From positions 227,871 to 291,870 of the forward strand of contig CALSSE010000007.1 of the NCBI GenBank assembly GCA_943788935.1: a DNA stretch of 64,000 nucleotides, given 5' to 3'. Shown here in pieces: positions 1-64,000 of this stretch; positions within the stretch are counted from its first letter, which is position 1; each line of letters begins with the position of its first letter. Source of the stretch: an uncultured bacterium. GTDB taxonomy: Bacteria; Myxococcota_A; Bradymonadia; UBA7976; VGTA01. Under the pieces are notes generated by a model. It saw only the letters and a list, made by a program, of their open reading frames with translations. It was not told where the DNA came from and did not search any database. The translations under genes and the position numbers were made by a program.

Positions 1-2384
1 AAACGAGCTCCAATCTCCCATTCAGAGTTTAGCTTATATTGAGCGATCATCGTTAAAATATGAGTCTGATCGAGGGAGAATAGGCGGTAGTCTTCGGCGC
101 CTGAATCTTTTCGTTCTGAGCGCATCAGTGTGTAGCTTACCCATCCAAAAAAGCGACTCGTTAAGTTATGGCGGAATAGCACCTCTAGCCCATAAATACG
201 ACCTGAACCATTGTTGTCATACCTGAGTATCGGGTCATCAATGGGGCTAACCGAGCCATATAGATGCTTATAAAACCCGACAACATCGATATCCAAATTT
301 TGGCTTAAACTATGCTCATAACCGAGCGAGAAGTGGGCGCTATGCTCAAGCAACAGGTCAGGGTTTCCATAAGTCGCGTCTGTTTCATCAGGAGAGGGTC
401 TTTGAGAGTAGCGTCCGACCCCTCCTTTGATGGTTCCTATCGGTTTGCCTTCGTTGTCTCGTAAGAGAGTATATCGAGCGTTGACTCTAGGATCAGGAGC
501 TACATCTCCGAGGTACGTGTCTACGTCTACTCGGGCACCGGGGAGGAGTAAGAGATTATCTGTAGGCCTCCATTGAGCTTCAAGCCACAGAGCAGGGTTA
601 TAGAACTGGAAGTCTCTATCGGTCTGTTTGATATCGAGTGTGCTTAATGGCGCCTGTCCCCCTTGGCCCTCTTTACGAGTCGGTTGGGGGAGCTTGAGTT
701 TGATCGTTCCTAAATAGGCTTCTCCTTCGAACCCTCCTCGCAATGTGAACTGATCACTCTTCTTCCAGGTGAGCTCATCTCGCAGAGTGATCACATTCAC
801 ATCATTTTGGAAACTAAGCTGATCACCAAGGGAGAACTCGAGCTTATTTTGACCTGTAGCGACGCTGAGGTGATGCTTAAGCGTTGAAGAAATCCGATAA
901 TCCCAAGCGCTATACAGCCTCATCAACGAGGTCTTGTTGCGAAGAGTCCCTTGAACGGTGGGGTTGTTCTCTACGGGGTCATTGATGACGAGTTGTAGCT
1001 GATCATCAGAGCCGAAGAAATAAAGCCTGACTCGATGCTTATTTTTTTTCCAATCATAGAGCGCTTGATAATCGTAATACCGAGGAGCAACGACAAAGCT
1101 AATCACGTCTTCGGGGAGTGAACCAAGCGCAGCGTCGATATAGCTTCGTCGTCCAGCGATGGCCAAGGTCGCGTTCTCTGAGACAGGGCCTTCGAAGAGA
1201 AGACCGGCATCAAAGATATCGGCCTCTACTCGAGCATGAAAGCGGTCATCTCGCGGACGACGAAATCGGGCATCCACAATGCCGCCTGTAAAACGTCCAA
1301 ACTCGGGGGTGAAATTGCCCGGGTAAAACTCGATACTCTCTAAAAGTTCACTAGGAAAGATGCTCCTTATGCCCCCAAAGTGAAACACTAGGGGAATAAA
1401 GTGTCGGTTGATCGTCGACCCCGAGTCACCGGGGTTACTACCACGGATTACCAAACCACCGCCACCAAAGGGAATACGAGCCACACCCGGCAGGTTTTGC
1501 ACAACCTTTAGAGCGTCTCCTTGGGTGCCAGGAATTTTCCGTATCTCCTCCATCGTTAAGGTTCGCTTGGCGACCTCTTTCTTAGCTCGTCGTCCAACGA
1601 CAGTGATTGAGTTGTCACCCTGCCCTGCTTTAGGCTCAAGATAGTACTTAACGATGGTCTCTCGCTTGGCGGTGATCTCCTCGATGTCGAGTAAGGTGTA
1701 GTGTGCTTCGTCATTCACCTCTATTTTGACCTTCCCCGGCACCAAGTCTGTGAACTCAAAGCGACCCTCAGCATCAGTAAAAGTCTCTATGTCGCGATCG
1801 ATTAAGCGTATGGTGAGCGCTGCGAGTGGAGCGCGAGTGCCCTTCTCGATGATGAGTCCGCTCAGCTGACCAGTCTCAATATCTTGTTCGACTTCAGTGA
1901 TCTCTTCGGTGAAGGTAAATTCATACTTAAAGGCGATCTGAACCGCAGCAGGCTTTCCGTCAATCTCTGCGGGAGAGAAGACAAACTTTTCAGCTGCGCT
2001 CACTGCCAATTGATCAAAGGCATGTGGACTATTCGCTGATTGTTGTACGGCGACCTCGGTCACTTTACCGCTCTCGTCAAGCGTTAAGAGCATTACGACT
2101 GCGGCCTCTATTTTGTCAGTCTTGGCGCTTTCAGGATAATCAGCATCAACAAAAGTGATCAACTCAGGTGCCTTGGTCAATTGACCCGTAGCCTCTTGAG
2201 GTGCCTGAGGAGTCTCGGGAGTCTCTGTTGAGCCCGAAGCGTTCTCAGTGGATACCGGTTGCCCTGTCTCACTTTGGCTCTCAGATGTTGGAGGTATAAT
2301 ATCTTCAGCAAAAGAAACATAGGGAACAGATAATAAGACTGAGATGAAGAGATAATAGAAGAGATGGGTGAGGAGCTGATTCAT
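1..2384 (-). CDS. TonB-dependent outer-membrane receptor (N-terminal part; C-terminus runs past the window start)
   Basis: The reverse-strand ORF starts at ATG 2384-2382. The N-terminus reads MNQLLTHLFYYLFISVLLSVPYVSFA, a signal peptide. Translating the reverse complement of ~1440-1640 gives a classic plug-domain stretch: ...ITVVGRRAKKEV...TMEEIRKIPGTQGDALKVVQNLPGVARIPFGGGGLVIRGS. No stop occurs before the window edge. It is absent from the ORF track because it is partial. Confidence 0.75.
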   Translation of the reverse strand, partial: MNQLLTHLFYYLFISVLLSVPYVSFAEDIIPPTSESQSETGQPVSTENASGSTETPETPQAPQEATGQLTKAPELITFVDADYPESAKTDKIEAAVVMLLTLDESGKVTEVAVQQSANSPHAFDQLAVSAAEKFVFSPAEIDGKPAAVQIAFKYEFTFTEEITEVEQDIETGQLSGLIIEKGTRAPLAALTIRLIDRDIETFTDAEGRFEFTDLVPGKVKIEVNDEAHYTLLDIEEITAKRETIVKYYLEPKAGQGDNSITVVGRRAKKEVAKRTLTMEEIRKIPGTQGDALKVVQNLPGVARIPFGGGGLVIRGSNPGDSGSTINRHFIPLVFHFGGIRSIFPSELLESIEFYPGNFTPEFGRFTGGIVDARFRRPRDDRFHARVEADIFDAGLLFEGPVSENATLAIAGRRSYIDAALGSLPEDVISFVVAPRYYDYQALYDWKKNKHRVRLYFFGSDDQLQLVINDPVENNPTVQGTLRNKTSLMRLYSAWDYRISSTLKHHLSVATGQNKLEFSLGDQLSFQNDVNVITLRDELTWKKSDQFTLRGGFEGEAYLGTIKLKLPQPTRKEGQGGQAPLSTLDIKQTDRDFQFYNPALWLEAQWRPTDNLLLLPGARVDVDTYLGDVAPDPRVNARYTLLRDNEGKPIGTIKGGVGRYSQRPSPDETDATYGNPDLLLEHSAHFSLGYEHSLSQNLDIDVVGFYKHLYGSVSPIDDPILRYDNNGSGRIYGLEVLFRHNLTSRFFGWVSYTLMRSERKDSGAEDYRLFSLDQTHILTMIAQYKLNSEWEIGAR

Positions 2385-2443
2385 AAAGAGACCTTGCGCG
2401 TAAATAGAGTATGTAGGTCGGAGGGAGAGCGCGGAGAGGACTC

Positions 2444-3235
2444 TCATTCAATCACAAAAGTCACTGTGACTTTTTTGCTACTCCGTACAGGCTTGCCGCC
2501 TCGCTTCGCTGGGGAGTACCGCCATTTTTTCAAGGCTGACAAAGCGGCTTTATCTAAGCCATAGCCCAAACCTTTAATCACTTTGGAGCGGACCACACGA
2601 CCCTTGGTATTGATGGTCACTAGTAAGATGACCGATCCTTCTATACCCTCGCTGAGTCCTTCTGCAGTGTACTTGGGCTTGACTTTTACCTTCACCTTGG
2701 CCTCGACATAAACCGGTGTTGGGCTCCCTTCTTGAGTTCGCTTACCCGGTGTCGCTTTTTCGGTTACAGCTGCTTTGAGCTTACCTTTAGGCTTACCATA
2801 CATGGTATTACCGACCTGTACCACCGGCCCCTTACCCCCTTTAACGGTGCTCTTCAGTGTTAAACCTGTGATCACGGGCGGGGGTTTCTTTGGTGGCTTG
2901 GGTGGAGGCTTCTGAGGTTGCTTCGCCTTTGGCTTTTTTTTGCGTTTCTTACGCTTCTTACGCTTCTTACGCTTCTTTTTAGGCTTGGGCTTGGGCTTAG
3001 GCTTAGGCTTAGGCTTAGGCTTCTCTACTTTAGGCTTGGGCTTGGGCTTGGGCTTGGGCTTGACAAAGGTCATTGTCACCGCTGATCGCCGGTTCTTCTT
3101 TGGCGGCTCGATCTGAGAGATTCCAAAGAAACCGCCTGCTTGTATGGCAAAAGCGATGACTAAGCCTAAGGCGAAACGTCGCCAACGAGTCCCTTTCTCC
3201 GGCTCGTCTTCAAGCGCATGCAAGGTCGTCATCAC
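2444..3235 (-). CDS. tonB: Energy transducer TonB
   Basis: It has an N-terminal membrane anchor. A long Pro/Lys-rich spacer carries KPKP x many and KKRKKRKK. The C-terminal TonB domain reads ...GSVILLVTINTKGRVVRSKVIKGLGYGLDKAALSALKKWRYSPA.... Its stop overlaps the exbD start. Confidence 0.8.
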   Translation of the reverse strand: MMTTLHALEDEPEKGTRWRRFALGLVIAFAIQAGGFFGISQIEPPKKNRRSAVTMTFVKPKPKPKPKPKVEKPKPKPKPKPKPKPKKKRKKRKKRKKRKKKPKAKQPQKPPPKPPKKPPPVITGLTLKSTVKGGKGPVVQVGNTMYGKPKGKLKAAVTEKATPGKRTQEGSPTPVYVEAKVKVKVKPKYTAEGLSEGIEGSVILLVTINTKGRVVRSKVIKGLGYGLDKAALSALKKWRYSPAKRGGKPVRSSKKVTVTFVIE

Positions 3236-3744
3236 TTACCCTTAGAGTCAGTCATCGTCTCGGGCGAATTTGCCGTAGAGCCCTCTTCACCCTCAGCGAC
3301 ATCTTCATCGATATCTTCATCAACGATAGGATCGTTATCAGGGTCAATATTGATAGCGAAGGAGGTGAGCCCATTCACTCTGATGAGATCGATGAGCTTC
3401 ACAACCTCTCCATGCGGAACACCTCGATCTGCCGCGATCATCGCTTGGGCATTCTTCTCTTTGGCGAGAGCCTTACTCGCCTCTCCGACAGCCTTTATCG
3501 TAGATAACTCGCCATTTAAAAATAGGCGACCATCACTCTTTAAGATGAGAGCGATCGACTTGTTCTCAGCGTTTATTTCCTCGCCGGACGCAGCTTTAGG
3601 GAGGTTGACCTCGATGGCCTCTTTAACAATATAGTTAGAGGCGACCATAAAGATAATTAAGAGAACGAGCATCACATCAACAAGTGGAGTGACATTGATC
3701 CCAGTAATCCCATCGTCATCGTCCATGTCAGCACCACCAGCCAT
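3232..3744 (-). CDS. exbD: Biopolymer transport protein ExbD/TolR, with an unusual acidic C-terminal extension
   Basis: It carries the ExbD signature ITGINVTPLVDVMLVLLIIFMV followed by a periplasmic domain. The stop/start of the neighbouring genes are coupled on both sides. Confidence 0.8.
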   Translation of the reverse strand: MAGGADMDDDDGITGINVTPLVDVMLVLLIIFMVASNYIVKEAIEVNLPKAASGEEINAENKSIALILKSDGRLFLNGELSTIKAVGEASKALAKEKNAQAMIAADRGVPHGEVVKLIDLIRVNGLTSFAINIDPDNDPIVDEDIDEDVAEGEEGSTANSPETMTDSKGK

Positions 3745-4460
3745 TACCGCTCCTCATTATCTTGTGGAGTGGAGGTACTTGATACTCTAGAGACATCTTG
3801 ACCTAAGCCAGAGCCCAGTGGAGTCAGCTCTTTCTCGTTTGTCTGCCCAAGGTGAGCCATAACGATACGCATCAAGAAATCGGTATTGCTTAGTCGCTCT
3901 TTTACTTCAGACTTAAACCAATTGAAGAGGACAACGGCAGGGATCGCCACAAAGAGACCAACCGCGGTCGCTACCAGTGCTTCTGAGATCAGAGGTCCGA
4001 TCACTTCAAGCCCGCCTTTGGGATTTTCTCCTAGTTTCTTAAAAGCTAGAATGATCCCGATAACGGTGCCGAAGAGACCGATAAATGGGGTGTTGTTACC
4101 GATCGTTCCAAAGTAGCTTAAATACCTATTATAACGCTGTCTTTCACGAGCGAGAGCGCTGAGCATAATCTGCTCGACATACACCGACCCTCGATCATAT
4201 TGGGAGAGTCCATCAGCGATCACTCTCTGCTCCATCGATAGGCCTTCTGCGAGCGATTTCTTCGCCTTAAGTGGCTGTCGTTTATCCAAAAAGTCTACTA
4301 GTGCTCTCGCCATCTCGGGCGCATTCACTTTAGTCTTGTTTAAAAGTAGAAATCGTTCGATAGCGATGACGATCATTCCGAAGCCCAAAAGGAGCATGAG
4401 CCACATGACCCACTCCGCCCCAAGCTCTGCAAACTTCTCAAATGTATGTATAATATTCAT
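3744..4460 (-). CDS. exbB: MotA/TolQ/ExbB proton-channel protein
   Basis: It has three TM segments and the ExbB-like core GLFGTVIGIILAF...GPLISEALVATAVGLFVAIPAVVLFNWF. It is translationally coupled to exbD. Confidence 0.8.
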   Translation of the reverse strand: MNIIHTFEKFAELGAEWVMWLMLLLGFGMIVIAIERFLLLNKTKVNAPEMARALVDFLDKRQPLKAKKSLAEGLSMEQRVIADGLSQYDRGSVYVEQIMLSALARERQRYNRYLSYFGTIGNNTPFIGLFGTVIGIILAFKKLGENPKGGLEVIGPLISEALVATAVGLFVAIPAVVLFNWFKSEVKERLSNTDFLMRIVMAHLGQTNEKELTPLGSGLGQDVSRVSSTSTPQDNEER

Positions 4461-4737
4461 AAATGTTAATCTCTAATGGACACTAAAAATAAAGGATCAA
4501 AGATAGGGTAAATCATGGTGCTCACATATCAGAGAAGCCTAGTGTACGTCTACCCTTACTACAAGATGGCCGAGCGAGCATTTGAGAGAAGGGGTCAAAT
4601 AACTAAACAAATATATGATTCATAATTACAGATGAGGTCTCATGATCTATGTACATATTTTGTCAGATCAATGATGAAGTGATTTTACAGGATTTTCCCA
4701 GATCACTTTTTTATCAATGGAAATGACTTCTATCGAC

Positions 4738-7080
4738 TCAGTCTTCTGCTTCGGTAGGAGCCTCGCTATTCCCTACGTTTCTCGTTACTCGAACACCAAT
4801 ATTGGCTGAACGTATGCTAGGGCTCATCTCCAATCGATATGTTGAGGTGAGAGTCTCGGGACCGGTATTCCAGCTACCTCCACGGATCACCTTAGAAGCA
4901 GACACTCCAGGGCTAGCAGACCCATCGGTCGGAGTGCTGTTGTAATTGGGTGAATAGCCATCAGCTGTCCACTCCCACACGTTGCCGCCCAGATCACAGA
5001 TCCCTAGAGAGTTATCACCTGCGGGAGAGCGGTCACAAATAGGAGACGTTGAGCCTGCTCCGCAGCCTTGACCAAGGGCGCTATCATCATAACTTGCTTC
5101 AGAACAGGTCGGCGCACCCTCTCCCCACGGATATCTAGCGTCATTACGATTTAAGCGCGCAGCATATTCCCATTCCGCTTCGGTGGGGAGACGGCCACTA
5201 AGGTATTCTGCGACCTCAGTCGCCTCTGCCCAATTGAGCGCGTTGATTGGATGAGCTGCTCGGCCGGGTGTATGCCAATTTGAATCATTACTGATCGGGG
5301 TGTCACAGATATTATCGAGGACACACTGCAGGTATTGAGCGACGCTCACTTCTGCCCTCGCCATCTCAAAAGTGGGCACTCGAACAGGGTGGATCGGGCG
5401 CTCGTTGATACGGTCGCTCCAACCCATAAGGAAGTCTCCACCTCTGACACAGATCCACTCGACATTTGTCTCTTCCACATAGCGGACAATTTCTCCCTCA
5501 TCAGTAGCACCATCACAATCATCATCGATGTCATTGCAGCTCTCTTCCGAGCCTGTTGATGGTGTCGCGTCACAGACGAGCTCACTTCGGTCGCTATCAC
5601 AGCGTAGCGTACTCTCATTGGCACAAGCACCTACGCCAACAGTACAGACCTCACCGACACCCATCGCTTCTTCGTCTAACTGGCCGTCGCAGTCATCATC
5701 GATATCGTTACAGAGCTCTACTTCAGGAGCGATCACTTCGGCGTCACACACGATAGCGGCGCTTGATCCATCGCAAGCGAAGACTCCTTGACTGCGGCAG
5801 AGCCCACGACCAATCGTACAGCCATCACCTACGGTAGAGACCTCCTCATCTACTCGACCATCACAATCGTCATCAACGTTATTACACACCTCCGCGACGG
5901 GTTCACTTGGACTCTGAGAGCAGATCAATTCATGTGCAAGCGTATCACAGGTATAGACACCAAAGCGTGAGCAAGCGCCCACGCCTACTTCACATCCCTC
6001 ACCCGCCCCAAGAGATTCTTCATCAATCTCTCCGTCACAGTCGTCATCAATCCCGTTACAGGCCTCTTGTTGGGGTCTAGTAGGGGTCGCATCACAGATG
6101 AGCACACCGGTCTCATCAGCGCAGATTAATCGCCCTTCCACTGCGCAAGTACCTTGTCCAACCACACAGCTCATCCCAGTGTTTGGGAGCTGTTCATCAG
6201 TACGTCCATCGCAGTCATCATCTCGACCGTTACATGCTTCGGGGGCAGGTGATCCGCCGGTGACACTACAGATAATCCGCTCCTCTAAGGGTTTGCAGAG
6301 AGTGATTCCTTCCTCAAAACAACCACCGACTCCCGATCCACACTCGATCCCCACTCCAATAATATCCTCGTCAATCTCTCCATCACAATCATTATCGAGA
6401 CCATCACAGCGCTCAGAATCAGAGTAGTCTGTTAGACTCTCATAGCTTGGCTCTTGAAAAGCACCATCGACGCATACTTGGTCTAAGCCTTGGCAGACGC
6501 CTAAAATCTTGAGCGCTCGTGGCGCCTCATCGACAAAGCCATCACAGTCATTATCTAGATCATCACAGAGCTCTTGATTATCAGCGTAACCAGTGATTGC
6601 TGCGTAATTAGGGTTTACAAATACGCCGGATGGAGAGCAAATCATTCGACTTCCTCCACAGACCCCACGCTGATTATCTGCGGGAGGTCCTTCATCGACT
6701 ACTCCATCCCCGTCATCATCATCTTGATTACATACTTCTTGAGTGGCAGGAACGCACTCGCCTCCTCTAAACAGGCCTCCGACCACACTGCGTTGACAAA
6801 ACAGTCCACTAGCACATGGTGTTCCGCAACTTTCACAGTTCTCTCGACCGATTTCACTACATCGAGCGTCTAGAGGGAAATCATCCACTCCATTTAATAC
6901 TCCATCCGAGTCAGCGTCCAGGAGCGCACACTCATTATCTTGAGGAGGACATGCAGAGGCAGCCGTAGAATCATTATCTTCTTTATCGTTATTATCGCAA
7001 GCAACGACAAATAGAGCTAATATTAAAGTGATCCCAAACTGTAAAAAAGCACGGGAATACATTAGTTTGTGTACATTCAT
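4738..7080 (-). CDS. Lipoprotein with ~9 MopE-like Cys/Asp-rich putative metal-binding repeats and a C-terminal FGE/SUMF1 domain
   Basis: A lipobox is present (LALFVVAC). The motif C-x-x-[LI]-D-[ND]-D-C-D-G-x-x-D-E recurs ~9 times, e.g. CDGLDNDCDGEIDE and CNGIDDDCDGEIDE. The C-terminal ~260 aa match the FGE-sulfatase domain (GGDFLMGWSDRINERPIHPVRVPTFEMARAEVSVAQY...WEWTADGYSPNY...RGGSWNTGPE). Confidence 0.7.
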   Translation of the reverse strand: MNVHKLMYSRAFLQFGITLILALFVVACDNNDKEDNDSTAASACPPQDNECALLDADSDGVLNGVDDFPLDARCSEIGRENCESCGTPCASGLFCQRSVVGGLFRGGECVPATQEVCNQDDDDGDGVVDEGPPADNQRGVCGGSRMICSPSGVFVNPNYAAITGYADNQELCDDLDNDCDGFVDEAPRALKILGVCQGLDQVCVDGAFQEPSYESLTDYSDSERCDGLDNDCDGEIDEDIIGVGIECGSGVGGCFEEGITLCKPLEERIICSVTGGSPAPEACNGRDDDCDGRTDEQLPNTGMSCVVGQGTCAVEGRLICADETGVLICDATPTRPQQEACNGIDDDCDGEIDEESLGAGEGCEVGVGACSRFGVYTCDTLAHELICSQSPSEPVAEVCNNVDDDCDGRVDEEVSTVGDGCTIGRGLCRSQGVFACDGSSAAIVCDAEVIAPEVELCNDIDDDCDGQLDEEAMGVGEVCTVGVGACANESTLRCDSDRSELVCDATPSTGSEESCNDIDDDCDGATDEGEIVRYVEETNVEWICVRGGDFLMGWSDRINERPIHPVRVPTFEMARAEVSVAQYLQCVLDNICDTPISNDSNWHTPGRAAHPINALNWAEATEVAEYLSGRLPTEAEWEYAARLNRNDARYPWGEGAPTCSEASYDDSALGQGCGAGSTSPICDRSPAGDNSLGICDLGGNVWEWTADGYSPNYNSTPTDGSASPGVSASKVIRGGSWNTGPETLTSTYRLEMSPSIRSANIGVRVTRNVGNSEAPTEAED

Positions 7081-7259
7081 GTTAAGATGACCTCAGTGAT
7101 GAAGGAGAGTAAGGATAAACTCACGCTCTCCTCGCGAGATGTATAATAATCTAAGTTATAGACCAACTTTGATCGATGGTGAAGACTTCTGATTGACTTT
7201 TAAACTTCTGAGTAGAGACAGATATTTATTAAAGCCTTATGACCTCTCCATTAGTCTCT

Positions 7260-7721
7260 CTATAGCTGTAAAATCCATTGAGGGAGTAGAGAAGGGTTCA
7301 CATAGTCGGCGAAGACCTCGGGGAGAGAAGCTATGATCCAATAACGGGCGAAACGACCTGTGAATAACAGAGGCACGAGGAGGCTCACCCGTGCTTTGAC
7401 AGTCGCCGCAGCGATACAGCTAATATTAACGGGGGGAACGCCTACGAAAGAGGCCCAAGCCACCAATTTAGGCGCATGTCTCTGATATAGTGGTAGGTCA
7501 GCTCTCTCTCTTAATTTTCTGACTCTCTCCCAGCGTTCAGCGAGCTGGCCTCCAAACACACAAAGCAATGTGAAACCGATAGTCTGACCAAGTGCTAAAG
7601 ACGCTGCGAGAGCGAGCGATGAGCAGTCTTTAAGCGCCCAAATAATAGCGATAGCCTCACAGCTAATAAATATAAGGATCGGTGAGGGGATGACCGCTAA
7701 GGCGATCCAAAAGTAGACCAT
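7260..7721 (-). CDS. Small integral membrane protein (hypothetical)
   Basis: It is a 153-aa ORF with 3-4 hydrophobic segments. It lies 4 bp downstream of the 7726-8964 gene, on the same strand as the exbB cluster. Confidence 0.45.
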   Translation of the reverse strand: MVYFWIALAVIPSPILIFISCEAIAIIWALKDCSSLALAASLALGQTIGFTLLCVFGGQLAERWERVRKLRERADLPLYQRHAPKLVAWASFVGVPPVNISCIAAATVKARVSLLVPLLFTGRFARYWIIASLPEVFADYVNPSLLPQWILQL

Positions 7722-7725
7722 GAGC

Positions 7726-8964
7726 TCACTCGCTGTCGGGACATGCGTTTGGCATATTCTCGGGGGCCATCTCTCCAGGAGTCCATTGATTGGCGAAGAG
7801 GGTCGTACCCTCTAAATCTAGCATGAGGGGACTCCGAGCTTCTCCTGCGGCCTTACCACACCAGATAAGCTCAGACCGGTCATCAGTAGGAGGGAGGATA
7901 AGCCCGCCGATGAGCAGATCTCCCTCGACTCTGATCGCTCCATCTAAAATGAAATTCGGCATCCATACTTCAAATGTTCCTTCGGCGCTGACGCCAGAGG
8001 AGAAGCGCACTAAGGGCTCAGCGTCAAGAGGGTCTACCTCTCGTCTAAGCGTTCCATCGATGAGCCCTCCCTCTGCCCCCTCTATCACCATATCTGTCCG
8101 CGGTGCGGTATAATTGAGAGAGGCCCAAAGTTTGAGAGGGACCGGAGCTGGGAGCGACACATTCATTAACCAATGGCCAGAGATATCAGCGGGTGCGCTG
8201 TCGGCTCTCGCCAGTGAGGGGAGCTCAGGTCGGGTAGGTTCAGACTCGGCTCCACTGGTCTCTTCACCAGCTTCTTCGCCGGCCTCTTCACCGGCCTCTT
8301 CACCGGCTTCTTCGCCGGCCTGTCCATCATTCTCGTCTCCGCGACAGCGAGTAGGGACCTCTGCTAGGGTGAGCTGAGCATCATCGTCGCGAAGCGCCCC
8401 AAAAGTGCTCCCTTGGAGGTCGAGGGTGAGTGGTACGGTCACTGATCCAGTAGCGGCACCACAGAATTCATCAGCCCCTTGAGTATTGCTCTCTAGATAG
8501 ACAATGGCTTCGACAGCGGTGGTCACATTTAAGATTTCAGGATCTAATATGAGCGGATTAGCAGTTAAGGTAAACCGACCTGCTGTATCGAGCACAGGAT
8601 CAGGACTCACGACCACAATAGGCTCTTCTATCGCAGGATCTTGTCTCTCTAGCCATATCTCAGCTTGGAAGGTGTGAGTCTCCATATCTTCTAGCTCTGA
8701 GGGCCACTCGATAGCGCTGATTTTAACTCTCAGTCCTAAGTCAATCCCCGCGCTCAACCGAGCGTTCAGCAACCACATTCCCCTGAGATCTTCAAGCTGA
8801 GAGCTGCTCTCGAGCTCATTAATCTCTGGTCTAAAACTGGTCGTTCGGGACTTAAAGTCATCATAGTCTCGTTGAGGGAGATCTTCACAAGCCGCTAACA
8901 AAGACAGGGAGAGGCATAGCCAACACCCCGTAATAAATCTAAAATAGTGGGCGAGCGTGTTCAT
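7726..8964 (-). CDS. Hypothetical lipoprotein with an (EEAG)x5 repeat
   Basis: A lipobox is present (SLLAAC). An internal tandem peptide repeat GEEAGEEAGEEAGEEAGEE is encoded by a 12-bp DNA repeat. The gene directly abuts the upstream 8965-10329 gene. Confidence 0.5.
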   Translation of the reverse strand: MNTLAHYFRFITGCWLCLSLSLLAACEDLPQRDYDDFKSRTTSFRPEINELESSSQLEDLRGMWLLNARLSAGIDLGLRVKISAIEWPSELEDMETHTFQAEIWLERQDPAIEEPIVVVSPDPVLDTAGRFTLTANPLILDPEILNVTTAVEAIVYLESNTQGADEFCGAATGSVTVPLTLDLQGSTFGALRDDDAQLTLAEVPTRCRGDENDGQAGEEAGEEAGEEAGEEAGEETSGAESEPTRPELPSLARADSAPADISGHWLMNVSLPAPVPLKLWASLNYTAPRTDMVIEGAEGGLIDGTLRREVDPLDAEPLVRFSSGVSAEGTFEVWMPNFILDGAIRVEGDLLIGGLILPPTDDRSELIWCGKAAGEARSPLMLDLEGTTLFANQWTPGEMAPENMPNACPDSE

Positions 8965-10329
8965 TTAGAGGCTCCATTTCAGATTAAAGGTCATGTACTG
9001 ACGCTGGTCGGTATAATCACCGTCAGTCGACGGAGATTGACGACTGTTACTCACTCGCCGATCAAAGAAGTATTGATAAAAGAAGGAGCTATTGAGACTC
9101 AACGAGTCGGTGAGAGGGAGGGTGATCCCAACACCTAGCTCAAGTTGATCATGCTCTGCGAGCCCCGGTTCATGATATTCCTCTGGAGTTGCCCCCTCTT
9201 CATAACTGAGGCCGGTGTTGAGCTGTACTCGCTCAGAGATGCTGTAATCAAGACGGAGGCGGTAGGCGTTGGTGTCTCGGAAGTTTCTCTCGAGCAAGAG
9301 TAGCTCTTGCTGATTGTCAATATTAATAATCTCCTGATTATCCATAATGGACCACAGCTGTCGCTCATATTCTATCCTGAAGCGCATTTCATTTTCGGTA
9401 TAGCCCACCGAGAGGAGATGGCTCTCAGCGACTTGTAGCTGTACTTGAGCATTAGCGGTGGTCTCGGGGGCGTTGGAGTAGAGGACATACGCTTTTCCTC
9501 TGAGCTGGTAAGTGACAGGGAGCCGCCAAGCATATCCTATCTCTAACTGGTCGAGATCGAGCCGCGCTCCTATCGTTGAACTCATCTCAGTGCCTACGGC
9601 GTCATCTAAGAAGACCCTACCCTCTTTCAGCTCACCATCAGGATCAGTTAGCTCATCGCTTTTATCGGCGTTGGCCGCTTTGATTGTACTCAAGGTGGTG
9701 TCGACATAGCTCAACGCAGCTCCAACCGCTAATGGGCCGTATTCTAGCGACATTCCAGCGGCATAGTTAACGAGGAGCATAAAAGTGCTCATTGCGCTCC
9801 AGCGCTGAGGGCCATCATAAGCGCCAGGATAGGCGCTTGAAGCCTCAGGGTCACGATCCCAATCAGCGGTTCCAGCACGAGCGATGTAGATCCCAGCCCC
9901 AAAGCCAAGTCTAAGATCTTTATCGAGGATCATCCCCGAATGAAAAGCAAGGCTTGGGATCATACCCAACGCGGAAGTCGTTGACTCTCCTGCATTCACC
10001 TTTTCTTCCTCGGCCGATAGCCCTTCAGACACCGCTCTATCATATGAGGCTTGACGTGAGATAATACCTAAATGCAGGTCGATTTTCGCTCCATCGGTAT
10101 AGAGGTTAGCGGGATTCCAATACAGAGAATATGCGCTTCGGTCAAGAGGGCCCCCGAGGAGGCCATTAAATCGTCCAACAAAGAAGGGGTTGGCCTCCGT
10201 GACCGATGGAGCCAAACAGAGAGGGAGCGAGAACCCAAAAATGAGGATTAAGCTCAAAGTTAAGTACGACCGATGGCGCGCGTGTGCTGCGCCTTCTAGA
10301 CTCACAGACACGACACACCAATTCAGCAT
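8965..10329 (-). CDS. Outer-membrane protein, possibly of the FadL/OmpP1/TodX transport family
   Basis: It has a signal peptide. The N-terminal region contains an NPA-like motif (YSLYWNPANLYTDG). The sequence is rich in Gly/aromatic residues, looks beta-strand-like, and ends in ...FNLKWSL. The family assignment is tentative. Confidence 0.4.
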   Translation of the reverse strand: MLNWCVVSVSLEGAAHARHRSYLTLSLILIFGFSLPLCLAPSVTEANPFFVGRFNGLLGGPLDRSAYSLYWNPANLYTDGAKIDLHLGIISRQASYDRAVSEGLSAEEEKVNAGESTTSALGMIPSLAFHSGMILDKDLRLGFGAGIYIARAGTADWDRDPEASSAYPGAYDGPQRWSAMSTFMLLVNYAAGMSLEYGPLAVGAALSYVDTTLSTIKAANADKSDELTDPDGELKEGRVFLDDAVGTEMSSTIGARLDLDQLEIGYAWRLPVTYQLRGKAYVLYSNAPETTANAQVQLQVAESHLLSVGYTENEMRFRIEYERQLWSIMDNQEIINIDNQQELLLLERNFRDTNAYRLRLDYSISERVQLNTGLSYEEGATPEEYHEPGLAEHDQLELGVGITLPLTDSLSLNSSFFYQYFFDRRVSNSRQSPSTDGDYTDQRQYMTFNLKWSL

Positions 10330-10334
10330 CAGTC

Positions 10335-10865
10335 TTAGCCTCTCACGATCTCGAGTCGCTCAATGATAATCTCTTGCTTGGGTCGATCTCCCATGCCACG
10401 AGGGCTATCAGCGATCGACTTTTGGACGTCAAGACCTTCGATGAGCGCTCCGAAGATAGCGTGTCTGCCATCAAGGTGTGGAGTAGGGACCTCAGTGATA
10501 AAGATCTGAGATCCGCCGGTATTAGGTCCTCGGTTCGCCATGCTCAATACACCGGGGCGGTCGTGCTTTAGCCCTTTACCAAATTCACATTTTATCTCGT
10601 AGCCGGGGCCGCCTGTTCCACGACCCTCTGGGCAGCCTACTTGGATCATGAAGTTAGGGATCACTCGATGAAAAATAATCCCGTCATAGTAGGGTTTCTC
10701 GGTGTGTCCACCTGATGCGAGATAAACAAAGTTTGCTACGGTGAGCGGCGCCTCTTTCTCGAAGAGCTCAGCGACCATCACTCCTTTGGATGTGTGGAAC
10801 TTAGCGAGTAGTCGGCCTTCGCCGGGAACATTAATCTCAGGGGGGGTAAAGAGCGCCATCAGCAC
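10335..10865 (-). CDS. ppiB: Peptidyl-prolyl cis-trans isomerase, cyclophilin type
   Basis: Cyclophilin motifs are present: FHRVIPNFMIQVGCPEGRGTGGPGY, SMANRGPNTGGSQIFIT and HAIFGALIEG. Confidence 0.85.
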   Translation of the reverse strand: MLMALFTPPEINVPGEGRLLAKFHTSKGVMVAELFEKEAPLTVANFVYLASGGHTEKPYYDGIIFHRVIPNFMIQVGCPEGRGTGGPGYEIKCEFGKGLKHDRPGVLSMANRGPNTGGSQIFITEVPTPHLDGRHAIFGALIEGLDVQKSIADSPRGMGDRPKQEIIIERLEIVRG

Positions 10866-11111
10866 TTCTCCTTAAAATAGGTAATATGTCGAAAGATCAG
10901 GGTCTCAAACTTATTAAGTTGTGAGCCCAACATGATCCATTCATGGTTTTCATTGACTTTGATCGCTCTGAACGTGTCGATCATGGGATCAGAGAATAAA
11001 CACTCTTAAGGCTTGAAAGCAACTTTGGAGGTCGATTATCTGTGTAATCGACTCTCATCGAAGAGGTAAGAGTGTGAGGGGCACTTTAGCTAAAAATGTG
11101 TGCACGAGGGA

Positions 11112-12029
11112 TCAGTTATGAGCGTCAACTTGTCGTTCTGCAGAGAGGCAGACGTTATTCATCAAGCTAGCGATTGTCATCGGCCCCACTCCTCCGGGGA
11201 CAGGAGTGATCGCGGTCGCGATGTGCTTTACGTCATCAAAGTCTACATCACCACACAGCTTACCGGTCTCAAGTCGATGAATGCCTACATCGATGATGAT
11301 CGCCTGAGGAGAGATATCTTTTGCTTTAATTAAGTGGGGGATCCCAGCAGCAGCGACAATGATCTCAGCCTGCCGGAGGTGGTGACTGAGGTCGACGGTT
11401 CGTGAATGGCAGAGCGTGACTGTAGCATGAGCAGCGGTAAGCAAAGCTGCCATTGGCTTTCCGACGATACGGCTTCGACCTACAACAACTGCTCGCTTCC
11501 CGGTTAGGTCTCCAATGGTGTCGCGTAAGAGCTGCAGACAGCCTAATGGGGTGCAGGCAACAAAGCCTTCTGTCGAGCGATCGATCGCGCCACTATGGAT
11601 TCCGATTAACCCTTGGTTAAGAGGGTGTAAGCCATCAACATCTTTGGAAGGCAGAACTCTCTCTACGACTGACCACATCTCTTCTTGAGTGACGTGTGGA
11701 ATGGGGAGTTGTACCAAGATCCCATGAAGCTCAGGATCTTCATTCATATCGTCTACACATCGATTTAAGGTGTCAAGACTCACCCCCTCCTCAAACTGAT
11801 GAACAGTGGTGAGGATACCGATTTCGGCAGCAGCTTTTAGCTTATACTTGACATAGATTTGGCTTGGTGGGTGACCTCCCACTAAGATCACGCCTAGTTT
11901 AGGAGTGACCCCCTCCTCCTTCAATCGATCTACTCTCAGCTTGAGCTCACCGCGGAGTCGCTGAGCAATGGAACGACCATTAATAGTGACCGCGTTATGG
12001 GAGGACTTTGATGTGTTTTGAAGGGACAT
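11112..12029 (-). CDS. folD: Bifunctional 5,10-methylene-THF dehydrogenase / methenyl-THF cyclohydrolase
   Basis: FolD motifs are present: GILVQLPIPHV, AVVVGRSRIVGKPMAALL and VPGGVGPMTIASLM. Confidence 0.9.
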   Translation of the reverse strand: MSLQNTSKSSHNAVTINGRSIAQRLRGELKLRVDRLKEEGVTPKLGVILVGGHPPSQIYVKYKLKAAAEIGILTTVHQFEEGVSLDTLNRCVDDMNEDPELHGILVQLPIPHVTQEEMWSVVERVLPSKDVDGLHPLNQGLIGIHSGAIDRSTEGFVACTPLGCLQLLRDTIGDLTGKRAVVVGRSRIVGKPMAALLTAAHATVTLCHSRTVDLSHHLRQAEIIVAAAGIPHLIKAKDISPQAIIIDVGIHRLETGKLCGDVDFDDVKHIATAITPVPGGVGPMTIASLMNNVCLSAERQVDAHN

Positions 12030-12074
12030 ATGTATTATCCAAGAAAGGCTGCGAGTCTGGGTAGGATGCTTTAT

Positions 12075-12160
12075 GCTTCGGTGAAATACTGAGGTGCTTC
12101 GGTGAAATACTGAGATGCTTCGGTAGATACTGAGTTGCTTCGTTGGGGTACTGAGGTGCT
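12075..12160. repeat. Intergenic minisatellite, ~21-bp unit x ~4.5 (GCTTCGGTGAAATACTGAGGT-like)
   Basis: It lies between the lolC/E-like stop and the folD start, within the folD promoter region. The copies degenerate progressively. Confidence 0.8.
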
Positions 12161-12208
12161 AAGATGATTTAGTGAGACTTCGCGCTAAGAGTAGAGTGTG
12201 TGATCGAC

Positions 12209-13588
12209 CTATCCTCTTAAGTCTAGTTGGTCGCCTCTCAGTCCCTCTGTAGGAGACATAAGGCTCCCTCGACGGGCAGGAATCCCCACGGCGACCATTA
12301 AGATCAACATAGACCCTATGACAGCGCTCATGTAATCTGACCATCTGAATTGTACAGGAAATCTATCTATTCCATAGACCTCAGGGTCTAGGTGAATCCC
12401 GCTGCCCAAGATCCATTCACAGAAAATAAAGCCTATGACCGCGCCGATCAATGACCCTAGGCCTGCGATCGCTACACCTTCAATGAAAAATATTCGGTAT
12501 ACGCTACGGTGAGAGGCACCCATCGTCTTGAGAATAGCGATCTCTGGAGTCCTCTCTAATGTCATCATCATCAACATAGATGAGACGTTACAAGAGGCGA
12601 GAATGAGCATCACTGAGAGGACAACAAGGATGGCGATCCGTTGATAGATTAAGCTCATGTAGAGAGCCGGGTTTTGCTCATACCAGCCCTGTACACTAAA
12701 GGTCTCTTCGGCTCTCGTTGAGATACGAGTCGCTCTCAAGGGGTTGGTGGCCAGAGACTCACCCCAATCAAGAGGGTTACCTAGCCCCCACTTCATGGCG
12801 CTAGCGATCTGAGGTGCGAGACGTGAAGCCTCTTGGGGGTCTTTGATCGCGATCTCAAAGCCTTGAACGGAGTCGCTTGTTCCAAAGATATCTTGGGCAT
12901 CATCATGGTGAATATATGCAAATCGAGAATCATATTCATCGTAACCAGCGGCGAAGACACCCACGACCTTAAGTACAATTGAGCGTGGTCCACTCTCTCC
13001 ACTACTCCACCCTGACCTTTTGGTCTCAATACGCTTCGCTTGACTCCTCATTGCCCCGGTCATGGCGGTGAAGAGCTGACCCTGAGAGATGTTCAGTTTG
13101 CGGGCGAGTTGAGCCCCTATCAGAACGGATATAGCCTCTCGCTCTTTGGCTAACGGTTTCCGCTCGATAGTCAATGAGTCGAGGGTGCCAATCTGCATGT
13201 ATTCATCGAGACGGAGGGTGGATTTGGCCCTCTCTGGATCAAGGCTCTTGATGAACCCTCCGACAGTCCCACCAGGGCCAACAAAAATAGCCTTATGGTA
13301 CGTCGTAGGAGAGACGCCTATCACCTCAGGAACATTTGAGGTAATGGTCTCTTCCATTTCTGCTACGTCATATCTAGTGCTCGAATAAGGGCGGGCAAAG
13401 ACATGGGCAGTGACACCGAGCAGTTTCTCTTGAAAGGCAAGCTCAAAACCAGCGGTGATCGATGCTCCACCGATGAGAGCTGCGACTCCGATAGAGACCC
13501 CAATGACAGCTAGAGTTGCGACAAGTGAGAGCCCCCTGCCCTTTCTAGATACCAAGTGACGCGAAGCGAGCATGAGTTCAAATCTCAT
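12209..13588 (-). CDS. LolC/LolE-like (FtsX/MacB family) ABC transporter permease
   Basis: The N-terminus MRFELMLASRHLVSRKGRGLSLVATLAVIGVSIGVAALI is typical of LolC/E. A large periplasmic loop is followed by C-terminal FtsX-like TM helices. Confidence 0.7.
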   Translation of the reverse strand: MRFELMLASRHLVSRKGRGLSLVATLAVIGVSIGVAALIGGASITAGFELAFQEKLLGVTAHVFARPYSSTRYDVAEMEETITSNVPEVIGVSPTTYHKAIFVGPGGTVGGFIKSLDPERAKSTLRLDEYMQIGTLDSLTIERKPLAKEREAISVLIGAQLARKLNISQGQLFTAMTGAMRSQAKRIETKRSGWSSGESGPRSIVLKVVGVFAAGYDEYDSRFAYIHHDDAQDIFGTSDSVQGFEIAIKDPQEASRLAPQIASAMKWGLGNPLDWGESLATNPLRATRISTRAEETFSVQGWYEQNPALYMSLIYQRIAILVVLSVMLILASCNVSSMLMMMTLERTPEIAILKTMGASHRSVYRIFFIEGVAIAGLGSLIGAVIGFIFCEWILGSGIHLDPEVYGIDRFPVQFRWSDYMSAVIGSMLILMVAVGIPARRGSLMSPTEGLRGDQLDLRG

Positions 13589-13882
13589 TTTAGCGCCTCT
13601 TCTTCCTGATAATCGATTTTACTTGGGCTAGTCATCAATATCCTCGTTATCATTAGTTATATACGTATTAGATCGCTATAAAAGAGGAAGACACCAGCGT
13701 CTAAGATATAGTAAGCGACACATGAGGCATAGATATGAAGCAAGAATAGTCACATAATTCAAGTTTAGATCGATTAAACTTAACGAAGTCATTCGCGCTC
13801 TTGCTTTGGAATCACGTTGTGTTGTAATGAGATTCTCTTAACTAGAAGTATTCGGTATCTATAGACTAAAATTTAAACATCG

Positions 13883-14584
13883 ATGGAGATCGATATGCTT
13901 TGCCCTCACATAGTCTCCCGCTCAACTCAATCCAATCGTGCTACGATCGTGGGTTCATTGTTTAGAAAACGTCACTCAGCTGTCAGACACTCAGCTGTCA
14001 GACACTCAGCTGTCAGACTCTGTGCTGTTGACCTCAAAGTCTTTTATCTCGCGGCCTTGTCTTTTGTAGTGTTCTCGCTGATGTCATCGGCCACTGCTGC
14101 ACCGAGCGGTAAGGGGAGAGTGCAGATTGATGACACCTATCACGAGGTGACATGGAGTGATGGCGATAGCTTTAGAATCACTTCCGGCCGAATGAGGGGA
14201 CAGCGGGTCAGGCTCTTGGGATATAATACGCTAGAGAGCTATGGTCCTGTGCATAAGTGGGGAGAGTGGAATGAATGGGCGCTATACCGTCTAGCTAAAG
14301 ACGCCAAGCAAGTCGCAACAAGAGAGACCTGGGAGTGTAAGTCACTAGATATCAAAGATCGATACAGTCGACTTTTAGTAAGGTGCCCAAAGCTGATAGA
14401 GGCGATGATCAATACTGGAATGGGTCATGTCTTTGAGGTCGAGGCTAAACCTGAGGTCAAGCTCTTAATGCTTCAAGCGGATGCCATTAAGAGAAGAGTT
14501 GGTATGTGGAGTCGTGGCGCTCCAACAGGCCTCCTGACGAGCATCCATAGCCACGATGAAAAAGCCTGGTCAACCTGCGTATAA
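13883..14584 (+). CDS. Secreted staphylococcal-nuclease (SNase/thermonuclease)-like nuclease, paralog A
   Basis: It has a signal peptide (LKVFYLAALSFVVFSLMSSATAAP). SNase-like motifs are present: SDGDSFRI...RVRLLGYNTLE and ...RYSRLLVRCP. It is clearly paralogous to ORF 41944-42927. The true start is probably downstream of the annotated ATG. The 5' part contains a 15-bp x3 DNA repeat (HSAVRHSAVRHSAVR). Confidence 0.6.
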   Translation: MEIDMLCPHIVSRSTQSNRATIVGSLFRKRHSAVRHSAVRHSAVRLCAVDLKVFYLAALSFVVFSLMSSATAAPSGKGRVQIDDTYHEVTWSDGDSFRITSGRMRGQRVRLLGYNTLESYGPVHKWGEWNEWALYRLAKDAKQVATRETWECKSLDIKDRYSRLLVRCPKLIEAMINTGMGHVFEVEAKPEVKLLMLQADAIKRRVGMWSRGAPTGLLTSIHSHDEKAWSTCV

Positions 14585-14874
14585 TCGTGTCGCTTCTCTA
14601 AAAACGGGCGAGGCTAAAAAAGCTACTTCATTCCAATACCTACAAGGCCTGTGAGTGGGTCTGTGCTCAGGGCTCATGCCTGCTTTATGTTCCCTATCAA
14701 CAGCGCTACGGAGATGATCGACCTAAGTGTTTACGTTGGAAACGATAGCCGATACGAACTTAGACTATCCGCACGGACTGATTTTAGGTAATATTCTACT
14801 TCTAAAACAGTCACTTTAATATCCATTAATACCCATTAATACCCTTTTATACCCCTTAATATATAGGAAGAACA

Positions 14875-15237
14875 ATGAACAAGACTCTTCTTCAGCAAGA
14901 GGGCGCTCAAGTACGATTTTCGGAGCCCCGTATGATCAATCAGATGAGCTGTTGCCTCTCTCTAGTCGCTCTTTTTCTCAGCGCGCTCGGCGCTTGTAGC
15001 GAATCTGAACCTAACCCTCCAGTGGTTCCACCAATGGCAGGGATGATGGCAGGGACCGAGATGGTCGCTCCTTGTGTGTCCGACTCAGCCTGTGCACCAG
15101 GGACGATCTGTGATGCTGGGTCAGGGACATGTGTACCTGGTCAATGCAGCGCGATGACCCCTTGCCCAGTCAACCAAATGTGTGATCTCAGCACGAGTAC
15201 TTGCAGCTCAGCGATGAATATTGGGGTGCGCCAGTGA
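14875..15237 (+). CDS. N-terminal fragment (lipoprotein signal peptide + Cys-rich module) of the downstream repeat protein, separated from it by a +1 frameshift
   Basis: A lipobox is present (LSALGAC). The motifs CVSDSACAPGTICDAGSGTCVPGQC and ...CPVNQMCDLSTSTC match the start of the next ORF (CASDAECGNGFCVAGTCQNVEC). The stop at 15235 falls where frame 2 opens (15218). Confidence 0.55.
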   Translation: MNKTLLQQEGAQVRFSEPRMINQMSCCLSLVALFLSALGACSESEPNPPVVPPMAGMMAGTEMVAPCVSDSACAPGTICDAGSGTCVPGQCSAMTPCPVNQMCDLSTSTCSSAMNIGVRQ

Positions 15238-17725
15238 CGCAGAATGTGGAAATGGATTTTGTGTAGCGGGAACTTGCCAAAACGTCGAATGCGTTAGAGA
15301 CATGAACTGTCAAGCGGGGCAACGCTGCGATAATATGCGTTGTGTTGCTGACACTAGCTGTATCGACAGTGATGGTGATGGCTATGGGACAAACTGCCCA
15401 GCTGGACCGGACTGTAATGATCGTGATCGAAATGTCAACGCAGGTGCACCGGAGAATGGCACGACGAACTGTGATGACGGAATCGATAATAACTGTGATG
15501 GAACAGATAGCATTTGCGGCTCTGAGGAAGACTTAGATAACGATGGATTCGCAGATAAGGATGGCGACTGTAATGACATGAATCCTAATATTAATCCAGG
15601 GGCTGATGAGATCTATTACAACGATCTAGATGATGATTGTGATCCCCAAACTAATGATGACGATCAAGATGGAGACGGCTTCGCCGCTGAAGCCTCCATG
15701 GGCCCAGACTGCGATGACCTAAATCCCAATATCAACCCTCGCGCTGAGGATATACCTGGCAATGGGGTCGATGAGAACTGTGACGGGATGGATCGAGTCA
15801 TCACCAACGATGATCGAGATGGTGATGGTGTGAGTGAAGTCGATGGCGATTGCGATGATGACAATATAAATGTCTCTCCCAATCGTGAAGAGATCCCCTA
15901 CAACTCTCTCGATGATGATTGTGACCCAAGTACCCGCGATAATGACTTAGACGGTGATGGGTTTGCCGCCCCTCGTGACTGTGAAGACGGAGATGAGATG
16001 ATCAACCCCAATATGGCGGAGATCTTCTACAACGGAACCGATGATGATTGCGATCCACTCACTAAAGATGGTGATGCTGACGGTGATGGCTTTAATGCGA
16101 GGGCTGTAGGAGGCGGTGATTGTAATGATGATGTCGCGAGCGCTAATCCAGATGGCACAGAGGTCGAGTATAATGGGATTGATGATGATTGTGACCCAAG
16201 TACTCGTGATAATGACTTAGACGGTGATGGCTTTAACCGTGATACTGATTGCGACGACAACAATGATAACGTTAACCCTGATATCGTAGAGAATGCCTCC
16301 ACAAATTGTGGGGATAGCGTGGACAACAATTGTATTGGTGGAGACGTCGCCTGTGACGCAAACGCCACTGATAGCGATAATGATGGGATCCCTGATGATC
16401 AAGATTGTGAGCCTCAAAACGCAGCGATCCCTGGGCCAACAGAGATCGCTAACAATAATCTAGACGATGACTGTGACGGTGAAGTTGACAACGTCTGTGT
16501 AGATGATGCCTTCGATATCGCGAATTCAAACAATATACCGGTGAATGCCTCAGCGATCAGTGATAACGACAACAATGAGTCGGGTTTAATCCTCTGCCCT
16601 GGTGATGCCGATTGGTATCAAATTACACTCAACCCCGGTGATGGACTCGAGGTAGATCTCAGCTTCGCGCATGCTGAGGGTGACATCGATGTTCGTCTCT
16701 ATCGACGTAATAACGGAGGGCTCACCGAAGCTGACTTGACCGCTGTGGACTCATCGGTCTCTTCCAATGATAATGAGGTCGTCTATACGGCGCGTGCCAC
16801 AACTCGTGACACATACTTTATAAAAGTATATCAGTTTGGTGCAAACCCCGGCCGGCTCGAATATGGAATGATCGCCAACGTGTTTGAGAACTGTCAAGAT
16901 GATCCGGTAGGCCCGAGCGGAGAACAGAATGATAGCCGCCAAGAGGCTTCAATCATGCCATCATTCGGAGAGAGTCGTCAGATCTGTGACTATGACGATG
17001 ATTGGTACTTCTTTACGCTTACTCGTCAGCAGAATCTCCGACTCGACTTACTCTTCACTCATGCTCAAGGTGACATAGACCTCGCGCTCTATGACCGAGA
17101 CAGCGGTGATCGGATTAAAATAGCGTTGTCATCAACTGATAATGAGATCCTCGAGGAAGAGAATCTCGCCGCTGGTAACTATGCAGCCCGAGTGTACGGA
17201 TTTAATGGTTCTCAGAATGGCTATAAGATCTTCCGATCGAGCGGAAACCTTCAGACTTCAGAGTTCCGAGATAACGATGATTACGAGCTCCCCGATGCAG
17301 AGATGATGCCAGGGGTATATACCACACCTGCCATTAATTTCCCCAACGTACCCTTAGGTTCCGTTGTTCACAAGCTCAAACTTAAGCAGCTCGATATCAA
17401 TCACAGCTGTGTCGGTGATCTTGAAGTTACGATTCTTTGGGACGGTGTCCCTGTTCGTCGGTTATGGAATCGAGATGGTGATAACTGCCTCGACGGGGCT
17501 CTCGATGATGACAGCACCTTTAGCCTCGGTTGTATTGGAGGTGTTGGGGCGGCTTCTTGGAATAGGCGTCTAGGTAATGATATCTGCTTCGAGAACAGAG
17601 ATTATCTTGAGTTTGCAGGACTTGACGCTCAAGGTGATCTCACAGTAGAGATCAAGGACTATACCAATGATAACACGGGTTCATTGGTCAATGTACAGTT
17701 CGATCTAGAGTATTTTATCCCCTGA
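15221..17725 (+). CDS. Large secreted protein with Cys/Asp-rich calcium/metal-binding repeats (TSP3-like DxDxDG plus MopE-like motif), two PPC domains and a C-terminal P-domain-like fold. It has no AUG start and is probably the body of a frameshifted gene beginning at 14875
   Basis: About ten repeats have the form D-x-D-[GN]-DG[FV]...DC[DN]D.NPNINPGA.E..YN..DDDCD. There are two DxDWYxF-type pre-peptidase C-terminal (PPC) domains (ILCPGDADWYQITLNPGDGLEVDL.. and ICDYDDDWYFFTLTRQQNLRLDL..). The C-terminal stretch INHSCVGDLEVTILWDGVPVRRLW.. resembles a proprotein-convertase P-domain. No protease catalytic domain was seen. Confidence 0.6.
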   Translation: MGCASDAECGNGFCVAGTCQNVECVRDMNCQAGQRCDNMRCVADTSCIDSDGDGYGTNCPAGPDCNDRDRNVNAGAPENGTTNCDDGIDNNCDGTDSICGSEEDLDNDGFADKDGDCNDMNPNINPGADEIYYNDLDDDCDPQTNDDDQDGDGFAAEASMGPDCDDLNPNINPRAEDIPGNGVDENCDGMDRVITNDDRDGDGVSEVDGDCDDDNINVSPNREEIPYNSLDDDCDPSTRDNDLDGDGFAAPRDCEDGDEMINPNMAEIFYNGTDDDCDPLTKDGDADGDGFNARAVGGGDCNDDVASANPDGTEVEYNGIDDDCDPSTRDNDLDGDGFNRDTDCDDNNDNVNPDIVENASTNCGDSVDNNCIGGDVACDANATDSDNDGIPDDQDCEPQNAAIPGPTEIANNNLDDDCDGEVDNVCVDDAFDIANSNNIPVNASAISDNDNNESGLILCPGDADWYQITLNPGDGLEVDLSFAHAEGDIDVRLYRRNNGGLTEADLTAVDSSVSSNDNEVVYTARATTRDTYFIKVYQFGANPGRLEYGMIANVFENCQDDPVGPSGEQNDSRQEASIMPSFGESRQICDYDDDWYFFTLTRQQNLRLDLLFTHAQGDIDLALYDRDSGDRIKIALSSTDNEILEEENLAAGNYAARVYGFNGSQNGYKIFRSSGNLQTSEFRDNDDYELPDAEMMPGVYTTPAINFPNVPLGSVVHKLKLKQLDINHSCVGDLEVTILWDGVPVRRLWNRDGDNCLDGALDDDSTFSLGCIGGVGAASWNRRLGNDICFENRDYLEFAGLDAQGDLTVEIKDYTNDNTGSLVNVQFDLEYFIP

Positions 17726-17779
17726 GCTTCCTTAGAATATGACATCTCGGGGGGCTTATTAACAAAGTGAGCCCCCACT

Positions 17780-18676
17780 ATGTCAACACCTAAAGGAAAC
17801 TCCCTTCTCTTTGATAAATCGGTTGATTTGGTCTTAATGTTCCTCGGTCTGTACGCAGCGATGGCTGTTCAAGACTTCGCAGATCACCACAAAGAGAAGA
17901 GTCATTATCGACAGCTCGTCCAAGGGTTTCAGGAAGAGTTAGCGAGTAATCAATCACAACGCAGCAATATTGAGGAGAAGCTCGGCACACTCTCAGAGTC
18001 AAAAGAGATCGGTCAAGCGGGAGATAGCTTTGAGTATTTCACCGCTCAGACACAATATATGACCTCTTTTCTGAGTTGTTATGAAGATCTTAAGCTAAGC
18101 GACCGTCGATCTAAACTATCTCCCGAGCGTAAGAAAGAGTGTGGAGCGCTGTTTAAGCAGAAGTTTAAGCGTACTCCCCCCGAGCACCTTGATCTCTCGC
18201 CGGTTTATCGACGAGATGTGTGGCGCTTTTACCTAGCAGGAGGAGTTCAGCTTTTTCAAACATTTGAGAAGCCTTCCACACAACCTCGGTGTCATATAGA
18301 GGGGAAGGCGTCTCTCGGTCTGTCCATCTGCATTGGCTCAGTCTATAATAAGCTCAGCACTGTAGAGAATCAAGTCTCGGAGATTCAGCGCTTAGTCAAT
18401 GACACTTACTTCAATAGACAAGGCATTTTAGACGCAGAGTTCAAATCATTTAAGCGTCATATGAGGCGCTTGGGTAAGCGTAAAGATAAAGCTGCCACAG
18501 AACAAACCAAAGCTCATATCGCTGAGCTATACCTCCACCTCAGGGAAGGGCAACTCGCTGTCGATCTGTCACTCTCCCTAATGAGATTTAAGATCAAACA
18601 GCTAAAGAAGACAGCCAGCGAGCTCAATCTTCGCTTTGATGAAGTCTTAAGCGCTCTCAATACAGAGCTTAAATAA
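17780..18676 (+). CDS. Hypothetical membrane-anchored coiled-coil protein
   Basis: It is a 298-aa ORF with one N-terminal TM segment (VDLVLMFLGLYAAMAV). The rest is charged and helical. No motif was recognised. Confidence 0.4.
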   Translation: MSTPKGNSLLFDKSVDLVLMFLGLYAAMAVQDFADHHKEKSHYRQLVQGFQEELASNQSQRSNIEEKLGTLSESKEIGQAGDSFEYFTAQTQYMTSFLSCYEDLKLSDRRSKLSPERKKECGALFKQKFKRTPPEHLDLSPVYRRDVWRFYLAGGVQLFQTFEKPSTQPRCHIEGKASLGLSICIGSVYNKLSTVENQVSEIQRLVNDTYFNRQGILDAEFKSFKRHMRRLGKRKDKAATEQTKAHIAELYLHLREGQLAVDLSLSLMRFKIKQLKKTASELNLRFDEVLSALNTELK

Positions 18677-18723
18677 GCGAGGTCTTTTACAGGTCATAAG
18701 AATGATTAGAGAAGTGATGAGGC

Positions 18724-19494
18724 TTAACGCTTACGAGCTTTTTTACTCGCTCTCTTTGTCGCCTTCCTAACCCTCTGTCGAGTTTTTGCTCGCTTCACAT
18801 TTTTTTTGCGAGTTATTTTACCCTTTCGGTGTCGACGCTTCGCAGCTTTGACTGCACCTTTGGCCATTAGCCTGATGTTTGCTCTGACTCTGCTCTTAGC
18901 TTTGATGCTTCGCTTAATCCTGCGAGTCACTCCATTGACTCCCTTAGCGGTCACAACGGTCTCACCTGCGCGGACAGGGAAACGACGAGCTTTTTTTCCG
19001 GTGAGCCGCCCGCGGTATTTGCCGTTGATCCAAACCTTAGCTTTTCGATCTGTTTTGAGGATGAGGAGTGCATTAGGCTTTATACGTCCGCCATTACTCC
19101 CAGAGGGCTTGACGAGTTCAGTGGTCTTGACACTCTCATTAGGACTCACCGTTGGCGTGGCGTCAGCGCTCACTTCGGGAGCCGCTTCAACGATCACTTC
19201 AGGAGTAGGCTCAGGCTCAGGCTCAGGCTCATCTTGAGCGACGCTCTCTTCGGCGATAGCCGCTTGGAGCTCGGTATCATCGAGGTCACTGACGAGGTCT
19301 TCCATCGAGTCGAGAGCGCTCTCATCGTTGAGGTCTTGAGCATAACTTGAGGAAATAACCCCCGATCCAATAGAGAGGGAGAAGAGCAAGCAGAGCTTTA
19401 ACAGACTCTGTAGCGTTGTTAATGTCTTGGTTGATTTCATTATGATCACCTTAAGAAGAAGTAGAGTGCACTCGTCATCAGAATAATAATCCAT
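18724..19494 (-). CDS. Secreted protein with a PEGA-like beta domain and a very basic (histone H1-like) C-terminal tail
   Basis: It has a signal peptide and a PEPEPEPTPE linker. The stretch RIKPNALLILKTDRKAKVWINGKYRGRLTGKKARRFPVRAGETVVTAKG is PEGA-like. The last ~60 aa are >50% K/R. Confidence 0.45.
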   Translation of the reverse strand: MDYYSDDECTLLLLKVIIMKSTKTLTTLQSLLKLCLLFSLSIGSGVISSSYAQDLNDESALDSMEDLVSDLDDTELQAAIAEESVAQDEPEPEPEPTPEVIVEAAPEVSADATPTVSPNESVKTTELVKPSGSNGGRIKPNALLILKTDRKAKVWINGKYRGRLTGKKARRFPVRAGETVVTAKGVNGVTRRIKRSIKAKSRVRANIRLMAKGAVKAAKRRHRKGKITRKKNVKRAKTRQRVRKATKRASKKARKR

Positions 19495-19527
19495 TTATTC
19501 AATAGAAAAACAGTAAAGATTACAATG

Positions 19528-19620
19528 TCTCATCAGCTCTTCTCCATAGAGTAAGCTCTTCTCCATAGAGTAAGCTCTTCTCCATAGAGTAAGCTCTTCT
19601 CCATAGAGTAAGCTCATCTC
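19528..19620. repeat. Intergenic minisatellite, 19-bp unit CTCTTCTCCATAGAGTAAG x4 plus (CTCAT)x3
   Basis: Perfect copies sit between the start of gene 18724-19494 and the pbpC stop. Confidence 0.85.
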
Positions 19621-21980
19621 ATCTCATCATTGTCGCCTGACGATTGAGACAAAGGTGAGTTTTGAGGGAGTACTGTGAAGGAAGAGCAGTCTTGGGAGAG
19701 TCGCTCTTCGTGTGGCTGGGATATCAAAGCAACGCAGACGGTCTGCTCTTTAATGGATGAAGACCAAGGGTCAATCCATGCTGAAGTGCTATGCTTATCA
19801 AGGTGACTCAGCGCTTCACCGTTCCAAGTCCACTTTAAAATGACATTGTCGCTCAGAGCTCTCTTCGAGCTTAAGTACTTAATCTGTACTTCTGCTCTTA
19901 ACAGATTATCACTCGCCGAGCGCTGGGGGAGGGGACTGTAGATGGCTCCTGAGGGAGGGGAGATCAGCTTGACGCTGATCTGTGCAGAGGGGGTAGCTTC
20001 TGTGCTCTGTAGTGTAGAAGAGCTTAGATCTTCCTTATCGTCTCCAAAGGGGTCAGCGCTTAGCTCTCTATGGGTCACTTCAGGACTTTGGTGAGTTCTC
20101 TCTTTGTGCATGAGCGCGCTGAGTGTTTTCTTATCCCTCATCGTCAGTTGATGGTCAGCTAGAGGGAGAGCAGGCGCTGAGCGATGAACCTCTCGGATCA
20201 GCTCTCGCCACAGAGGAGCAGCGATACGCCCCCCAGAGAGGGCTGCTCCTCGGTGTGGTTTAACCCACACGCCTACAGAGACCTGCGAACTCACTCCAAC
20301 GGTCCAAGCATTAGTATAACCTTGGCTAGTTCCGGTCTTTACAGCTGTTGGAAAAGGCAGGGCTAGAGCGCTCTCTTCTCCAAATGAAGGAGCACGCAGA
20401 GCGCGATTGCTTAACACTTGTAGAATGGCTTGAGCCGCACGTGGTGACATAAAACGACCAAAGTTAGCTCTTTGAAGGGTCTTTATTCCGTTGTCTCTGC
20501 GCTGATACACTCTCCATGGTTCAGATTTTCCGCCTAGAATAAGTCCTCGATAGGCGTTTACTAGATCTATAAGTCTCACTTCCCCATCTCCAAGGCTGAG
20601 ACCGAGACCATAATGAAGCGCATCTTCGGTGAGAGTATGCAGTCCCGCTAGTCTAAGACGATCTAAGAATCGATCCACTCCTACGTGATTTAGAAGCCAT
20701 ACCGCAGGGATATTTAGACTCATGGCTAGAGCAGACATCAAAGAGACCTCTCCACGGGTCTTATGGTCATAGTTCTTGGGCTTATATTGACCCATAGGAG
20801 TCTTAAAATGGAGTGGAGAGTCAGAAAGCGGGCTATCTAGTTCAAAGCCACTATCGAGCGCCAGTCCATAGAGAAAGGGCTTGAGGGTTGACCCGGGTAG
20901 TCGCTGACCGATGACATGATCAACTTGACCCGCTGAGGGATGATCATAGCCTCGACTGCCTACCCAAAACAACACCTCTCCTGTGCTCGTGGAGAGGCCG
21001 ACAGCAGCGACTTGCTGAAGCCCCATTCGCTCATGAGCATGAGCATATCTAGAGACGATCTCTTCTGCTACTCGCTGTAGATGAGAGTCTATGGTGAGGT
21101 GGTGGTCTGTCTCCTGTGTATGAGCTCCAGGAGGGGTAACATTGATGCGCCGGTACCGTAAGCTCTCTGTTAAGTGTGGGGCTTGAAATGGCGGGGTAGA
21201 TTCTTTGAGGATGATCGGCTCTTCTAGAGCTCGCCGAAAGGTCTCATCACTCAGCTTCCCATGTTGATGTAAGCAAGAGAGCGCTGCTCTCTGACGAGGG
21301 ATCGCTCGAGTGGGGTCCTTAAGCGGCGAGAGCCTTGTTGGCGCGAGGGGAAGGCTGGCTAAGTAAGCCGACTGAGCATGGCTCAATCGATGAGGGGGGA
21401 CGCCAAAATATCGCCAACTCGCTCGCCAAACCCCGATGATCTGTGGTCCAAAGGAGACGTGGTTGAGATAAGTAGCGAGCGTGTGGTTTTTATCGACATT
21501 AGCGTTGAGCCATAGCGCATATCGAGCCTCCTTGAGCTTGTCAAACCACCCTGTGGCTCGACCTCTGAAGAGCTTAATCACTTGTTGGGTGATCCCGCTT
21601 CCACCTGCGACTCGTTTGCCTGATTTTAGATTGAGCCACAACGCTCTCAGTATGCCCGCTAATGGTACACCGTGATGGGTGTAATAGGTTTGGTCCTCAA
21701 GGCATATGACACTATCTATTAAACTATTGGTGACTTGATCGATCGATACAGGAAACGAGTAGGGGTGATCATGATGAGGGATTACCCTTAAGAGTTCACC
21801 GGTTCGATCATAATACCACTGTCCTTCTCCCTTCAAGTCAAGACCCTGTTGTAACCGGTCGCGCCAAGGTGTCTTTAGAGGCTCAAGGGGGAGATGTAGG
21901 TAAGTGTATACACACAGAGCGATGAAGAGAGAAGAGGAGGCGACCTTAGATAAACTCCTGCCTATATGTAGTGAGGTCAA
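19614..21980 (-). CDS. pbpC: Penicillin-binding protein 1C-like bifunctional transglycosylase/transpeptidase
   Basis: A GT51 motif is present (CLEDQTYYTHHGV). The transpeptidase motifs SxxK (GSTLKPFLY) and KTG (VKTGTSQGYTNAW) are present. The C-terminal extension is typical of PbpC. Confidence 0.75.
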   Translation of the reverse strand: MTSLHIGRSLSKVASSSLFIALCVYTYLHLPLEPLKTPWRDRLQQGLDLKGEGQWYYDRTGELLRVIPHHDHPYSFPVSIDQVTNSLIDSVICLEDQTYYTHHGVPLAGILRALWLNLKSGKRVAGGSGITQQVIKLFRGRATGWFDKLKEARYALWLNANVDKNHTLATYLNHVSFGPQIIGVWRASWRYFGVPPHRLSHAQSAYLASLPLAPTRLSPLKDPTRAIPRQRAALSCLHQHGKLSDETFRRALEEPIILKESTPPFQAPHLTESLRYRRINVTPPGAHTQETDHHLTIDSHLQRVAEEIVSRYAHAHERMGLQQVAAVGLSTSTGEVLFWVGSRGYDHPSAGQVDHVIGQRLPGSTLKPFLYGLALDSGFELDSPLSDSPLHFKTPMGQYKPKNYDHKTRGEVSLMSALAMSLNIPAVWLLNHVGVDRFLDRLRLAGLHTLTEDALHYGLGLSLGDGEVRLIDLVNAYRGLILGGKSEPWRVYQRRDNGIKTLQRANFGRFMSPRAAQAILQVLSNRALRAPSFGEESALALPFPTAVKTGTSQGYTNAWTVGVSSQVSVGVWVKPHRGAALSGGRIAAPLWRELIREVHRSAPALPLADHQLTMRDKKTLSALMHKERTHQSPEVTHRELSADPFGDDKEDLSSSTLQSTEATPSAQISVKLISPPSGAIYSPLPQRSASDNLLRAEVQIKYLSSKRALSDNVILKWTWNGEALSHLDKHSTSAWIDPWSSSIKEQTVCVALISQPHEERLSQDCSSFTVLPQNSPLSQSSGDNDEMR

Positions 21981-21984
21981 AGCC

Positions 21985-23208
21985 TTAACTTCGCGGAAGA
22001 ATAGAGAGTTGCTCAGCTCGATCTCTGTGAAGGAGGAAGTCGATCGGTGAGCTCATAGTGGGATTCAAGAGGCGTCTCCAATCTGCTTCTCCTTCGAGCG
22101 GAGACTCATCCTCGAGATGAGACCACTCTTCACGAGATTCAGCGTCTAGCTCATCGAGCTCGTTGTACCACACGGGTAGCAGTTGGATAAATCGTTCACT
22201 GCGGATTAAGGACCCAAAGTGAAGGTAGCTAGGCTGAGCGCTGTAGTTTCCCCAAAACCTTAGATAATTCCCCTTCTTGAATCGAACCGGTTTAGGCTTG
22301 AGAGCGGGAGCGCTCATCTCATGAATAGAGGTCTGCTTGATGAGTGCCTCAGCGCCTCGATTTATAGGTCCTGTAGGGATTGGATTTGACTCAAGAAAGA
22401 CGCCAGGCTGTCTTAAAGTATCATTAAACTGTACTCGAGATGTCGCGCCTCGGTCACCCTTCGGGTCGTGATAGGAGGCAGCGCGCTCGCTTTGAGAGGG
22501 GTGGAATCCACGTGGTGGAGGGGGGAGGTCTTGAACTTCTCTCCCTGAGTTTTCCAATTGGCCTTGGCGATCGAGGTCGATGCGATGATGATCGAGTGAC
22601 TGTATCATGCGACGACGCCCTTTTTTTCCTGAGTGGACAACTTCAGGGGGTCTTTGCGGTACGTTTGACACTTGGGGTGGTTCAGGGTCTTGTTTAACTA
22701 GACGCCCGACCTGAACTTGAGCGCTATAATGGGGAGAACTTGGCGCAGTCGGAACCATGGGGAGGGGTTCAGGAAGTTCACTTTTAGGGAGCGGTCGATC
22801 CGGCTTAGGGTGGGGTGTTCGTGGTTTAAGATCAGCGCGAGCTTCCTCATAGAGTGAGTCTGGACTAGGGGTCGCTCGTTCTAGGATCTGTTCCGGGGAG
22901 TGTGGTTGATGTTGATCATCGCTGTCCTCGGAAGTGGAGAGAGCGGGTAGTGTCTGAGGAAAGAGCGCTGAGGCTCGCTGAGGGATGCTGTTTCCCCAGT
23001 CTCCGCTCAATATGCCTACGTCTTCAACCTCAAGCTCAATCCCCGCTTGAGCGAGGAGGAGGTCATCGCTCTGACCGATGTCACTCTCTGAGTCTTGAAC
23101 GGCGTTTTCCTCTTGATTATCTTCAGATAATTGCTCAGCCTCACTCTGCTCATTATTCGAGAAGAGTCGCACGACTTGACCGAGCAGAGAGAAGAGAGAT
23201 TTAAACAT
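21985..23208 (-). CDS. Hypothetical Pro-rich protein, located immediately upstream of pbpC on the same strand
   Basis: It is a 407-aa ORF with a low-complexity acidic/proline-rich middle. There is a 4-bp gap to pbpC. No domain was recognised. Confidence 0.4.
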   Translation of the reverse strand: MFKSLFSLLGQVVRLFSNNEQSEAEQLSEDNQEENAVQDSESDIGQSDDLLLAQAGIELEVEDVGILSGDWGNSIPQRASALFPQTLPALSTSEDSDDQHQPHSPEQILERATPSPDSLYEEARADLKPRTPHPKPDRPLPKSELPEPLPMVPTAPSSPHYSAQVQVGRLVKQDPEPPQVSNVPQRPPEVVHSGKKGRRRMIQSLDHHRIDLDRQGQLENSGREVQDLPPPPRGFHPSQSERAASYHDPKGDRGATSRVQFNDTLRQPGVFLESNPIPTGPINRGAEALIKQTSIHEMSAPALKPKPVRFKKGNYLRFWGNYSAQPSYLHFGSLIRSERFIQLLPVWYNELDELDAESREEWSHLEDESPLEGEADWRRLLNPTMSSPIDFLLHRDRAEQLSILPRS

Positions 23209-23328
23209 CGAATGAGATCACTCATGATTAGGATTAGAGAAGAACATCGCAGCTTCGTTTAGCACCTAGACTGCCATTCTCTTTGACGACATTCAAAAAA
23301 TTATCGAAATAGACGAGGAGTTCACCTT

Positions 23329-24399
23329 ATGTACTATCGCATGTTAGGCTCAACAGGTCTACAAGCATCTGTCTTGTCCTATGGATTTTGGGCTACTTTT
23401 GGAGTAAAAGACGGACTAAGGGATCGAGCAGGGATCGAGATGGCGAAGCGTTGTCTCATCACAGCCCGTCAAGCCGGTGTGAACCTGTTCGATAACGCAG
23501 AAACATATGGTAACCCTCAAGGCGAAGCAGAGCGACTTATGGGAGAGGCGATCGCTGAGCTGGTAGAAGAGGACCCGGTGTTGTGGAGGAGGAGCGACCT
23601 TATTATCACCACAAAGATCTTTTGGGGAGGATCGGGCGTTAACGAGAAGGGCCTCTCTAGAAAGCATATTCATGAGGGGATGGAGGCTAGTCTAGAGCGC
23701 TTAAGGATGAGTTATGTCGATCTAGTGTTTTGCCATCGTCCTGACCCATTTACTCCAACAGAGACGGTGGTGAGAGCGATGACAGACCTCGTCAGAAATG
23801 GTCACGCTATGTCGTGGGGGACAAGTGAATGGTCCGCTCAGCAGATCACTGAAGCCTATTGGATCGCTCAGAGCAAAGGGCTAGAGCCTCCTCTCTTTGA
23901 GCAACCCCAATATAATATGCTCTCTCGTGATCGCTTTGAAGTTGAATATGCCCCGTTATACCAAGCGCCTTATTCGCTAGGGACAACGATTTGGAGCCCC
24001 CTCGCATCGGGAATATTGACCGGTAAATACAATGACGGTGTCCCCGAAGGGTCGAGGATGACTCAAGGAGGGTATGAGTGGCTCCTCAATCTCTTAGAGA
24101 ACCATAAGGCGAAAGGAACACTTGAGAAAATCAGAGAACTCAGTGAATTTGCTTCAGGAGAGCTGAACTGCTCTATGGGTCAACTCGCCTTGGCGTGGTG
24201 TATCAAAAATCCTAATGTATCGACGGTCCTCTTAGGAGCGACTAAACCATCTCAGCTAGAAGAGAACCTCGCTAGCTTATTGGTAGCTGAGCGCTTAACT
24301 GATGAGCATATGGAGAGAGTCGATCGTATCCTTGGGAATAAACCAGCGCCTTATCAAGGGTGGGGCGGAGCGGGAATGAGGTCGATAGAGACCATCTAA
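23329..24399 (+). CDS. Aldo/keto reductase, Kv-beta-subunit-like family
   Basis: The N-terminus MYYRMLGSTGLQASVLSYGFWATFG parallels the Kv-beta / YajO type. The C-terminal half carries the AKR catalytic tetrad context. Confidence 0.75.
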   Translation: MYYRMLGSTGLQASVLSYGFWATFGVKDGLRDRAGIEMAKRCLITARQAGVNLFDNAETYGNPQGEAERLMGEAIAELVEEDPVLWRRSDLIITTKIFWGGSGVNEKGLSRKHIHEGMEASLERLRMSYVDLVFCHRPDPFTPTETVVRAMTDLVRNGHAMSWGTSEWSAQQITEAYWIAQSKGLEPPLFEQPQYNMLSRDRFEVEYAPLYQAPYSLGTTIWSPLASGILTGKYNDGVPEGSRMTQGGYEWLLNLLENHKAKGTLEKIRELSEFASGELNCSMGQLALAWCIKNPNVSTVLLGATKPSQLEENLASLLVAERLTDEHMERVDRILGNKPAPYQGWGGAGMRSIETI

Positions 24400-24437
24400 G
24401 AGGTGCATGCACCGCTCTTTAAGAGTGATGCGACTCT

Positions 24438-27374
24438 TTAGTTAGGATGACGATCAAGCTCACGCTTAAGATATTGACCGGTGAAACTCTCCGGGGTATT
24501 GGCTACCTCCTCTACGGTTCCCTCTGCGACGATGAATCCACCAGCATCCCCCCCCTCAGGACCGAGATCAATCACCCAATCTGCGGTGCGAATAATATCG
24601 AGGTTATGCTCGATCATAATCACTGTATTACCAGCATCGGTGAGGCGTTGAATCACTTCTAATAATCGGCATATGTCTTCAGAGTGTAGTCCTGTGGAGG
24701 GTTCATCTAAGATGTAAAGAGTCTTTCCTGTTGGTCGCTTCGCCAATTCGCGAGAGAGCTTGATCCTTTGTGCTTCTCCCCCTGAGAGGGTGGTCGAAGG
24801 CTGACCGAGATGTACATACCCTAGCCCAACCGCCTGTAAAGTCTTGAGTATTTTGCTGACCTTAGGGTGTTTGGCGAAGATTTCGGCGGCCTCATCGATA
24901 GAGGTGTTCAACATCTCACTGATATGTTTCCCCTTAAACTGAACGCGGAGGGTCGCTTCGTTAAAGCGTTGCCCTTTGCAGACTTCGCACTCAACATAAA
25001 CATCAGCGAGGAAGTGCATCTCTACAGTGGTAACGCCCGCACCCTTACAAGACTCACAGCGCCCTCCTTTAATATTGAAGCTGAATCGACCCGCTTTAAA
25101 TCCATAAGTTTTAGACTCAGGGAGCATGGCATAGACGGCCCTAATCTCATCCCAAAGTTTGGTGTAAGTCGCAGGGTTGCTTCTAGGCGTTCTACCAATA
25201 GGGCTCTGGTCGATATGCACACACTTATCAAAATAATCAAAGCCGTCTATCCGTTCGCAAGGCACTCGGGTACCTTTTGCCTTATTGAGTCTCTGAGCGG
25301 CGGCAGGATGTAAGATCTGAGTGATCAGGGTGCTCTTTCCTGCTCCACTTACCCCAGTGACACAGGTGAATAGACCCACCGGGAATGAGACTGTGGTATT
25401 TTGGAGGTTGTTAGCGTTGGCCCGTACAACAGTCAAACGCCGCTCATCTCTGGTTCGTTTCTCGGGGATGGGGATTGACCTCCTCCCTGATAAATAAGCA
25501 CCGGTTAAACTCGTGGGATGCTCAGCGACCACTTGTGGTGGACCGCTGACGACGACTTCCCCGCCATGAATACCTGCTCTCGGTCCAAAGTCGACGATCC
25601 AATCACAGACTTGCATAAGCTCAGGGTCATGTTCCACGACGAGAACGCTGTTCCCTATATCTCTTAAATGGCATAAGGTCTCGATGAGTCGCGCGTTATC
25701 TCGAGCGTGGAGACCTATAGAGGGCTCATCTAAGATATACAGAACTCCGGTGAGCTCACTGCCGATTTGACTCGCTAAGCGAATACGCTGACTCTCTCCC
25801 CCGCTCAAGGTAGGACCGGGGCGATTTAAACTCAGGTAGGTTAAGCCAACGTTGATTAAGAATTTGAGGCGATGCTTTATCTCTTTCAAAAGTTCGGCAG
25901 CGATCGCTTCTTGACGAGGAGTGAGAGTGAGCTGGTTGAGGTGATCATAGGCTTCGTTAATGCTCCATGTATTAAGCTCAGGGATCGACACCCCACCCAC
26001 AAAAACAGATCGAGATTCCGCCCTCAGCCGCATCCCTCCACAAGAGCGACAGGGTCGATCGGAGAGATATTCACCATAGTTCTCTCGCGCTGACTCTGAC
26101 TCGGTGTCTCGCCATCGGCGGAGCATTAAGGGGAGCACCCCCTCCCAGACCGTCTTCATGGTGTGGCTTTTACCATGTCTAGACCTTAACTTAAGGATTA
26201 CCGTCTCTGGGTCTCCATTGAGGATGATCTCTCGATGTGGCTCGGAGAGCTCCTCGAAGGGGGCTTGACCAGAGATTTTATGACGCTTCATAATCTCTGC
26301 CATCACCTTCAAGGCCCACTTGATTGAGTGGTTTCCTCTCGGTTGGCGCCAGGGCTTTACCGCCCCGTTAGAGAGGCTGAGGCTCGGCTCGGGGATCAGT
26401 TTTTTAGCATCCATCTCAAAGGCGGTTCCAAGCCCGTTACAGTCTGGACACATACCTAGTGGACTGTTGAAGCTGAATGATTGCGGACTGAGCTCTGGGT
26501 AGCTGATACGACATGCTAAACAAGTATTGCTCTCGCTGAAGAGTTTATCGTCGGTGAGGAGGGAGTCTCCTTCTTTTTTGGTGATAACCGCTAAGGTGAG
26601 CTTCCCCTTACCCCACTTGAGCGCAGCCTCCACTGAATCGGCGACTCGCGCCTCCATATCGGGTTTAGCGACGAGCCTATCGATCACAACCTCTACTTGG
26701 TTACGCTTTTTCCCGTTGAGAGAGAGCTCTTCAGTCAATTCCACTACCTCATCATTGACTCTTAATCGCATGAAGCCTGCGACTCGCAGAGATTGAAGTA
26801 GCTCAGCGTTTGCCCCTTTTCGATTCTCTATCACCGGCGCAAGAATCATAAACTTGCTCTTTAGAGGGAGGTGGCAGATGGTGTTAACGATCTCTTGAGA
26901 AGACTGAGCTTCCACGACGTCACCACACTTATGGCAGCGTTGCTCCCCTGCCCTCGCGTACAAGACTCTTAAATAGTCATAGATTTCAGTGATAGTACCA
27001 ACAGTAGATCTTGGGTTCTTACTCGTTGTCTTTTGCTCGATGCTAATCGTTGGTGAAAGCCCCTTGATACTCTCATATTTGGGTTTGTCCATTTGACCCA
27101 AGAACTGACGCGCATAGGCGGAGAGACTCTCAACATAGCGTCTTTGACCTTCAGCGAAGAGCGTATCAAAGGCCATTGATGACTTTCCACTCCCTGAGAC
27201 CCCCGTAAATGTGACTAGGCTTCGTTTGGGGATCTCGAGGTCAACTGATTTAAGATTATGTTCTCCTGCTCCTCTCACCCTTATCCATGCGTCTTCCGCA
27301 AGAGTTGATCGCTCATTACGATGTTTTGGACTCGAAACCTGTTCATCCTTAAGCGCTCTTTTACTCATGTTCAC
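24438..27374 (-). CDS. uvrA: Excinuclease ABC subunit A
   Basis: The 978-aa protein has two ABC ATPase modules (GVSGSGKSS, GVSGAGKSTL, LSGGE..., LYILDEPS). Zn-finger Cys clusters are present (CHKCGD, CPDCNGLG, CESCKGAG...CEVCKG). Confidence 0.95.
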   Translation of the reverse strand: MNMSKRALKDEQVSSPKHRNERSTLAEDAWIRVRGAGEHNLKSVDLEIPKRSLVTFTGVSGSGKSSMAFDTLFAEGQRRYVESLSAYARQFLGQMDKPKYESIKGLSPTISIEQKTTSKNPRSTVGTITEIYDYLRVLYARAGEQRCHKCGDVVEAQSSQEIVNTICHLPLKSKFMILAPVIENRKGANAELLQSLRVAGFMRLRVNDEVVELTEELSLNGKKRNQVEVVIDRLVAKPDMEARVADSVEAALKWGKGKLTLAVITKKEGDSLLTDDKLFSESNTCLACRISYPELSPQSFSFNSPLGMCPDCNGLGTAFEMDAKKLIPEPSLSLSNGAVKPWRQPRGNHSIKWALKVMAEIMKRHKISGQAPFEELSEPHREIILNGDPETVILKLRSRHGKSHTMKTVWEGVLPLMLRRWRDTESESARENYGEYLSDRPCRSCGGMRLRAESRSVFVGGVSIPELNTWSINEAYDHLNQLTLTPRQEAIAAELLKEIKHRLKFLINVGLTYLSLNRPGPTLSGGESQRIRLASQIGSELTGVLYILDEPSIGLHARDNARLIETLCHLRDIGNSVLVVEHDPELMQVCDWIVDFGPRAGIHGGEVVVSGPPQVVAEHPTSLTGAYLSGRRSIPIPEKRTRDERRLTVVRANANNLQNTTVSFPVGLFTCVTGVSGAGKSTLITQILHPAAAQRLNKAKGTRVPCERIDGFDYFDKCVHIDQSPIGRTPRSNPATYTKLWDEIRAVYAMLPESKTYGFKAGRFSFNIKGGRCESCKGAGVTTVEMHFLADVYVECEVCKGQRFNEATLRVQFKGKHISEMLNTSIDEAAEIFAKHPKVSKILKTLQAVGLGYVHLGQPSTTLSGGEAQRIKLSRELAKRPTGKTLYILDEPSTGLHSEDICRLLEVIQRLTDAGNTVIMIEHNLDIIRTADWVIDLGPEGGDAGGFIVAEGTVEEVANTPESFTGQYLKRELDRHPN

Positions 27375-27546
27375 CTTTACCTCTATAATTTATCAACAGT
27401 GATATACAAATGAGCAGATGATGGAGGCAAGCGGTAAGCTTCCAGAAGTTGTCTCTACATCTAGAAAAGATTGTATTCAAAACAAAATGACTTTAGCTTT
27501 ATCTAGTATTGTTTTTTTCAACTCAACCTCTTTCAAGGAGTGAATC

Positions 27547-29055
27547 ATGGGGTTATATGTCAACACTAACGCGAGCGCTATTAACGCTCAACGTCAGTTA
27601 AATACAACGAGTAACGCTCTCGGTCGATCTTTCGAGCGGCTCTCAACAGGCTTAAGAATCAATGGCGCTAGGGACGACGCCGCTGGCCTAAGCATCGCGA
27701 CTCGACTTAGCGCTCAAGTGAACGGTCTCAATCAAGCGGTACGCAACAGCAATGATGGTATCTCATTGGCACAGACCGCCGAGGGAGCGCTCAATGAGAC
27801 TACAAATGTCCTACAGCGTATAAGAGAATTAGCTGTTCAATCAGCAAATGACACCAATAACGACAGTGACCGGGCTTCATTGCAAGCTGAGGTCGGTCAA
27901 TTGCTGAGTGAGATCGATCGTATCGCTGAGACCACCACCTTTAATAATATTAAGGTCCTCGATGGGACTCTGTTATATCGAGATCTGCAGCTAGGTGCTA
28001 AAGTTGGCGAGACAATGAGCGTCAGCATTAGCGGAGCGGCGACGAGTGATCTCGCACGACAAGCAAGGTACGAAGGGGGCACTTTCGTGAGCGCTGCCTC
28101 TTTCACTGGAGCCAACTTTGAGTTGACAAGCGTCGACGGCTCTACGTTTCATGATGTGAGGGCGACGAATTCTGCCGACGATCAATTGTCTACCTTCGGC
28201 AATGACTACTCAGCGATCGCCAAAGCAGAGGCGATCAACGTTATTTCGGCGACCACTGGTGTTCGCGCCATTGTAGGCCCTACAGAAGTCGCTGCTACTG
28301 TAGCTGTTGCATTAGGCGGTGATATCACCTTCAACGCGTCGACATTTTTCGTGGTCAATGATGTCAAGTTCAGCGGTTTCACAGCCACTAGTAATGACGC
28401 TGATGGTACTCTGGTTGACGCGATCAATGCAGAGAGCTCATCGACAGGGGTAGTCGCTTCACTTACTGAGAGAGGCGCTCTCAAGTTAACCGCTGCTGAT
28501 GGTCGTAACATCCATATGGAATTCTCGAGCGATGCTCTCGCAGATCAAATGGGTAACATGGATGGGTTCACCACTGAGGCCGCTGCGACTGCAGCAGGTA
28601 CAGCAAATACTCTAGCGCACTTTGTCGCGACGGGCAAACTCACCCTACAAGCTGAACAATCCTTTGAGATCAGAGTTGCAGGAGCATCCACCTTGGTTGG
28701 TTTCCAAAGCACAGGGGTTGGAGTGTATGGTGTCAACAGCGCCTACAGTATGTCTTCAGTGGATATTAGTGATCGAGAGGGGGCGGTAGAAGGACTAGAT
28801 GTCATTGACCTCGCCCTCGAGCATGTCTCTTCGCAACGCGCCAAGCTCGGCGCTCTTCAGAATCGCTTGGAGAGCACGATTAATAATCTCAGCACTACCT
28901 CCGAGAATCTCGTCGCCTCGCGAGGTCGTATTCAAGACGCTGACTTCGCAGCAGAGACCGCGCAGCTGTCACGGAATCAAATCATCCAACAGGCAGGTGT
29001 CTCTATCCTCGCTCAGGCTAACCAGCAGCCACAAATCGCGCTTACGCTTCTCTGA
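27547..29055 (+). CDS. fliC: Flagellin (copy 1, intact, 502 aa)
   Basis: Conserved flagellin D0/D1 termini are present: MGLYVNTNASAINAQRQLN...GLRINGARDDAAG... and ...[29 protein letters not shown]. It has its own RBS and is followed by a strong terminator. Confidence 0.95.
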   Translation: MGLYVNTNASAINAQRQLNTTSNALGRSFERLSTGLRINGARDDAAGLSIATRLSAQVNGLNQAVRNSNDGISLAQTAEGALNETTNVLQRIRELAVQSANDTNNDSDRASLQAEVGQLLSEIDRIAETTTFNNIKVLDGTLLYRDLQLGAKVGETMSVSISGAATSDLARQARYEGGTFVSAASFTGANFELTSVDGSTFHDVRATNSADDQLSTFGNDYSAIAKAEAINVISATTGVRAIVGPTEVAATVAVALGGDITFNASTFFVVNDVKFSGFTATSNDADGTLVDAINAESSSTGVVASLTERGALKLTAADGRNIHMEFSSDALADQMGNMDGFTTEAAATAAGTANTLAHFVATGKLTLQAEQSFEIRVAGASTLVGFQSTGVGVYGVNSAYSMSSVDISDREGAVEGLDVIDLALEHVSSQRAKLGALQNRLESTINNLSTTSENLVASRGRIQDADFAAETAQLSRNQIIQQAGVSILAQANQQPQIALTLL

Positions 29056-29125
29056 TCATTGTTGGATCAGCTCAGTCAGTAACAATATTTGACTGAACTG
29101 CTTGAGATAATGAGGGTAATGAAAA

Positions 29126-29158
29126 GCCCACTTGACATCGTCAAGTGGGCTTTTTTTT
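29126..29158 (+). terminator. Rho-independent terminator after flagellin copy 1
   Basis: The hairpin GCCCACTTGAC-atcg-GTCAAGTGGGC is followed by T8. Confidence 0.8.
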
Positions 29159-29204
29159 GAGAACTACCCTGGCTGTTTCAATGAGTTAATATTGGTAATA
29201 ATAA

Positions 29205-29240
29205 TAAAAAAATTGAAATCTCAGTCAATGTGTCCGATTA
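29205..29240 (+). promoter_or_regulatory. Sigma-28 (FliA)-like class III promoter of flagellin copy 2
   Basis: The pattern AAATTGAA-N15-TCCGATTA matches TAAA-N15-GCCGATAA. Equivalent elements sit at 30885-30920, 32568-32604 and 34388-34425, upstream of copies 3-5. Confidence 0.5.
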
Positions 29241-29247
29241 TGGTCGG

Positions 29248-29259
29248 GCCATCGATGGC
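29248..29259. promoter_or_regulatory. Perfect 12-bp palindrome GCCATCGATGGC between the promoter and RBS of flagellin copy 2
   Basis: It is conserved exactly at 30925-30936, 32609-32620 and 34429-34440, upstream of copies 3-5. It is absent upstream of copy 1. Confidence 0.6.
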
Positions 29260-29296
29260 ATTGTTTTAAGTCCCATACATATTCAAGGAGTGAATC

Positions 29297-30737
29297 ATGG
29301 GTTTATTTGTAAATACTAACGCTTCGGCGTTGAACGCTCAGCGCCAGCTGAACTCTACCTCTAACTCTCTCGGCCGCTCATTCGAGCGTCTCTCTTCAGG
29401 TCTCCGTATCAACGGCGCCAAGGATGACGCTGCTGGCCTCAGCATTACCACTCGCTTCAGCGCTCAGATCCGTGGTCTGAACCAAGCTGTACGTAACAGT
29501 AATGACGGGATCTCTTTGGCGCAGACCGCTGAGGGTGCCCTCAACGAGACCACCAACATCCTTCAGCGTATCCGTGAGCTTGCTGTCCAGTCATCAAATG
29601 ACACCAACAACGACAGCGACCGCGCTTCACTCCAAGCTGAGGTCTCTCAGCTGCAGAGTGAGCTTGACCGCATCGCTGAGACCACAAACTTCAACGGCAA
29701 CAAGGTCCTCGACGGGACCTTCCTCGCCAAGAATATTCAGGTCGGCGCTAACGTCGGTGAGACTCTCAGCGTAAGCATTGACGCTGCGGCGACTAAAGAC
29801 TTGGCTCGCCAAGCACGATATGATGGCACAGAGGTTACAAATGCTGCAATCGCTGGTGGTGGTGACGTCACCATCACTTATAAGGATGCAGCATCTGCTA
29901 CAGGTGAGAGTTCTGCAAATGTGCGCGCAACTAATGACAATGATGATGCCCTCTCTACATCACAAAAGTCTTTCTCTGCGATTTCAAAAGCAGCAGCGAT
30001 TAACAGCTTAAGTGACACCACAGGTGTACGAGCGATCGTAAACGCTACAACTTTGGGTGGTGGAGCAATTGCTGCTGGTAACCTAAGCGCATCTTCATTC
30101 ATTGAGATCAACGGTGAGAAGATCTCAGGCTTTGCGGTTCAAGCAAATGATGCCGACGGAGCTTTGACCGATGCCATCAATGCAGTGTCAGATACTACAG
30201 GTGTTGTCGCTTCACTCGATAGTGACAGCCAACTTGTATTGACAGCGGCGGATGGTCGAAACATCGAAGTTGATATTACAAACGCTACTAATGCTGGTTT
30301 TGCCGCTGATGATGTTCAGCGTGGATCGATCACTCTTCAATCTGATAGCCAGTATGAGCTTGGTGGTGCTGCGATAGCCCGTCATCGGTCACGGACCAGG
30401 GATCTATGGCGTTAACTCGGACAACTCAGTCAAAGAGCTCGACATCAGCACTCGTGATGGCGCTGTTCAAGCTCTTGACACCATCGACCTCGCGCTTGAG
30501 AACGTCTCTTCTTCACGCGCTAAGCTCGGTGCGCTTCAGAATCGTCTCGAGAGCACCATCAACAACCTCAGCACCACCTCTGAGAACTTGAGCGCTTCAC
30601 GGAGCCGCATCCTCGACGCGGACTTCGCTTCTGAGACTGCACAGCTCTCTCGCAACCAGATCATTCAGCAGGCAGGTGTCTCTATCCTCGCTCAGGCTAA
30701 CCAGCAACCGCAGGTCGCGCTCGCGCTCCTCGGTTAA
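29297..30737 (+). CDS. fliC: Flagellin copy 2; the reading frame is broken once (~30376) in the central variable domain
   Basis: The N-terminal 165 aa and C-terminal ~100 aa are near-identical to copies 3-5. ORF 29297-30415 ends ...[18 protein letters not shown] +1 frame read from ~30377 gives [30 protein letters not shown]...LALLG*, ending at 30737. Confidence 0.8.
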
Positions 30738-30806
30738 TGATCGCTTGATTCACTCGGCGTATTCAGCTGCCGCTTAGGCGTGTTGAGCGCTGAGCAGGAT
30801 TATAGA

Positions 30807-30846
30807 AGCCCGTTTGGTATAGCCAAGCGGGCTTTTTGTGTTTTTG
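30807..30846 (+). terminator. Rho-independent terminator after flagellin copy 2
   Basis: The hairpin AGCCCGTTTGG-tatag-CCAAGCGGGCT is followed by TTTTTGTGTTTTT. Confidence 0.75.
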
Positions 30847-30973
30847 GGCCTGTTTCCGGAACACATTGAGGGTGTCTTTAAAATAAAAATTGAATTTTGA
30901 CTTAATGTATCCGATCATGTCGAAGCCATCGATGGCATTGTTCTAAGCCCCATACATATTCAAGGAGTGAATC

Positions 30974-32423
30974 ATGGGTTTATTTGTAAATACTAACGCT
31001 TCGGCGTTAAACGCTCAGCGCCAGCTGAACTCTACCTCTAACTCTCTCGGCCGCTCATTCGAGCGTCTCTCTTCAGGTCTCCGTATCAACGGCGCCAAGG
31101 ATGACGCTGCTGGCCTCAGCATTACCACTCGCTTCAGCGCTCAGATCCGTGGTCTGAACCAAGCGGTACGTAACAGTAATGACGGGATCTCTTTGGCTCA
31201 GACCGCTGAGGGTGCCCTCAACGAGACCACCAACATCCTTCAGCGTATCCGTGAGCTAGCTGTCCAGTCATCAAATGACACCAACAACGACAGCGACCGC
31301 GCTTCACTCCAAGCTGAGGTCTCTCAGCTGCAGAGTGAGCTTGACCGCATCGCTGAGACCACAAACTTCAACGGCAACAAGGTCCTCGACGGGAGCTTCC
31401 TCGCCAAGAACATTCAGGTCGGCGCTAACGTCGGTGAGACTCTCAGCGTAAGCATTGACGCTGCGGCTACCAAAGACTTGGCTCGCCAAGCACGATATGA
31501 TGGCACCGCAGTGTTGACGCGAATGGTATTCGCTGCTGGAGCTGATGTTCCATCACCTACAAAGATGCTTCATCTAGCCTACGGGTGAGAGTTCTGCGAA
31601 TGTCCGCGCAACGGTCTCAGCTGATGATGGCGTGTCTACCACAGGAACACTTTCTCTGCAATCGCCAAGGCTGCAGCCATCAATGATCTCACTGCAACGA
31701 CTGGAGTTCGAGCGATCGTTAACGCGACAACTGTTGACGGTGGTGACAATCGATGCGGGCTCTCTAAACGCATCTGATTACATTGAGATTAATGGCGAGA
31801 AGATCAGCGGCTTTGATGTTCAAGCAAATGACGCAGACGGCGCTCTCACTGATGCCATTAACGCTGTCTCAGACGAGACTGGAGTCGTTGCATCACTCGA
31901 CAGTGATAGTCAACTTGTACTTACCGCTGCTGATGGTCGCAACATTGAAGTGACAATCACCGGTGGTGCTGCTGACGAGACAGGTCTCGCAACAGGAACT
32001 TCTGCGGGTTCTTTGACCTTGCAGTCAAATAACCAGTACCAAATTGGAGGCGCGACCGCTGCTGCCCTAATCGGCCACGGATCAGGCATCTACGGCGTGA
32101 ACTCAGATAGCTCCGTAAAAGAGCTCGACATCAGCACTCGCGCTGGCGCTGTTCAAGCTCTTGACACCATCGATCTCGCGCTTGAGAACGTCTCTTCTTC
32201 ACGCGCTAAGCTCGGTGCGCTTCAGAATCGTCTTGAGAGCACCATCAACAACCTCAGCACCACCTCTGAGAACTTGAGCGCTTCACGGAGCCGCATCCTC
32301 GACGCGGACTTCGCTTCTGAGACTGCACAGCTCTCTCGCAACCAGATCATTCAGCAGGCAGGTGTCTCTATCCTCGCTCAGGCTAATCAGCAACCACAGG
32401 TCGCGCTCGCGCTCCTCGGTTAA
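30974..32423 (+). CDS. fliC: Flagellin copy 3; it has at least three frame disruptions in the variable domain and is a likely pseudogene unless these are assembly errors
   Basis: Segments lie in different frames: 30974-31588 (N-term), a third-frame segment [35 protein letters not shown] around 31640-31760, and 31632-32423 (C-terminus ...QVALALLG). Confidence 0.7.
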
Positions 32424-32489
32424 TGATCGCTTGATTCACTCGGCGTATTCAGCTGCCGCTTAGGCGTGTTGAGCGTTGAGTAGGATCAT

Positions 32490-32532
32490 AGAAGCCCGTT
32501 TGGTATAGCCAAGCGGGCTTTTTGTGTTTTTG
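32490..32532 (+). terminator. Rho-independent terminator after flagellin copy 3
   Basis: The hairpin and T-tract are identical to those at 30807-30846. Confidence 0.75.
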
Positions 32533-32657
32533 GGCCTGTATTAAAAAAATAAAAGACAGTCACTAAAAAAAAATTGATCTTTGTATCAATATGTCCGAAT
32601 ATTAGCATGCCATCGATGGCACTATTTTAAGCCCCATATAAATTCAAGGAGTGAATC

Positions 32658-34164
32658 ATGGGTTTATTCGTAAATACTAACGCTTCGGCGTTGAACGCTC
32701 AGCGCCAGCTGAACTCTACCTCTAACTCTCTCGGCCGCTCATTCGAGCGTCTCTCTTCAGGTCTCCGTATCAACGGCGCCAAAGACGACGCCGCTGGCCT
32801 CAGCATCACGACTCGCTTCAGCGCTCAGATCCGTGGTCTGAACCAAGCGGTACGTAACAGTAATGACGGGATCTCTTTGGCTCAGACCGCCGAGGGTGCG
32901 CTCAACGAGACCACCAACATCCTGCAGCGTATCCGTGAGCTAGCGGTTCAGGCGTCAAATGACACCAACAACGACAGCGACCGCGCTTCACTCCAAGCTG
33001 AGGTCTCTCAGCTTCAGAGTGAGCTTGATCGTATCGCTGACACCACCAATTTCAACGGTAACAAGGTCCTCGACGGTAGCTTCCTCGCCAAGAACATTCA
33101 AGTCGGCGCCAATGTCGGTGAGACACTCAGCGTAAGCATTGACGCAGCAGGCACTAAAGACCTCGCTCGTCAAGCTCGTTATGAGAGTGATACTTTCGTA
33201 AATGACGCAGCCTTCAGCACAGCAGCAAACACCTTCTCAATCTCATCGGCGGATCGAACCAACGGTGTTACTTTTGTAGATGTTCGTGGCACCGTTGACG
33301 CTGATGACGCTTTCTCTACAACGGGTAAAGACTTCTCAGCGATCGCCAAGGCTGCCGCGATCAATGATCTCTCCAACACCACAGGTGTACGAGCGATCGT
33401 TGGTGAAACAGAAGTAGAAGCAGCGGGTGCAGTGGGAGCGGTTACTCTAAACGCTTCTAACTTCGTAACCATCAATGGCGAAAAAATCGCCGGCTTCGCA
33501 TGTCGCGTCGAATGATGCAGATGGGAATCTCTGTCGACGCGATCAACGCTGTCTCTGATGACACAGGTGTCGTGGCTGGGCTCAGCTCAACAGGAGCCTT
33601 AACGCTTACCGCTGCTGATGGTCGTAATATCGCTGTCGAGTTCAGCGGGGCTGCCGTTGCTGATGCTGTAGGATTTGATGGCTTTACTGCAGCAGCCACC
33701 ATCGTTGCGAGTACGGTGCTACAGTGACTGAGTTTGTGGCCACCGCTAAGATCACCCTCCAATCTGATAGTGACTTTGAGATCGAAGTTGGCTCTGCGAG
33801 CACCTTCGCAGGCTTCACTGATGATGGTGTCTACGGAGTGAACTCAGATAATTCTGTGAACACACTCGACATCAGCACTCGCGGTGGCGCTGTGCAAGCT
33901 CTTGACACCATCGACCTCGCGCTTGAGAATGTCTCTTCTTCACGCGCTAAGCTCGGTGCGCTTCAGAACCGCCTCGAGAGCACCATCAACAACCTCAGCA
34001 CCACCTCTGAGAACTTGAGCGCCTCACGGAGCCGTATCCTCGACGCGGACTTCGCCTCTGAGACTGCACAGCTCTCTCGCAACCAGATCATTCAGCAAGC
34101 GGGTGTATCTATCCTCGCTCAGGCTAATCAGCAGCCACAGATCGCGCTCGCGCTCCTCGGTTAA
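32658..34164 (+). CDS. fliC: Flagellin copy 4; it has about three frameshifts in the variable domain
   Basis: The pieces are 32658-33515, 33500-33727 and 33724-34164. Two shifts fall within ~40 bp at ~33490-33530 ([21 protein letters not shown]) and one at ~33710. Confidence 0.7.
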
Positions 34165-34227
34165 TGATCGCTTGATCAACTCAATACACCTAACGGCTGC
34201 TTAGACAGCTGTCGGCGCTGAGTTTGA

Positions 34228-34268
34228 TAACAGGGAAGCTCGCTTGGCTAGGTCAAGCGGGCTTTTTT
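34228..34268 (+). terminator. Rho-independent terminator after flagellin copy 4
   Basis: The hairpin CTCGCTTGG-cta-GGTCAAGCGGGC is followed by TTTTTTTGTTTTT. Confidence 0.65.
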
Positions 34269-34274
34269 TGTTTT

Positions 34275-34355
34275 TGGCCTTTGGCTCTGACTTTGGCTCT
34301 GACTTTGGCTCTGGACTTTGGCTACTGACTTTGACTTTGACTTTGACTTATGACC
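34275..34355. repeat. Tandem repeat CTTTGGCTCTGA / CTTTGA, ~8 units
   Basis: It lies immediately after the terminator of flagellin copy 4. Confidence 0.8.
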
Positions 34356-34478
34356 AGGGCTGATTGGTGAAGGTATCTTGGAGACAAAAATAAATTGAAA
34401 TCTGACGCAAAGTAACCGACACTAGTCAGGCCATCGATGGCATTATTTTAAGCCCCATACAAATTCAAGGAGTGAATC

Positions 34479-35976
34479 ATGGGTTTATTCGTAAATACTA
34501 ACGCTTCCGCGTTAAACGCTCAGCGCCAGCTGAACTCTACCTCTAACTCTCTCGGCCGTTCATTTGAGCGTCTCTCTTCAGGTCTCCGTATCAACGGCGC
34601 CAAGGACGACGCGGCTGGCCTCAGCATCACTACTCGCTTCAGCGCTCAGATCCGTGGTCTGAACCAAGCTGTACGTAACAGTAATGACGGGATCTCTTTG
34701 GCGCAGACCGCCGAGGGTGCGCTCAACGAGACCACCAATATCCTCCAGCGTATCCGTGAGCTAGCGGTTCAGTCGTCAAATGACACCAACAACGACAGCG
34801 ACCGCGCTTCACTCCAAGCTGAGGTCTCTCAGCTCAAGAGTGAGCTTGATCGCATCGCTGAGACCACTAACTTTAACGGTAACAAGGTCCTCGACGGCAC
34901 CTTCCTCGCCAAGGACATCCAAGTGGGCGCCAACGTTGGTGAGACTCTGAGCGTCAGCATCGATGCAGCGGCTACCAAAGATCTCGCGCGCCAAGCTCGC
35001 TACGAAGGCGATTCATTTGTCAGCGCAGCCTCTTTCACAGCAGCAGGCAACTTTGCGCTCTCTCAAGCAGGTACAAACGGCGGTACTTTCGTTGACGTTC
35101 GCGCAACGGTAGCTGCAGATGATGCACTATCTACTACGGGTAAAGATTATTCTGCGATCTCTAAAGCGGCTGCGATCAATGATCTCACAGAGACTACAGG
35201 CGTCCGAGCGATCGTTGGGCCAACAACCGTCGCCGGTACTGCAAATGCAGTAGATGGTATCGCCCTGAACGCGAGTAACTTCTTCGAGATCAATGGTGAG
35301 AAAATCGCCGGCTTCACTGTCGCTGACAATGATGCTGATGGTAACCTCGTTGATGCCATTAACGCTGTGTCTGATGAGACCGGTGTCGTGGCGAGTCTAA
35401 GCGCTAACAGTGAGCTCACCCTCACCGCGGCCGACGGTCGTAACATTGAGCTTACATTTACAGGTGCAAACACTGCAGGAAGCCTCGGTTTTGGTGCAGG
35501 CACTAATGCTGCGCACTGCCGCTGCAGCAACGGTTGTTGCAACTGGTCAGATCACCCTTCAATCAAATGAAGCGTTTGAGATTGATACAGGAAATGCAGG
35601 CTCTTCTACTCTGATTGGCTTTAACACTCAAACAGAAGGAGTCTACGGCGTTAACTCTGAGGAGAGCGTCTATCAGCTCGACATCAGCACTCGCGATGGC
35701 GCTGTTCAAGCTCTTGACACCATCGACCTCGCGCTTGAGAACGTCTCTTCTTCACGCGCTAAGCTCGGTGCGCTTCAGAATCGTCTTGAGAGCACTATCA
35801 ACAATCTCAGCACTACCTCTGAGAACTTGAGCGCTTCACGGAGCCGCATCCTCGACGCGGACTTCGCTTCTGAGACTGCACAGCTCTCTCGCAACCAGAT
35901 CATCCAGCAGGCTGGCGTGTCTATCCTCGCCCAGGCTAATCAGCAACCACAGGTCGCGCTCGCGCTCCTCGGTTAA
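34479..35976 (+). CDS. fliC: Flagellin copy 5; it has one frameshift (~35505) in the variable domain
   Basis: The pieces are 34479-35570 and 35410-35976. Across the junction ...GTNAA|[21 protein letters not shown] is restored by a 1-nt shift. Confidence 0.8.
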
Positions 35977-36037
35977 TGATCGCTTGATGAGCTCGATTCA
36001 CTCAGCAGTGGCTTGACCTCTGAGAGTGACGAGTAGA

Positions 36038-36073
36038 GTCATAGAAGAGCCCTCTTGATCTGATCAAGGGGGC
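36038..36073 (+). terminator. Rho-independent terminator after flagellin copy 5
   Basis: The hairpin AGCCCTCTTGATC-tgatc-AAGGGGGCT is followed by T9. Confidence 0.75.
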
Positions 36074-36153
36074 TTTTTTTTTGGGTATACCCTTCCCTTG
36101 TCTCCTGACTTAATAGTCTGAGCGCTGTTCATGCGTATTGAAGGATTATTGAT

Positions 36154-37059
36154 ATGAACATTCCCTACTTTCACGTTGACGCCTTTACCCAAAATAGGTT
36201 TAGCGGTAACGCGGCAGGTGTATGCTTGCTCTCTAGCCCCTTGAGTGATCAAGTTCTCCGGCAGATGGCTCAAGAGCATCATCTCGCTGAGACCGCCTTT
36301 GTTACCGTCGATGAGAGCCAACTTCAGCTGCGTTGGTTCACTCCTGAGCTAGAGATGGATCTCTGTGGTCATGCGACTTTAGCAGCGGCTCATGTGCTCT
36401 TCTCAGAGGGACGAGCGCAGCGATGGCTCAAGGAGCAAGGGGTACAGCTAGGAGATCAAATCTGCTTTAGCACTGTGAGTGGTGTCATCTCTGTTTACAC
36501 TCACCCCTCAATGGGGATGAGCTCATCGTACACATTAGATCTGCCAGAGCGAGCTCCTACTCAGCTCTCTGAGTGGGGAGATGATCCACAGGTCACGCAG
36601 ATCATCAAGGCTCTCGGTCAGAACCCCATTGAGGTGTGGCGCTCTCGTGATGTCCTCTGCCTCTTTGAAGATGCGGAGAGGGTTCGATCTTTAAACCCCG
36701 ATCCTCTCTTGATGGGAGCCGTTGAGCTTGGGACTGGTGGAGTGATCGTGACCGCGAGCGGTCTTCATGAGCAGAGACGTCACTCTTCGGGGAGGAGAGC
36801 TGACTTTATCTCACGCTTCTTCACCCCCCAGGCAGAGCTGTTTGAAGATGACGTCACAGGCTCAGCACATTGCACTCTGGGGCCCTTCTGGTCTCAGAGA
36901 CTCAACGTTGATGATTTAGTGGCTTACCAAGCCTCAGAGAGAGGAGGATGGCTGACGGTGAGAGTCTTTAACGCCGCTCATAATGACGGGCCGATACGCG
37001 GTAGAGTCTGGGTTAGCGGAGAGGCGGTCACTTATATGGAGGGGACGCTCAGAGTATAG
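36154..37059 (+). CDS. PhzF-family phenazine-biosynthesis-like isomerase
   Basis: The N-terminus MNIPYFHVDAFTQNRFSGNAAGVCLL and the 301-aa length are typical of the PhzF/YddE fold. Confidence 0.75.
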   Translation: MNIPYFHVDAFTQNRFSGNAAGVCLLSSPLSDQVLRQMAQEHHLAETAFVTVDESQLQLRWFTPELEMDLCGHATLAAAHVLFSEGRAQRWLKEQGVQLGDQICFSTVSGVISVYTHPSMGMSSSYTLDLPERAPTQLSEWGDDPQVTQIIKALGQNPIEVWRSRDVLCLFEDAERVRSLNPDPLLMGAVELGTGGVIVTASGLHEQRRHSSGRRADFISRFFTPQAELFEDDVTGSAHCTLGPFWSQRLNVDDLVAYQASERGGWLTVRVFNAAHNDGPIRGRVWVSGEAVTYMEGTLRV

Positions 37060-37092
37060 CCTACTCAGCCTCCAACTCAAGCGAGCTGAGGG

Positions 37093-37428
37093 TTATGTGA
37101 TCTCTTCACCACACTCCTCAACGACCCACTGCAGATAAGGCTGATAGGAGTGATCTTCATCGATCTTTAGCGCTAATATCTCGGGTAACTCATAGGGATG
37201 TAGACGCTTGATCTCTTGGACACAACGCTCAAGGACCTCATCACTGACCTTAGCGGTTAAGGTGATCTCTTGATCAATACAAATCTCGCCCTCCCAACGA
37301 TAGACGCTCTTGACAGGGCTTAAAGTGACGCAGGCGGCGAGCCTGCTCTCTATCAGTTGGCGAGCGATCGACTCAGCGTCCTCTTTAGGGAGATTACTGA
37401 TCACCAGGGCGGTAGGGCTTGAGTTCAT
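37093..37428 (-). CDS. cutA: Divalent-cation tolerance protein CutA
   Basis: The CutA1 fold sequence is present: ...LVISNLPKEDAESIARQLIESRLAACVTLSPVKSVYRWEGEI...YELPEILALKID. The track ORF (to 37506) overlaps the pepP end, so the internal Met (MNSSPTALV) is taken as the start. Confidence 0.7.
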   Translation of the reverse strand: MNSSPTALVISNLPKEDAESIARQLIESRLAACVTLSPVKSVYRWEGEICIDQEITLTAKVSDEVLERCVQEIKRLHPYELPEILALKIDEDHSYQPYLQWVVEECGEEIT

Positions 37429-37435
37429 ATTGAGT

Positions 37436-38725
37436 TTAGCCTCGAGCGGCCATGATCGACTCAATCTCATGAATCTCGCGGGGGCAATCAGCGGAGAGCA
37501 CCTCACAGCCGCCTTCGGTCACTAAGATGTCATCCTCGATACGAATTCCGATCTCCTCTTTAGCGATGTAAATCCCCGGCTCGATGGTGATCACCATCCC
37601 GGCGCGGAGGGGTTCACGCTGAAGACCAGAGTCGTGGACATAGAGACCGACAAAGTGGCCTAGGCTGTGAAAGTAATCGTCGGCGTATCCCGCCTCGTCG
37701 ATCACTTGACGAGCGATCTCGTTGAGCTGCGCCCAGGTGACGCCTGGGCGAACCGCCGCTACTGATGCTTTCCACGCGTTAAGGACCACTTGATAGACCT
37801 CGGCTTGTCGAGGAGTAAAGGTGCCGTTGACAGGGAAGGTGCGGGTGATATCAGAGGCATACATCTCGTATTCACAGCCCACATCACAGAGCACTAACTC
37901 ACCGTCTTTCATCACCTTTCGATTTTGACCATAGTGTAAGACACAGCTGTTGAGTCCAGACCCAATGATCGGCGCATAGGCGTTACTGTGACTCCCTTCA
38001 CGTCTAAAGTGACTCTCGAAGACATATTGTAGCTCGGACTCATTCATCTCAGGCTTTACGCTCTGCATGGCTTTCTTAAAGCCCTCTACCGTGATCCCCA
38101 CCGCTCGTCGCATGATATTGATTTCGTCCTCATCATGAACAGAGCGCATACGAGGTAAGAGCTCATGACCATCGCGGATCTTACTGTTTAAAATACGAGC
38201 GCTAGCGTCTCGGAGCACTTGTAGCTGCTTGGGAATGGGAGAGGTGTATCCAACCATCGATCCCAAGTAAACAAGGTCACGTTCTCTTGTATTAAGAATA
38301 GCATCGGTGAGCATTCTTGGTAATAGAGTAGTACGCATAACCTTAGCGATCCCCGTGCCGAGCTCGATAGCGCGACTTAAGATCGGTCGGTTACCGTGCC
38401 AGCGATTATCTTCTACATCGAGAGGGCGTAGGAAGAGGATCTCTTTATATTGTGGATGCTCTGGAGCGAGCAGTAGAGCCGCTCCCCCCTCAAACTCTAG
38501 ACCGGTGAGGTAGAAGAAATCGAGGTCTTGTCGCTGACCATCACCCACATGATCTGCGGCAAAGATCAAGGCGACCCCACTCTCCATCCCCTCCATTAGT
38601 CGTTGACGTCGTAGGCGATAAGTCTCTGCAGGGATAGGACCCGTCGGCGTAGGGATGCCCTCTACGTTGTGAGGGAGAGGTCGCTTAATATTAGGGGTCT
38701 CTAGAGGTCTCTTCGCGTGTTCCAT
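37436..38725 (-). CDS. pepP: Xaa-Pro aminopeptidase (M24B family)
   Basis: M24 metal-ligand motifs are present: VLCDVGCEYEMYASDITRTFPV, HSLGHFVGLYVHD, VITIEPGIY and IRIEDDILVT. Confidence 0.8.
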   Translation of the reverse strand: MEHAKRPLETPNIKRPLPHNVEGIPTPTGPIPAETYRLRRQRLMEGMESGVALIFAADHVGDGQRQDLDFFYLTGLEFEGGAALLLAPEHPQYKEILFLRPLDVEDNRWHGNRPILSRAIELGTGIAKVMRTTLLPRMLTDAILNTRERDLVYLGSMVGYTSPIPKQLQVLRDASARILNSKIRDGHELLPRMRSVHDEDEINIMRRAVGITVEGFKKAMQSVKPEMNESELQYVFESHFRREGSHSNAYAPIIGSGLNSCVLHYGQNRKVMKDGELVLCDVGCEYEMYASDITRTFPVNGTFTPRQAEVYQVVLNAWKASVAAVRPGVTWAQLNEIARQVIDEAGYADDYFHSLGHFVGLYVHDSGLQREPLRAGMVITIEPGIYIAKEEIGIRIEDDILVTEGGCEVLSADCPREIHEIESIMAARG

Positions 38726-38846
38726 GCTGGCTCCTTATCTGATCTCTTTGATCTTAGCGGAGCACAGCTTACCCTCTCTATAAGCCCTCGTCAAACCCCC
38801 ATATATTCATGTTTACACAGTGTGGCGATCTACAGAGTAAACATGA

Positions 38847-40577
38847 TCAGAATCGGAACTGGGCGATGAAGCTGAGTTCCTCTTGGACGAGGTTGATAAA
38901 TCTGTCTTCACCACCCATGGCCTCGGTATTATATTGTCCCTTCTCGACGATTCGCTTGTTGTAAACCACCGAGAAAACCCCGATGTCACGATAGTAAAAG
39001 AAGTGAGCGGCTGCGCGATACTGCATCTCATCTCTAGGCTCTCGAACGGTATCAGATGTTGGAACCCCTTTGAAGGGCTCTGCTTGATAGTTGCCAAAGT
39101 CGCCTGCAAGCATGAGGACTTTGGGAATCGCGAGGAAACCTAACTGGGCGTGCCAAGCTGCTTGCTTAGACTCAAAAGCGAGTTCATTCTTCCAATAGTG
39201 CTCTGCGAGGAGGACCATCCGCCGGTAGCGAATCGCTGCCTGGATATTGGTAGAATAAAACTCTTCTTCTTCACGCCTGTCATACTTTCCACCTGCGAGA
39301 ATACCGATGGTGAGAGGAACGGGGACATAGAGGAAGGGTGTATCAAAGCGACTGTAGTAGCCGACAAGATTGATCCCGAGCTGAGCGCCTGCTGACCATG
39401 GGTAATTGAGCGATTGATTACCTAGGCTGCGGCCACCGATATTGCCGTCGAATCGTCCATTACCCCCCGCGCCAAAGACGCGGTAGCGCAGGGTGTTGGT
39501 GTCGTTGAGAGGACCACTGACCTCAACTGCAGCTGAGTTGAACTGCTCAAAAGCTCTAAAGACGTTTGTGCGGCGGACGAGGAGCTGTTTGTGAACCGAG
39601 AGTGCTTGCGCTTGGGAAAGGCCTGCTGCCCCGCTGTTGATCGTCAGCATGTGTCGTGACTTAAAGATCGGAAGACTGAACATCGCAAAGGTCAAACGAG
39701 GCGTCTTCTCAGTGAGCATACTGATCAGATAAAAAGAATTCTCGATCTGGGGGATAGGACCAAAGGTACGAAGCTGTAGCCGTGACACTCGAGTATCATA
39801 GGGAGAATTGTCTGCTTCATCGGCGGCGAGATCTACTTTGTGCATCATCTGTCCGACGATTGAGAAGCGCATGTTTGGTGAACCACGACAGACCTGTACG
39901 CTGCCGTCAAACTGACAACCAGGGTCTTCACAGTCTATCTTGCCGTCATTATCATTATCGATCCCATCTGAGCATAAATAATCATTACGCTCACCGTCTT
40001 GATCTGTCCCTGCGCCGATGAGATCGAGAGGGTCGCCTGAAGACATTTGAGCACCACTGGTGCTCACACTTGAAGAGCTAGACTTGACTGTCGTTGTTGC
40101 GCTAGAAGCGCTCTTTTTTAGCGCAGCATCCCAAGAGCCTTCACAGGCGCTGATCAGCTCAGTTTGGCAGTCTTGATCATCGCAGTCAGTCACGCCATCT
40201 TCATCATTGTCTACCCAGTCGCGGCAGCGCGCATTAGTGTTCTCGGGACGACCATCAGGCTTACATTGAGTGTTCTCTTTGCAATCATTGTCGGCGCAGT
40301 CAGCGACGCTGTCTTTGTCGTTGTCGATCCCATCGCCACAATTAACCTCTTTAGCCTTCTTTGCCTCAGCAATCGATCCCGATGCGCTGAGAGCGACAAA
40401 GCCAAAGAGAAGTGAGAGGGCGAAGAGCATGGAGTGAGCCCTCGCTTGGATGAGTCCTGTATGTGATCGAGTGCTGTTCATCGCAGTTAGCTCGCTTGAT
40501 GTATGTTTTGGAGAGGGGGCGTCGGTGTTTTGACGAAGGAAAGTTAGGGTAGAGTGTTCGAAGTTAAGTAGTCTCAT
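38847..40577 (-). CDS. Outer-membrane protein: N-terminal Cys/Asp-rich metal-binding-like repeats fused to a probable beta-barrel that ends in Phe
   Basis: The repeats include CGDGIDNDKDSVADCADNDC, CRDWVDNDEDGVTDCDDQDC and CSDGIDNDNDGKIDCEDPGC. The C-terminal ~350 aa are Gly/Tyr/Asn-rich with alternating hydrophobics and end ...FIAQFRF. The start overlaps the stop of the upstream gene. Confidence 0.55.
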   Translation of the reverse strand: MRLLNFEHSTLTFLRQNTDAPSPKHTSSELTAMNSTRSHTGLIQARAHSMLFALSLLFGFVALSASGSIAEAKKAKEVNCGDGIDNDKDSVADCADNDCKENTQCKPDGRPENTNARCRDWVDNDEDGVTDCDDQDCQTELISACEGSWDAALKKSASSATTTVKSSSSSVSTSGAQMSSGDPLDLIGAGTDQDGERNDYLCSDGIDNDNDGKIDCEDPGCQFDGSVQVCRGSPNMRFSIVGQMMHKVDLAADEADNSPYDTRVSRLQLRTFGPIPQIENSFYLISMLTEKTPRLTFAMFSLPIFKSRHMLTINSGAAGLSQAQALSVHKQLLVRRTNVFRAFEQFNSAAVEVSGPLNDTNTLRYRVFGAGGNGRFDGNIGGRSLGNQSLNYPWSAGAQLGINLVGYYSRFDTPFLYVPVPLTIGILAGGKYDRREEEEFYSTNIQAAIRYRRMVLLAEHYWKNELAFESKQAAWHAQLGFLAIPKVLMLAGDFGNYQAEPFKGVPTSDTVREPRDEMQYRAAAHFFYYRDIGVFSVVYNKRIVEKGQYNTEAMGGEDRFINLVQEELSFIAQFRF

Positions 40578-41947
40578 TCGCAGACCCTCGGCTGATCATC
40601 ACAGATCGTCACACCGGGGTTATGACTGCAGTCCCAGTCTTCGCAGTCAGTGAAACCGTCACCGTCGTTATCAACTTGGTCATTGCAGCGAGCATTTGCT
40701 TCAGAGAGAGATCCAGCACTCTCCTGACAGACTTTCTTAACCTCTTCATCAGATGATCGACTGCAAGAGTATTCTTCACAATCTGTCTCACCATCATTAT
40801 CGTTGTCGATGCCATCGCTGCAACTCTCAACGGTCGCTTCACAATATGCCTTTACTTCAGGGTCATCGCTACGACTGCAGGAGTAGTCATCACAGTCGGT
40901 GAAGCCATTACGATCATTATCTTTACCGTCGCTGCATTTCTCAAGGCTGACCTCAAGAACAGAGTCGCAATAAGCGACGATTTCTAGATTATCACTCTGG
41001 CTACAAGAATAGTCGCCACAGTCGGTAAAGCCGTTACCATCATTATCCTCTCCATCTTGACACTGCTCTAGGGTGTTCTCACCAAGAGAGTTACAGTAGC
41101 TGACGATGTCTTGGTTATCGCTGCGTGAACAGCTAAAGTCTCCGCAGTCAACGTAGCCGTTGCCGTCGTTATCAATGCCATCTTGACATTGCTCTAGGGT
41201 GCTCTCACTGAGAGATTCGCAATAGCTGACAATCTCGGGATTATCGCTGCGTGAACAGCCAAAATCTCCGCAGTCGACGTAGCCGTTTCCGTCATTATCA
41301 CCGCCATCTTGGCAACGAGCTAAGGTGTTCTCTTCACCTTGTTCAACCTCAGTCGCAGGTTCTTCGCTCGCTGCGCTCTCTAGCATACACTCCTCATCTT
41401 CAGAGTCGATCTTTCCATCACGGTCATTATCGAAGCCATCTGAGCAAAGGTCCTCTCCTGTTTCTCTTGTCAGGCAGACGGTAACGTAGATTCCACGTCG
41501 GCAACCAAAGTCTTCACAGTCAGTGAAGCCATTATCATCATTGTCGATCCCATCACTACAGGTTTCATTAGTGAACTCTCGTCCACAGCACAGCTCAGCG
41601 ATTTTTTGGCATTTACGATCACCACAGTCGTAGTTACCGTCATCGTCATTGTCTTGCCCATCGGTGCAAAGTACGAAGGTGTTCTCTTCCTCGTAGACGG
41701 GATTTAGGGGGACATAGACGCCGCAGAGGGTCGACTTTTGAAGACAACCGGTGTCTGCACAGTCGATCAAACCATCGTTGTCGTTATCAATCCCATCACT
41801 GCAGGATGTATCATCAAACTCATAGCCCATGACTGGGAGAGGCGGTTTCTTAAAGCTCTCGCAGCTTAATAGGCTCAGCGATAGCATCACTAGAGCGATG
41901 AGAGAGAGTGAGCAGCTCAAATGCTCTTTGCATACGTGGCTCATCAT
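40574..41947 (-). CDS. Lipoprotein made almost entirely of Cys/Asp-rich repeats (~40-aa unit x ~8)
   Basis: A lipobox is present (LSLLSC). The repeated unit is C-x-DG-x-DND-x-[ND]G-[YF]-[TV]DC-x-D-[FY]-[GS]C-S-[RQ]-SD-x-x-[EI]-V-x-[AS]-YC. The stop/start overlaps with the neighbouring genes on both sides. Confidence 0.6.
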   Translation of the reverse strand: MMSHVCKEHLSCSLSLIALVMLSLSLLSCESFKKPPLPVMGYEFDDTSCSDGIDNDNDGLIDCADTGCLQKSTLCGVYVPLNPVYEEENTFVLCTDGQDNDDDGNYDCGDRKCQKIAELCCGREFTNETCSDGIDNDDNGFTDCEDFGCRRGIYVTVCLTRETGEDLCSDGFDNDRDGKIDSEDEECMLESAASEEPATEVEQGEENTLARCQDGGDNDGNGYVDCGDFGCSRSDNPEIVSYCESLSESTLEQCQDGIDNDGNGYVDCGDFSCSRSDNQDIVSYCNSLGENTLEQCQDGEDNDGNGFTDCGDYSCSQSDNLEIVAYCDSVLEVSLEKCSDGKDNDRNGFTDCDDYSCSRSDDPEVKAYCEATVESCSDGIDNDNDGETDCEEYSCSRSSDEEVKKVCQESAGSLSEANARCNDQVDNDGDGFTDCEDWDCSHNPGVTICDDQPRVCE

Positions 41948-42927
41948 TTAAGACACACTGCTCTGCTCGCGCCAAAGCGACGTCGGAAGTCTACATAAAG
42001 CATGCAGGTCTCTACATCAGATTGGGCGGCTTCAACCCAACCAGCGCTCTTCATCGCCTCAAAGGCGTTCTTTGCGTCCGCTGAGTGAGCGTCGTTCTTT
42101 ACTTTGATCTTGGCGCCACTGTCGAGTGCAGCGGTGACCGCCTCGATTTGCTCTGCTTCACTATACTTCTCAATCCAAGCGCTAAGCTCTTTGCGTTTGG
42201 CCCAACGTGCTGCAAAGCGTTTGTAACGATCCTCTTTGGAAGGTTTCCAGCACACATCTTGGCACTCTTTGTAGGCATCATCATGCTTCCACTTGAGTGA
42301 GTGTCCATCTACACTTGACACGAGACGGTTATAGGTTGCGCGGTCACCACTACGCTCACTCGTAGAGTGAAGTGAGGTCAATACGTACTCAGGGACGCCA
42401 TGTGCCCAAATTCCACGTTTATTGACAACTGCCTCTCGCTGAGCAGCGACCGCATGAGCTTCTGCTGACTCTGAAGTCACGGTCATCGCATGAGCAAGAC
42501 CTTTTTTGATCTGATCGACGACAAGGCCTGGACAGACCCAAAGATAGCGACCGTAGGTGTCTGTGCTCAAGTCTGAGGTACAGGTCCATACACCCTCGCG
42601 AGCATTGTAGGTTCCCATCTTTGCTAGCGCATAGAGTTCTTTCTTAGTCCAATCTCCCCAAGAGTGAACTGCGCCATAACTTTCGAGGGTGTTAAAACCC
42701 GCAAGACGCGCTTTACTCCCCTTGAGGTCGCCAGAGAGAACTCGGAAGCTGTCACCGTCATTGAAAAATACGGGGGCATCTTTACCGTTTAGTTTAACTC
42801 GTGTCCGAGGCGTCGCCTCTGCGAGGCTAGAGCTCAAGAGGGTCGCTACAGCGATCATACAGAGAAGAGGGCTCATCTTTGATGAGATTAGATTTAGGCT
42901 GAGCATAAGACCTCCAAGTGAATACAC
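41944..42927 (-). CDS. Secreted SNase/thermonuclease-like nuclease, paralog B, with a C-terminal extension
   Basis: A signal peptide is present. The stretch NDGDSFRVLSGDLKGSKARLAGFNTLESYGAVHSWGDW...YGRYLWVCP aligns with ORF 13883-14584 and with the SNase GDT...RL.G.D.PE / R motifs. Confidence 0.6.
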   Translation of the reverse strand: MYSLGGLMLSLNLISSKMSPLLCMIAVATLLSSSLAEATPRTRVKLNGKDAPVFFNDGDSFRVLSGDLKGSKARLAGFNTLESYGAVHSWGDWTKKELYALAKMGTYNAREGVWTCTSDLSTDTYGRYLWVCPGLVVDQIKKGLAHAMTVTSESAEAHAVAAQREAVVNKRGIWAHGVPEYVLTSLHSTSERSGDRATYNRLVSSVDGHSLKWKHDDAYKECQDVCWKPSKEDRYKRFAARWAKRKELSAWIEKYSEAEQIEAVTAALDSGAKIKVKNDAHSADAKNAFEAMKSAGWVEAAQSDVETCMLYVDFRRRFGASRAVCLK

Positions 42928-43141
42928 GAGTGGGTATCAGTGTGGGTATGAGTGCTGCGACTATTAGGGAGAGATGACCCTAAAGTCAATATCCGCCATG
43001 TATCTAACGATGTTAGGGAGCGGTGATGTCTAGCGCTTAGAGTCGCGCTTCAGTTTACAGCGCTTCAGTTTATAGGTATCAATGTCATCGACAACAATAA
43101 GTTCATCATGCTCGTTATGAGCATATGAGAGGAGCGTTATC

Positions 43142-43711
43142 ATGAACTCTTTATCGACCCCTAGGCAAGCAAGACAGAGTATATTCGTCATATCCCTGCT
43201 GCTCGTCTGTGCTTGTTCAAGGTCGCCATACGAGGGAGCGAGCAATTATGACTGTCAAGGCGGAGATCGATTGATCCTCAATGAGAGATTGTTTTGTGTC
43301 TACACAGAGCCCAGGATGAGCAGACCGGAGCCACAAGCAGCGGGTGAAGAGGAGACAGCAGCGGGTGAAGAGGAGATAGCAGCGGGTGAAGCGACAGGAG
43401 GAGAGTCTGCCGAGGTGGAGATGATCCTCGCTGATGACCCTCTCTATTGTCCACCAGAAGTACCTGTTTCCCAAGGGTATGAGACGCTCGTCATCTGCGC
43501 TGAGGAAGAGGTGAGCGCGCCCCTTCTTGAGGCGGTGGTCGCTGAATGGGGGTCTCTATACCTCACCGCTGAGGGCGGAGATCAGACGAGTGATATGGGG
43601 ATGTCCAACGTCGATGTTCAAGTCACTGATACTCAATCTACTGATGCTCAAGTCACTGATGAAGAGAGTATAGGTGTTGATCCACTACTTGACTACGCGG
43701 TCACTGAGTAG
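43142..43711 (+). CDS. Hypothetical acidic lipoprotein with an (AAGEEE) repeat
   Basis: A lipobox is present (LLLVCACS). A 21-bp DNA repeat encodes AAGEEETAAGEEEIAAGE. Confidence 0.45.
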   Translation: MNSLSTPRQARQSIFVISLLLVCACSRSPYEGASNYDCQGGDRLILNERLFCVYTEPRMSRPEPQAAGEEETAAGEEEIAAGEATGGESAEVEMILADDPLYCPPEVPVSQGYETLVICAEEEVSAPLLEAVVAEWGSLYLTAEGGDQTSDMGMSNVDVQVTDTQSTDAQVTDEESIGVDPLLDYAVTE

Positions 43712-44642
43712 CGAGCTGTGAGTCTCTCGCGTTGAGCTTGGCGCGGATCACTAAAAGGGCGATCCCTGAGCAAAAGACAACCCCGAGGCTGATAAACTGT
43801 GAGGTAGATAAGAAGGTCACACTCCCTACGGGTAGACCTAGAAACTGATTGAGTGGCTCATAGACGACTCTCGCGATAAAGCCTCGCTCGCTGTCTCCTC
43901 GGAAGAGCTCTACGATTGAGCGCATCAGTGGATAGAGGAAGAGCCACCACATGAATACTTGGCCATGATAGCGCTTATTTCGACGAATCCAAGTGAGGAC
44001 GATAAAGAGGCCTAGACCATAAAGACTGTCGTAGATCTGAGTCGGGTGGATCGCTAAAGCGTGCTCAGCGTTAGCGCTGATAAGATGCTGTTCAACATGT
44101 TGCCTAAAGACCATCGATCGACGAGGGAACTCTATCCCCCAAGAGAGGTCAGTGACTTTACCCCAACAGCAACCAGCGGCTAAGCAACCCATGCGCCCAA
44201 AGAATTGACCGATGGCGAAAGCGGGCATCAGCGCGTCAGCTAATGGTAAGAGCTTGACCTTATAACGTCGACTGAACCACATTAAGACCAAGAAGCCCCC
44301 TAAGAAGGCTCCATAGAAGACTAAACCACCGCTCCAAACGGCGATGAGCGGCCAACAATCAGCTTCTGCGAGCTGAGCACTGGGGTTTAGAGTGTTGTAA
44401 TATTCATAATCAACACAGGGATACCAATGGTCTTGCCAGTTAACGATCATGAAGATCACTCTCGCCCCTAGATAGCCACCAAGTATGAGCCACCAACAGA
44501 GGTCGAGGAGCGTGAGCCTATTGAGTCCGGCCTGGTCTCCATAGCGGACCACGAGCCATATCCCCATCACACACCCTAGAGTGATCATGAGAGAATATAA
44601 ATAAAGAGGGTAATTCCCTATTTCAAAGAGGATCGGATGCAT
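43701..44642 (-). CDS. lgt: Prolipoprotein diacylglyceryl transferase
   Basis: The protein is multi-TM. The conserved Lgt regions are GQFFGRMGCLAAGCCWG and HPTQIYDSLYG. Confidence 0.75.
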   Translation of the reverse strand: MHPILFEIGNYPLYLYSLMITLGCVMGIWLVVRYGDQAGLNRLTLLDLCWWLILGGYLGARVIFMIVNWQDHWYPCVDYEYYNTLNPSAQLAEADCWPLIAVWSGGLVFYGAFLGGFLVLMWFSRRYKVKLLPLADALMPAFAIGQFFGRMGCLAAGCCWGKVTDLSWGIEFPRRSMVFRQHVEQHLISANAEHALAIHPTQIYDSLYGLGLFIVLTWIRRNKRYHGQVFMWWLFLYPLMRSIVELFRGDSERGFIARVVYEPLNQFLGLPVGSVTFLSTSQFISLGVVFCSGIALLVIRAKLNARDSQLATQ

Positions 44643-44646
44643 CTGT

Positions 44647-46797
44647 TTACCAAATTTTTACGCGTTGAGCGGGTGGGAGGTAGAGTTGGTCATTTGTGGT
44701 GACGCCGAAGGCTTCATAGAACGCAGGCATCTGCCTAATGATTCCAGTGACTCTATACATCGCTGGAGAGTGAGGGTCGGTGAGCAGACGACGCCTAAGC
44801 TCTTGATCTCGATATTTACACGCCCATACCTGCGCCCAGCTGAGGAAGAATCGTTGGGGCCCGGTGAAGTTATCTAGGATAGCCGCTTCATGCCCCTTTA
44901 AAGAGAGGAGATAAGCGCGATAAGCGATAGTTAAGCCTCCTAAATCCCCAATATTTTCTCCGAGAGTTAGGGCCCCGTTAATCTTCATATCCTCTAGCGG
45001 TGTGTAGCTCTCATAGTGAGCAGATAGCTTGCTCGCCCTCTCTGTGAATCGAGAGGCGTCTTCTGTGGTCCACCAGTCGGTGAGCCGGCCCTCACCATCT
45101 GATTTACGACCTTGATCGTCGAAACCATGGCTGATCTCATGACCGATAACAGCGCCGATCCCTCCATAATTGACAGCATCATCGGCCTCCATATTGAAGA
45201 AGGGTGGTTGGAGGATCGCTGCTGGGAAGACAATCTCATTCATTGAAGGGTTATAGTAAGCGTTCACCATCTGTGGGGGCATGAACCACTCTTCACGATC
45301 GATCGGTTTCCCGAGCTTACTGAGCTCCCGATGTAAGCTAAAGAGGCTAGCGCGCTTGGCGTTTCCGATGAGCTCATCTGCTTTGATGGTGAGCGCGCTA
45401 TAGTCTCGCCAACGATTGGGATATCCGATCTTTACAGTGAAATGGTCGAGCTTGGTGAGCGCTGCTGTCTTCGTCTCGCTCCCCATCCATTCCAAGCCCT
45501 TTACCGCTGATCTAAAGGCGACCAATAGATTCTGTACTAAAGCCTCCATCCTCTTCTTGGCAGCGGGCTTAAAATGTCTAGCGACATAGATCTTGCCAAG
45601 CGCTTCTCCTAGAATCTTCTCTACATGCCCGATCCCTCTCTTCCAGCGGGGCTCATTCTTCTCTTTACCGCTCAGCTGCTCACCATAAAAGTGAAAGTGA
45701 AGCGTGACCCATTCTCGGCTCATCAGAGGAGCGAAGTGAGTGAGTAACCGGGCGCTGAGATACGCTCTCCAGACCGCTATATCAGTCTTTTGAATGATGA
45801 GCGCTAGGGCCTTAAAGAAACTTGGCTGTCTGAGGACTACCTCTGAGATCTTTGGAGCGTGTTCGCTGCTCATCGATTGAAAGAACACCGTCCAATCAAT
45901 CTCTGCTTGAGCGCTGAGCTCTTTGAGGCTGTACTTGTTATATGTCTTCTCTCTTTGTCGACTCTCGGCCCGAGTCCATTGAGCCTCGGCGATCGCAGTC
46001 TCCAAGCTGACCACCTGTGCAGCGAGCGCTTTGCTCTTAACGCTTAGACTCGGTATCCCCGATTGCTTAAAGAGCTGAGTTAGGTATTCAGTGTATTGAC
46101 CCCGAGTCTCTTTGAGTTTTTTGTCGTCTTTAAGATAATAATCTCGGTCGGGTAATCCAAGCCCACTTTGAGTTAAGTAGAGGGTGTAAGCGGTTGGATT
46201 CTTGGCATCTTGATCGATCCATCCTTCGATGGGACTCGATGAGCCATTACGCCAGGTCTCTCCAAAGTGACGCATAAGGTCGTGAGGGGTCTTAAGGGCC
46301 TGGATCAGAGAGAGATCTTCTTTGAGTGGTTCGGTCCCAAGCGCTTCTAAACGGCTCTTATCCATAAATGCTTTATAAGCGTCGCTGACTTTTTGAGTCT
46401 CTGCACTGTTTGAAGCCTTCTGAGCTGTGGAGGTGTTGAGTTCTAAGATAATCGTCTTCAGTTGGTCTCGGGCTCTCTCATTAAGATCATTAAACACCCC
46501 ATACCTTGACTTCTCTGGGGGGAGCTTAAAGGTCTTGAGCCACGTGCCATTCACATATTGATAAAAATCATCTTGGGGACGAACGCTCTGATCAAAACGC
46601 TCTAGCGTCAGTCCGGATATCAGCGCAGACGCTCGACTTTTAGCTTGAGCAGAAGAGGTCTGATTTAGCCCAGTCGCCCCCTTCTCAAGCGCCCTATCAT
46701 CAGCATATACTCTCGCGCGAGGTGAGAGCATACAGAGCACAATTAAGAGAGTACTAAAGGCATAACGAGAAGGTGGAGGTGAGCAGAATGTCATCAA
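44647..46797 (-). CDS. M13-family (neprilysin/PepO-like) zinc metalloendopeptidase
   Basis: A signal peptide is present. The zinc motifs are VIGHEISHGFD (HExxH) and GENIGDLGGL (ENxADxGG-like). The 716-aa length fits the family. Confidence 0.8.
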   Translation of the reverse strand: MMTFCSPPPSRYAFSTLLIVLCMLSPRARVYADDRALEKGATGLNQTSSAQAKSRASALISGLTLERFDQSVRPQDDFYQYVNGTWLKTFKLPPEKSRYGVFNDLNERARDQLKTIILELNTSTAQKASNSAETQKVSDAYKAFMDKSRLEALGTEPLKEDLSLIQALKTPHDLMRHFGETWRNGSSSPIEGWIDQDAKNPTAYTLYLTQSGLGLPDRDYYLKDDKKLKETRGQYTEYLTQLFKQSGIPSLSVKSKALAAQVVSLETAIAEAQWTRAESRQREKTYNKYSLKELSAQAEIDWTVFFQSMSSEHAPKISEVVLRQPSFFKALALIIQKTDIAVWRAYLSARLLTHFAPLMSREWVTLHFHFYGEQLSGKEKNEPRWKRGIGHVEKILGEALGKIYVARHFKPAAKKRMEALVQNLLVAFRSAVKGLEWMGSETKTAALTKLDHFTVKIGYPNRWRDYSALTIKADELIGNAKRASLFSLHRELSKLGKPIDREEWFMPPQMVNAYYNPSMNEIVFPAAILQPPFFNMEADDAVNYGGIGAVIGHEISHGFDDQGRKSDGEGRLTDWWTTEDASRFTERASKLSAHYESYTPLEDMKINGALTLGENIGDLGGLTIAYRAYLLSLKGHEAAILDNFTGPQRFFLSWAQVWACKYRDQELRRRLLTDPHSPAMYRVTGIIRQMPAFYEAFGVTTNDQLYLPPAQRVKIW

Positions 46798-46941
46798 TAA
46801 AATCCCTATTTAAAAAACCAGCAGATAAAAACAACAGACTTGTACCATATATGAGACAAAGGTAAGGGTATATTTAACCCACGCAATGTGAGTTGAGATA
46901 CTGTCTTTATCCTCTTATGTCATTGTAGGTGAGGGAGCACA

Positions 46942-47838
46942 ATGTCAAAGCGTAAACCCAAAAAAAGTCGGAAGAAGTCTAAGCCAAGCCGGAAGAGAAG
47001 AGAGGCTAAGGTTCAGCAGAAGTCGGTCCGAGAGGTTCAGACAGAGAAGCGCTCTCAGAGGCTACGGCTCAAGGTGGGCGAGCAGCGGAGTCGCCTGACG
47101 CAGTGGTATCTCTCCAAATCTATGGTGGCTAGGGTCACTTTAGGCTTGGTGATCATCCCTCTTCTTATAGCGCTCTTCCTCTTGCAAGGGATTATCTTAC
47201 CTTTTGTTGCCGCGGCTTTCGCGATCTTTATTACGATCAGTAAAGTGGCTTTGGTGTGGCTCAAAGGCGGAGCTTTTATCGTTTATATAAGCTATAAGGT
47301 CTTCAAGGCTCTCCTCGGGGTTTATTACTGTGTCAGTAGAACTCTTAGCGGTTGGAAAGCTGATCGGTTGCGTCATCAACAAGCTCGTCTCCCTATGGTT
47401 AAAGAGGCAGAATATCCAGCTCTGGCGATAGAAGGTCTGGAAGCGGAGAGCATTGAGTTGAACGCCTCTTGGAAGACCTTATCGGTTAAGACCGATGAGA
47501 CGGAGCATAAGCTGCTCTTCTCATATCTCCGATATTTTATCATCGGGCAGTTCTTTATGTATCAATCATTTTGGAAAGATCGTGTCGCATACTTGACTCT
47601 CTGGCGAGAGGTGAGTCGTCAACGGGTCAAAGAGATATTCGCTTATATAGGTCAAACTATTTTCACTCCCCATCTGTTGGGAGCTCACATTAACTCTAAA
47701 CGCCTACTCATCCCCGGTGATAGTCGTTTAGTTAATATGAGCCCCAGCGTCTCTCGATCAGATCAGATAGAATATACCTTTGAGGTTGTCTGGAAAGAGT
47801 GGAGCTTCTCTAAGCAGTGGCCCTTCTTGCATGCCTAG
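46942..47838 (+). CDS. Hypothetical membrane protein with a Lys/Arg-rich N-terminus
   Basis: The N-terminus MSKRKPKKSRKKSKPSRKRREAK is followed by 2-3 TM helices. No known domain was recognised. Confidence 0.4.
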   Translation: MSKRKPKKSRKKSKPSRKRREAKVQQKSVREVQTEKRSQRLRLKVGEQRSRLTQWYLSKSMVARVTLGLVIIPLLIALFLLQGIILPFVAAAFAIFITISKVALVWLKGGAFIVYISYKVFKALLGVYYCVSRTLSGWKADRLRHQQARLPMVKEAEYPALAIEGLEAESIELNASWKTLSVKTDETEHKLLFSYLRYFIIGQFFMYQSFWKDRVAYLTLWREVSRQRVKEIFAYIGQTIFTPHLLGAHINSKRLLIPGDSRLVNMSPSVSRSDQIEYTFEVVWKEWSFSKQWPFLHA

Positions 47839-47959
47839 CTCGGAGAGCACTCAGTGGTCGGTGGCGGTGGATGCCTCTCTCGACTCGACCTCAATGGATA
47901 AGATAGGCTATGTATTAAGAACCATAGACAGAGGGTTGGATGGAGCTGAGGAGTAGGTA

Positions 47960-49396
47960 ATGAATAGAGTACACAATTCAACTCAGAAGATAGCTCAGAA
48001 CATGACTCGAAAGATAACTCAGCTAGCTCTCTCAAAGAGCGCGAGGTACAGACTCTTTGGGCAGACTAGACTGGTCACCACCCTCATGGCCTTTGGTCTT
48101 ATTAGCCTGACGACAAGTGGGTGTGTTGAGATCGCCGAGGTCAAACTAGACGCTTTTATAGGGATGTCGACCCCTGGGAATGGAGAAGACTTAGGAGAGC
48201 TCGCTCCTCTTGGAGAGAGCCGTCTCCTTCATTTTCAAACGACCTCCGGAGCTCGGGCTTTAAGCATCTCTGACCAGCGACTCAATACACTCTGTGAAGC
48301 GGGGAGCGCTCGTCTCAGCGGAGACGCAGAGAGAATGCTCTGCCTCCCCGATACTGACGCTACTCCTCTTCAATTTATCGATCGTTTCTCCGGTTCATTG
48401 ATCATGAGCTTAGGTGAATGGACCGAGAGCTCAGAGGCCAGCCCCACGCTACCACGATCTGGGAGCGCGTTCGCATCTCCGATCAAGATCCCTGAGCAGA
48501 TAGATCATATCGCTGTCTATAATGATTTCGCGCAAGAGGTCGGTCGAATTAAATCTCTCACTCTCCACGGCTTTATTGGACCAGATCACCTAGTGATTAA
48601 TTCTCCGGCCGAAATCTGGAGCTTCAATGCTGAGCCTCAAGGAGGTCTCACTATCGAAGAAGAAGAGCCTGAGCCTGTGGTGACCACCATCGGGACGAGA
48701 GATTTCAAACGCCATGATTTCCCTCCTTATGGTGTCCTCTATGATGAGCAGAATTTACTCTATTTTTTAGGGGTCGATCAAACAGCCTCGGTTAAAGTTG
48801 GAGTGGGCGAGTTGATCGGTACTGGAGAGCGACGAGCCATCACTCTCTATCGGGAGCGAGGCTCTCCTACCAAACTTAATGTGTATGCTCTTGACACAGA
48901 AGCCAATGCCCCTGCCCTTCACAGTCTTGATCTACCGACGGGTAGTTTTGGCCAAAACTATCGGGCGAAGATGATCGGGCGAGATAAGGTTCTCTTCGAG
49001 GCTTACCGGACTCGTACATGTGATGATCGGGTAGAATACCCGGTAGAGACTTTATTGATCGACCTTAAAAGTGAGCGAATTATCACTATCAATGATAGCC
49101 AGGAGCCGCATCAAGTAGTGGTCGGTGGAGAGGGTCGATTTGGGTTGATCAGCTATCTAGATAATTGTGGGAGAGCGATGGGGACAGGAGAGTTATATGA
49201 TCTAAGAGAGAAAGAGACTCGAGCCCTCCCTGAGGTGATGAGAGGGAGCGTAAAAGAGGTCGCAGTCAGCTCGAGAGGAGGCTATCTCGCCGTGATGTCA
49301 GATGACACTGTGTGGCTTTTAGATGGTTCGAGTCTCGAGCACCAGGTCGTCCTCTCCAATGAGCAGATGGTTGGGGAGCTGAGGTTTAATCCGTGA
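47960..49396 (+). CDS. Hypothetical exported protein
   Basis: It is a 478-aa ORF with a hydrophobic N-terminal segment near a Cys (LISLTTSGCVE). No domain was recognised. Its stop overlaps the murB start. Confidence 0.4.
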   Translation: MNRVHNSTQKIAQNMTRKITQLALSKSARYRLFGQTRLVTTLMAFGLISLTTSGCVEIAEVKLDAFIGMSTPGNGEDLGELAPLGESRLLHFQTTSGARALSISDQRLNTLCEAGSARLSGDAERMLCLPDTDATPLQFIDRFSGSLIMSLGEWTESSEASPTLPRSGSAFASPIKIPEQIDHIAVYNDFAQEVGRIKSLTLHGFIGPDHLVINSPAEIWSFNAEPQGGLTIEEEEPEPVVTTIGTRDFKRHDFPPYGVLYDEQNLLYFLGVDQTASVKVGVGELIGTGERRAITLYRERGSPTKLNVYALDTEANAPALHSLDLPTGSFGQNYRAKMIGRDKVLFEAYRTRTCDDRVEYPVETLLIDLKSERIITINDSQEPHQVVVGGEGRFGLISYLDNCGRAMGTGELYDLREKETRALPEVMRGSVKEVAVSSRGGYLAVMSDDTVWLLDGSSLEHQVVLSNEQMVGELRFNP

Positions 49397-51417
49397 GTGA
49401 GATCAGTCCTCCTCAGGTCATGACAGGCTCTGCCTGTCCCCTAATTTCGGCTCTGACCACTTTGGAGATAGGAGGGAGACCTCACTTCTACGCTAAGGTA
49501 ACGACTGAAACAGAAGCACTGATAGTGGCGCGATGGGCCAAGAGCCAAGGGCTAAAACTTTGGATGATCGGTGGGGGGTCTAATGTTGTTGTAGACCATA
49601 ATGTCCCCAAGGGGCTCTTTATACAGCTCGCTTTGCGACAGATCGATTGGGGAGAGGATAAGTCTTCATCGATGGAGAGTGGGATCATCGAGCAGCGCGT
49701 CACCCTTGGCGCCGGTGTAGTCTGGACTGATTTTGTAGAGGAGAGTGTGCAGAGGGGACTCGCAGGCGTAGAGTGTTTAGTTGGGATTCCTGGATGGGTA
49801 GGCGCTGCACCCATTCAAAATATAGGAGCATATGGACAATCTCTTAGTGATCGCTGTCTCGGGGTCAAGGTCTATGATATTGAGCGTGACCTCGTTGACT
49901 CTTGGAGCGCTGAACGCTGCTCATTCGCTTATCGTGATAGCTTATTTAAGCGCTCAGAGGGGAGATACATAATCCTTGAGGTGACCCTCTCACTCACCCG
50001 AGGCGGCGCCCCTACACTTCATTATCCACAGCTCCGCGATCGGCTTGATGAGGCAGGATGTGGTGCAGACCCCACACTCATGGAGGTCTGTGATATGGTG
50101 AAACGGGTACGGGCAGAGAAATCTATGCTGTGGACAGCAGATGATCCTAATCGACGAAGTGTAGGATCATTTTTTATGAACCCTGTTCTCTCTCCTGCCA
50201 GTATGAAAGCCTTAGATGTACGTTGTCAGCAGAGAGAGGTGACTTCACCCCCAAGGTGGTCCACCGAGGTTGGCTTTAAGGTGCCTGCGGCTTGGTTGAT
50301 CGAACAGAGCGGTTTATCCAAAGGGTATACCCAAGGGAGAGTCGGCCTCTCTAGTAAGCACTGTTTAGCCCTCATCAGTCATGGTGGCGCAAGTTACAAT
50401 GATATGCTCTCTTTCGCTGAAGAGGTGCAGCGGCGAGTGTGGTCTCTGTTTCGGGTGTGGTTAGAGCCCGAGGCTAGAATCTTGAGCGACGCCCCGAGCC
50501 CGCTCTCATTTTCACCTCGAATCGCCCTCGCGACCTGTGACTCTCTCCCTGATTGGGAGGTAGATGATCGACCGCTATGGAGCGCTCTGAGTGCCGAAGG
50601 GTTTCAACTCGTCCACCCCGCTTGGGATGACCCACTGTTCGATTGGGGAGCTTGTGATCTAGTGATCCCTCGCACTACATGGGATTACCAAGGCAAGTGG
50701 AGAGCCTTCCTAGAATGGATGGAAAGAGTAGATCAAGTCTCGACGCTCAGTAATCCGCTAGAGCTGATGAAGTGGAATCTCGATAAACGATATCTTAGGG
50801 ATTTAGCGATCTCTCAGCCTCCAACTCATTGGCTCAGCCAGCGCGCGCTCGATGAAGGAACGCTCGATGAGACAGTCAGTGAAGTGATCGGATATTGTAC
50901 ATCCCAGGGATGGGAGAGGGCGTTTCTTAAGCCGAGTGTAGGCGCATCTGCGATAGGGACGCTGCGCTTCTCACTCTCTGACTCCATGTTCAAGATGCAG
51001 TTGAGAGATCATCTCGCCACATGGCTCCCTAAGAGGACGATGATCCTCCAACCATATGTCGAGGGAGTTGAAGTGGTCGGAGAGTGCTCTCTCATTTATT
51101 TTGGAGGAGAGTTCAGTCACGGAGTCAGAAAGGTACCCGTCAGCGGTGATTATCGCGTACAAGACGATTACGGCGCTACCGATATGCCATGGACTCCCCC
51201 GCCAGAATGGAGAGTTGCCTGTCAAGAGCTCATCGCTCGACTCCCTCAAGCGCCACTTTATGCTCGCTGTGACCTTCTGCATGGACCCAATGATTCGCCA
51301 TGGCTCATAGAGCTAGAGTTGATTGAACCCTCCCTGTTTTTTCGACATAATTTGGATAGTCCACAGAGGTTTGCACGAGCGATCAAGCAGCATCTACAGT
51401 TTGTAGACAGAAAATAA
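49393..51417 (+). CDS. murB: UDP-N-acetylmuramate dehydrogenase (MurB) fused to a ~330-aa C-terminal domain of unclear function, possibly ATP-grasp-like
   Basis: The N-terminal half carries an FAD-binding MurB signature (FYAKVTTETEALIVARWAKSQGLKLWMIGGGSNVVV...GLAGVECLVGIPGWVGAAPIQNIGAYG). Residues ~370-674 have no MurB counterpart. The ATP-grasp assignment is weak. Confidence 0.65.
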   Translation: MSEISPPQVMTGSACPLISALTTLEIGGRPHFYAKVTTETEALIVARWAKSQGLKLWMIGGGSNVVVDHNVPKGLFIQLALRQIDWGEDKSSSMESGIIEQRVTLGAGVVWTDFVEESVQRGLAGVECLVGIPGWVGAAPIQNIGAYGQSLSDRCLGVKVYDIERDLVDSWSAERCSFAYRDSLFKRSEGRYIILEVTLSLTRGGAPTLHYPQLRDRLDEAGCGADPTLMEVCDMVKRVRAEKSMLWTADDPNRRSVGSFFMNPVLSPASMKALDVRCQQREVTSPPRWSTEVGFKVPAAWLIEQSGLSKGYTQGRVGLSSKHCLALISHGGASYNDMLSFAEEVQRRVWSLFRVWLEPEARILSDAPSPLSFSPRIALATCDSLPDWEVDDRPLWSALSAEGFQLVHPAWDDPLFDWGACDLVIPRTTWDYQGKWRAFLEWMERVDQVSTLSNPLELMKWNLDKRYLRDLAISQPPTHWLSQRALDEGTLDETVSEVIGYCTSQGWERAFLKPSVGASAIGTLRFSLSDSMFKMQLRDHLATWLPKRTMILQPYVEGVEVVGECSLIYFGGEFSHGVRKVPVSGDYRVQDDYGATDMPWTPPPEWRVACQELIARLPQAPLYARCDLLHGPNDSPWLIELELIEPSLFFRHNLDSPQRFARAIKQHLQFVDRK

Positions 51418-51520
51418 TTTCCCAATACGATGAAAAAACTTCATAAGTATTAGCTAGGCATAAGTAATGACTTACCTAGCATTTAAGATGTTCTGAATAC
51501 TTACTGATTATTGGAGTCTC

Positions 51521-52600
51521 GTGGTAGCCCCATCTATAGAGCTCACACTTGAGCTTCAAACCGCAGTTATTATTGTCTCTCATAATCCATGGAGGGTGCA
51601 TTCATTTAACGCCACTGCTCACAAATGGTTAGGAGAGGTACTAAGAGCTAATGCACAAATTTCAGAGATCTTATTAGGGATCAATGAGAAGGCTCTAAGG
51701 CGTCGCTTGGGTAAAGGGAGAGATGCTCGGTTTGATTATGACCTCGAAATTAGCCCTGGGATCATAGCGCCAGTTGAGTTCGTCTGTACCACAACCAATG
51801 GACTTGAAGAAGGAGTGATCCTTGAGGGGTCAGAGCAGACGAGGGCTAAATCTGCAGAGCTGATGCTCTCCTCATATAGCCATATGATCGAGGAGAAGAC
51901 TCAAGAGCTAGAAGCGGCGATTCAAGCGAGAGATCACTTCTTTTCAACGATGTCACATGAGCTAAGAACCCCTTTAAATGCGATATTAGGGTTTAGTGAG
52001 TCACTCATTGATGAAATCTATGGAGACTTGACCGCTGAGCAAGAGAAGGTCATCAAAAAAATATATATCAGTGGTCAAAATCTAATGTCCCTGCTGTCTA
52101 ATCTGCTTAATCTGTCACGTATTAGATCAGGAAAACTTGGCTTGGTGCTTGAATCGGTTAATCTTCAAGATATCTGTCAAGAATCGATCTCTCGATTCAA
52201 AGAGGAACTAGAGGATAAATCACTTAGGGTGGTCACTGAATACCAAGACGTAGGGCAGCCCCTGATTAACCCTCTATGGGCGCATCAGCTTATAGATCAC
52301 TTGATAAGTAATGCTATTAAATTTAGCGAGAAGGAGAGCTCTATAGGCGTTCATATATCAGCTCAAGAGCAGTCTATCCGAGTCACAGTGTGGGATGAGG
52401 GTATCGGGATTCCTGCTCAATATTTGAACAAAATTTTTCAACCCTTTATGCAAGTCGACTCTTCTTTATCAAGAGGCTATGAGGGCTCAGGGCTAGGACT
52501 CTCAGTCGTGGCGGAGGTGATGCGGCTTCACCGCGGTGCGGTGAGCGTAGAGAGTAAACTGAATAGGGGGAGCCAGTTTCATCTTGACTTCATGCTATGA
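51521..52600 (+). CDS. Sensor histidine kinase with an N-terminal PAS-like sensor domain
   Basis: An H-box is present (FFSTMSHELRTPLNAILGFSE). HATPase N, G1 and G2 boxes are present (...ISNAIKFS..., VWDEGIGIP, GSGLGLSVV). Confidence 0.8.
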   Translation: MVAPSIELTLELQTAVIIVSHNPWRVHSFNATAHKWLGEVLRANAQISEILLGINEKALRRRLGKGRDARFDYDLEISPGIIAPVEFVCTTTNGLEEGVILEGSEQTRAKSAELMLSSYSHMIEEKTQELEAAIQARDHFFSTMSHELRTPLNAILGFSESLIDEIYGDLTAEQEKVIKKIYISGQNLMSLLSNLLNLSRIRSGKLGLVLESVNLQDICQESISRFKEELEDKSLRVVTEYQDVGQPLINPLWAHQLIDHLISNAIKFSEKESSIGVHISAQEQSIRVTVWDEGIGIPAQYLNKIFQPFMQVDSSLSRGYEGSGLGLSVVAEVMRLHRGAVSVESKLNRGSQFHLDFML

Positions 52601-52611
52601 CTCTTGAGGTC

Positions 52612-53722
52612 TCAGTCTTCACCAATGTAGTCTCGCATAAAGTGTTCATCGAGGCTGTCTTGATGAGGGAGAATGACTTCTGACTCGATCAAGTCAGCGC
52701 AGGGGTTGCCTATAATATCCTCAAGGTAGAACATAAGCATCTCGCCTTTTCCTTTGACGTTAATGAGGCCACGAGGCTCAATGACAAAGTCATTAGAGAG
52801 GAGGTTATGAGTCGCTTCAGACATGTTAATTTTCATCTCGGCTGAGTTACTCTCCATACGGCTAGCGGTGTTGACCCCATCTCCGAAGATGTCATAAATA
52901 TATTTTAATCGACCAACAACGCCTCCTGTGACCTCACCGGTGTGAATACCAATACGACATCGCCACTCATACTTAGAGTTTTGATTTCTCTGTTGAATAT
53001 ATTCTCGCATTCGATAAGCCGCTAAGGAGAGAAGATTCGCGTGATCTGATATCCGTTTAGGCATGCCGCAGACTGCTAAATAAGCATCTCCTATGGTTTT
53101 GATACGCTCACAACGATGTTGAATAATAATATTGTCAAATTGAGTAAATATATCATTTAATTCTCTGAAGAGTGTATCGGTTGACATCTTAGTCGATAGA
53201 GTGGTGAACCCCACAAAATCGAGAAATAAGACCGAGACTTCATCAAACTTCTCAGGTTGAGTCTGTCCTTGATCTCTCAACTGATTGACACAAGTCTCGG
53301 GCAAAGTATTAAACAAGAGTCGCTCAACTTTTCTCTGCTCTCGTTGAATAAGTTTATTTTTCTTCTCTATAACCTCGCTATACGACTTTAGCATCAACTC
53401 AGTCTCACGAGCAGCAGAGTGATCAGACCCCTCGATAAGGTACTTACCATCGTCCAAGATTTTGAACAGAAAGCATATGGTACTCGCACTCTTAGACTCA
53501 TATTCTTCAATAAAGTCACACACTCGACCCTTAATTATATCTCTTGATCAGACGATCAATATTTACATCGGGGAAGATGGAGCTAAATGTGGGAGATGAC
53601 TCAGCGGATAGTCGTTGCTTTAGAACGTATTCGGCGCTCTTATTAAAGAACGCTAGCGACAGATCATCTGAGTTAAATATTAGGATGAGAACTCTAATTT
53701 GATCAAGTAAACTTTGTTCCAT
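52612..53722 (-). CDS. Class III adenylate/guanylate cyclase with an N-terminal PAS-like sensor domain; the frame is broken near 53525
   Basis: The cyclase core reads FLDFVGFTTLS...RIKTIGDAYLAVCGMP...RIGIHTGEVTGGVVG. The N-terminal domain is split between ORFs 53531-53722 and 52612-53523 (different frames). Both pieces align to the N-terminus of HK 51521-52600. Confidence 0.7.
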
Positions 53723-53736
53723 CTTGATCTGTTTAC

Positions 53737-54093
53737 TTAAGTTGATTCGACGATAGAGCTCTTGGTGCTACCGACAATACTCATCACAGACTCAATATCT
53801 TCATCTTCCATACCGACATCTTCAAGGGTCTCTTGAAGGATCTCAGCGACTTCATTGAAGTCAGCCTCGGTGATACGCAATCCTTTGTGACTCATCTCGA
53901 GAGTTCGCCCTGTATATTCGGCGGGTCCACCAAGCGCATGACTAATGAACTTGGTTTGATGATCGATCAATCGCTCCATATCCACGCCTTCAAAGTATAC
54001 CTTAAGGTTTTGGCTACTCAAAACATCTCGATAGAACTGACGGACGATTTGGCTTACGGTCGCAAATCCACCATATTTTTCAAATAAACTCAT
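53737..54093 (-). CDS. Truncated (2/2) hemoglobin, group I-like
   Basis: The sequence LFEKYGGFATVSQIVRQFYRDVLSSQNLKVYFEGVDMERLIDHQTKFISHALGGPAEYTGRTLEMSHKGLRITEADFNEVAEIL matches the trHbN consensus (GG motif, proximal His context). Confidence 0.75.
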   Translation of the reverse strand: MSLFEKYGGFATVSQIVRQFYRDVLSSQNLKVYFEGVDMERLIDHQTKFISHALGGPAEYTGRTLEMSHKGLRITEADFNEVAEILQETLEDVGMEDEDIESVMSIVGSTKSSIVEST

Positions 54094-54166
54094 GTTAGCT
54101 CTTTTCAGTACCTCAACCTAACCATATTGAGCACCAATACTCAATATAGTGTGCGCCATGTGTCTA

Positions 54167-55387
54167 TTAGTAGGTGATGAGTGGATCAAGGTTTTGAGCT
54201 GTTTTTGCTCCAATTCCTCTCACTCGACGTAAATCTTCTGGGCTGTTGAAGCGCTGCTCTTTTCTAGCGTTTATGATCCTCTTACCTAAGGTTGGTCCGA
54301 TGCGAGGCAGAGATTGAAGTTCAATGAGGGAAGCGGTGTTCACGTTTATTTTACCCTCATGGCTAGCGCCTGACTTCGAGGGGGAAGGTTTTAAAGCGTT
54401 AAGTCTATAATGCTTTGTCGTCTTGGCTTGGTTTTCAACCTTATTCACCGTAGGTTGCCGCTCGCTAGCTTTAAGGATCCAACGTTCACCGTCAGTCTCA
54501 GCGATGATCGTCCCTGAGGTGGCGGTTACCCAAGGTTGAGCTTCTATTCGTTTCAACGCGAGTAGGGTCTCCGGGGAGGGGTGACCATAGCGGTTGCTCT
54601 CGCTACAAGAGACGACTGCATGTTTGGGTTTTACTGCGTTAAGGAATGCTCGTCCCGAGGCGTGTTTACTCCCGTGATGAGCAACTTTAAGGAGGTCCGC
54701 TCTGAGTCGCTTGTGATGCTTCATAAGACGTGCCTCTGTCTCTTCTTCCGCATCACCAGTGAAGAGAGCCGCTTGATCTTTATACGTGAGACGAAAAACG
54801 ATCGAGTTACTGTTAGCATCTGACCGAGAGTGCTTAATTAGAGGGTCCTCAGGGGCGAGGAGCTCTATCTCCGCTCCTCCACCGATGTGTATTTTTCTGC
54901 CTAGTCGACCTAAACGCAGAGGTATATCTTTCTCTTTAACAGCCTCTAAAAAGTCTCGGTAGGCTCGAATTGGGTGAGCGAATCCAGAGTCGACAATCGC
55001 CTTCACCGAGTATCGATTGATAATACGAGCAGCGTTACCGATATGATCGGCATGGGGATGAGAATTGATCATGAGGTCGATCTGTTTAATCTTAAGTCGA
55101 TCAAGGTAAGCGCTTAATGACTTCCAACTCTTTGACGGACCAGAGTCGAGCAATATCCATTTTCCGGAAGGGCTTTCAATCAAGGCACTGTCACCTTGAC
55201 CAATATCAAGAAAATGCACCCTGAGAGGTTCAGCAGAGAGACTACAAAGAGGAGAGAAACCCAAAATTAATAAGAAAAATAGGTAACGAAACTTTGATCT
55301 TAGGTGTCTAAACAATGTTGACGGGTCATGCATAAATAATCGCCTAACATAAAGGAATGTGGTGAGGCCTAGTTGAGAAAGGTTCAA
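54167..55387 (-). CDS. Exported MBL-fold metallo-hydrolase (ComEC-C-terminal-like) fused to a ComEA-type helix-hairpin-helix DNA-binding domain
   Basis: A signal peptide is present. The HxHxDH motif is LMINSHPHADHIGN. The C-terminal stretch INVNTASLIELQSLPRIGPTLGKRIINARKEQRFNSPEDLRRVRGIGAKTAQNL is a ComEA HhH. Confidence 0.7.
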   Translation of the reverse strand: MNLSQLGLTTFLYVRRLFMHDPSTLFRHLRSKFRYLFFLLILGFSPLCSLSAEPLRVHFLDIGQGDSALIESPSGKWILLDSGPSKSWKSLSAYLDRLKIKQIDLMINSHPHADHIGNAARIINRYSVKAIVDSGFAHPIRAYRDFLEAVKEKDIPLRLGRLGRKIHIGGGAEIELLAPEDPLIKHSRSDANSNSIVFRLTYKDQAALFTGDAEEETEARLMKHHKRLRADLLKVAHHGSKHASGRAFLNAVKPKHAVVSCSESNRYGHPSPETLLALKRIEAQPWVTATSGTIIAETDGERWILKASERQPTVNKVENQAKTTKHYRLNALKPSPSKSGASHEGKINVNTASLIELQSLPRIGPTLGKRIINARKEQRFNSPEDLRRVRGIGAKTAQNLDPLITY

Positions 55388-55535
55388 GCCTTGTGATCTT
55401 CCATTGATCTATAGTAGATAGTGTGCTTGAATCATAGCCAAAGTAGGCGTTGATGACTATAGGTCTAACGTTATCGTTTAATCATATTTTCTTTAAGATT
55501 CAGACTGACGGTGTGTCGGAGGAGTCATATTTAAC

Positions 55536-56093
55536 TTGGAAGAGCGTAGAAGAATAAATCATCAAATCCGAATCCCACAGATTCGTGTCGTTGACGAAGA
55601 AGGTCAACAGCTCGGTGTCATGACCCCGGCGGATGCTCGTAAAATCGCTGAGGATAGAGGCTTAGATCTCGTTGAAGTCGCGCCGGGGGCTCGTCCTCCA
55701 GTCTGTCGTATTATGGATTACGGTCGTTTCCGCTATGAGCAGAAAAAGAACCAAAAGAAGCAGGTCCAAGTTCAGACCAAGATCCTTAAATTGCGACCCA
55801 AGACCGATCAGCATGACCTCCAAACTAAGCTGAGGCATGCTCGACGCTTTTTGGAGGGGGGAAACCGAGTACGGTTTGTCGTTCGCATGAGAGGTCGAGA
55901 GCGTGCAGTCACCGATCGATGGGTCGCTCAACTCATTGAGCTGACCGATCAACTAAAGGACATTGGCATCCCAATCGGAAGACCACAACTAGAAGGGGGC
56001 GGGGTGACTTCTACGGTTGAGCCGCGTAAGACTATTGTGGTAGAGGAAAGTCCATCCGAAGAGGGAGCGCCTGTAGAGGATAAAGAGATTTAA
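55536..56093 (+). CDS. infC: Translation initiation factor IF-3
   Basis: The sequence INHQIRIPQIRVVDEEGQQLGVMTPADARKIAEDRGLDLVEVAPGARPPVCRIMDYGRFRYEQKK...RFVVRMRGRE matches IF-3. The start is non-AUG, as usual for infC (the track begins at TTG), so the exact start is uncertain. Confidence 0.85.
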   Translation: MEERRRINHQIRIPQIRVVDEEGQQLGVMTPADARKIAEDRGLDLVEVAPGARPPVCRIMDYGRFRYEQKKNQKKQVQVQTKILKLRPKTDQHDLQTKLRHARRFLEGGNRVRFVVRMRGRERAVTDRWVAQLIELTDQLKDIGIPIGRPQLEGGGVTSTVEPRKTIVVEESPSEEGAPVEDKEI

Positions 56094-56110
56094 GTATATT
56101 TAGCGTCGCT

Positions 56111-56190
56111 TACTAGGTTTATCGCTATTAGGTTTATCGCTTATTAGGTCTATCGCTTATTAGGTCTATCGCTTATTAGGTCTATCGCTT
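56111..56190. repeat. Intergenic minisatellite, 19-bp unit TTAGGTCTATCGCTTA(T) x ~4.5
   Basis: It lies between the convergent infC and MFP-adaptor genes. Confidence 0.85.
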
Positions 56191-57351
56191 AAATCGTTCA
56201 GTAGTCTCTTCAGGTTCTGCTGAGAGAGAGCTGGGAATAGGGTCTATCGGTCGAACGAGAGCGCCCTCTTCAAGTCCACGCTGGCCAAAGGTGATCACTT
56301 GGTCTCCTAACTGAAGGGGGGAGAGTACCTCTACTCTATCTCTCTCCTCATAACCGAGCTTCACTCGTCTCATTTTTACTCGCTGATCACTCACTTGAGC
56401 GATGAGAGGCTCACCGTCTCTATAAATAACAGCGTCTCTAGAGACGAGGAGCGCGTCCTCTTTTTTATCTAAGGTGATCTCGACGCTGACGAAAAGTCCA
56501 GGTTTAAGGGCTGGCAAAGGTGGAGCGCTCTCTCTGTCCGATAATTTATTTTTGTCTTTTCCTGCCGAAGGGCTCACCCACACTGTAAATGTGCCAGTAT
56601 CAGCGTCGATGATCGGGCTGACGTGACTGACCTCTGCTTGGTCTGTGAGGAGTCGGCCGGCGCGATCATAGATACGCGCCGACATCCCCTTATTGACTTG
56701 AGATACCCAACGATCAGGCAATTGAAGAGGAGCATATACGATCGAGAGATCCATCACTTCATAGACGAGTTGTCCAGGGCTCAAGACCTCTCCTCGATAC
56801 GCTAGGCGCTTCACGACCACTCCGTCAATCGGTGAAGTCAACTGCTCGCTCTTGGCCTCTTGCCTCAGTCTAGTGAGCTCTAGACCATTTTGATCACGAG
56901 TAAACTTGGCTTGATCTAAATCCTCTTTAGGAGCGAGCCCTCTCTTTATGAGTGAGCTAAGTCTCGTGACATCACGACGTGACTTTTTATAGGCGCTCAT
57001 CGCCTTTTGAATCAAGCTCTTAGCGCCTGGACGTGTCAGACGAGCTAATTTTTGCTGAGCGTGGACAACGTCTCCTTCCTCGACGTAAAGCTCTTTAATC
57101 AACCCGGAGATGAGTGAACGCACTGAAGCTCTCTCTTTCGCTCTCATGATCGACACCGCTTTCACAGTAGAAGAGATCGAACCTCGATCAATAGTCTGAA
57201 CCTCGACCGGAGTAGGTCGATCTTTCAAGCGCTCTTCTCCTTTATCCAGTTCAGAGTCTACTTCTCGCTGACAGGAGAGGGTGAAGAGGGTGAAGAAAGT
57301 GAAGAAAATGAGCGTGTTTGAGACTCGCTTGATCAATAAGTTACCTCTCAT
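56182..57351 (-). CDS. Efflux-transporter periplasmic adaptor subunit (HlyD/MFP family)
   Basis: It has a signal/anchor, a long coiled-coil hairpin, a lipoyl-like region (VSIMRAKE.., beta-barrel hybrid region) and an MFP-typical C-terminal beta domain. Confidence 0.6.
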   Translation of the reverse strand: MRGNLLIKRVSNTLIFFTFFTLFTLSCQREVDSELDKGEERLKDRPTPVEVQTIDRGSISSTVKAVSIMRAKERASVRSLISGLIKELYVEEGDVVHAQQKLARLTRPGAKSLIQKAMSAYKKSRRDVTRLSSLIKRGLAPKEDLDQAKFTRDQNGLELTRLRQEAKSEQLTSPIDGVVVKRLAYRGEVLSPGQLVYEVMDLSIVYAPLQLPDRWVSQVNKGMSARIYDRAGRLLTDQAEVSHVSPIIDADTGTFTVWVSPSAGKDKNKLSDRESAPPLPALKPGLFVSVEITLDKKEDALLVSRDAVIYRDGEPLIAQVSDQRVKMRRVKLGYEERDRVEVLSPLQLGDQVITFGQRGLEEGALVRPIDPIPSSLSAEPEETTERFKR

Positions 57352-57520
57352 TTGAGTCTCCTCGATGGGTCACGAGAGGTGTCCTCAACTCGCTTAAAAG
57401 TATTTAAGGACCGATCATAACTATTCAACATGAGCTTGGTATAAACCTTTGATTAACGAGAGTGAGGGGATCATATGACGATCATTAAGGTAACATATTT
57501 TTCTCTATCATAACTCGTGA

Positions 57521-57628
57521 AGGGATCGTAAATGTTCACTGTTAAATGTTCACTGTTAAATGTTCATTGTTAAATGTTCACTGTTAAATGTTCACTGTTA
57601 AATGTTCACTGTTAAATGTTCACTGTTG
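57521..57628. repeat. Intergenic minisatellite, 14-bp unit AATGTTCACTGTTA x7
   Basis: It lies in the divergent promoter region between the MFP adaptor (minus strand) and the metallophosphoesterase (plus strand). Confidence 0.85.
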
Positions 57629-57684
57629 TATGCTCATTGTCATACTATTAGCCGCTGAGACACATTTGATAGAGAGAATATTGT

Positions 57685-58428
57685 ATGAGAGTTCAGGTAA
57701 TGAGTGACCTTCACTTTGAATATCATTCTGATCGAGGAGAGTCTTGGATTCGCTCATTAGATTCATCGAATGTCGATGTTTTGATACTCGCTGGTGATAT
57801 CGCTGAGATTAATCAAGGGGGTCTCTCGTTTGCTTTAGCTCGTTTTTGTGATCGATATCCCCAAGTGGTTTTTGTGCCTGGTAATCATGAATATTATGGC
57901 TCCTCAATCGAGGAGGCCGAGCACCGGTTAGATGAACTAGAAGCGAGCTATAATCATCTGCATATTCTACGAGGTGATGCGGTCGATATCAACGGTCAGC
58001 GTTTTGTTGGGGCGACGCTCTGGTTCACCGATCGAGATGATTCTGACCATGAGGCGTGGACCCTCCGGCTTAATGATTTTAAGATGATCAAAGGAGGGTT
58101 TGAGTCATGGGTTTACTCTCAAGCAGACAGAGAAGCTCAATTTTTGATGAACACTATACAGAGCGGAGATGTCGTCGTCACCCACCATATCCCCTCTAAA
58201 CGTGGGGTCGCAGAGCGTTGGCAAAACTCGATCGAAGGCTTCGGTCGATTCTTTGTACATGAGCTACCCGAGTCGCTCGTCACTAAAGCTCGTTTGTGGT
58301 GCCATGGCCATGGTCATGACAGTGTACAGACGACGATTGGAGATCATCTATTGGTCGCTAATCCGTTTGGCTACCTTAACGTAGAAGAGAACCCTCGCTT
58401 TAATCCCTGCCTTTTTTTTGATCTATAA
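57685..58428 (+). CDS. Calcineurin-like metallophosphoesterase
   Basis: The motifs are MRVQVMSDLHFE, LILAGDIAE, FVPGNHEYYG and VVTHHIP...CHGHGH. Confidence 0.75.
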   Translation: MRVQVMSDLHFEYHSDRGESWIRSLDSSNVDVLILAGDIAEINQGGLSFALARFCDRYPQVVFVPGNHEYYGSSIEEAEHRLDELEASYNHLHILRGDAVDINGQRFVGATLWFTDRDDSDHEAWTLRLNDFKMIKGGFESWVYSQADREAQFLMNTIQSGDVVVTHHIPSKRGVAERWQNSIEGFGRFFVHELPESLVTKARLWCHGHGHDSVQTTIGDHLLVANPFGYLNVEENPRFNPCLFFDL

Positions 58429-58438
58429 CTCGTCTCTG

Positions 58439-60067
58439 CTATCGACTCTTGGTTGGAGAGGAACTTCTTTTTTGTCTCCTAGGATCAGGGGCTAATTTTG
58501 GCATATCGGGGAGCTTTTCTCGAGCTTGTTTCACTAGCTCTCTCGCCTTGAGTAGGACGACGAGGTTGGTCGGTATACAATAAAACCCCCGAGCCTCTTC
58601 CCGCCAAAACTGATAACCGCTTCTGACCCATTCTACTCGTCGCGCTCGCATTAAGATTAGTTGATGAGGCGTGAGAAGCGGAGGAGTGTTTAGGCGCTTA
58701 ATATGGCGTCTGAGGTGAGCTTCGAAGAGATCCATGAGCGGCCCCTCCTGACAAGATTGGTGGTGGGTAATCTCATCAAACCAATGAGCGAGGCGCAGAG
58801 GGTTAAGCGGGCGCCATGGCTGATCAGCCAAGGTGACTTGATCGAGAGTAGAGTGAGGCTCATGCTCCCAAGAGCCTCCTCCATTTTCACTATACTCAAG
58901 AATAAGAGAGGAGCGAGCGGTGGGGAGCTTAGTCCACTCGGTGTCTCGTTGAGTGAGTAAGAGTGGATAAAGACGGTGGGTTACACTTTCTTTAGGTCGC
59001 TCCCAACCGTATAAACCACTCCCTAAAACGCAGAGTAATATGACAATAGAGACCAGCGAGTAATAAGGAGTTGACGTGTCCTCTTGAGGAGGAGACCAGA
59101 GGAGATAACCCACCGCTAAGAGCAGCGGAGTCACGCTGAGGTGATCACTGAGACAGAGCCAACCGCCGATGTATAAGAGCGGCCATTTCACTAGACTTGA
59201 GGGAGAGAAACGCTCTAGAGAGAATCGCTTGGATAACTGGGCGTCTAGCCCTCGAGAGATCCTCATGTCAAGGCTGAGTGCACCGATAATCCATAGAGCG
59301 GTTCCTGACCATGAGGGGACACCCTCACCGCACCATAAGGCAACCGGGGTGATCAAGCACCACAGGATAGGCCAGAGCCGAATCTGCATAAAACAGGCTA
59401 AGGGACCCCAAGCGAGACTCGCTAACAGAGCCGCTGTCGTCGCTTGTCTAATCCATTGAGAGGTAGATGCAAAGCTCTCGGCGAGAGGGGTTGGAACTGC
59501 TGAGGTCCATCCCCAAAAATTGAGCCCTGCAAGTTGTCCCCATAGGTTCAAGGGATGCTGGAGGGCTATGTTGAGGGAAGGCCAAGCCCACAAGGCAAAT
59601 AGACCAGCGACCGCCCATCTTGAGGCTTGATGTTGTTGATCCCTCGCTGACGTCCTCACCAAGCATAGGGCGGTGAGAGCGATCAGTATCCGATCGGGCG
59701 TTTTGATGAGCTCAAACGGCAGTTGGCTCAAGGTGAGTCCTCCACCGACGAGCGTGATAAGGAGCCCTACAAAGAGAAACCGTGCGCTGACGAGCGCCAA
59801 AGCGCCTAGCACCCATAGTAAAGGAGCGAGGACGTCCAAGCCATTAATGAGCCGTTGAGCATAGGAATGAAAGATACCCGTCTCAGTGATCAATGCTTGA
59901 TCATTAACAAACCAAGAGGTGATGAGGATAAGATGGGCGATCCCGATGAGTCTTAGCGCCCATTGGTAACGATCAAAGAGTTTTGAGCTTAGACTATTTG
60001 CCATCATCATGTATCCCTGTAGAGATAGAGGTAGAGCGGAGATGACTAGCAAGTCCCAAGGCCTCAA
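58439..60067 (-). CDS. Polytopic membrane protein with a C-terminal soluble domain (hypothetical)
   Basis: It is a 542-aa ORF with ~10 predicted TM helices in the first 330 aa. No motif was recognised. Confidence 0.45.
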   Translation of the reverse strand: MRPWDLLVISALPLSLQGYMMMANSLSSKLFDRYQWALRLIGIAHLILITSWFVNDQALITETGIFHSYAQRLINGLDVLAPLLWVLGALALVSARFLFVGLLITLVGGGLTLSQLPFELIKTPDRILIALTALCLVRTSARDQQHQASRWAVAGLFALWAWPSLNIALQHPLNLWGQLAGLNFWGWTSAVPTPLAESFASTSQWIRQATTAALLASLAWGPLACFMQIRLWPILWCLITPVALWCGEGVPSWSGTALWIIGALSLDMRISRGLDAQLSKRFSLERFSPSSLVKWPLLYIGGWLCLSDHLSVTPLLLAVGYLLWSPPQEDTSTPYYSLVSIVILLCVLGSGLYGWERPKESVTHRLYPLLLTQRDTEWTKLPTARSSLILEYSENGGGSWEHEPHSTLDQVTLADQPWRPLNPLRLAHWFDEITHHQSCQEGPLMDLFEAHLRRHIKRLNTPPLLTPHQLILMRARRVEWVRSGYQFWREEARGFYCIPTNLVVLLKARELVKQAREKLPDMPKLAPDPRRQKRSSSPTKSR

Positions 60068-60117
60068 TCAAGTCTAGTGACCCGCTCCAGCGTTTTGAGT
60101 TATATGATCCTTCTCAT

Positions 60118-60918
60118 TTAGCTTGCTGGTTTAAGGTGGCCTGAGCGCTTCATCTTCCTCCAAAATCGCTTCATGATCTTATATTCATCGTCCACAAAGC
60201 CTCGATCCTTCATCGGAGGTGATCGCCTCGGCTTCTTATTCATTATACTGCGAAGATACTTACTGTGGGGGAGCCCAAAGTAATGACCGAGTTCATGGGC
60301 GAGGACCTTAGCTCTAGCGATCCGTGAAAGGATGACCCACCGACGACCTTTACGGTCTCTCGGATCTCTCCAATGGACACCTCTGATTTCAGTATCTTCG
60401 ACATCTACGTCTTCTAAACGATTGACAATAAAGAGCTCGATTTGACCCCGATGTAACCTCCTTTTGCCTCTCCCTAGAGCGGTACGCTGCGCGCGAGTCG
60501 CCATCACTGACTCGCTGATCGGTAAAGGCAGGTCATCTTGAATATAAAAGCAAACACCGATCTCCCTAAAGAGAGCGTTGGCCTCTGTGAGCTGCGCGGT
60601 GAGCCACAGGTCGTCAGTGCTTAAACCAGAGGGAGATGAGACAGAGGAGAGACGAGGTGTTCGGTGGATAAATAGACCTATCCTCTCTGTTTTTGGAGAG
60701 CATTTAGGGGTCCGTGTTGAGTGCCTAAGGGCCTCTGTCTTGCTCCACGCTTCTGTCTTGCCCCGCGCCTCTGTCTTGCCCCACGCTTCTGTCTTACCCC
60801 ATGTAGAGAGTATGACACAGAGAGCGATCGCGCTCAGTGTAAGATGAATATCGCTCGGATGACGGACTCTATTTTGGCTCGAAGCGCCTCGATGTCTAGT
60901 GATACATTTAGTGGGCAT
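60118..60918 (-). CDS. Metzincin-type zinc metalloprotease with an N-terminal (KTEAWG) repeat
   Basis: The motif is HELGHYFGLPHS (HExxHxxGxxH). A signal peptide is present. A 21-bp DNA repeat encodes GKTEAWGKTEARGKTEAWSKTEA. Confidence 0.65.
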   Translation of the reverse strand: MPTKCITRHRGASSQNRVRHPSDIHLTLSAIALCVILSTWGKTEAWGKTEARGKTEAWSKTEALRHSTRTPKCSPKTERIGLFIHRTPRLSSVSSPSGLSTDDLWLTAQLTEANALFREIGVCFYIQDDLPLPISESVMATRAQRTALGRGKRRLHRGQIELFIVNRLEDVDVEDTEIRGVHWRDPRDRKGRRWVILSRIARAKVLAHELGHYFGLPHSKYLRSIMNKKPRRSPPMKDRGFVDDEYKIMKRFWRKMKRSGHLKPAS

Positions 60919-61919
60919 CTGAGCGTCTTCTCTCTTTGACCTCTGCTAAGGTTGGGGGCTTACAACCGCTTCGCTCACAGTTGATCGAAGCAGCGATTGA
61001 GGCCATAAGACAAGCCTCCTCAATGTCATCTACAGTCAGTCTAGACTTAGCTTGGTGATGTTCTCTATTCGCTTGTAAAAATTGATATTGTTGGAGAAAA
61101 CACCCCATGAAAGTATCTCCTGCCCCCACGGTATCTTCAAGTGTAAAGAGAGGGTGAGCCCTCAGCGCTCTTCGAATATATGCCGGATCATCATTAGTGT
61201 GATCCGCTGACTTGACCCACATTATAACGCCCTCTGCCCCACGAGTGAGTAATAAGATGTCTGGCTGATAAGCGCTCAACAACGCTTCGCAAGACACGAT
61301 CTGTTCGGTGATACTTGTGACTTGATGATGATGACTCCACCATGAGAGATCTTCATCACTTAGCTTGATAAGATTAGAGGTGCTCATTATGCTCATGAGT
61401 CTCTCTCGATAGTTCGCTAGATCTTCGATGAGTAATGGCCTAATGTTTAAGTCGACGGAAGTAAATAACCCTTGTTCAGAGGCGAGCGCATAGAGCTCTC
61501 TCCAACATTCTCCATCGACTTCACCGGTGAGGGCTAATGAGCCTATATGAATCATGGAGGCGATCGTTCAAGTGAGTTCTCAAGCTCTCTCGAGTGACTA
61601 ACCGTTCTGCAGTCCCTTGTCGATAAAAGTGATAGCTCGCTGACCCTTCAGTTAAGGTGACCATCGCCAATGAGGTTGGAGCCTCTACTCGCCTCCCCAT
61701 CTGCTTTACACCGGCATCCTGGAGTGATCGTGATAGCTCTTCACCAAAGTGGTCCATTGACAGAGGCGTGAGATATCCGACCTCCGCTCCCATCAGACCA
61801 GCAGCGAGCGCTGTATTGTATGGAGAGCCGCCAAGGTGTGGTCTATAGATTATTGAGGCGTCTCGAGACTCCTCTGAGATCAGATCGATGAGGTTCTCAC
61901 CACCTACGACGAGCATCAA
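60908..61919 (-). CDS. PfkB-family carbohydrate kinase (fructokinase/ribokinase-like); the frame is broken near 61530
   Basis: The N-terminal piece is 61521-61919 (MMLVVGGENLIDLI...GGSPYNTALAAGLMGAEV). The C-terminal piece is 60908-61555 with the DTVGAGDTFMGCFL signature. The two pieces are in different frames. Confidence 0.7.
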
Positions 61920-62075
61920 GCCCCTCCTTTGTTCACGCTGATGAGCGCATACGTTTATAGTCGTCTTTCTTTGACTTAATACTTAACCACAGCGAGACGC
62001 TAGCGTCTACCGAACGCCTATGATAAAGACCCTCCAAGTCTTAATGTGATTATAACAACGCTAGAGGAGCGATCG

Positions 62076-64000
62076 ATGAGCCGAGATCAGTTTTACGTCA
62101 CAACCCCCATCTACTACGTCAACGATATCCCTCATGTGGGTCACGCCTATACGACTTTAGCTGCCGATACGCTCTCTCGGTGGCACTCTCTCTGTGGGGC
62201 TGATACCTATTTTCTGACAGGAACAGATGAACATGGCTTGAAGATTGAGCAGGCGGCGAGAGCTAAAGGGGTGAGCCCCCAAGAGCATGCTGATCGATTC
62301 TCCAAGCCTTTTCGGGACCTGTGTGGAGTGATTGACGCTCAAAATAGTGACTTTATCCGTACGACTGAGCCGCGACATCAACGTGTGGTTCAGGAGATGT
62401 GGAAACGTATGGAAGAGGCGGGTGATATTTATTTAGGTGAGTATGCGGGATGGTATAGCGTCAGTGATGAAGCTTATTTCACTGAAGAAGAGCTTGTAGA
62501 GGGAAAAGCCCCCACAGGGAGCCCTGTTTCTTGGGTGGTTGAGAAGAGCTATTTCTTTAGATTATCTAAATATACAGAGCCCCTACTCGCTCACATTGAG
62601 GCTCATCCTCAGTTTATTGTACCTACGAGTCGCGCCAATGAGATTAAGCGCTTTGTAGAGCAAGGTCTCAGAGATATTTCGATTAGTCGAACGAGCTTCT
62701 CCTGGGGGGTCCCTGTCCCCAATGATAAAGACCACGTCACTTATGTGTGGGTGGATGCTCTGACTAATTATATCAGCGCTTTAGGGGGAGCAAATGGCGA
62801 GCTATATGAACGTTATTGGTCTTCTGCTCACCATATTATTGGCAAGGATATCCTTCGCTTTCACGCCGTCTATTGGCCTTGCTTCCTCATGAGCGCAGGC
62901 CTCCCTCTCCCTCAGCAGATCATCGCCCATGGATGGTGGACTGTAGAAGGAGAGAAGATGAGCAAGAGCAAAGGTAACGCGATTGACCCTATCAAGGCAG
63001 TGAAGGCGGTAGGCGCAGACGCTTTTAGGTATTTCCTCCTCCGCGAGATCCCCTTTGGCTCAGATGGTGACTTCAGTCAAGCGGCGCTGATCACTCGCAT
63101 TAACAGTGAGCTAGCGAATGACTATGGGAACCTATTAAATCGTACGCTTGGGATGCTCAAAAAATATCGATCGTCTATTTTACCAGCGGCAGTGACACCG
63201 ACATCTCCGTTGTGGGGTGAGTTGGAGTCGACCTTATTAAGCGCGGTAGAGAAGGCGAGAGTAGAGCTCTGTACAGCGATGGACTCTTACAAGTTCCATG
63301 AAGCGCTTCGAGCGATTTGGACCGCGGTGAGCGCAGGAAATAAGTATGTAGACAGCGCTGCGCCGTGGACTCTCGCCAAAGCGGGAGAAGAGCGCGCTTC
63401 TGACCTTGATCGGGTCCTTTATTCACTCGTTGAGTTGCTCAGAGTGATCGGGGTGTGGACTTTACCTTTTCTTCCCGCTAAATCTCAAGAGCTCTTAGAG
63501 AGCATCAAGGTGCCTCAAGAGTCGTGGCGCTTTGACTCGACGACTGCTGATTCATGGGGGGTTTTAACCGGTGGTGAGACCTTAGCGAGCGCTCTCTCTC
63601 TTTTCCCTAGAGTTGAGGGCCCCTTAGAGCTCACTCGTCAAGCTCCAGTGATCGCGGTAGAGACAAGCGCAGAGGAGACGAGCGCAGGAGAGACCCACAC
63701 TGCAGAGCAAACCAGCACAAAAAAAGAGCTTAAGGCCTCTAAGCAAAAGTCCTCTAAGCAGAAGTCCTCAGGCTCATCAGCCTCTTCAACTATTGAGTTT
63801 GATGACTTCATGAAATGTGAGATTAAGGTGGGGTGTATTCGTGCTGCAGAAGCCCACCCTAATGCTGACCGACTCCTCAAACTTAGCGTAGATATTGGGG
63901 AGGAGGAACTACGAACAGTGTGCGCTGGGATCGCGTCAGCTTATCAAGCCTCTGAGCTCATCGGTCGGCGAGTAGCGCTCCTCGCCAATCTAAAACCTCG
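62076..64000 (+). CDS. metG: Methionine--tRNA ligase (continues past the window end)
   Basis: The motifs are YVTTPIYYVNDIPHVGHAYTTLAAD (HIGH-type) and KMSKSKGNAIDP (KMSKS). The C-terminal EMAP/tRNA-binding domain begins FDDFMKCEIKVGCIRAAEAHPNADRLLKLSV. Confidence 0.9.
   Translation, partial: MSRDQFYVTTPIYYVNDIPHVGHAYTTLAADTLSRWHSLCGADTYFLTGTDEHGLKIEQAARAKGVSPQEHADRFSKPFRDLCGVIDAQNSDFIRTTEPRHQRVVQEMWKRMEEAGDIYLGEYAGWYSVSDEAYFTEEELVEGKAPTGSPVSWVVEKSYFFRLSKYTEPLLAHIEAHPQFIVPTSRANEIKRFVEQGLRDISISRTSFSWGVPVPNDKDHVTYVWVDALTNYISALGGANGELYERYWSSAHHIIGKDILRFHAVYWPCFLMSAGLPLPQQIIAHGWWTVEGEKMSKSKGNAIDPIKAVKAVGADAFRYFLLREIPFGSDGDFSQAALITRINSELANDYGNLLNRTLGMLKKYRSSILPAAVTPTSPLWGELESTLLSAVEKARVELCTAMDSYKFHEALRAIWTAVSAGNKYVDSAAPWTLAKAGEERASDLDRVLYSLVELLRVIGVWTLPFLPAKSQELLESIKVPQESWRFDSTTADSWGVLTGGETLASALSLFPRVEGPLELTRQAPVIAVETSAEETSAGETHTAEQTSTKKELKASKQKSSKQKSSGSSASSTIEFDDFMKCEIKVGCIRAAEAHPNADRLLKLSVDIGEEELRTVCAGIASAYQASELIGRRVALLANLKP

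Follow-up and report, generated by a model that had tools for sequence, protein, structure and literature searches.

A conserved three-gene operon of Myxococcota encoding an SNase-fold nuclease, a repeat lipoprotein and a porin, and a second, loosely paired nuclease locus

We analysed a 64,000-nucleotide stretch of DNA from an uncultured bacterium, referred to here as the window. A sequence-only reading had proposed that a secreted staphylococcal nuclease (SNase)-like enzyme and a Cys/Asp-rich repeat protein occur there twice as one duplicated unit. Both nuclease ORFs, 13883-14584 on the plus strand and 41944-42927 on the minus strand, are present, and their products are paralogous as claimed, with 38% identity over 169 aa (E 3e-39). 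At both loci an Asp/Cys-rich protein follows the nuclease on the same strand. The features of locus 2 (nuc2, rep2a and rep2b) and locus 1 (nuc1 and rep1) are as follows.

41944-42927, minus strand: nuc2, SNase-fold nuclease exported by Sec, 327 aa over the whole ORF; translation probably starts at M8 (42906), giving a 320-aa protein (P0001)
42400-42801, minus strand: SNase domain of nuc2 (about aa 43-176)
41947-42396, minus strand: C-terminal domain of nuc2, Cys-containing and family-specific (aa 178-327)
40574-41947, minus strand: rep2a, lipoprotein of 457 aa with lipobox LLS-C
38847-40577, minus strand: rep2b, outer-membrane porin, 576 aa as an ORF, with a signal peptide
39888-40349, minus strand: three acidic double-disulfide repeats of rep2b (aa 77-230), with a Ser-rich linker between repeats two and three
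38850-39869, minus strand: 16-strand beta-barrel of rep2b (aa 237-576), C-terminus ...AQFRF
13883-14747, plus strand: nuc1, SNase-fold nuclease paralog of the short type, 287 aa once corrected
13973-18: 15-nt tandem repeat, 3.1 copies, in frame within the long N-terminal region of nuc1
14875-17725, plus strand: rep1, lipoprotein, 949 aa after correction

Membership of both nucleases in the SNase family is supported. Against the Pfam SNase profile (PF00565), nuc1 scored 26.4 bits, over the gathering cutoff of 21, and nuc2 scored 19.2 bits, slightly under it. A PDB profile search matched thermonuclease at E 3e-4; this enzyme is itself the best structural match (24% identity), and the OB-type SNase fold is present. 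When the nuclease family was aligned to the SNase sequence with hhalign, the probability was only 82% and the N-terminal half came out in the wrong register; the positions of the catalytic residues were instead set by Pfam profile coordinates. In a 50-sequence alignment, D57-G-D59-S, R74, N79, E82, Y125, and R127 of nuc2 are invariant and map to SNase D19/D21, R35, D40, E43, Y85, and R87. The equivalents of Arg35, Glu43, Arg87, Asp21, and Tyr85 are invariant in both nuclease subfamilies (36-78% identity), with the catalytic Arg/Glu/Arg triad intact and the Ca2+ ligand Asp21 kept as D59. Unlike in staphylococcal (micrococcal) nuclease/thermonuclease (PF00565, COG1525 YncB), the second Ca2+ ligand considered here, equivalent to Asp40, is Asn in every member (N79 in nuc2, N115 in nuc1), which may give these enzymes a metal dependence or activity unlike that of SNase. 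Other differences from the staphylococcal enzyme are two additional cysteines in the SNase domain and an extra C-terminal domain of 60-150 residues in which four cysteines and His/Glu are conserved. A search of 1.8 billion proteins placed this domain exclusively behind SNase domains, and no structural match to it was found in the PDB. From these features, we infer that nuc2 is probably a disulfide-stabilised, exported nuclease with the residue pattern of an active enzyme. The alternative that the SNase-like protein is not chiefly a nuclease, and that the operon serves envelope structure or cation handling in a Ca2+-dependent way, through a porin with Ca2+-binding periplasmic modules and an OB-fold binding protein, is unlikely, given the invariant active-enzyme residues and a best structural match to the enzyme itself.

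The lipoprotein rep2a consists of about 10 acidic double-disulfide repeats in modules of 38-42 residues each, and its composition is 25% Asp+Glu, 5.7% Lys+Arg, and 9.4% Cys. These repeats belong to NF033662 (cutoff 41 bits), which matched rep2a in 10 stretches (262.8 bits) and rep2b in 3 (99.9 bits) and gave no match in rep1. A profile of the rep2b family matched the C-rich domain of teneurin-4 (7PLP) at E 8e-7 (HMMER). The crystal structure of the teneurin domain holds three Ca2+ ions, with E835, D840, D843, N844, D845, D847, D851, D854, and D856 as ligands (Meijer et al. 2022, PMC9058538). All nine of these ligand side-chain positions in 7PLP are matched by the rep2b family consensus, while the D856 position in rep2a repeats is frequently non-acidic, and those repeats may therefore lack the third Ca2+ site. 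Common to the teneurin domain and the NF033662 repeats is the pattern E-x-x-C-x-D-x-x-D-N-D-x-D-x-x-x-D-C-x-D-x-D-C. The four conserved cysteines of the bacterial repeats are equivalent to teneurin cysteines 1, 2, 3, and 5, which keeps disulfides 1-3 and 2-5; the complete six-cysteine, three-disulfide arrangement (1-3, 2-5, 4-6) was not found in them. Whereas teneurin, a metazoan adhesion protein, has one copy with six cysteines, the repeats here occur in a bacterial lipoprotein and a porin, in tandem arrays of 3-10 copies that have four cysteines apiece. The Ca2+ link suggested earlier is supported by this homology, which predicts that the repeats of rep2a and rep2b bind Ca2+.

Secreted nucleases with dedicated inhibitors exist, for example Anabaena NucA/NuiA, and the extreme acidity of rep2a together with its translational coupling to the nuclease could indicate a similar nuclease/anti-nuclease pair, in which rep2a would act as a DNA-mimicking inhibitor or chaperone that keeps the periplasmic nuclease from acting until it is released. 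We regard this as improbable. The repeats match a genuine Ca2+-binding fold in which the acidic residues are metal ligands, so metal-loaded repeats would be largely charge-neutralised; orthologs carry anywhere from about 2 to 15 repeats; the porin-fused copies of the same repeats would be left unexplained; and the periplasm contains no genome to protect.

The description of 38847-40577 as a repeat protein holds for the three N-terminal repeats, but aa 237-576 form the 16-strand porin barrel. The ORF begins with an ATG at 40577, although M33 (40481) or M50 may be the true start. The barrel is nearest to the phosphate porin OprP (PDB 2o4v), at just 12% identity, and shares the 16-strand architecture with OprP/OprO of Pseudomonas; rep2b has about 190 additional residues at its N-terminus, bearing putative Ca2+-binding repeats, which OprP lacks. 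Pfam porin families, including Porin_O_P, gave no match in rep2b or 46 homologs at E <= 1, and the conserved charges of the barrel are mixed, with about 15 basic and 11 acidic residues. Both observations weigh against the function of locus 2 proposed below.

Locus 2 is a self-contained three-gene operon, conserved far above chance adjacency. The ATGA stop/start overlaps previously noted there are real, at 41944-41947 (nuc2/rep2a) and 40574-40577 (rep2a/rep2b). We collected 97 nuc2-type loci (nuclease identity 44-73%) from Nannocystaceae (Enhygromyxa, Plesiocystis, Paraliomyxa), Haliangium, Kofleriaceae, Sandaracinaceae, Polyangia, and Bradymonadia. A rep2a homolog lies immediately downstream of the nuclease in all 88 evaluable loci, and a rep2b homolog is kept in 72/72 and its barrel in 69/69. 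The 4-nt stop/start overlap after the nuclease recurs in 45 of 92 loci, and in 81 of 92 the next start is <=12 nt from the nuclease stop. Gene order and strand are constant across distant Myxococcota from several orders of the phylum, including the complete 9.29-Mb chromosome of a distant genome, and the flanks are variable. Clustering of flanking ORFs yielded no fourth conserved gene, as no other neighbour family exceeded 12/80 loci; the commonest candidate was a Ser/Thr-kinase-like ORF (12/80). Signal peptides, the lipobox, and conserved cysteines point to an extracytoplasmic location of the products. PADLOC found no defence-system match among the operon proteins, and scanning locus 2 for promoters and terminators produced no decisive result. 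The three products are currently annotated as "hypothetical" or generic "thermonuclease". A literature search found no published description of the NF033662-type repeat, of the nuc2-rep2a-rep2b operon, or of a nuclease-plus-repeat-protein unit, in agreement with the novelty claimed for the latter; the operon is apparently undescribed so far.

At locus 1, the boundaries given by the sequence-only reading required correction. The end of nuc1 had been placed at 14584, but two +1 insertions, in the A-runs 14559-14563 and 14616-14621, break the gene in the window, and the reading frame really ends at 14747; once corrected, the protein matches P0121, from an independent contig, at 100% identity. Similarly, 14875-17725 had been taken as one ORF but is split in the window into 14875-15237 and 15221-17725, in different frames, owing to one extra base at about 15220-15226. 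In relatives, rep1 is a single ORF of 958-974 aa stop-to-stop and is called as a 964-aa gene in L003 and L004, and contig L002 (98-99% identical) has none of the three extra locus-1 bases. Four flagellin genes in the window are likewise split. Because a near-identical strain is intact and the flagellin genes are also affected, assembly error, with both genes intact in reality, is more likely, and pseudogenisation of locus 1 was judged less likely. Homopolymer frameshifts of this kind in the window would mislead annotation.

The corrected rep1 has Cys-rich N-terminal repeats, at least six PF11617 MopE-type motifs, two PPC domains, and a C-terminal domain. The proposal that the repeat proteins are MopE-like (PF11617, cutoff 27 bits) applied to rep1, at 113.9 bits in six stretches, but not to rep2a or rep2b, neither of which matched. 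Among the surface or secreted MopE-motif (PF11617) plus PPC proteins of Myxococcota, rep1 is an ordinary member whose sole unusual feature is its position beside a nuc1-type nuclease. Another MopE-type protein is encoded in the window at 4738-7080, and such proteins are common in these genomes.

A conserved nuclease-repeat protein neighbourhood, as had been suggested, was found for nuc2-type but not for nuc1-type genes. A MopE protein adjoins the nuc1-type gene in 6 of the 22 loci evaluable on both sides, in three clades and with varying order and strand; the other 16 have no MopE neighbour. A rep1 homolog directly downstream of nuc1 occurs only in the close relatives L003/L004 (78% nuclease identity) and L087 (58%). 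These low counts, a neighbourhood that is syntenic in its entirety wherever rep1 lies directly downstream (nuclease identity at least 58%), the general abundance of MopE-type proteins, and the 127-nt gap between nuc1 and rep1, which holds a 10-nt tandem repeat, make fortuitous synteny without a functional link a serious possibility for locus 1, to which we give a little less than even weight. It is opposed by a statistical enrichment, since MopE-type proteins, confirmed as PF11617, account for 14 of 116 adjacent ORFs compared to 5 of 238 non-adjacent ORFs at nuc1-type genes (Fisher p 2e-4), and by two other clades in which MopE abuts the nuclease on the same strand with operon-like gaps of -3 to +1 nt. 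The nuc1-MopE/PPC association recurs in few clades and is patchy, and it is not a conserved operon.

These results bear on whether the two loci are paralogous copies of one apparatus, derived by duplication of an ancestral nuclease-plus-repeat-protein module. The paralogy of the nucleases, the Asp/Cys-rich extracytoplasmic protein after each, and the MopE enrichment beside nuc1-type genes are consistent with such an origin. Against it, the partners belong to different families, PF11617 MopE plus PPC at locus 1 and NF033662 at locus 2, with only a DxDxDG loop in common; comparison of locus-1 with locus-2 repeats gave no cross-hits, and hhalign aligned just 8 residues (probability 5.6%). Locus 1 has no porin gene, and in the complete 9.29-Mb chromosome the nuc1-type gene stands alone, 6 Mb from a nuc2-type operon with both partners. 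The nuclease family is split into an operon-linked subfamily of about 320 aa and a mostly solitary one of 240-280 aa; these are two old subfamilies, both present together in that distant 9.3-Mb genome. With a strict operon at locus 2 and a loose, lineage-restricted pairing at locus 1, conservation differs sharply, and the duplicated-module interpretation, which we consider very improbable, has already been largely disproved.

For locus 2, the reading we favour, with slightly less than even confidence, is that the three proteins form a unit at the outer membrane that scavenges nucleic acids in a Ca2+-dependent way. The nuclease would cut DNA or RNA released by prey or the environment, the repeat modules would hold Ca2+ and/or tether nuclease and lipoprotein to the porin, and an anion-type porin would pass the phosphorylated products. 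The N-terminal modules of rep2b would lie in the periplasm, where porins of this class have their N-terminus. Anchoring to the surface and breakdown of DNA outside the cell, both part of the earlier reading, are inferred rather than supported. Points against scavenging are the sub-threshold Pfam score of nuc2 and the Asn at the Asp40 position throughout, and if all three proteins are periplasmic, access of a polymeric substrate to the nuclease would be a difficulty. A more specific version, which we consider doubtful, is an undescribed outer-membrane machine, or 'DNA utilisation locus', of Myxococcota living as predators or saprophytes, in which teneurin-type modules would tether a Ca2+-dependent nuclease to a dedicated anion porin and couple hydrolysis directly to uptake; on this version the tandem modules would also be where the C-rich domain of metazoan teneurins came from.

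Several bacteria use extracellular DNA as a nutrient through exported nucleases, including Dns/Xds of V. cholerae, EddAB of P. aeruginosa, and ExeM/ExeS of Shewanella; as in our proposal for locus 2, phosphorylated products then cross the outer membrane. The nuclease folds in most of these systems differ from the SNase type described here, and none is known to share an operon with genes for a Ca2+-repeat lipoprotein and a porin of its own. Among bacteria, Myxococcota rank as major predators and decomposers, yet their harvest of prey nucleic acids is poorly defined; as a candidate route for uptake coupled to a nuclease, nuc2-rep2a-rep2b is concrete and can be tested. The uncharacterised NF033662 repeat gains both a structural homolog and a functional hypothesis, Ca2+ binding, and its link to teneurins, through their C-rich domain, is relevant to the bacterial ancestry proposed for these proteins. 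Cultured carriers of the operon are Enhygromyxa salina DSM 15201, Plesiocystis pacifica SIR-1, and Paraliomyxa miuraensis.

The sequence-only reading proposed that an SNase-like nuclease gene paired with a gene for a Cys/Asp-rich repeat protein occurs twice in the window as a duplicated module. Its sequence observation was real, although four corrections were needed. Five genes are concerned:

13883-14584, + strand: nuc1, SNase-like nuclease
14875-17725, + strand: rep1, lipoprotein (949 aa once corrected) carrying two PPC domains and no fewer than six MopE motifs (PF11617, 113.9 bits)
41944-42927, - strand: nuc2, SNase-like nuclease
40574-41947, - strand: rep2a, lipoprotein with ten NF033662 repeats (262.8 bits)
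38847-40577, - strand: rep2b, with three NF033662 repeats (99.9 bits)

Both SNase-like ORFs were present as described, and pairwise protein comparison confirmed them as paralogs (38% identity over 169 residues, E 3e-39). Against the Pfam SNase family (PF00565, cutoff 21 bits), nuc1 scored over the cutoff at 26.4 bits, while nuc2 fell slightly under it at 19.2 bits.

A scan of species-representative genomes yielded 404 nuclease relatives, the best 80 of which were all nuc2-type (44-73% identity), from Nannocystaceae, Haliangium, Kofleriaceae, Sandaracinaceae, Polyangia, and Bradymonadia, including the cultured Nannocystaceae Enhygromyxa salina, Plesiocystis pacifica, and Paraliomyxa miuraensis. 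Window proteins were searched against six-frame ORFs of these 80 loci and of 17 further nuc2-type metagenome loci. We observed a rep2a homolog immediately 3' of the nuc2-type gene in all 88 evaluable loci, followed by a rep2b homolog in 72 of 72, with the barrel domain of the latter found in 69 of 69. The nuclease stop overlapped the start of the rep2a frame (ATGA/GTGA) at 45 of 92 loci, and the start lay no more than 12 nt from the stop at 81 of 92. In the flanks of the 80 loci, no further gene family recurred in more than 12. Nuc2, rep2a, and rep2b form a self-contained operon that is strictly conserved and tightly packed. Database labels for the three products are absent or generic, and a literature search found no description of the operon. 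The earlier claim of an undescribed conserved unit therefore stands, as far as we could find, for the locus 2 operon, a robust conserved unit built from known kinds of parts, but not for a duplicated module.

The register of the nuclease active site was fixed via the Pfam profile, in which positions 1-107 correspond to S. aureus nuclease residues 33-142 and positions 3-106 to nuc2 residues 74-175. In this register, nuc2 R74, N79, T80, E82, Y125, and R127 align with SNase Arg35, Asp40, Thr41, Glu43, Tyr85, and Arg87, respectively, and the upstream D57-G-D59-S with Asp19-Gly-Asp21-Thr. D57, G58, D59, R74, N79, E82, Y125, and R127 were invariant across 50 sequences from both subfamilies. The family has thus kept the catalytic triad along with one Ca2+ ligand, whereas the second Ca2+ ligand of SNase, Asp40, is always Asn. 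The C-terminal domain (aa 178-327 in nuc2), with a conserved His/Glu and four Cys, was found solely behind SNase domains. Nuc2 is a predicted exported SNase-fold protein with its catalytic triad intact. We consider it unlikely that the operon serves a non-nuclease structural or cation role.

The repeat proteins, which had been taken as one kind, belong to two families. Rep1 matched PF11617 as anticipated, but rep2a and rep2b instead carry NF033662 ("acidic double-disulfide") repeats; the PF11617 model gave no match at locus 2, nor the NF033662 model at locus 1. When the two repeat alignments were compared profile to profile, the 8-residue DxDxDG loop alone aligned (probability 5.6%). [quoted passage not shown] All nine ligand positions were matched in the alignment with the rep2b-family profile, although the equivalent of D856 is often non-acidic in rep2a. 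The teneurin domain has six Cys, of which the bacterial repeat retains four, equivalent to disulfides 1-3 and 2-5. Judged from these alignments, the locus 2 repeats are homologous to teneurin Ca2+ modules. A reading of the repeat-rich rep2a as an acidic inhibitor or chaperone appears quite unlikely.

Rep2b has a predicted porin fold. Since classical porins outscored TpsB and usher barrels by far, a role for this barrel as a protein exporter is unlikely. A plausible function can be predicted for the operon from sequence: it is quite possible, though we hold this tentatively, that nuc2, rep2a, and rep2b work together at the outer membrane. Nuc2 would degrade nucleic acids, while the repeat modules may bind Ca2+, anchor nuc2 and rep2a to the porin, or both. 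The rep2b N-terminus would be periplasmic, by analogy with other 16-strand porins, and phosphorylated products could pass through its OprP-like channel.

The nuc1 subfamily (240-280 aa, 293 matches) is likewise widespread. A rep1 homolog lies immediately 3' of a nuc1-type gene only in close relatives, the homologous loci L003/L004 (78%) and L087 (58%). In two other clades, a true PF11617 protein is encoded directly 5' of the nuclease gene in the same orientation (gaps -3 to +1 nt), sometimes with a second one convergent downstream. MopE proteins were significantly enriched beside nuc1-type genes (14 of 116 adjacent vs 5 of 238 non-adjacent ORFs, p 2e-4), but any PF11617 neighbour was present at just 6 of 22 nuc1-type loci evaluable on both sides, so the proposed pairing was kept at locus 2 and not generally at locus 1. 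On the complete 9.29-Mb chromosome OW818691.1, a nuc1-type gene at 0.39 Mb is solitary, and a nuc2-type gene at 6.45 Mb precedes genes for 486 and 526 aa whose ends overlap. Nuc1-type and nuc2-type genes are thus old paralogs with differing genomic habits rather than a recent module duplication. As the partner repeat families also differ, it is highly improbable that loci 1 and 2 are a true duplicated module, despite the paralogy of their nucleases. A second DxDxDG-rich protein (780 aa) is encoded at 4738-7080 (- strand); its TARA ortholog has PF11617 (weak) and FGE-sulfatase domains, and MopE-type proteins are thus common background in the source genome.

Locus 1 had been read as a nuclease ORF at 13883-14584 and one large repeat protein at 14875-17725, and both are frameshifted in this assembly. 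Beyond position 14584, where nuc1 stops, motifs aligning to the nuc2 C-terminal domain continue in the remaining two frames. With one A deleted from each of two runs (14559-14563, 14616-14621), nuc1 becomes a 287-aa protein ending at 14747 that matches P0121, a homolog from an independent ENA contig, at 100% identity from end to end. By DNA alignment, precisely these two bases are missing from the homologous contig L002 (~98-99% identical apart from indels), and so is a third, at ~15220-15226, that splits rep1 into 14875-15237 and 15221-17725. TARA contigs with a 78%-identical nuc1 ortholog carry unbroken single genes (245 and 964 aa). Four tandem flagellin genes (29297-35976, + strand), themselves notable for a Myxococcota-like genome, are each divided into Flagellin_N and Flagellin_C/IN pieces in different frames:

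29297-30415/30378-30737, + strand: split flagellin 1
30974-31588/31578-32423, + strand: split flagellin 2
32658-33515/33679-34164, + strand: split flagellin 3
34479-35570/35410-35976, + strand: split flagellin 4

These splits suggest assembly frameshifts. Given the absence of the extra bases from L002, the intact TARA genes, and the similarly split flagellins, we read the locus 1 frameshifts as assembly or polishing errors over gene decay, a choice that the assembly alone does not make certain. An 18-nt in-frame indel, ACCGAGATGGTCGCTCCT, beside the frameshift sites (~15040-15060; in the window's rep1, missing from L002) is genuine strain-level variation. A perfect 15-nt tandem repeat, CACTCAGCTGTCAGA (3.1 copies, 13973-14018), lies in frame in the long nuc1 N-terminal region and codes for HSAVR three times; L002 is longer here by ~30 nt (two units). 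A 10-nt tandem repeat, TTAATACCCA (4.6 copies, 14816-14861), directly 5' of the rep1 start codon, could be a regulatory or phase-variation element.

Several further genes were observed near nuc2-type operons. A canonical SNase-type nuclease (DGDT ... NTPE) lies upstream in 4 of 80 loci (e.g., L041:7936-8667, - strand), on the opposite strand in three of the four. Giant proteins (1,700-2,200 aa) rich in DxDxDG or cadherin/Big_9 repeats are encoded directly downstream of rep2b at L156:13881-20528, L165:7828-14511, and L167:7685-12772, which is not a general feature. In the window, a CutA1 divalent-ion-tolerance homolog (37093-37506, -, the operon's strand) lies two genes downstream, after an M24 aminopeptidase, and does not figure in the list of neighbour clusters that recur elsewhere. 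Elsewhere in the window, the protein at 54167-55387 (- strand) combines a metallo-beta-lactamase domain with ComEA-like helix-hairpin-helix motifs (Lactamase_B and HHH_3); it could be a further envelope protein that binds or processes DNA.

What the first reader, a model, noticed from the sequence alone, without database searches (positions are those of the whole stretch)
27547..35976. Array of five monocistronic flagellin genes; four of them have frame disruptions confined to the variable central domain
Copies 2-5 share an essentially identical ~165-aa N-terminus and ~100-aa C-terminus, and differ in the middle. Copy 1 is more divergent and intact. Copy 2 has 1 frameshift, copy 5 has 1, copy 4 has ~3 and copy 3 has at least 3. 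All lie in the variable region and none in the conserved D0/D1-encoding ends. Random read errors or collapsed-repeat artefacts would be expected to hit the conserved parts as well. The pattern could instead reflect decaying antigenic cassettes, a reservoir for gene conversion into an expressed copy via the conserved flanks, or systematic consensus errors in a low-accuracy assembly.
Basis: seen in the sequence. Interest (0 to 1): 0.6.

Follow-up and report, generated by a model that had tools for sequence, protein, structure and literature searches.

The report
Flagellin gene frameshifts are assembly artefacts
The five tandem flagellin genes are real, but the frameshifts that break four of them are most likely consensus errors made where co-assembled strains differ at silent codon positions, so the finding is ordinary.

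Summary
Five tandem flagellin genes lie at 27547-35976. Copy 1 is intact. Copies 2-5 carry 1, at least 5, 3 and 1 single-base frame errors, all in the central region.

The biological readings (decaying or silent cassettes) are not supported:
- A second assembly of a ~99% identical population (L075) has copies 4 and 5 intact. It lacks the indel at every frameshift site of copies 2, 4 and 5.
- Removing one base makes copy 5 100% identical to the L075 protein.
- Two short-read metagenomes carry intact 479-aa copy-2 homologues.
- Window-versus-L075 codon differences in copies 4 and 5 are 17 synonymous to 2 non-synonymous, so these genes are under selection.
- There are no nonsense codons and no repeat tracts at the sites.

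The indels sit at wobble positions. Inserted bases give two alternative synonymous codons (GC[A|T], CT[C|T], GC[G|C]). Deleted bases are four-fold wobble bases.

The only other broken gene in the window, a PfkB kinase, shows the mechanism directly. Two Illumina contigs read GATGCC and GTCGCC, and the window reads GATCGCC, the merge of both.

The frameshifts are therefore haplotype-merge consensus errors in a long-read metagenome contig. The array itself is an ordinary multi-flagellin locus in a marine relative of Myxococcales/Bradymonadia MAGs.

The parts
27547..29055 (+). Flagellin copy 1, intact, 502 aa, the divergent copy
   Evidence: ORF. Pfam Flagellin_N, Flagellin_IN and Flagellin_C all above cut-off. 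L075 has the same 502-aa gene with 7 synonymous and 1 non-synonymous codon differences.
29297..30737 (+). Flagellin copy 2, with one +1 frame error at ~30373-30376 (GCGATAGCC[C]GTC). It is 479 aa when repaired.
   Evidence: Frame change 2 to 0. L075 and two JGI short-read contigs (L084, L085, each encoding 479 aa) are in frame across the site.
30974..32423 (+). Flagellin copy 3. Frame errors at 31549 (-1), 31574-31578 (+1, +1), 31643 (-1) and 31744 (+1), plus a probable compensating pair at ~31510 (-1) and ~31531 (+1). About 482 aa when repaired.
   Evidence: Frame path. The in-frame JGI homologue L086/P0001 (83% aa identity) and c2 show GG[-]AAC, GG[T|G]ACA and TC[T|A]GC[C|T]ACG at the sites. 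There is no same-locus intact reference, because L075's c3 is a c2/c3 chimera.
32658..34164 (+). Flagellin copy 4. Frame errors at 33500 (+1, GC[A]TGTC), 33531 (+1, CT[C]TGTC) and 33714 (-1, AC[-]GGT). 501 aa when repaired.
   Evidence: L075 has an intact 501-aa gene that is identical around each site apart from the indel. The repaired protein is 99.6% identical to L075's. Codon differences are 11 synonymous and 2 non-synonymous.
34479..35976 (+). Flagellin copy 5. One +1 frame error at 35513 (GC[G]CACT). 498 aa when repaired.
   Evidence: The repaired protein is 100% identical to L075's intact 498-aa gene. Codon differences are 6 synonymous and 0 non-synonymous.
29214..29259 (+). Sigma-28-like motif TGAAATCT-N11-TCCGATTA (29214-29240) plus the palindrome GCCATCGATGGC (29248-29259) upstream of c2. 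Equivalent pairs lie at 30891-30936, 32575-32620 and 34396-34441 upstream of c3, c4 and c5. There is none upstream of c1.
   Evidence: Intergenic alignment. Regex coordinates, with only 4 matches in the whole window. The palindrome occurs exactly 4 times against 0.01 expected. Function is inferred from resemblance to the FliA consensus TAAAGTTT-N11-GCCGATAA (my knowledge).
29123..29157 (+). Intrinsic terminator after c1. Equivalent terminators lie at 30804-30836 (c2), 32490-32522 (c3), 34232-34268 (c4) and 36046-36081 (c5).
   Evidence: Terminator scan: 22 found against 7.7 expected, with the three strongest lying after c2, c3 and c4. Alignment and coordinates.
60908..61919 (-). PfkB-family kinase split into 132-aa and 215-aa ORFs by a +1 error at ~61562. 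This is the control case that shows the error mechanism.
   Evidence: Pfam PfkB profile positions 6-117 and 133-298 fall on the two ORFs. Illumina-type Logan contigs L081 (..AACGATGCCTCC..) and L082 (..AACGTCGCCTCC..) are in frame. The window reads ..AACGATCGCCTCC...

Best explanation
The window comes from a long-read-based metagenome contig (486 kb) whose consensus was built from reads of at least two closely related strains. Where the strains differ, mostly at synonymous third-codon positions, the consensus or polishing step sometimes kept both alleles (a +1 insertion) or neither (a -1 deletion). The flagellin central domains are among the most polymorphic stretches of the part of the window covered by a second assembly, so they collected nearly all of these errors. 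The near-identical D0/D1-encoding ends offered few such sites. In the real genomes all five flagellins are most probably intact. Each is expressed from its own promoter (sigma-28-like for c2-c5) and ends at its own terminator, as in other multi-flagellin bacteria. Shown: the indels are absent from other assemblies, and the merge mechanism is seen directly at PfkB. Inferred: the same mechanism produced the flagellin indels, and the contig is long-read based.
For: 1. Independent assembly L075 (ENA ERZ10646634 contig_17747) is colinear with window 26160-47062 at 98.9% identity. It has c4 (501 aa) and c5 (498 aa) intact and differs from the window by an indel at each frameshift site of c2, c4 and c5.
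2. L075 is itself error-prone. It has 7 indels at 41.9-44.0 kb, several of them in GGG or CCC runs, and its gene calls there are shorter than the window's ORFs. The two of these sites that Illumina-type contig L076 covers (41937, 42035) agree with the window. Its intact c4 and c5 therefore cannot be accidental.
3. Repaired c5 is 100% identical to the L075 protein and repaired c4 is 99.6% identical.
4. Two JGI short-read contigs encode intact 479-aa c2 homologues (~95% DNA identity) that are in frame at the c2 site.
5. Window-versus-L075 codon differences are c4 11 synonymous/2 non-synonymous, c5 6/0 and c1 7/1. Purifying selection is therefore the same as for the intact copy.
6. All disruptions are 1-nt indels, and the repaired ORFs have no stop codons.
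7. Signature: in c4 and c5 all three insertions give two different adjacent bases that are alternative synonymous wobble bases (GCA/GCT, CTC/CTT, GCG/GCC). The one deletion removes a four-fold wobble base (ACN). The joint chance under random indels is ~0.017. The c3 sites fit the same pattern.
8. Direct demonstration at single-copy PfkB: two Illumina contigs carry GATGCC and GTCGCC, and the window carries their merge GATCGCC (+1).
9. L075's c3 is visibly a merge of c2-like and c3-like sequence.
10. Short-read assemblies (L076-L079, L080, the related MAG CAKZRU01) all break at the array. A contig that spans it must therefore rest on long reads.
Against: No reads were available, so the second allele at each flagellin site is inferred and not seen. 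c3 has no same-locus intact reference. The c2 site lies in a CCC run within a multi-SNP patch and does not show a clean wobble doubling. c5's variable region shows only 1 substitution against L075, so local polymorphism there is not demonstrated. I do not know which assembler or polisher was used, or whether it produces this error type. Wobble placement at some c3 sites was chosen after the fact among equivalent placements.
Confidence: 0.87

Rival explanations
1. Real pseudogenes. In this strain c2-c5 have been inactivated and are decaying, leaving c1 as the working flagellin. Gene conversion keeps the ends clean.
For: The disruptions cluster non-randomly in the central region and spare the ends. 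The ends of c2-c5 are 90-100% identical, which is compatible with concerted evolution. Another assembly (L080) has its own 1-nt deletion in c1's central region.
Against: The indels are absent from L075 and from JGI short-read homologues. There are no nonsense codons. The 17 synonymous to 2 non-synonymous differences in c4+c5 show continuing selection. Three to seven independent frameshifts per gene with almost no amino-acid change is not how decay looks. The wobble-position signature has no mutational rationale. The same kind of error in PfkB is contradicted by Illumina contigs.
Confidence: 0.05
2. A silent-cassette reservoir for antigenic variation. The frameshifted copies are non-expressed donors that recombine into an expressed copy through the conserved flanks, as in pilE/pilS or vlsE systems.
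For: The copies have conserved flanks and variable middles. In L075 the first half of c3's variable region is c2-like, which could be read as a conversion event.
Against: Every copy has its own start codon, RBS, promoter-like motif and terminator, so none is built as a silent cassette. The copies are intact in other assemblies. L075's c3 carries merged insertions from both c2-like and c3-like sequence, which indicates an assembly chimera and not a clean conversion tract. Related MAGs carry 2-5 tandem flagellins, each matched in full length as a single tblastn segment.
Confidence: 0.03
3. An artefact of another kind: ordinary random long-read indels (homopolymer errors), or cross-mapping of reads between paralogous copies during polishing, and not strain merging.
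For: The c2 site is in a CCC run. 31643 could be an AAA-to-AA or GG-N error. L075's c3 shows paralogue merging. At 33531 the extra C matches c5's CTC codon.
Against: None of the c4 or c5 sites lies in a run longer than 2. The rest of the window is essentially free of homopolymer errors, whereas L075 has them. At 33500 and 35513 no paralogue carries the extra base at the homologous position. PfkB is single-copy, and there the merged sequences are two strain haplotypes.
Confidence: 0.08
4. Programmed frameshifting or slipped-strand phase variation that switches individual flagellins on and off.
For: Flagellar and surface genes are phase-variable through repeat tracts in some bacteria (my knowledge).
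Against: No homopolymer longer than 3 nt and no short-repeat tract is visible in the 13-nt context of any site. Up to seven shifts in both directions occur in one gene. The sites differ between copies.
Confidence: 0.01

Closest known systems
Indel and frameshift consensus errors in long-read metagenome assemblies with microdiversity (protein truncation measured by IDEEL; microdiversity affecting MAG quality, PMC9262707; collapsed-strain consensus, PMC8302730)
   Same: Single-base indels truncate ORFs. They are absent from short-read contigs and from a second assembly. They are concentrated where co-occurring strains differ.
   Different: The errors here are not the classic homopolymer type. 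They are mostly doubled or dropped wobble bases at SNP positions. The PfkB case shows a literal merge of two haplotypes. I did not find this specific signature described in the papers I opened.
Multi-flagellin loci (for example Vibrio flaA-E, Caulobacter fljJ-O, Bdellovibrio fliC1-6, Sinorhizobium flaA-D; from my knowledge)
   Same: There are several tandem, individually transcribed flagellin paralogues with near-identical D0/D1 ends and divergent central domains. One copy (c1) is divergent and has a different upstream region.
   Different: The host is an uncultured marine relative of Myxococcales/Bradymonadia MAGs. Which copies are used in the filament is unknown.
Silent-cassette antigenic variation (Neisseria pilE/pilS; Borrelia vlsE, PMC11499132)
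   Same: The copies have conserved flanks and variable middles and are arranged in tandem.
   Different: The cassettes here are complete genes with their own promoter-like motif, RBS, start codon and terminator. Their frame defects are not reproducible between assemblies.

Membership tests
Bacterial flagellin (FliC/Fla) | Complete Flagellin_N (PF00669) and Flagellin_C (PF00700) helical regions | tested here: met
   c1 and repaired c2-c5 match profile positions 1-137 of 139 (N) and 1-86 of 86 (C), with E-values of 1e-26 to 1e-48. All also match Flagellin_IN above cut-off.
Multi-flagellin tandem locus | Several complete flagellin genes side by side, each with its own transcription signals | tested here: met
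   There are five copies with identical RBS/ATG. Sigma-28-like motifs lie before c2-c5 and terminators after each copy. The signals are consensus matches only.
Pseudogene / decaying copy | The disruption is reproducible in independent sequence data of the same lineage | tested here: not met
   L075 lacks the indels of c2, c4 and c5. JGI short-read contigs have intact c2 homologues. c3 could not be tested.
Pseudogene / decaying copy | Relaxed selection (non-synonymous changes and nonsense codons accumulate) | tested here: not met
   17 synonymous against 2 non-synonymous codon differences in c4+c5. No stop codons after indel repair.
Silent-cassette antigenic variation system | Donor cassettes lack a promoter, start codon or 5' end, and there is a single expression site | tested here: not met
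   All copies have a start codon, RBS, promoter-like motif and terminator.
Phase-variable contingency locus | A homopolymer or short tandem repeat at the frameshift site | tested here: not met
   The longest run at any site is 3 nt. Across the array region scanned (27300-36200) the only tandem repeat is intergenic, at 34279-34354.
Haplotype-merge consensus artefact | The indel is absent from accurate or independent assemblies of the same population | tested here: met
   PfkB against two Illumina-type contigs. c2, c4 and c5 against L075 and JGI contigs.
Haplotype-merge consensus artefact | The indel sits at a position where two haplotypes differ, and its sequence is the union (or the omission) of the two alleles | tested here: inconclusive
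   Shown directly for PfkB. For the flagellins only one allele is seen (L075). The second is inferred from the wobble signature, p~0.017 for c4+c5.
Haplotype-merge consensus artefact | Read pile-ups show two substitution alleles and no indel | not testable with these tools
   No access to raw reads.

The most novel reading that the evidence does not exclude
At least c3's disruptions are real. Under this reading c3 is a decaying or donor copy that exchanges central-domain segments with c2. L075's c3 carries a c2-like first half, and the window's c3 is a c2-like/P0001-like mosaic. This flagellated Myxococcales/Bradymonadia-related lineage would then diversify its filament surface by gene conversion among tandem copies.
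Probability: 0.07. Interest if true: 0.45.

Novelty: not a real feature. Interest (0 to 1): 0.1.

Why it matters
As biology it matters little. The array is a normal multi-flagellin locus, and its genes should be annotated as intact, not as pseudogenes.

As a quality lesson it is useful. Frameshifts in long-read metagenome contigs can be strongly non-random. They can concentrate in the most polymorphic parts of surface-protein genes and so mimic 'decaying antigenic cassettes'. The doubled or dropped wobble-base signature, and the PfkB example in which two Illumina haplotypes are literally merged, give a simple sequence-only test for spotting such artefacts.

The real signals left over are modest:
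- Flagellin central domains are hot spots of strain-level diversity.
- The ends of c2-c5 evolve in concert.
- A marine relative of uncultured Myxococcales/Bradymonadia MAGs carries tandem flagellin genes.

Tried and rejected
- Exact-protein look-ups of c1, UvrA and the c5 N-terminal fragment (P0002) found nothing on record. The PhzF-like neighbour was what opened the way to L075 and the Logan contigs.
- A profile search with the four repaired variable domains found no near-identical short-read (Logan) fragments of the variable regions. Direct Illumina confirmation at the flagellin sites was therefore not possible.
- A degenerate DNA pattern spanning both c4 sites found nothing in JGI metagenome contigs. 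I did not use the second scan.
- A literature search for the run, sample and assembly accessions found nothing, so the sequencing platform and pipeline of the window remain inferred.
- Rfam found no RNA families in the window.
- Paralogue cross-mapping was tested as the source of the extra bases and rejected for 33500 and 35513, because no paralogue has that base.
- Homopolymer error was rejected for the c4 and c5 sites.
- Phase variation and programmed frameshifting were rejected because the sites have no repeat context and there are too many shifts per gene.
- L075 could not serve as a reference for c3. Its c3 is c2-like in the first half and a c2/c3 merge in the second.
Full report
**Observation**

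The region 27547-35976 holds five + strand flagellin genes.
- c1 (27547-29055) is an intact 502-aa ORF.
- c2 (29297-30737), c3 (30974-32423), c4 (32658-34164) and c5 (34479-35976) each have a length of 1 mod 3 and are split into two to four ORF pieces.
- At the DNA level c2-c5 are 90-100% identical over the first ~480 nt and the last ~300 nt, and 30-80% identical in between. c1 is more distant.

tblastn with intact relatives and three-frame reading give the frame paths:

| Copy | Frame errors |
|---|---|
| c2 | one shift near 30375 |
| c3 | 31549, 31574-78 (+2), 31643, 31744; probably a compensating pair near 31510 and 31531 |
| c4 | three shifts at 33500, 33531, 33714 |
| c5 | one shift at 35513 |

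All sites lie between the Flagellin_N and Flagellin_C regions. After single-base repairs every copy is a full-length flagellin (479, ~482, 501 and 498 aa) with no internal stop codon and with complete Pfam N, IN and C matches.

**Transcription signals**

- All five copies share the RBS/start AAGGAGTGAATCATG.
- c2-c5, but not c1, are preceded by TGAAATCT-N11-TCCGATTA-type motifs. These resemble the FliA (sigma-28) consensus (my knowledge).
- c2-c5 also carry a palindrome, GCCATCGATGGC. It occurs exactly four times in the window against 0.01 expected.
- Each copy is followed by a strong hairpin-plus-T-run terminator.

'Monocistronic' is thus supported at the level of consensus signals.

**Is the window generally error-prone?**

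No. The window's other ORFs of 120 aa or more look like complete genes, with one exception. A PfkB-family kinase is split into 132-aa and 215-aa ORFs that cover profile positions 6-117 and 133-298. So there is one frameshift in ~55 kb outside the array, against at least nine in ~2.6 kb of flagellin central domains.

**Independent sequence of the same population**

The exact protein of the neighbouring PhzF-like gene is found on an ENA contig (L075, ERZ10646634 contig_17747, 46 kb) and on several short Logan contigs from runs ERR97692xx.
- L075 is colinear with window 26160-47062 at 98.9% identity.
- In L075, c4 (501 aa) and c5 (498 aa) are intact.
- The base-by-base comparison shows an indel difference at each window frameshift site of c2, c4 and c5, with identical flanks:
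  - GC[A]TGTC against GCTGTC
  - CT[C]TGTC against CTTGTC
  - AC[-]GGT against ACTGGT
  - GC[G]CACT against GCCACT
- Repaired c5 is 100% identical to the L075 protein, and repaired c4 is 99.6% identical.

L075 is itself a noisy assembly.
- It has its own extra T in the conserved C-terminal part of c2.
- It has a run of indels in c3.
- It has seven indels at 41.9-44.0 kb, several of them in GGG or CCC runs, where its called genes are shorter than the window's ORFs. The two of these sites that Illumina-type contig L076 covers (41937, 42035) agree with the window.

Errors do not create intact 500-aa ORFs, so the intact alleles of c4 and c5 exist.

For c2, cluster look-up found two intact 479-aa homologues on JGI short-read contigs (L084, L085; ~95% DNA identity). 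They are in frame across the c2 site.

Related Myxococcales/Bradymonadia MAGs carry 2-5 tandem flagellins, each matched in full length as a single tblastn segment. The closest MAG shares the flanking synteny, PBP1-x-UvrA-flagellins ... flagellin-CutA-peptidase M24, but its short-read assembly breaks inside the array.

**Are the broken copies decaying?**

No. Codon differences between the window and L075 are 11 synonymous to 2 non-synonymous in c4, 6 to 0 in c5, and 7 to 1 in the intact c1. A gene with three independent frameshifts should have accumulated mostly non-synonymous changes and some stop codons, and none is seen.

**What the errors look like**

In c4 and c5 all three insertions create two different adjacent bases. 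Each of these, taken alone, gives a synonymous codon (GCA/GCT Ala, CTC/CTT Leu, GCG/GCC Ala). The one deletion removes the wobble base of a four-fold codon (ACN Thr).
- In a simulation of random indels in these genes, an insertion shows this signature with probability 0.38 and a deletion with 0.30. The joint probability is ~0.017.
- With the in-frame JGI homologue L086 and c2 as guides, the c3 sites fit the same pattern:
  - GG[-]AAC
  - GG[T|G]ACA
  - TC[T|A]GC[C|T]ACG
  - GT[-]TCC
  - a likely pair, GT[-]GTT and AT[T|C]GCT
- The c3 placements were partly chosen after the fact.
- No site lies in a run longer than 3 nt.
- At 33500 and 35513 the extra base is not found in any paralogue at the homologous position. 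Cross-mapping between copies therefore does not explain those sites.

**The mechanism seen directly**

The PfkB site is covered by two Illumina-type Logan contigs from different runs, and both are in frame.

| Source | Sequence |
|---|---|
| L081 | ..AAC GAT GCC TCC.. |
| L082 | ..AAC GTC GCC TCC.. |
| window | ..AACGATCGCCTCC.. |

The window sequence is the shortest sequence that contains both haplotypes, one base too long. This is a consensus built from two co-occurring strains.

L075 shows the same behaviour on a larger scale. Its c3 contains insertions taken from both c2-like and c3-like sequence.

Differences between the two assemblies are concentrated in the array.

| Region | Substitutions per kb |
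|---|---|
| flanks | 0 (left, 1.4 kb) and 1.5 (right, 11 kb) |
| c1 variable domain | 7 |
| c4 variable domain | 15 |
| c2 variable domain | 46 |
| c3 variable domain | ~200 (L075's c3 is a chimera) |

c5 is an exception, with only 1.5 per kb.

**Conclusion**

The frame disruptions are best explained as haplotype-merge consensus errors in a long-read-based metagenome contig. They are concentrated in the flagellin central domains because that is where the co-assembled strains differ.

Long-read origin is inferred from two facts. The contig is 486 kb, and every short-read assembly breaks at the array. That indel-derived protein truncation and microdiversity affect long-read MAGs is established (PMC9262707; strain collapse, PMC8302730). 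The specific wobble-doubling signature is my own description.

**What remains uncertain**
- No reads could be examined.
- c3 has no same-locus intact reference.
- The c2 site is not a clean wobble case, because it lies in a CCC run within a multi-SNP patch.

I put 0.87 on the artefact explanation, about 0.05 on real pseudogenes and about 0.03 on a silent-cassette system. The silent-cassette reading also fails its defining feature, since every copy has its own start codon, RBS, promoter-like motif and terminator.

**Comparison with known systems**

The array is an ordinary member of the multi-flagellin loci known from Vibrio, Caulobacter, Bdellovibrio and others (my knowledge). Here it sits in an uncultured marine relative of Myxococcales/Bradymonadia MAGs. 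It resembles silent-cassette antigenic variation only in having conserved flanks and variable middles.

Noticed in passing
window 60908-61919 (-), site ~61562: A PfkB-family kinase is split by a +1 base. Two Illumina-type contigs carry two different in-frame haplotypes (GATGCC and GTCGCC), and the window carries their merge, GATCGCC.
   Followed up: yes
window 29248-29259, 30925-30936, 32609-32620, 34430-34441: A perfect 12-nt palindrome, GCCATCGATGGC, lies in the 5' leader of c2-c5, about 40 nt before each ATG and just downstream of a sigma-28-like motif. It is absent upstream of c1 and occurs nowhere else in the window. It may be a regulator site or a leader hairpin.
   Followed up: partly
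window 34279-34354 (c4-c5 spacer): A tandem repeat of a 12-nt unit, CTTTGGCTCTGA (5.4 copies), degenerates into 6-nt CTTTGA units and makes this spacer ~80 nt longer than the others. The window and L075 differ here by three 1-nt indels.
   Followed up: partly
L075:4816-6275 (c3 of the second assembly): In L075 the first half of c3's variable region is nearly identical to c2. The second half mixes c2-specific and c3-specific insertions. It looks like an assembly chimera, but a real c2-to-c3 conversion in some strains is not excluded.
   Followed up: partly
L080:1501-3008 (= window 27547-29055): A third assembly (ENA ERZ23498428, SOLA22-1 METAG scaffold) has c1 split into 413-aa and 101-aa ORFs by a 1-nt deletion at window 28695 (the TTG|GTT boundary, a wobble-compatible position). 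It also has 11 single-base substitutions in c1 and the c1-c2 spacer.
   Followed up: partly
L076 and L078 against window 35941-42702: Almost all differences between the Logan short-read contigs and the window are G-to-A or C-to-T in the Logan contig (13 of 14 in L076). L078 also has a CGC-to-TTT triplet. This could be a strain difference or cytosine-deamination-type damage in those libraries.
   Followed up: no
window 24438-47000; L001, L012: The closest relatives of the locus are uncultured Myxococcales/Bradymonadia MAGs with conserved flanking synteny (UvrA 82% and peptidase M24 85% aa identity). Several of these MAGs carry 2-5 tandem flagellins. I did not search the window or these MAGs for other flagellar genes.
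   Followed up: partly
window 2444-3235 (-): A 263-aa protein has long (KP)n and (KKR)n low-complexity runs followed by a C-terminal domain. Judging by eye it looks like a TonB-type protein. The ORFs next to it were not examined.
   Followed up: no
window 15221-17725 (+): An 834-aa protein has five MopE-type putative metal-binding motifs and two PPC (pre-peptidase C-terminal) domains. It is preceded by a 120-aa ORF that overlaps it by 17 nt and has a weak DUF5885 hit. I did not check whether these are one gene.
   Followed up: no

What the first reader, a model, noticed from the sequence alone, without database searches (positions are those of the whole stretch)
38847..42927. Three-gene operon: nuclease, then repeat lipoprotein, then repeat protein fused to an outer-membrane beta-barrel
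The three genes 41944-42927, 40574-41947 and 38847-40577 are on the minus strand with 4-bp overlaps. The last protein joins three N-terminal Cys/Asp repeats to a ~350-aa C-terminal region that looks like a beta-barrel and ends in ...FRF, an OMP C-terminal signature. The repeat motif is therefore displayed in three topologies in this window: as a lipoprotein, as a soluble secreted protein, and fused to an OM barrel. This suggests a modular surface system.
Basis: partly seen in the sequence, partly recalled or inferred. Interest (0 to 1): 0.65.

Follow-up and report, generated by a model that had tools for sequence, protein, structure and literature searches.

The report
Conserved myxobacterial nuclease–lipoprotein–porin operon
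Three tightly packed genes, kept together across the phylum Myxococcota, encode an exported staphylococcal-nuclease-like enzyme, an extremely acidic repeat lipoprotein, and a porin-type outer-membrane barrel with three of the same repeats on its (probably periplasmic) N-terminal arm; the parts are recognisable but nobody has studied the combination.

Summary
Three minus-strand ORFs lie at the stated coordinates with ATGA overlaps.

- **Gene 1** has a staphylococcal-nuclease (SNase) fold. Five of six catalytic-site residues are invariant, and D40 is always Asn. A 147-aa C-terminal domain has no structural match.
- **Gene 2** is a lipoprotein (lipobox LLSC) with 10 copies of the NCBIfam NF033662 "acidic double-disulfide repeat" and a net charge of about -89.
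- **Gene 3** has a signal peptide, 3 of the same repeats, and a 346-aa domain. AlphaFold2 models that domain as a 16-strand barrel, and Foldseek matches it to OmpU/OmpF/OprP/PorB/OmpM1 (probability 1.0). It has an L3-like internal loop and ends in QFRF.

The order nuclease, lipoprotein, barrel was kept in 19 related loci plus the window (Bradymonadia, Polyangiaceae, Nannocystaceae, Sandaracinus). Flanking genes differ, so the unit is exactly these three genes.

Porin topology puts the barrel's repeat arm in the periplasm, not on the surface. The "third topology" (a soluble secreted protein) carries a different repeat family (PF11617).

The function is inferred, not shown. My best guess is a Ca2+-dependent nuclease station docked under a dedicated porin for nucleic-acid scavenging. 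The barrel domain matches no Pfam family, and I found no literature on the system.

The parts
41944..42927 (-). Gene 1: Sec-exported SNase-fold (thermonuclease-family) protein. The ORF is 327 aa from GTG 42927; the likely true start is ATG 42906 (320 aa). The SNase domain covers about aa 40-180. A 147-aa C-terminal domain with 4 conserved Cys has no structural match. pI is about 9.
   Evidence: All 47 orthologues hit PF00565 at E<=0.01. AF2 pLDDT is 92.7. The only real Foldseek hit is SNase 1syb (E=2e-3, TM 0.59). Invariant D59, R74, N79, E82 and R127 correspond to SNase D21, R35, D40, E43 and R87.
42960..42989 (-). Promoter-like site (TTGACT-18-AATAGT) upstream of gene 1. This is a consensus match only.
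   Evidence: 9 of 12 matches; sequence.
40574..41947 (-). Gene 2: hyper-acidic repeat lipoprotein, 457 aa. The mature protein has net charge about -89, pI 4.05 and 41 Cys.
41861..41947 (-). Signal peptide and lipobox of gene 2 (MMSHVCKEHLSCSLSLIALVMLSLSLLS|C).
   Evidence: A Cys follows a hydrophobic stretch in all 15 orthologues whose N-terminus could be read.
40601..41803 (-). Array of 10 NF033662 acidic double-disulfide repeats (C-x14-C-x4-C-x5-11-C with a DxDNDxDG core). The fourth copy is degenerate.
40884..41311 (-). 126-bp tandem DNA array (3.4 copies, 75 % matches) behind repeats 5-8 of the lipoprotein.
38847..40577 (-). Gene 3: repeat-arm porin. The ORF is 576 aa. The functional start is possibly Met50 (40430) or Met33 (40481).
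40362..40430 (-). Signal peptide of gene 3 (MLFALSLLFGFVALSASGSIAEA).
   Evidence: (the 98 % identical P0001 is called from this Met).
39888..40340 (-). N-terminal arm. Repeats 1 and 2 are followed by a low-confidence Ser/Thr-rich linker, a conserved DxDGERND segment, and repeat 3, which abuts strand 1. Net charge is about -23. The arm is inferred to be periplasmic.
   Evidence: (12 invariant Cys).
38850..39887 (-). 16-strand porin-like beta-barrel domain (346 aa, no Cys, pI 9.2).
   Evidence: pLDDT mostly 85-97 in the strands. (OmpU, OmpF, OmpC, OprP, PorB, OmpM1; probability 1.0, E about 1e-9, TM about 0.6 per target). (dyad hydrophobic pattern). (no Pfam family in 58 members).
39534..39635 (-). 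Conserved 34-residue loop between strands 5 and 6 with short helices. It occupies the position of the L3 constriction loop of general porins.
38850..38876 (-). C-terminal beta-signal (LSFIAQFRF). The terminal Phe is invariant.

Best explanation
This is a conserved three-gene envelope operon of Myxococcota.

Shown:
- Gene 1 is a Sec-exported, basic SNase-fold phosphodiesterase with an almost complete SNase catalytic set.
- Gene 2 is a lipoprotein made of 7-11 (here 10) acidic four-Cys repeats with a DxDNDxDG core.
- Gene 3 is a 16-strand porin-type outer-membrane channel with an L3-like inner loop and three of the same repeats on its N-terminal arm.

Inferred:
- The repeats are Ca2+-binding, disulfide-stapled modules.
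- The arm hangs from the periplasmic rim of the porin, as the SLH domain does in OmpM-type porins.
- The arm, the repeat lipoprotein and the basic nuclease assemble under the pore by repeat-repeat, Ca2+-bridged or electrostatic contacts.
- The assembly is a nucleic-acid scavenging station. Oligonucleotides or nucleotides (or their phosphate) pass through the dedicated channel and are cut by the Ca2+-dependent enzyme, and the repeats hold Ca2+ and the enzyme in place.

My confidence in the anatomy is about 0.9. My confidence in the proposed function is about 0.35.
For: - Gene structure and overlaps.
- Repeats: NF033662 well above the cut-off (262.8 and 99.9 bits against 41); 12 invariant Cys in the arm.
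- Barrel: AF2 gives 16 strands; Foldseek matches porins including OprP and the periplasm-anchored OmpM1; lumen-facing conserved R/K/E/H residues and a conserved strand 5-6 loop; C-terminal Q[FY]RF.
- Topology: the odd-numbered loops are long and L1, L7 and L8 are variable, while the even-numbered turns are short.
- Nuclease: PF00565 in 47 of 47 orthologues, a profile hit to thermonuclease, a fold hit to SNase, and invariant D59/R74/N79/E82/R127.
- Complementary charges: nuclease +7, lipoprotein -89, arm -23.
- Linkage: the same order and strand in all 19 related loci plus the window, with unrelated flanks.
- No convincing terminator between the genes.
Against: - No experiment and no paper bears on the system.
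- The Ca2+ ligand D40 is invariably Asn, and several extra invariant His residues suggest an altered metal site or substrate.
- The window protein itself is just below the Pfam SNase cut-off (19.2 against 21 bits).
- Nothing shows that the three proteins touch each other. No multimer model could be run.
- Channel selectivity is unknown.
- The location of the lipoprotein (periplasmic face or surface) is unknown.
- A few family members have the barrel without repeats (P0259, P0255), so the arm is not needed for the barrel as such.
Confidence: 0.35

Rival explanations
1. Surface display. The lipoprotein is exported to the cell surface, possibly with the help of or through the partner barrel (as with Slam substrates or RcsF threaded through OmpA/C/F). 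The nuclease is released. The acidic repeats form a surface layer for adhesion, prey contact or extracellular-DNA handling.
For: - The lipoprotein gene lies directly upstream of, and is co-conserved with, a barrel gene.
- Acidic Ca2+-type repeats are common in surface proteins.
- Other Cys/Asp repeat proteins in the window look secreted.
- Myxococcota are predators with rich surface proteomes (general knowledge).
Against: - The barrel matches 16-strand general porins, not Slam (14 strands, DUF560), Omp85 or autotransporter barrels.
- The loop pattern puts the N-terminal arm in the periplasm.
- No known surface-lipoprotein export signal can be tested for this phylum.
- The 'third topology' uses a different repeat.
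Confidence: 0.2
2. Structural envelope tether. The porin arm and the long repeat lipoprotein form Ca2+-stiffened struts that link the outer membrane to peptidoglycan or to the inner membrane. This would be functionally like OmpM-SLH, OmpA with TSP3 repeats, or Lpp. The SNase-fold protein would be an accessory or a non-nuclease binding module.
For: - The architecture parallels OmpM1, which is among the fold hits.
- Conservation in several orders suggests housekeeping.
- The variable repeat number (7-11) would tune length.
- There is a conserved periplasmic turn T4.
Against: - No peptidoglycan-binding domain (SLH, OmpA_C, LysM) is detected in any of the three proteins.
- The strict linkage with an enzyme that keeps its catalytic residues invariant is not explained.
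Confidence: 0.2
3. Autotransporter-like secretion. The C-terminal barrel exports its own N-terminal repeat passenger to the surface.
For: The order is N-terminal passenger then C-terminal barrel, with a flexible Ser/Thr linker inside the arm.
Against: - There are 16 strands, not 12.
- The top 50 fold hits are almost all general or substrate-specific porins. The one other barrel, the polysaccharide secretin 4y25, is at rank 40, and there are no type V barrels.
- No helical linker crosses the pore. Repeat 3 is about 6 residues from strand 1.
- The lumen is occupied by an L3-like loop.
Confidence: 0.05
4. Chance neighbours: three unrelated genes that happen to be adjacent.
For: None beyond the lack of functional data.
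Against: - The order and strand are identical in all 19 related loci plus the window, spanning several orders. Flanking genes are shared by at most 3 loci.
- Two of the genes share the same rare repeat.
Confidence: 0.02

Closest known systems
General and substrate-specific 16-strand porins (OmpF/OmpC/OmpU/PorB; OprP/OprO)
   Same: - 16 antiparallel strands.
- A long loop between strands 5 and 6, as for L3.
- A polar, charged lumen.
- A C-terminal aromatic-x-Phe signal.
- Foldseek probability 1.0, TM about 0.55-0.64 per target.
   Different: - No sequence-level relationship. No Pfam or NCBIfam porin model is hit in 58 members.
- phmmer against 1.84 billion representatives finds only 55 clusters, and none of the six retrieved was a classical porin.
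- It carries a roughly 160-aa repeat arm.
- Oligomeric state and selectivity are unknown.
Outer-membrane attachment porins with an N-terminal periplasmic domain (OmpM1 of Veillonella, PDB 8bym; SLH-porins of cyanobacteria and Deinococcus-Thermus)
   Same: The architecture is signal peptide, periplasmic N-terminal module, linker, porin barrel. OmpM1 is among the fold hits.
   Different: - The N-terminal module is three acidic double-disulfide repeats, not SLH.
- The binding partner is unknown.
- It is encoded with a lipoprotein of the same repeats and with a nuclease.
Staphylococcal nuclease / thermonuclease family (PF00565, COG1525 YncB)
   Same: - The fold.
- A Pfam hit in all orthologues.
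- Equivalents of D21, R35, T41, E43 and R87 are conserved.
- It is exported and basic.
   Different: - D40 is invariably Asn.
- There are extra invariant His and Trp residues and three conserved Cys pairs.
- A 147-aa C-terminal domain has no structural match.
- It is fixed in an operon with outer-membrane proteins.
NCBIfam NF033662 acidic double-disulfide repeat; related Cys/Asp metal-binding motifs (PF11617 MopE motif, thrombospondin type 3 repeats, LDL-receptor class A modules)
   Same: - Members by HMM score.
- A DxDxDG-type acidic loop framed by disulfides, as in Ca2+-binding TSP3/LDLa modules (general knowledge).
   Different: - The family is catalogued, but I found no functional study.
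- PF11617 and TSP_3 are not hit.
- The Cys spacing differs from the PF11617 repeats present elsewhere in the window.

Membership tests
NF033662 acidic double-disulfide repeat | HMM score above the curated cut-off (41 bits) | tested here: met
   262.8 bits with 10 stretches (lipoprotein) and 99.9 bits with 3 stretches (barrel protein).
NF033662 acidic double-disulfide repeat | Four Cys per repeat forming two disulfides | tested here: inconclusive
   Four Cys per unit in 12 of 13 repeats, and 12 invariant Cys in the arm. The disulfide pairing itself is not testable here.
SNase / thermonuclease (PF00565) | Pfam gathering score (21 bits) | tested here: not met
   The window protein scores 19.2 bits, E=0.0017. 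All 47 orthologues hit at E<=0.01, best 1.7e-6, and several carry precomputed PF00565. The family is therefore a divergent member.
SNase / thermonuclease (PF00565) | OB-type SNase fold | tested here: met
   AF2 pLDDT 92.7. Foldseek hit to 1syb: probability 1.0, TM 0.59 per target, 23 % identity over 154 columns. Profile hit to PDB thermonuclease at E=0.003.
SNase / thermonuclease (PF00565) | Catalytic and Ca2+ residues D21, R35, D40, T41, E43, R87 | tested here: inconclusive
   D59, R74, E82 and R127 are invariant and T80 is conserved in at least 90 %. The spacings match SNase to within one residue (D-to-R 15 against 14, R-to-E 8 against 8, E-to-R 45 against 44). D40 is invariably Asn (N79). 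The equivalence rests on the Pfam coordinates and my manual register. hhalign aligned only the C-terminal part reliably.
SNase / thermonuclease (PF00565) | Ca2+-dependent hydrolysis of DNA/RNA | not testable with these tools
   Needs an enzyme assay.
General bacterial porins (Pfam Porin_1/Porin_4 clan) | Sequence match to a porin family model | tested here: not met
   No Pfam family at E<=1 for the window protein and none at E<=0.01 in 58 homologues.
General bacterial porins (Pfam Porin_1/Porin_4 clan) | 16-strand barrel with an inward-folding loop 3 | tested here: met
   The model has 16 strands and a 34-residue conserved loop between strands 5 and 6. Fold matches to porins. That the loop folds inward is inferred from its position, because the coordinates were not inspected.
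Outer-membrane beta-barrel protein (BAM substrate) | C-terminal beta-signal ending in an aromatic residue, usually Phe | tested here: met
   ...AQFRF. F527 is invariant and R526 is conserved in at least 90 %.
Bacterial lipoprotein | Signal peptide with a lipobox [LVI][ASTVI][GAS]C | tested here: met
   LLS|C in the window. A Cys follows the hydrophobic region in all 15 orthologues whose N-terminus could be read, mostly with good lipoboxes. Acylation and final location are not testable here.
Type V autotransporter | 12-strand C-terminal barrel with a helical linker through the pore | tested here: not met
   16 strands and no linker helix. No type V barrel is among the top 50 fold matches.
Operon (co-transcription) | Same strand, short or negative gaps, no terminator between genes, conserved order | tested here: met
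   Transcript continuity itself was not tested (needs RT-PCR or RNA-seq).

The most novel reading that the evidence does not exclude
The three proteins form a previously undescribed outer-membrane machine of predatory Myxococcota. A dedicated porin uses its Ca2+-loaded repeat arm to dock a hyper-acidic repeat lipoprotein and an SNase-type enzyme into a 'feeding port' that takes up and digests prey nucleic acid. Alternatively, the lipoprotein is threaded through its partner porin to the surface, which would be a new route of surface-lipoprotein export.
Probability: 0.12. Interest if true: 0.75.

Novelty: new variant of a known kind. Interest (0 to 1): 0.45.

Why it matters
Each part belongs to a recognisable class: porin fold, SNase fold, and a catalogued repeat. 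Three things are new.

- The barrel domain is a compact family that no Pfam or NCBIfam model covers.
- The repeat has no known function.
- I found no description of the fixed trio.

The trio is conserved in at least four named groups (Bradymonadia, Polyangiaceae, Nannocystaceae, Sandaracinus) of a phylum known for predation and complex envelopes. It therefore probably serves a basic envelope or nutrient-acquisition function. It gives a concrete, testable entry point for three questions:

- What do acidic double-disulfide repeats do?
- How do Myxococcota use exported nucleases?
- Do porins with periplasmic arms exist outside the SLH/OmpM type?

Tried and rejected
- **PDB sequence search.** Single-sequence phmmer of the nuclease against PDB gave only noise. 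A family profile was needed.
- **hhalign.** The alignment of the nuclease profile to SNase put the N-terminal strands in the wrong register (F61-R62 on F34-R35, skipping the DGD motif). I rejected that part in favour of the register supported by residue spacing and by the Pfam coordinates.
- **Genome scan.** It mostly returned unrelated repeat proteins from many phyla and cannot show presence or absence in cultured genera.
- **Databases with no result.** PADLOC gave no defence-system match. Rfam gave no riboswitch or leader (a DnaX-like hit at E=0.41 is chance).
- **Literature.** Four searches found nothing on the repeat or the operon.
- **Fourth gene.** I looked for a fourth conserved gene and found none. 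The other conserved 'clusters' are antisense shadow ORFs inside the three genes.
- **Readings rejected.** I considered and rejected autotransporter, Slam-like translocon, Omp85/TpsB and chance adjacency (see rival explanations).

Full report
**1. What is in the sequence**

Each junction is an ATGA overlap.

Two starts need comment.
- A strong GGAGG lies 5 nt before ATG 42906. The 100 % identical database protein P0121 is 320 aa. Gene 1 therefore probably starts 21 nt inside the ORF.
- In gene 3 the hydrophobic signal peptide begins only at Met50 (ATG 40430, GAGGG upstream). A 98 % identical protein is called from that Met. However, the overlapping ATG 40577 also has a GAGGG 7 nt upstream. In the nearest relatives the roughly 50-codon extension stays open although its sequence is not conserved. 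The true start is unresolved. In the worst case the gap is 147 nt.

The terminator and promoter scans give nothing above shuffled expectation inside the cluster: 8 terminator-like sites against 4.0 +/- 2.3, all weak and inside coding sequence. The best-placed promoter-like site is at 42960-42989, just upstream of gene 1. No Rfam element is present.

**2. The repeat**

NCBIfam NF033662 ("acidic double-disulfide repeat") matches the lipoprotein with 10 stretches (262.8 bits, E=5e-80). It matches the last protein with 3 stretches (99.9 bits, E=4e-29). The cut-off is 41 bits.

The unit is C-x14-C-x4-C-x5-11-C with a DG-x-DND-x-DG-xx-DC core. A 126-bp tandem DNA array (40884-41311) underlies repeats 5-8.

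An HMM built from the 12 clean units and run on the six-frame translation of the whole window finds the repeat only in these two genes. Two other Cys/Asp-rich proteins exist in the window:
- 4738-7080 is a lipoprotein with an FGE-sulfatase domain.
- 15221-17725 has two PPC domains.

Both carry the different PF11617 "MopE" motif (CxGxDDDCDG) and do not match NF033662.

**3. Gene 3 is a porin with an arm**

The C-terminal 346 aa have no Pfam or NCBIfam hit. The same is true of all 58 aligned homologues.

A homologue search found 198 proteins. All are unnamed or "hypothetical" and come from Myxococcota (Bradymonadia, Polyangiaceae and others). They are typically 500-590 aa, with the same layout and a Q[FY]RF end. 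Scoring against 1.84 billion cluster representatives found only 55 clusters. I retrieved six of them and none was a classical porin, so the family is compact and isolated at sequence level.

AlphaFold2 on a 58-sequence alignment gave mean pLDDT 82 (85-97 in the strands) and 16 beta-strands. Foldseek against PDB returned OmpU, BpsOmp38, OmpC, OmpF, OprP/OprO, PorB, chitoporin and the attachment porin OmpM1, with probability 1.00, E about 1e-9 to 1e-7 and TM about 0.55-0.64 per target.

The strands show the alternating hydrophobic/polar pattern of a membrane barrel, with conserved R/K/E/H in the polar phase. A 34-residue, highly conserved loop with short helices sits between strands 5 and 6, which is the position of porin loop L3. 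The barrel has no Cys.

**4. Topology**

Counting from strand 1, the odd connections are L1 (10 aa), L3 (34), L4 (22), L7 (17) and L8 (10). They are long, and L1, L7 and L8 are unconserved. The even connections are 1-8 residues, except for a conserved 14-residue T4.

This is the standard porin pattern, with surface loops on the odd connections and both termini in the periplasm (established knowledge of porin structure). Repeat 3 ends about 6 residues before strand 1 (CRGSPNMRF). The arm has 12 invariant Cys and a variable, low-confidence Ser/Thr linker between repeats 2 and 3.

I therefore infer that the arm hangs in the periplasm, as the SLH domain does in OmpM-type porins. It is not displayed on the surface. 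This is an inference, not a measurement. A few family members (P0259, P0255) have a signal peptide followed directly by the barrel, or by a Pro-rich linker, without repeats.

**5. Gene 2**

It has a signal peptide with lipobox LLS|C. The mature protein has 429 aa, 41 Cys, 114 Asp+Glu, net charge about -89 and pI 4.05.

In the related loci the orthologue has 7-11 repeats. In all 15 orthologues whose N-terminus could be read, a Cys ends the hydrophobic stretch. Also conserved are a "GYE" segment before repeat 1 and a "DWDCSxNPxVTVC...VCE" end. Whether it faces the periplasm or the outside cannot be decided from sequence in this phylum.

**6. Gene 1**

The window protein is just under the Pfam SNase threshold (19.2 against 21 bits). 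All 47 aligned orthologues hit PF00565 at E<=0.01. A family profile hits PDB thermonuclease at E=0.003. The AF2 model (pLDDT 92.7) has SNase as its only real structural match (1syb, probability 1.0, TM 0.59 per target, 23 % identity).

Invariant D59, R74, N79, E82 and R127, plus T80 (at least 90 % conserved), line up with SNase D21, R35, D40, E43, R87 and T41. The spacings agree to within one residue. The Ca2+ ligand D40 is always Asn, and several His and Trp residues are additionally invariant, so the metal site or the substrate may differ.

Residues 181-327 form a confident alpha/beta domain with two conserved Cys pairs and no PDB match. The protein has a Sec-type signal peptide, is not a lipoprotein, and is basic (pI about 9, +7).

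**7. Linkage**

I looked up encoding contigs for close and distant homologues. I then ran tblastn of the three window proteins against all fetched loci.

The order nuclease, lipoprotein, barrel on one strand is present in all 19 related loci that have enough upstream sequence, as well as in the window. These loci come from Bradymonadia, Polyangiaceae, Nannocystaceae, Sandaracinus and a 9.3-Mb complete genome. The loci that lack the nuclease hit are those cut within 2 kb of the barrel gene.

Clustering all flanking ORFs shows that only these three genes are shared. Any other real gene is shared by at most 3 loci. Gaps between genes 2 and 3 are -4 to about 45 nt in the distant loci checked. This is strong comparative evidence for a functional unit of exactly three genes.

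**8. How it most likely works**

Shown: an exported SNase-type enzyme, a lipoprotein of acidic Cys-stapled repeats, and a porin-type channel with the same repeats on its N-terminal arm, inherited together.

Inferred, in decreasing order of confidence:
- (a) The repeats bind Ca2+. They have a DxDxDG-type loop framed by disulfides, as in TSP3/LDLa modules.
- (b) The arm is periplasmic.
- (c) The shared repeat mediates association of the arm and the lipoprotein. The basic enzyme is held by the polyanionic, Ca2+-loaded scaffold, and SNase-type catalysis needs Ca2+.
- (d) The porin admits nucleic-acid fragments, nucleotides or phosphate, which the enzyme processes. This would be a scavenging station suited to predatory or saprophytic Myxococcota.

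I give (d) about 0.35. The rivals are a surface-display system (0.2), a Ca2+-stiffened envelope tether with an accessory enzyme (0.2), autotransporter-like export of the arm (0.05) and chance adjacency (0.02).

**9. Comparison with known systems and novelty**

At the fold level the barrel works like a general or specific porin. In architecture it resembles OmpM-type porins with a periplasmic arm. It is not a member of any sequence-defined porin family (membership test failed).

The enzyme is a divergent member of the thermonuclease family. The repeat is a bona fide NF033662 member, and I found no functional literature on that family. I found no description of the trio.

I rate it a new variant of known kinds. 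It is of real but moderate interest. Its interest would rise considerably if the proteins prove to form a dedicated uptake and digestion port, or a new lipoprotein-through-porin arrangement.

Noticed in passing
window 30974-35976 (+): Three tandem flagellin paralogues each appear split into an N-terminal ORF and a C-terminal ORF (30974-31588/31632-32423, 32658-33515/33724-34164, 34479-35570/35410-35976). The N-terminal ORFs end in out-of-frame residues. These are either frameshifts in the variable middle domain (assembly indels) or pseudogenes.
   Followed up: partly
window 4738-7080 (-) and 15221-17725 (+): Two other Cys/Asp-rich repeat proteins carry the PF11617 'MopE putative metal-binding motif' (6 and 7 stretches). 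One is a lipoprotein fused to an FGE-sulfatase domain. The other has two PPC domains and no clear start or signal peptide in the listed ORF.
   Followed up: partly
L026-L088: Matches limited to the NF033662-type acidic repeat region turn up in MAGs labelled Planctomycetes, Fibrobacterales, Saprospiraceae, Bdellovibrionota, CPR (Kaiserbacteria, Magasanikbacteria, Peribacteria) and even archaea (Nanoarchaeota, Methanosarcinales). The repeat is therefore far more widespread than the barrel family.
   Followed up: no
L089 (ENA ERZ10646634 contig_17747) against window 36847-42927: A 99.8 % identical contig has 2 indels that truncate the nuclease (291 aa) and shorten the lipoprotein call (418 aa). 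These are likely assembly errors and a reminder that indels occur in assemblies of this organism.
   Followed up: yes
window 40430-40577 (-): The roughly 50-codon extension upstream of the porin's signal peptide stays open in the nearest relatives (P0002, P0004, P0007, P0009-P0014), but its sequence is not conserved. Both the overlapping ATG and Met50 have a GAGGG upstream. This could be translational coupling or an unusually long n-region.
   Followed up: partly
window 43142-43711 (+) and 43701-44642 (-): A divergently transcribed small acidic putative lipoprotein (189 aa, no family hit) lies next to the operon, followed by lgt (prolipoprotein diacylglyceryl transferase). The arrangement is conserved only in close relatives (L001, L008).
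   Followed up: partly
window 40884-41311 (-): The 126-bp tandem array (3.4 copies, 75 % matches) in the lipoprotein gene, together with 7-11 repeats among orthologues, indicates ongoing expansion and contraction of the repeat number.
   Followed up: partly

Follow-up and report, generated by a model that had tools for sequence, protein, structure and literature searches.

A truncated hemoglobin gene paired with a PAS-like sensor domain: a candidate two-gene module for heme-based gas sensing

Stand-alone H-NOX and NosP proteins are small, single-domain heme proteins that are encoded in an operon with a cytoplasmic histidine kinase (HK) or a GGDEF enzyme and regulate that partner in trans (PMC8738867, PMC8846402). 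In globin-coupled sensors, such as HemAT, EcDosC, BpeGReg and AfGcHK, a 3-on-3 globin heme domain is fused in cis to an MCP, GGDEF or HK output, which it controls in response to O2 or NO. Soluble guanylate cyclase also contains a fused heme sensor (H-NOX), followed in order by a PAS domain, a long helix, the cyclase transducer element and a class III catalytic domain. For truncated hemoglobins (trHbs), ligand chemistry is treated both in a family-wide analysis (PMC4720485) and in recent structural studies (PMC11904497), neither of which describes signalling partners, and our search of the open-access literature found no description of a signalling pair made up of a trHb and a PAS domain.

The 64-kb stretch of DNA analysed here (the window) carries a trHb gene just upstream of a gene for a class III adenylate cyclase, and a convergent HK gene, all of which lie where the preliminary description of this DNA had placed them (Table 1). 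The short spacer between the trHb and cyclase genes implies an operon-type junction, and the stop codons of the cyclase and HK genes are separated by 11 nt. All three genes have a GC content of 0.41–0.45, compared to 0.50 for the whole window. The HK gene is flanked by a MurB-like fusion and the convergent cyclase, and no receiver domain, as expected of a cognate response regulator, was found among the scanned neighbours. An Rfam search and a promoter/terminator scan of the window returned nothing useful.

Table 1. Coordinates of the trHb, cyclase and HK genes and of their parts within the window.
Feature	Position	Strand	Description
trHb	53737..54093	-	118-aa group I truncated hemoglobin (trHbN) that ends in a stop codon of its own
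Spacer	53723..53736	-	14 nt, from trHb stop to cyclase ATG; from sequence
Cyclase gene, frameshift-interrupted	52612..53722	-	From ORFs and frame translations; intact allele 369 aa
5' cyclase fragment	53531..53722	-	63 aa; N-terminal half of the PAS-like sensor (two strands, and the helices)
3' cyclase ORF	52612..53523	-	303 aa if the GTG at 53523 is the start
Cyclase catalytic domain	52720..53256	-	Residues 156-334 of the intact protein
One-base insertion site	53533..53534	-	TT, compared to T in the intact allele; creates a TAA stop at 53531-53533
Histidine kinase (HK)	51521..52600	+	Cytoplasmic, 359 aa
HK sensor module	51521..51925	+	PAS fold followed by a Jalpha-like signalling helix

The N-termini of the cyclase and the HK had been proposed to be homologous, and this was borne out by an alignment of 121 residues with 28% identity (BLASTP E-value 2e-9). 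No third copy was detected within the window by tblastn. An exhaustive HMMER search with a profile of the two N-termini retrieved 37 cluster representatives among 1.84 billion (E ≤ 1e-3), two of which were repetitive false positives, and in the true, full-length matches the sensor is always at the N-terminus of a signalling protein. Word-indexed protein searches recovered no match with this two-sequence profile and only 16, mostly fragmentary, with a profile of 35 sensor sequences.

The AlphaFold model of HK residues 1-136 (pLDDT 91.7, pTM 0.75) has the topology strand-strand-helices-three strands, forming a five-stranded antiparallel sheet with flanking helices, as in the PAS fold. The top Foldseek matches are LOV/PAS proteins, including FixL and EcDOS (E-value 7.5e-5, TM-scores 0.6–0.7), and the listed matches at E < 1e-3 are PAS or LOV proteins that share 12–20% identity with the model, a likeness of general fold only. 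At the sequence level, neither window protein matches a Pfam PAS or GAF model at E ≤ 1, no NCBIfam model covers the sensor region (the HK models span only the kinase core, from about residue 115), and matches to PAS_8 are weak in 14 of 35 sensor relatives, the best in the family having an E-value of 2.6e-5. The earlier label of 'PAS' is thus appropriate for the fold but not for the sequence. As modelled, the shared N-terminal segment is not a generic coiled-coil linker but a folded sensor domain, a predicted PAS fold followed by a conserved helix, and it constitutes a small family of its own.

Conservation within this family is concentrated on the exit helix, which carries the signature E..ML.SYS...E. 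The conserved residues (HK numbering) are N30, E113, S118, Y119 and E124, so that N30 is the only one in the PAS core, and no histidine is conserved anywhere in the domain, a pattern more in line with a domain that receives a protein signal than with a cofactor pocket. PAS/LOV modules with a Jalpha helix (YtvA, PpSB1-LOV, FixL and EcDOS) have the fold and C-terminal exit helix in common with the sensor, and its D-x-S/T junction resembles their DIT motif. In contrast to those modules, the sensor lacks conserved cofactor-ligating residues, and the window proteins have no Pfam PAS match. The possibility that the PAS-like domain itself binds a cofactor, such as heme or flavin, with the trHb serving as its heme donor, chaperone or redox partner, appears improbable. 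It would accord with the presence of the heme-PAS proteins FixL and EcDOS and of flavin-binding LOV domains among the closest structural matches, and with a cysteine at the equivalent of HK position 103 in about half of the family. However, that residue is a glycine in the other half, including both window proteins, the structural likeness is no closer than that of the general fold, and N30 stands alone in the core; for heme in particular, the low rating follows from the lack of a conserved histidine.

The co-occurrence of trHb genes with this sensor, which had been suggested as a check, was assessed in a set of 63 metagenome loci for which similarity to the trHb was the sole basis of selection. 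Since retrieval relied on the N-terminal motifs of one trHb subfamily, the association concerns that subfamily rather than trHbs at large. At 56 of these loci the sensor domain is encoded directly downstream of the trHb gene and on the same strand, and remnants of it are present at two more, one cut by the contig end (L043) and the other with the globin joined to the C-terminal half of a cyclase (L054). The other five of the seven exceptions comprise three with less than 100 nt of downstream sequence and two with divergent globins (30–34% identity). Viewed from the sensor side, a trHb or the C-terminus of one lies directly upstream of every sensor-cyclase examined (P0004, P0007 and P0010), and also of the sensor-PP2C protein P0011. 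Across 64 related loci, the inferred spacer between trHb stop and sensor start has a median of 4 nt, with 18 overlapping and 42 at 0–30 nt.

What follows the sensor is variable: a class III cyclase in 29 loci, GGDEF in 18 (Pfam GGDEF was matched in all seven copies tested, and 17/17 full-length copies have GGEEF), a hybrid HK in two, and SpoIIE/PP2C in one (L087), which was retrieved from the sensor side and not by the trHb scan. Because the trHb gene accompanies the sensor whatever the attached output, the trHb probably has the sensor as its partner. The module is found within varied flanking genes and taxa, including a Roseibium sp. (L081), a contig with Planctomycete-type PSCyt/PSD neighbours (L009) and TARA marine contigs. 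The distance matrices of trHb and sensor are correlated (Mantel r 0.75, reached by none of 5000 permutations), a result that shared phylogeny alone could explain. The suggestion that the adjacent globin may deliver the signal finds strong comparative support in this conserved pair, with its four types of output and start and stop codons that usually touch or overlap.

Apparent fusions of trHb and PAS-like domain in L042 and L028 were rejected, as the long ORFs span both genes in a frame other than that of the globin. A divergent relative, L072, is a true trHb-GGDEF fusion.

The trHb itself matches Pfam Bac_globin (E-value 7e-22; 78.3 bits, cutoff 21), and its best matches among solved structures (phmmer against PDB) are all group I trHbs (1uvx, 1dly and 1idr; E-values ~1e-17). 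The heme-pocket residues are TyrB10 (Y21), PheCD1 (F34), LeuE7 (L42), HisE10 (H45), GlnE11 (Q46) and the proximal HisF8 (H69), and alignment to 1dly and 1uvx locates both Gly-Gly hinges (G8-G9 and G55-G56). Among 57 members of the subfamily, H69 and F34 are conserved in 100%, H45 and Q46 in 98% and Y21 in 97%, and the values for the proximal HisF8, TyrB10, PheCD1 and the hinges all lie at 97–100%. The window trHb is predicted to bind heme and would be hexacoordinate via HisE10. Cyanobacterial GlbN (HisE10) and Chlamydomonas THB1 (LysE10) are hexacoordinate group I trHbs of the same family with a potential distal ligand at the same topological position (H45 is E10), and for both of them the E10 ligand, and the coupling of its decoordination to a conformational change, have been documented (PMC11904497). 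They differ in having no signalling partner described in the literature examined, while the hexacoordination of the window trHb is putative.

Characterised group I trHbs, such as HbN of M. tuberculosis, are NO dioxygenases, and the B10/E7/E11 set of the window trHb (Tyr/Leu/Gln) is that of HbN. The function best documented for trHbN is NO detoxification, according to a statement quoted in PMC4256840. The window trHb could accordingly be an enzyme that scavenges reactive nitrogen or oxygen species, for example as an NO dioxygenase, and is co-expressed with a PAS-like domain sensing a signal of its own, the globin shaping or insulating local O2/NO levels or protecting the pathway; operon linkage alone is no proof of contact between the two. 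We regard this as unlikely. The linkage tracks the PAS-like domain across many taxa and four outputs that are unrelated to one another, and the junctions are translationally coupled, which is more than a loosely associated scavenger predicts, and no reductase partner is encoded in the module at the annotated loci examined. Moreover, the PAS core is devoid of conserved pocket residues, and the 98% conserved HisE10 is a feature of hexacoordinate trHbs and not of HbN.

The best reading of the comparative data is that the trHb would sense O2/NO and act in trans on a PAS receiver dedicated to it, in analogy to H-NOX. On the evidence of comparative genomics, we judge it reasonably probable that the two genes, for the trHb and for the protein with the PAS-like domain downstream, make up a module for heme-based gas sensing. 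In the mechanism we propose, the trHb binds heme, and its distal HisE10, an iron ligand in related trHbs, would be displaced by O2, NO or CO, leading to a conformational change. The trHb would be translated from the same transcript as its partner and dock in trans on the N-terminal PAS-like receiver, and the ligand or redox state of the heme would be relayed via the PAS beta-sheet to the conserved C-terminal helix. In the cyclase, that helix would act through the cyclase transducer element to alter the activity of the dimeric output domain. The cognate output in this genome would be adenylate cyclase activity (cAMP); the paralogous receiver of the convergent HK may allow the same trHb to control a phosphorelay as well. 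Contact between trHb and PAS-like domain, the direction of regulation and the use of the trHb by the HK are putative elements of this scheme.

Like H-NOX/HnoK, H-NOX/DGC and NosP/NahK, the trHb loci place a stand-alone heme protein beside a signalling enzyme and link one sensor family to several types of output. The heme protein in the window, however, is a 2-on-2 truncated globin and has neither an H-NOX nor a NosP fold, its partners share a dedicated N-terminal PAS-like receiver, and their outputs include class III adenylate cyclase and PP2C phosphatase. Regulation of the partner in trans, as by H-NOX, is putative for the trHb. Unlike in globin-coupled sensors, the globin is a group I trHb and a separate polypeptide, with the PAS-like domain as the putative interface. 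In the order of its parts, the trHb-cyclase pair corresponds to soluble guanylate cyclase. The window cyclase aligns with soluble and receptor guanylate cyclase chains from the helix onwards, and its helix has a weak match to HNOBA (E-value 0.013, with a score below the Pfam cutoff). The pair differs from soluble guanylate cyclase in that the heme module is a trHb, not H-NOX, and is unfused, and the cyclase is predicted to be homodimeric and adenylate-specific (Lys/Asp).

In the HK, the PAS-like sensor (residues ~10-105) is followed by a helix (107-135), HisKA (137-204; Pfam E-value 1e-18), which has the H-box SHELRTPL, and HATPase_c (251-356; 1e-25). A scan of genome contigs with the HK returned relatives of the kinase core only. 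It had been proposed that the cyclase and kinase outputs read the same signal through paralogous sensors; the paralogy is supported, and the shared signal is inferred from this homology. The neighbourhoods of three HK orthologues (P0001, P0005 and P0006, in L007, L083 and L084) contain neither a trHb nor a cyclase. Apparently, this sensor domain can either do without a globin gene beside it or rely on a globin from another locus. Conversely, there is no convergent HK beside the close relatives of the trHb-cyclase pair in L077-L080. Together with the low identity of the two sensors, these loci make it a real, if somewhat doubtful, possibility that the HK is functionally unrelated to the pair, its sensor being a diverged paralogue with another input and its convergent position incidental. 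Several features speak against such independence: the HK keeps all five signature residues of the sensor family, its clade nests among the trHb-linked sensors in a neighbour-joining tree (without support values), the HK gene is low in GC, as are the genes for the trHb and the cyclase, and its adjacency to the pair is conserved within the species (L085 and L086).

When the reading frame is repaired, the cyclase matches Guanylate_cyc (PF00211) with an E-value of 9e-55, and the intact protein consists of the PAS-like sensor, a long helix, the cyclase transducer element (ERLLFNTLPE) and the catalytic domain. When the protein is aligned with mammalian AC5 (domains C1 and C2), all six canonical catalytic residues are found: two metal-binding Asp, the Lys/Asp pair for adenine, and the transition-state Asn and Arg. 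Of the 'cAMP/cGMP synthesis' given in the preliminary description, only cAMP is retained as the output, as the Lys and Asp that determine the substrate are those typical of adenylate cyclases.

The frameshift noted earlier between the sensor and catalytic parts is real. On the minus strand the window reads TATAATTAAGGG at this position, while two contigs with 99.7% identity to the window, L085 and L086, have TATAATAAGGG there and the uninterrupted frame that the window cyclase lacks, encoding an intact cyclase of 369 aa (P0181). The 3' part of the gene encodes the remaining half of the sensor along with the helix and the catalytic domain. The range of 53515-53535 given previously for the indel was correct, since it includes 53533/53534, where one of the two T is the additional base. 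An identical insertion is present in L001-L003, three independent assemblies from different sequencing runs (99.94–100% identity, no gaps), gene callers report the 303-aa cyclase ORF in independent assemblies, and such ORFs with further single substitutions (P0179 and P0180) occur in other datasets. A sequencing or assembly error, with the cyclase intact in the organism, is most improbable: the uninterrupted frame in the two nearly identical contigs would be in keeping with it, but the same extra T is shared by the window and three assemblies from different runs, 303-aa ORFs called elsewhere carry further single substitutions, and the site is TT compared to T and not a long homopolymer. Programmed frameshifting and phase variation were also considered and rejected, given this TT/T difference, the TAA that immediately ends the frameshifted reading, and the intact allele in sister strains. 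Orthologues in L077 and L080 are likewise intact (62% and 58% identity). A second apparent frameshift, in P0004, is probably an assembly-end error: its 622-bp contig ends there, and L080 contains a near-identical intact orthologue.

The insertion splits the cyclase sensor into two halves, so in the strain of the window the cAMP branch has probably lost either its activity or its regulation, while sister strains have kept the intact gene. The two-output scheme as originally drawn could therefore not operate in this strain, although it could in those with the intact allele. The frameshifted allele occurs in several samples, which shows that this population, at least, can do without the cAMP branch.

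In a wider proposal, the odds of which we consider evenly balanced, group I trHbs of the HisE10 subfamily would be dissociable heme subunits of gas sensors and not scavenging enzymes, each with a dedicated, previously uncatalogued PAS-type receiver that passes the signal to cAMP, c-di-GMP, a phosphorelay or PP2C. Such a 'split globin-coupled sensor' would be a third family of trans-acting bacterial heme sensors beside H-NOX and NosP, and the present locus would have one trHb and two receivers, on the cyclase and the kinase. The physiological role of most bacterial trHbs is still unclear, and the conserved, coupled pairing offers this subfamily a concrete, testable function. It would add one more protein family to those known for heme-based gas sensing, and a new PAS subfamily whose likely role is to receive protein signals. 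The Roseibium pair (GCA_050301095.1) and the intact allele P0181 provide simple, soluble two-protein systems for biochemistry, and the frameshifted and intact alleles within one marine population lend themselves directly to a comparison of what the cAMP branch does.

The genes of the locus are listed in the table below, along with other features of the window. When the two reading frames of the cyclase gene are joined they specify a class III cyclase catalytic domain (Pfam PF00211, E 9e-55), and its stop codon lies 11 nt from that of the convergent histidine kinase (HK) gene. Directly upstream of the gene for the truncated hemoglobin (trHb), on the same strand and after a gap of 73 nt, is a ComEC/ComEA-like fusion gene. 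The MurB protein is also an unusual fusion, as Pfam gives no match at E ≤ 1 for its ~310 C-terminal residues. A calcineurin-like metallophosphoesterase gene lies 3.6 kb from the cyclase, and the four ORFs without a significant Pfam match specify proteins of 298–542 aa.

Features of the trHb-cyclase-kinase locus and its surroundings (window coordinates)
Feature	Position	Strand	Size	Evidence or remarks
ORF	41944-42927	-		no significant Pfam match
ORF	46942-47838	+		no significant Pfam match
ORF	47960-49396	+		no significant Pfam match
MurB fusion	49393-51417	+	674 aa	FAD_binding_4 and MurB_C, confined to residues 30-363
HK	51521-52600	+	359 aa	HisKA and HATPase_c (Pfam)
Cyclase, second frame	ends 52612	-	303 codons	ORF; one-base shift
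Cyclase, 5' frame	ATG at 53722, stop 53531	-	63 codons	ORF; 14 nt downstream of trHb
trHb	53737-54093	-	118 aa	Pfam Bac_globin, E 7e-22
ComEC/ComEA-like fusion	54167-55387	-		metallo-beta-lactamase domain (ComEC/Rec2-like), C-terminal ComEA-type helix-hairpin-helix DNA-binding domain
Metallophosphoesterase	57685-58428	+		Metallophos; weak NCBIfam 'putative phosphoesterase' match
ORF	58439-60067	-		no significant Pfam match

Between the N-termini of the repaired cyclase and HK, BLASTP finds a 121-residue alignment with 28% identity (E 2e-9), which confirms the homology claimed in the preliminary description; no third copy of this segment was found within the 64-kb window. An exhaustive search of 1.84 billion cluster representatives with a two-segment profile retrieved 37 proteins at E ≤ 1e-3 (two being repetitive false positives). 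In the full-length true matches the sensor domain is always at the extreme N-terminus, and the domains that follow are a histidine kinase core, class III cyclase, SpoIIE/PP2C phosphatase, GGDEF, GAF-HK or MCP signalling domain. Uninterrupted sensor-cyclases among these relatives include P0007, P0010 and P0013.

An AlphaFold2 model of HK residues 1-136, based on an alignment of 35 members (mean pLDDT 91.7, pTM 0.75), has two strands followed by three short helices, then three long strands and a 29-residue helix. Foldseek comparison of the model with the PDB gave 51 matches at E ≤ 1e-3, and the matches listed are PAS or LOV proteins with TM-scores of 0.6–0.7 (Pseudomonas short LOV, Rv1364c PAS, EcDOS, FixL, YtvA and YF1, an engineered LOV kinase). 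As modelled, the segment is a folded PAS-type domain and not a linker, which disposes of the objection named in the preliminary description, a generic coiled coil without a fold. The earlier assignment as a PAS-type sensor is therefore upheld by the predicted fold but not by the Pfam PAS/GAF models, which have no match at E ≤ 1 in the cyclase or HK of the window. NCBIfam models reach the kinase core of HK but not its sensor, and a profile search of PDB sequences with the sensor gave no match. Weak Pfam matches occur among the 35 aligned relatives (PAS_8, 14; PAS_9, 7; PAS_4, 4; PAS, 4; best E 2.6e-5), and the domain represents a previously uncatalogued PAS subfamily. Across 57 sequences, N30 is the sole core position conserved at >80%, the exit helix reaches this level at E113, S118, Y119 and E124 (motif E..ML.SYS...E), and there is no conserved His. 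A Cys is found at the equivalent of HK residue 103 in half of the family, the rest having Gly, including both window proteins. Such a pattern is unusual for a cofactor-binding PAS domain, and since conserved ligating residues are lacking, it is very improbable that the domain itself binds heme or flavin with trHb as the donor.

Metagenome contigs were scanned by globin similarity alone, the query being an alignment of the window trHb with that upstream of P0007, and six-frame translations of the 63 loci retrieved were searched with a sensor-domain HMM. In 56 of the 63, a sensor domain lies immediately downstream on the same strand, which answers the co-occurrence check proposed earlier; as the loci were obtained via N-terminal motifs of one trHb subfamily, the association pertains to this subfamily. 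The others comprise three loci with <100 nt of downstream sequence, two with a divergent globin (30–34% identity) and no separate sensor ORF, and two with only a sensor or cyclase remnant. One of the latter (L043) has a sensor-like start truncated by the contig end, while in the other (L054:608-1358) the trHb frame lacks its C-terminus and is joined without a break to a class III cyclase reduced to its C-terminal half; the cause is either misassembly or an internal deletion that removed the sensor and the first half of the cyclase. The sensor begins 14–114 nt past the globin match in the 56 positive loci (≤206 nt where the domain scored in part), and for 64 junctions the median inferred distance between trHb stop and sensor start is 4 nt, with 18 overlaps and 42 at 0–30 nt.

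The output is a class III cyclase at 29 of the 56 loci (BLASTP to the window catalytic domain), GGDEF at 18 (Pfam GGDEF in 7/7 tested, GGEEF in 17/17 full-length) and a hybrid kinase with a receiver domain at two (Pfam); at seven the sequence ends before the output. Starting from the sensor, the pairing holds as well: immediately upstream on the contigs of cyclases P0004, P0007 and P0010, and also on that of the SpoIIE phosphatase P0011, there is a trHb gene or the C-terminal part of one. The trHb association tracks the PAS-like domain and not any given output. One trHb-linked sensor-GGDEF ORF (L053:817-1473) stops at 219 residues, before the GGEEF (close relatives have 315–323 residues), and could be another case of a disrupted output gene in the family. 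In Roseibium sp. (L081) the pair comes after a cluster of phosphonate (phn) genes, in contig L009 it sits amid Planctomycete-type PSCyt/PSD genes, and the gene preceding it is GST-like in the closest relatives (L077-L080) and ComEC/ComEA-like in the window. Given these unrelated contexts, the pair behaves like a mobile cassette of two genes. The relatives are of marine metagenomic origin (TARA, SOLA). The trHb and sensor distances are correlated (Mantel r 0.75, 0/5000 permutations), which supports the sensor-receiver model set out below but not decisively, although shared ancestry could explain it.

The best solved-structure matches of the window trHb (E ~1e-17) are all group I proteins, from Chlamydomonas, Tetrahymena, M. 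tuberculosis (HbN) and cyanobacteria (GlbN). Residue alignment places Y21 at B10, L42 at E7, H45 at E10, Q46 at E11 and H69 at the proximal F8 position, and two Gly-Gly hinges are found. Among 57 subfamily members, HisF8 and PheCD1 are invariant, TyrB10 (97%) and GlnE11 (98%) nearly so, and the hinge glycines are kept, so the members should be heme proteins. HisE10 is conserved at 98%, and iron can be ligated from this position. The distal E10 residue is His in Synechococcus GlbN and Lys in Chlamydomonas THB1, the resting proteins are hexacoordinate, and a conformational change is coupled to distal-ligand release (PMC11904497). By analogy, the present subfamily may also be hexacoordinate, and release of the E10 ligand is a plausible sensor switch.

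The distal Tyr/Leu/Gln set of the window trHb is that of M. tuberculosis HbN, and would suit an NO dioxygenase-type enzyme that is no more than a companion of a PAS sensor, the latter having an input of its own; this is the main rival explanation, and we regard it as unlikely. The best-supported model, which we consider probable, casts trHb as a heme sensor acting in trans, whose signal is received by the PAS-like domain. The state of the globin would change with its redox state or upon binding O2, NO or CO, and the altered state would be relayed by the PAS sheet and conserved exit helix. In the cyclase, this helix continues into the transducer element (ERLLFNTLPE) and then the dimeric catalytic domain. 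Apart from the domain identities, the predicted fold, the order of the genes and the indel, all of this is inferred from comparative genomics.

The trHb-cyclase arrangement has the same order of parts as soluble guanylate cyclase, but with a different heme module that is carried on a separate protein. A bacterial analogue is seen in stand-alone H-NOX or NosP proteins, which are encoded next to a partner kinase or diguanylate cyclase (PMC8738867, PMC8846402). The module is neither a strict globin-coupled sensor, as the globin is a separate 2-on-2 trHb, nor an H-NOX system, as the fold differs, although it would work like both. A 154-kb contig carries, in one ORF (L072:4908-5867, +), a divergent trHb (34% identity to that of the window; Bac_globin, 9-122) and a GGDEF-like domain (136-289) with a degenerate GRSEF motif and no PAS receiver. 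This 'truncated-globin-coupled' protein demonstrates that a truncated globin can act as the input of a signalling protein; it supports the model, though not decisively. No description of trHb paired with a PAS-bearing signalling enzyme was found in the open-access literature, including a 1107-sequence trHb family analysis, and an earlier account may exist elsewhere. Trans-acting heme sensors with partner enzymes are of a known kind; the trHb version is a new variation.

The cyclase frameshift pointed out in the preliminary description is real. Three assemblies from separate sequencing runs (L001-L003) match the window without gaps at 99.94–100% identity and carry the same interruption. By cluster look-up, the 303-aa product falls in the same 90% cluster as the 369-aa P0181, an intact allele encoded on contigs L085 and L086, which share 99.7% identity with the window (over 6.9 and 4.4 kb) as well as its gene order, convergent HK included. 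The sole difference at the frameshift site is TATAATAAGGG in these contigs versus TATAATTAAGGG in the window, where the extra T (53533/53534) gives an immediate TAA. Two further 303-aa variants (P0179, P0180) have single substitutions, so the interrupted allele is present on more than one haplotype. The lesion is thus a genuine polymorphism between strains, not a fixed pseudogene or an error of assembly. A 15-nt intergenic indel near the IF-3 gene (L085:1141-1150, window ~56120) also separates L085 from the window.

The insertion cuts the PAS domain of the cyclase between the helical part and the last three strands; translation might conceivably restart at a GTG seven bases past the stop. Compared with mammalian AC5 C1/C2, the catalytic residues are complete (two metal-binding Asp, adenine-specifying Lys and Asp, transition-state Asn and Arg). 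As these are of the adenine type, the intact enzyme should produce cAMP, which narrows the cAMP/cGMP output first proposed by removing cGMP.

HK falls in a distinct subfamily (P0001-P0003, P0005, P0006; sensor identity 40–57%), and whether it reads the same signal as the cyclase, as first suggested, is less clear. HK may be unconnected with trHb, given that neither trHb nor cyclase genes lie near the kinase in the subfamily contigs examined (L007, L083, L084), and that the closest trHb-cyclase relatives (L077-L080) have no adjoining kinase. However, the sensors are homologous and HK keeps all five family signature residues, its clade is nested among trHb-linked sensors in a neighbour-joining tree (without support values), and its adjacency is kept within the species. 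HK, cyclase and trHb are also lower in GC (0.447, 0.413 and 0.440) than the whole window (0.496) and the flanking MurB-like (0.52) and IF-3 (0.509) genes, which hints that the three arrived together. That one globin feeds both receivers is an attractive idea, as likely as not to be correct. In the strain represented by the window, where the cyclase sensor is cut, the kinase would be the sole intact receiver.
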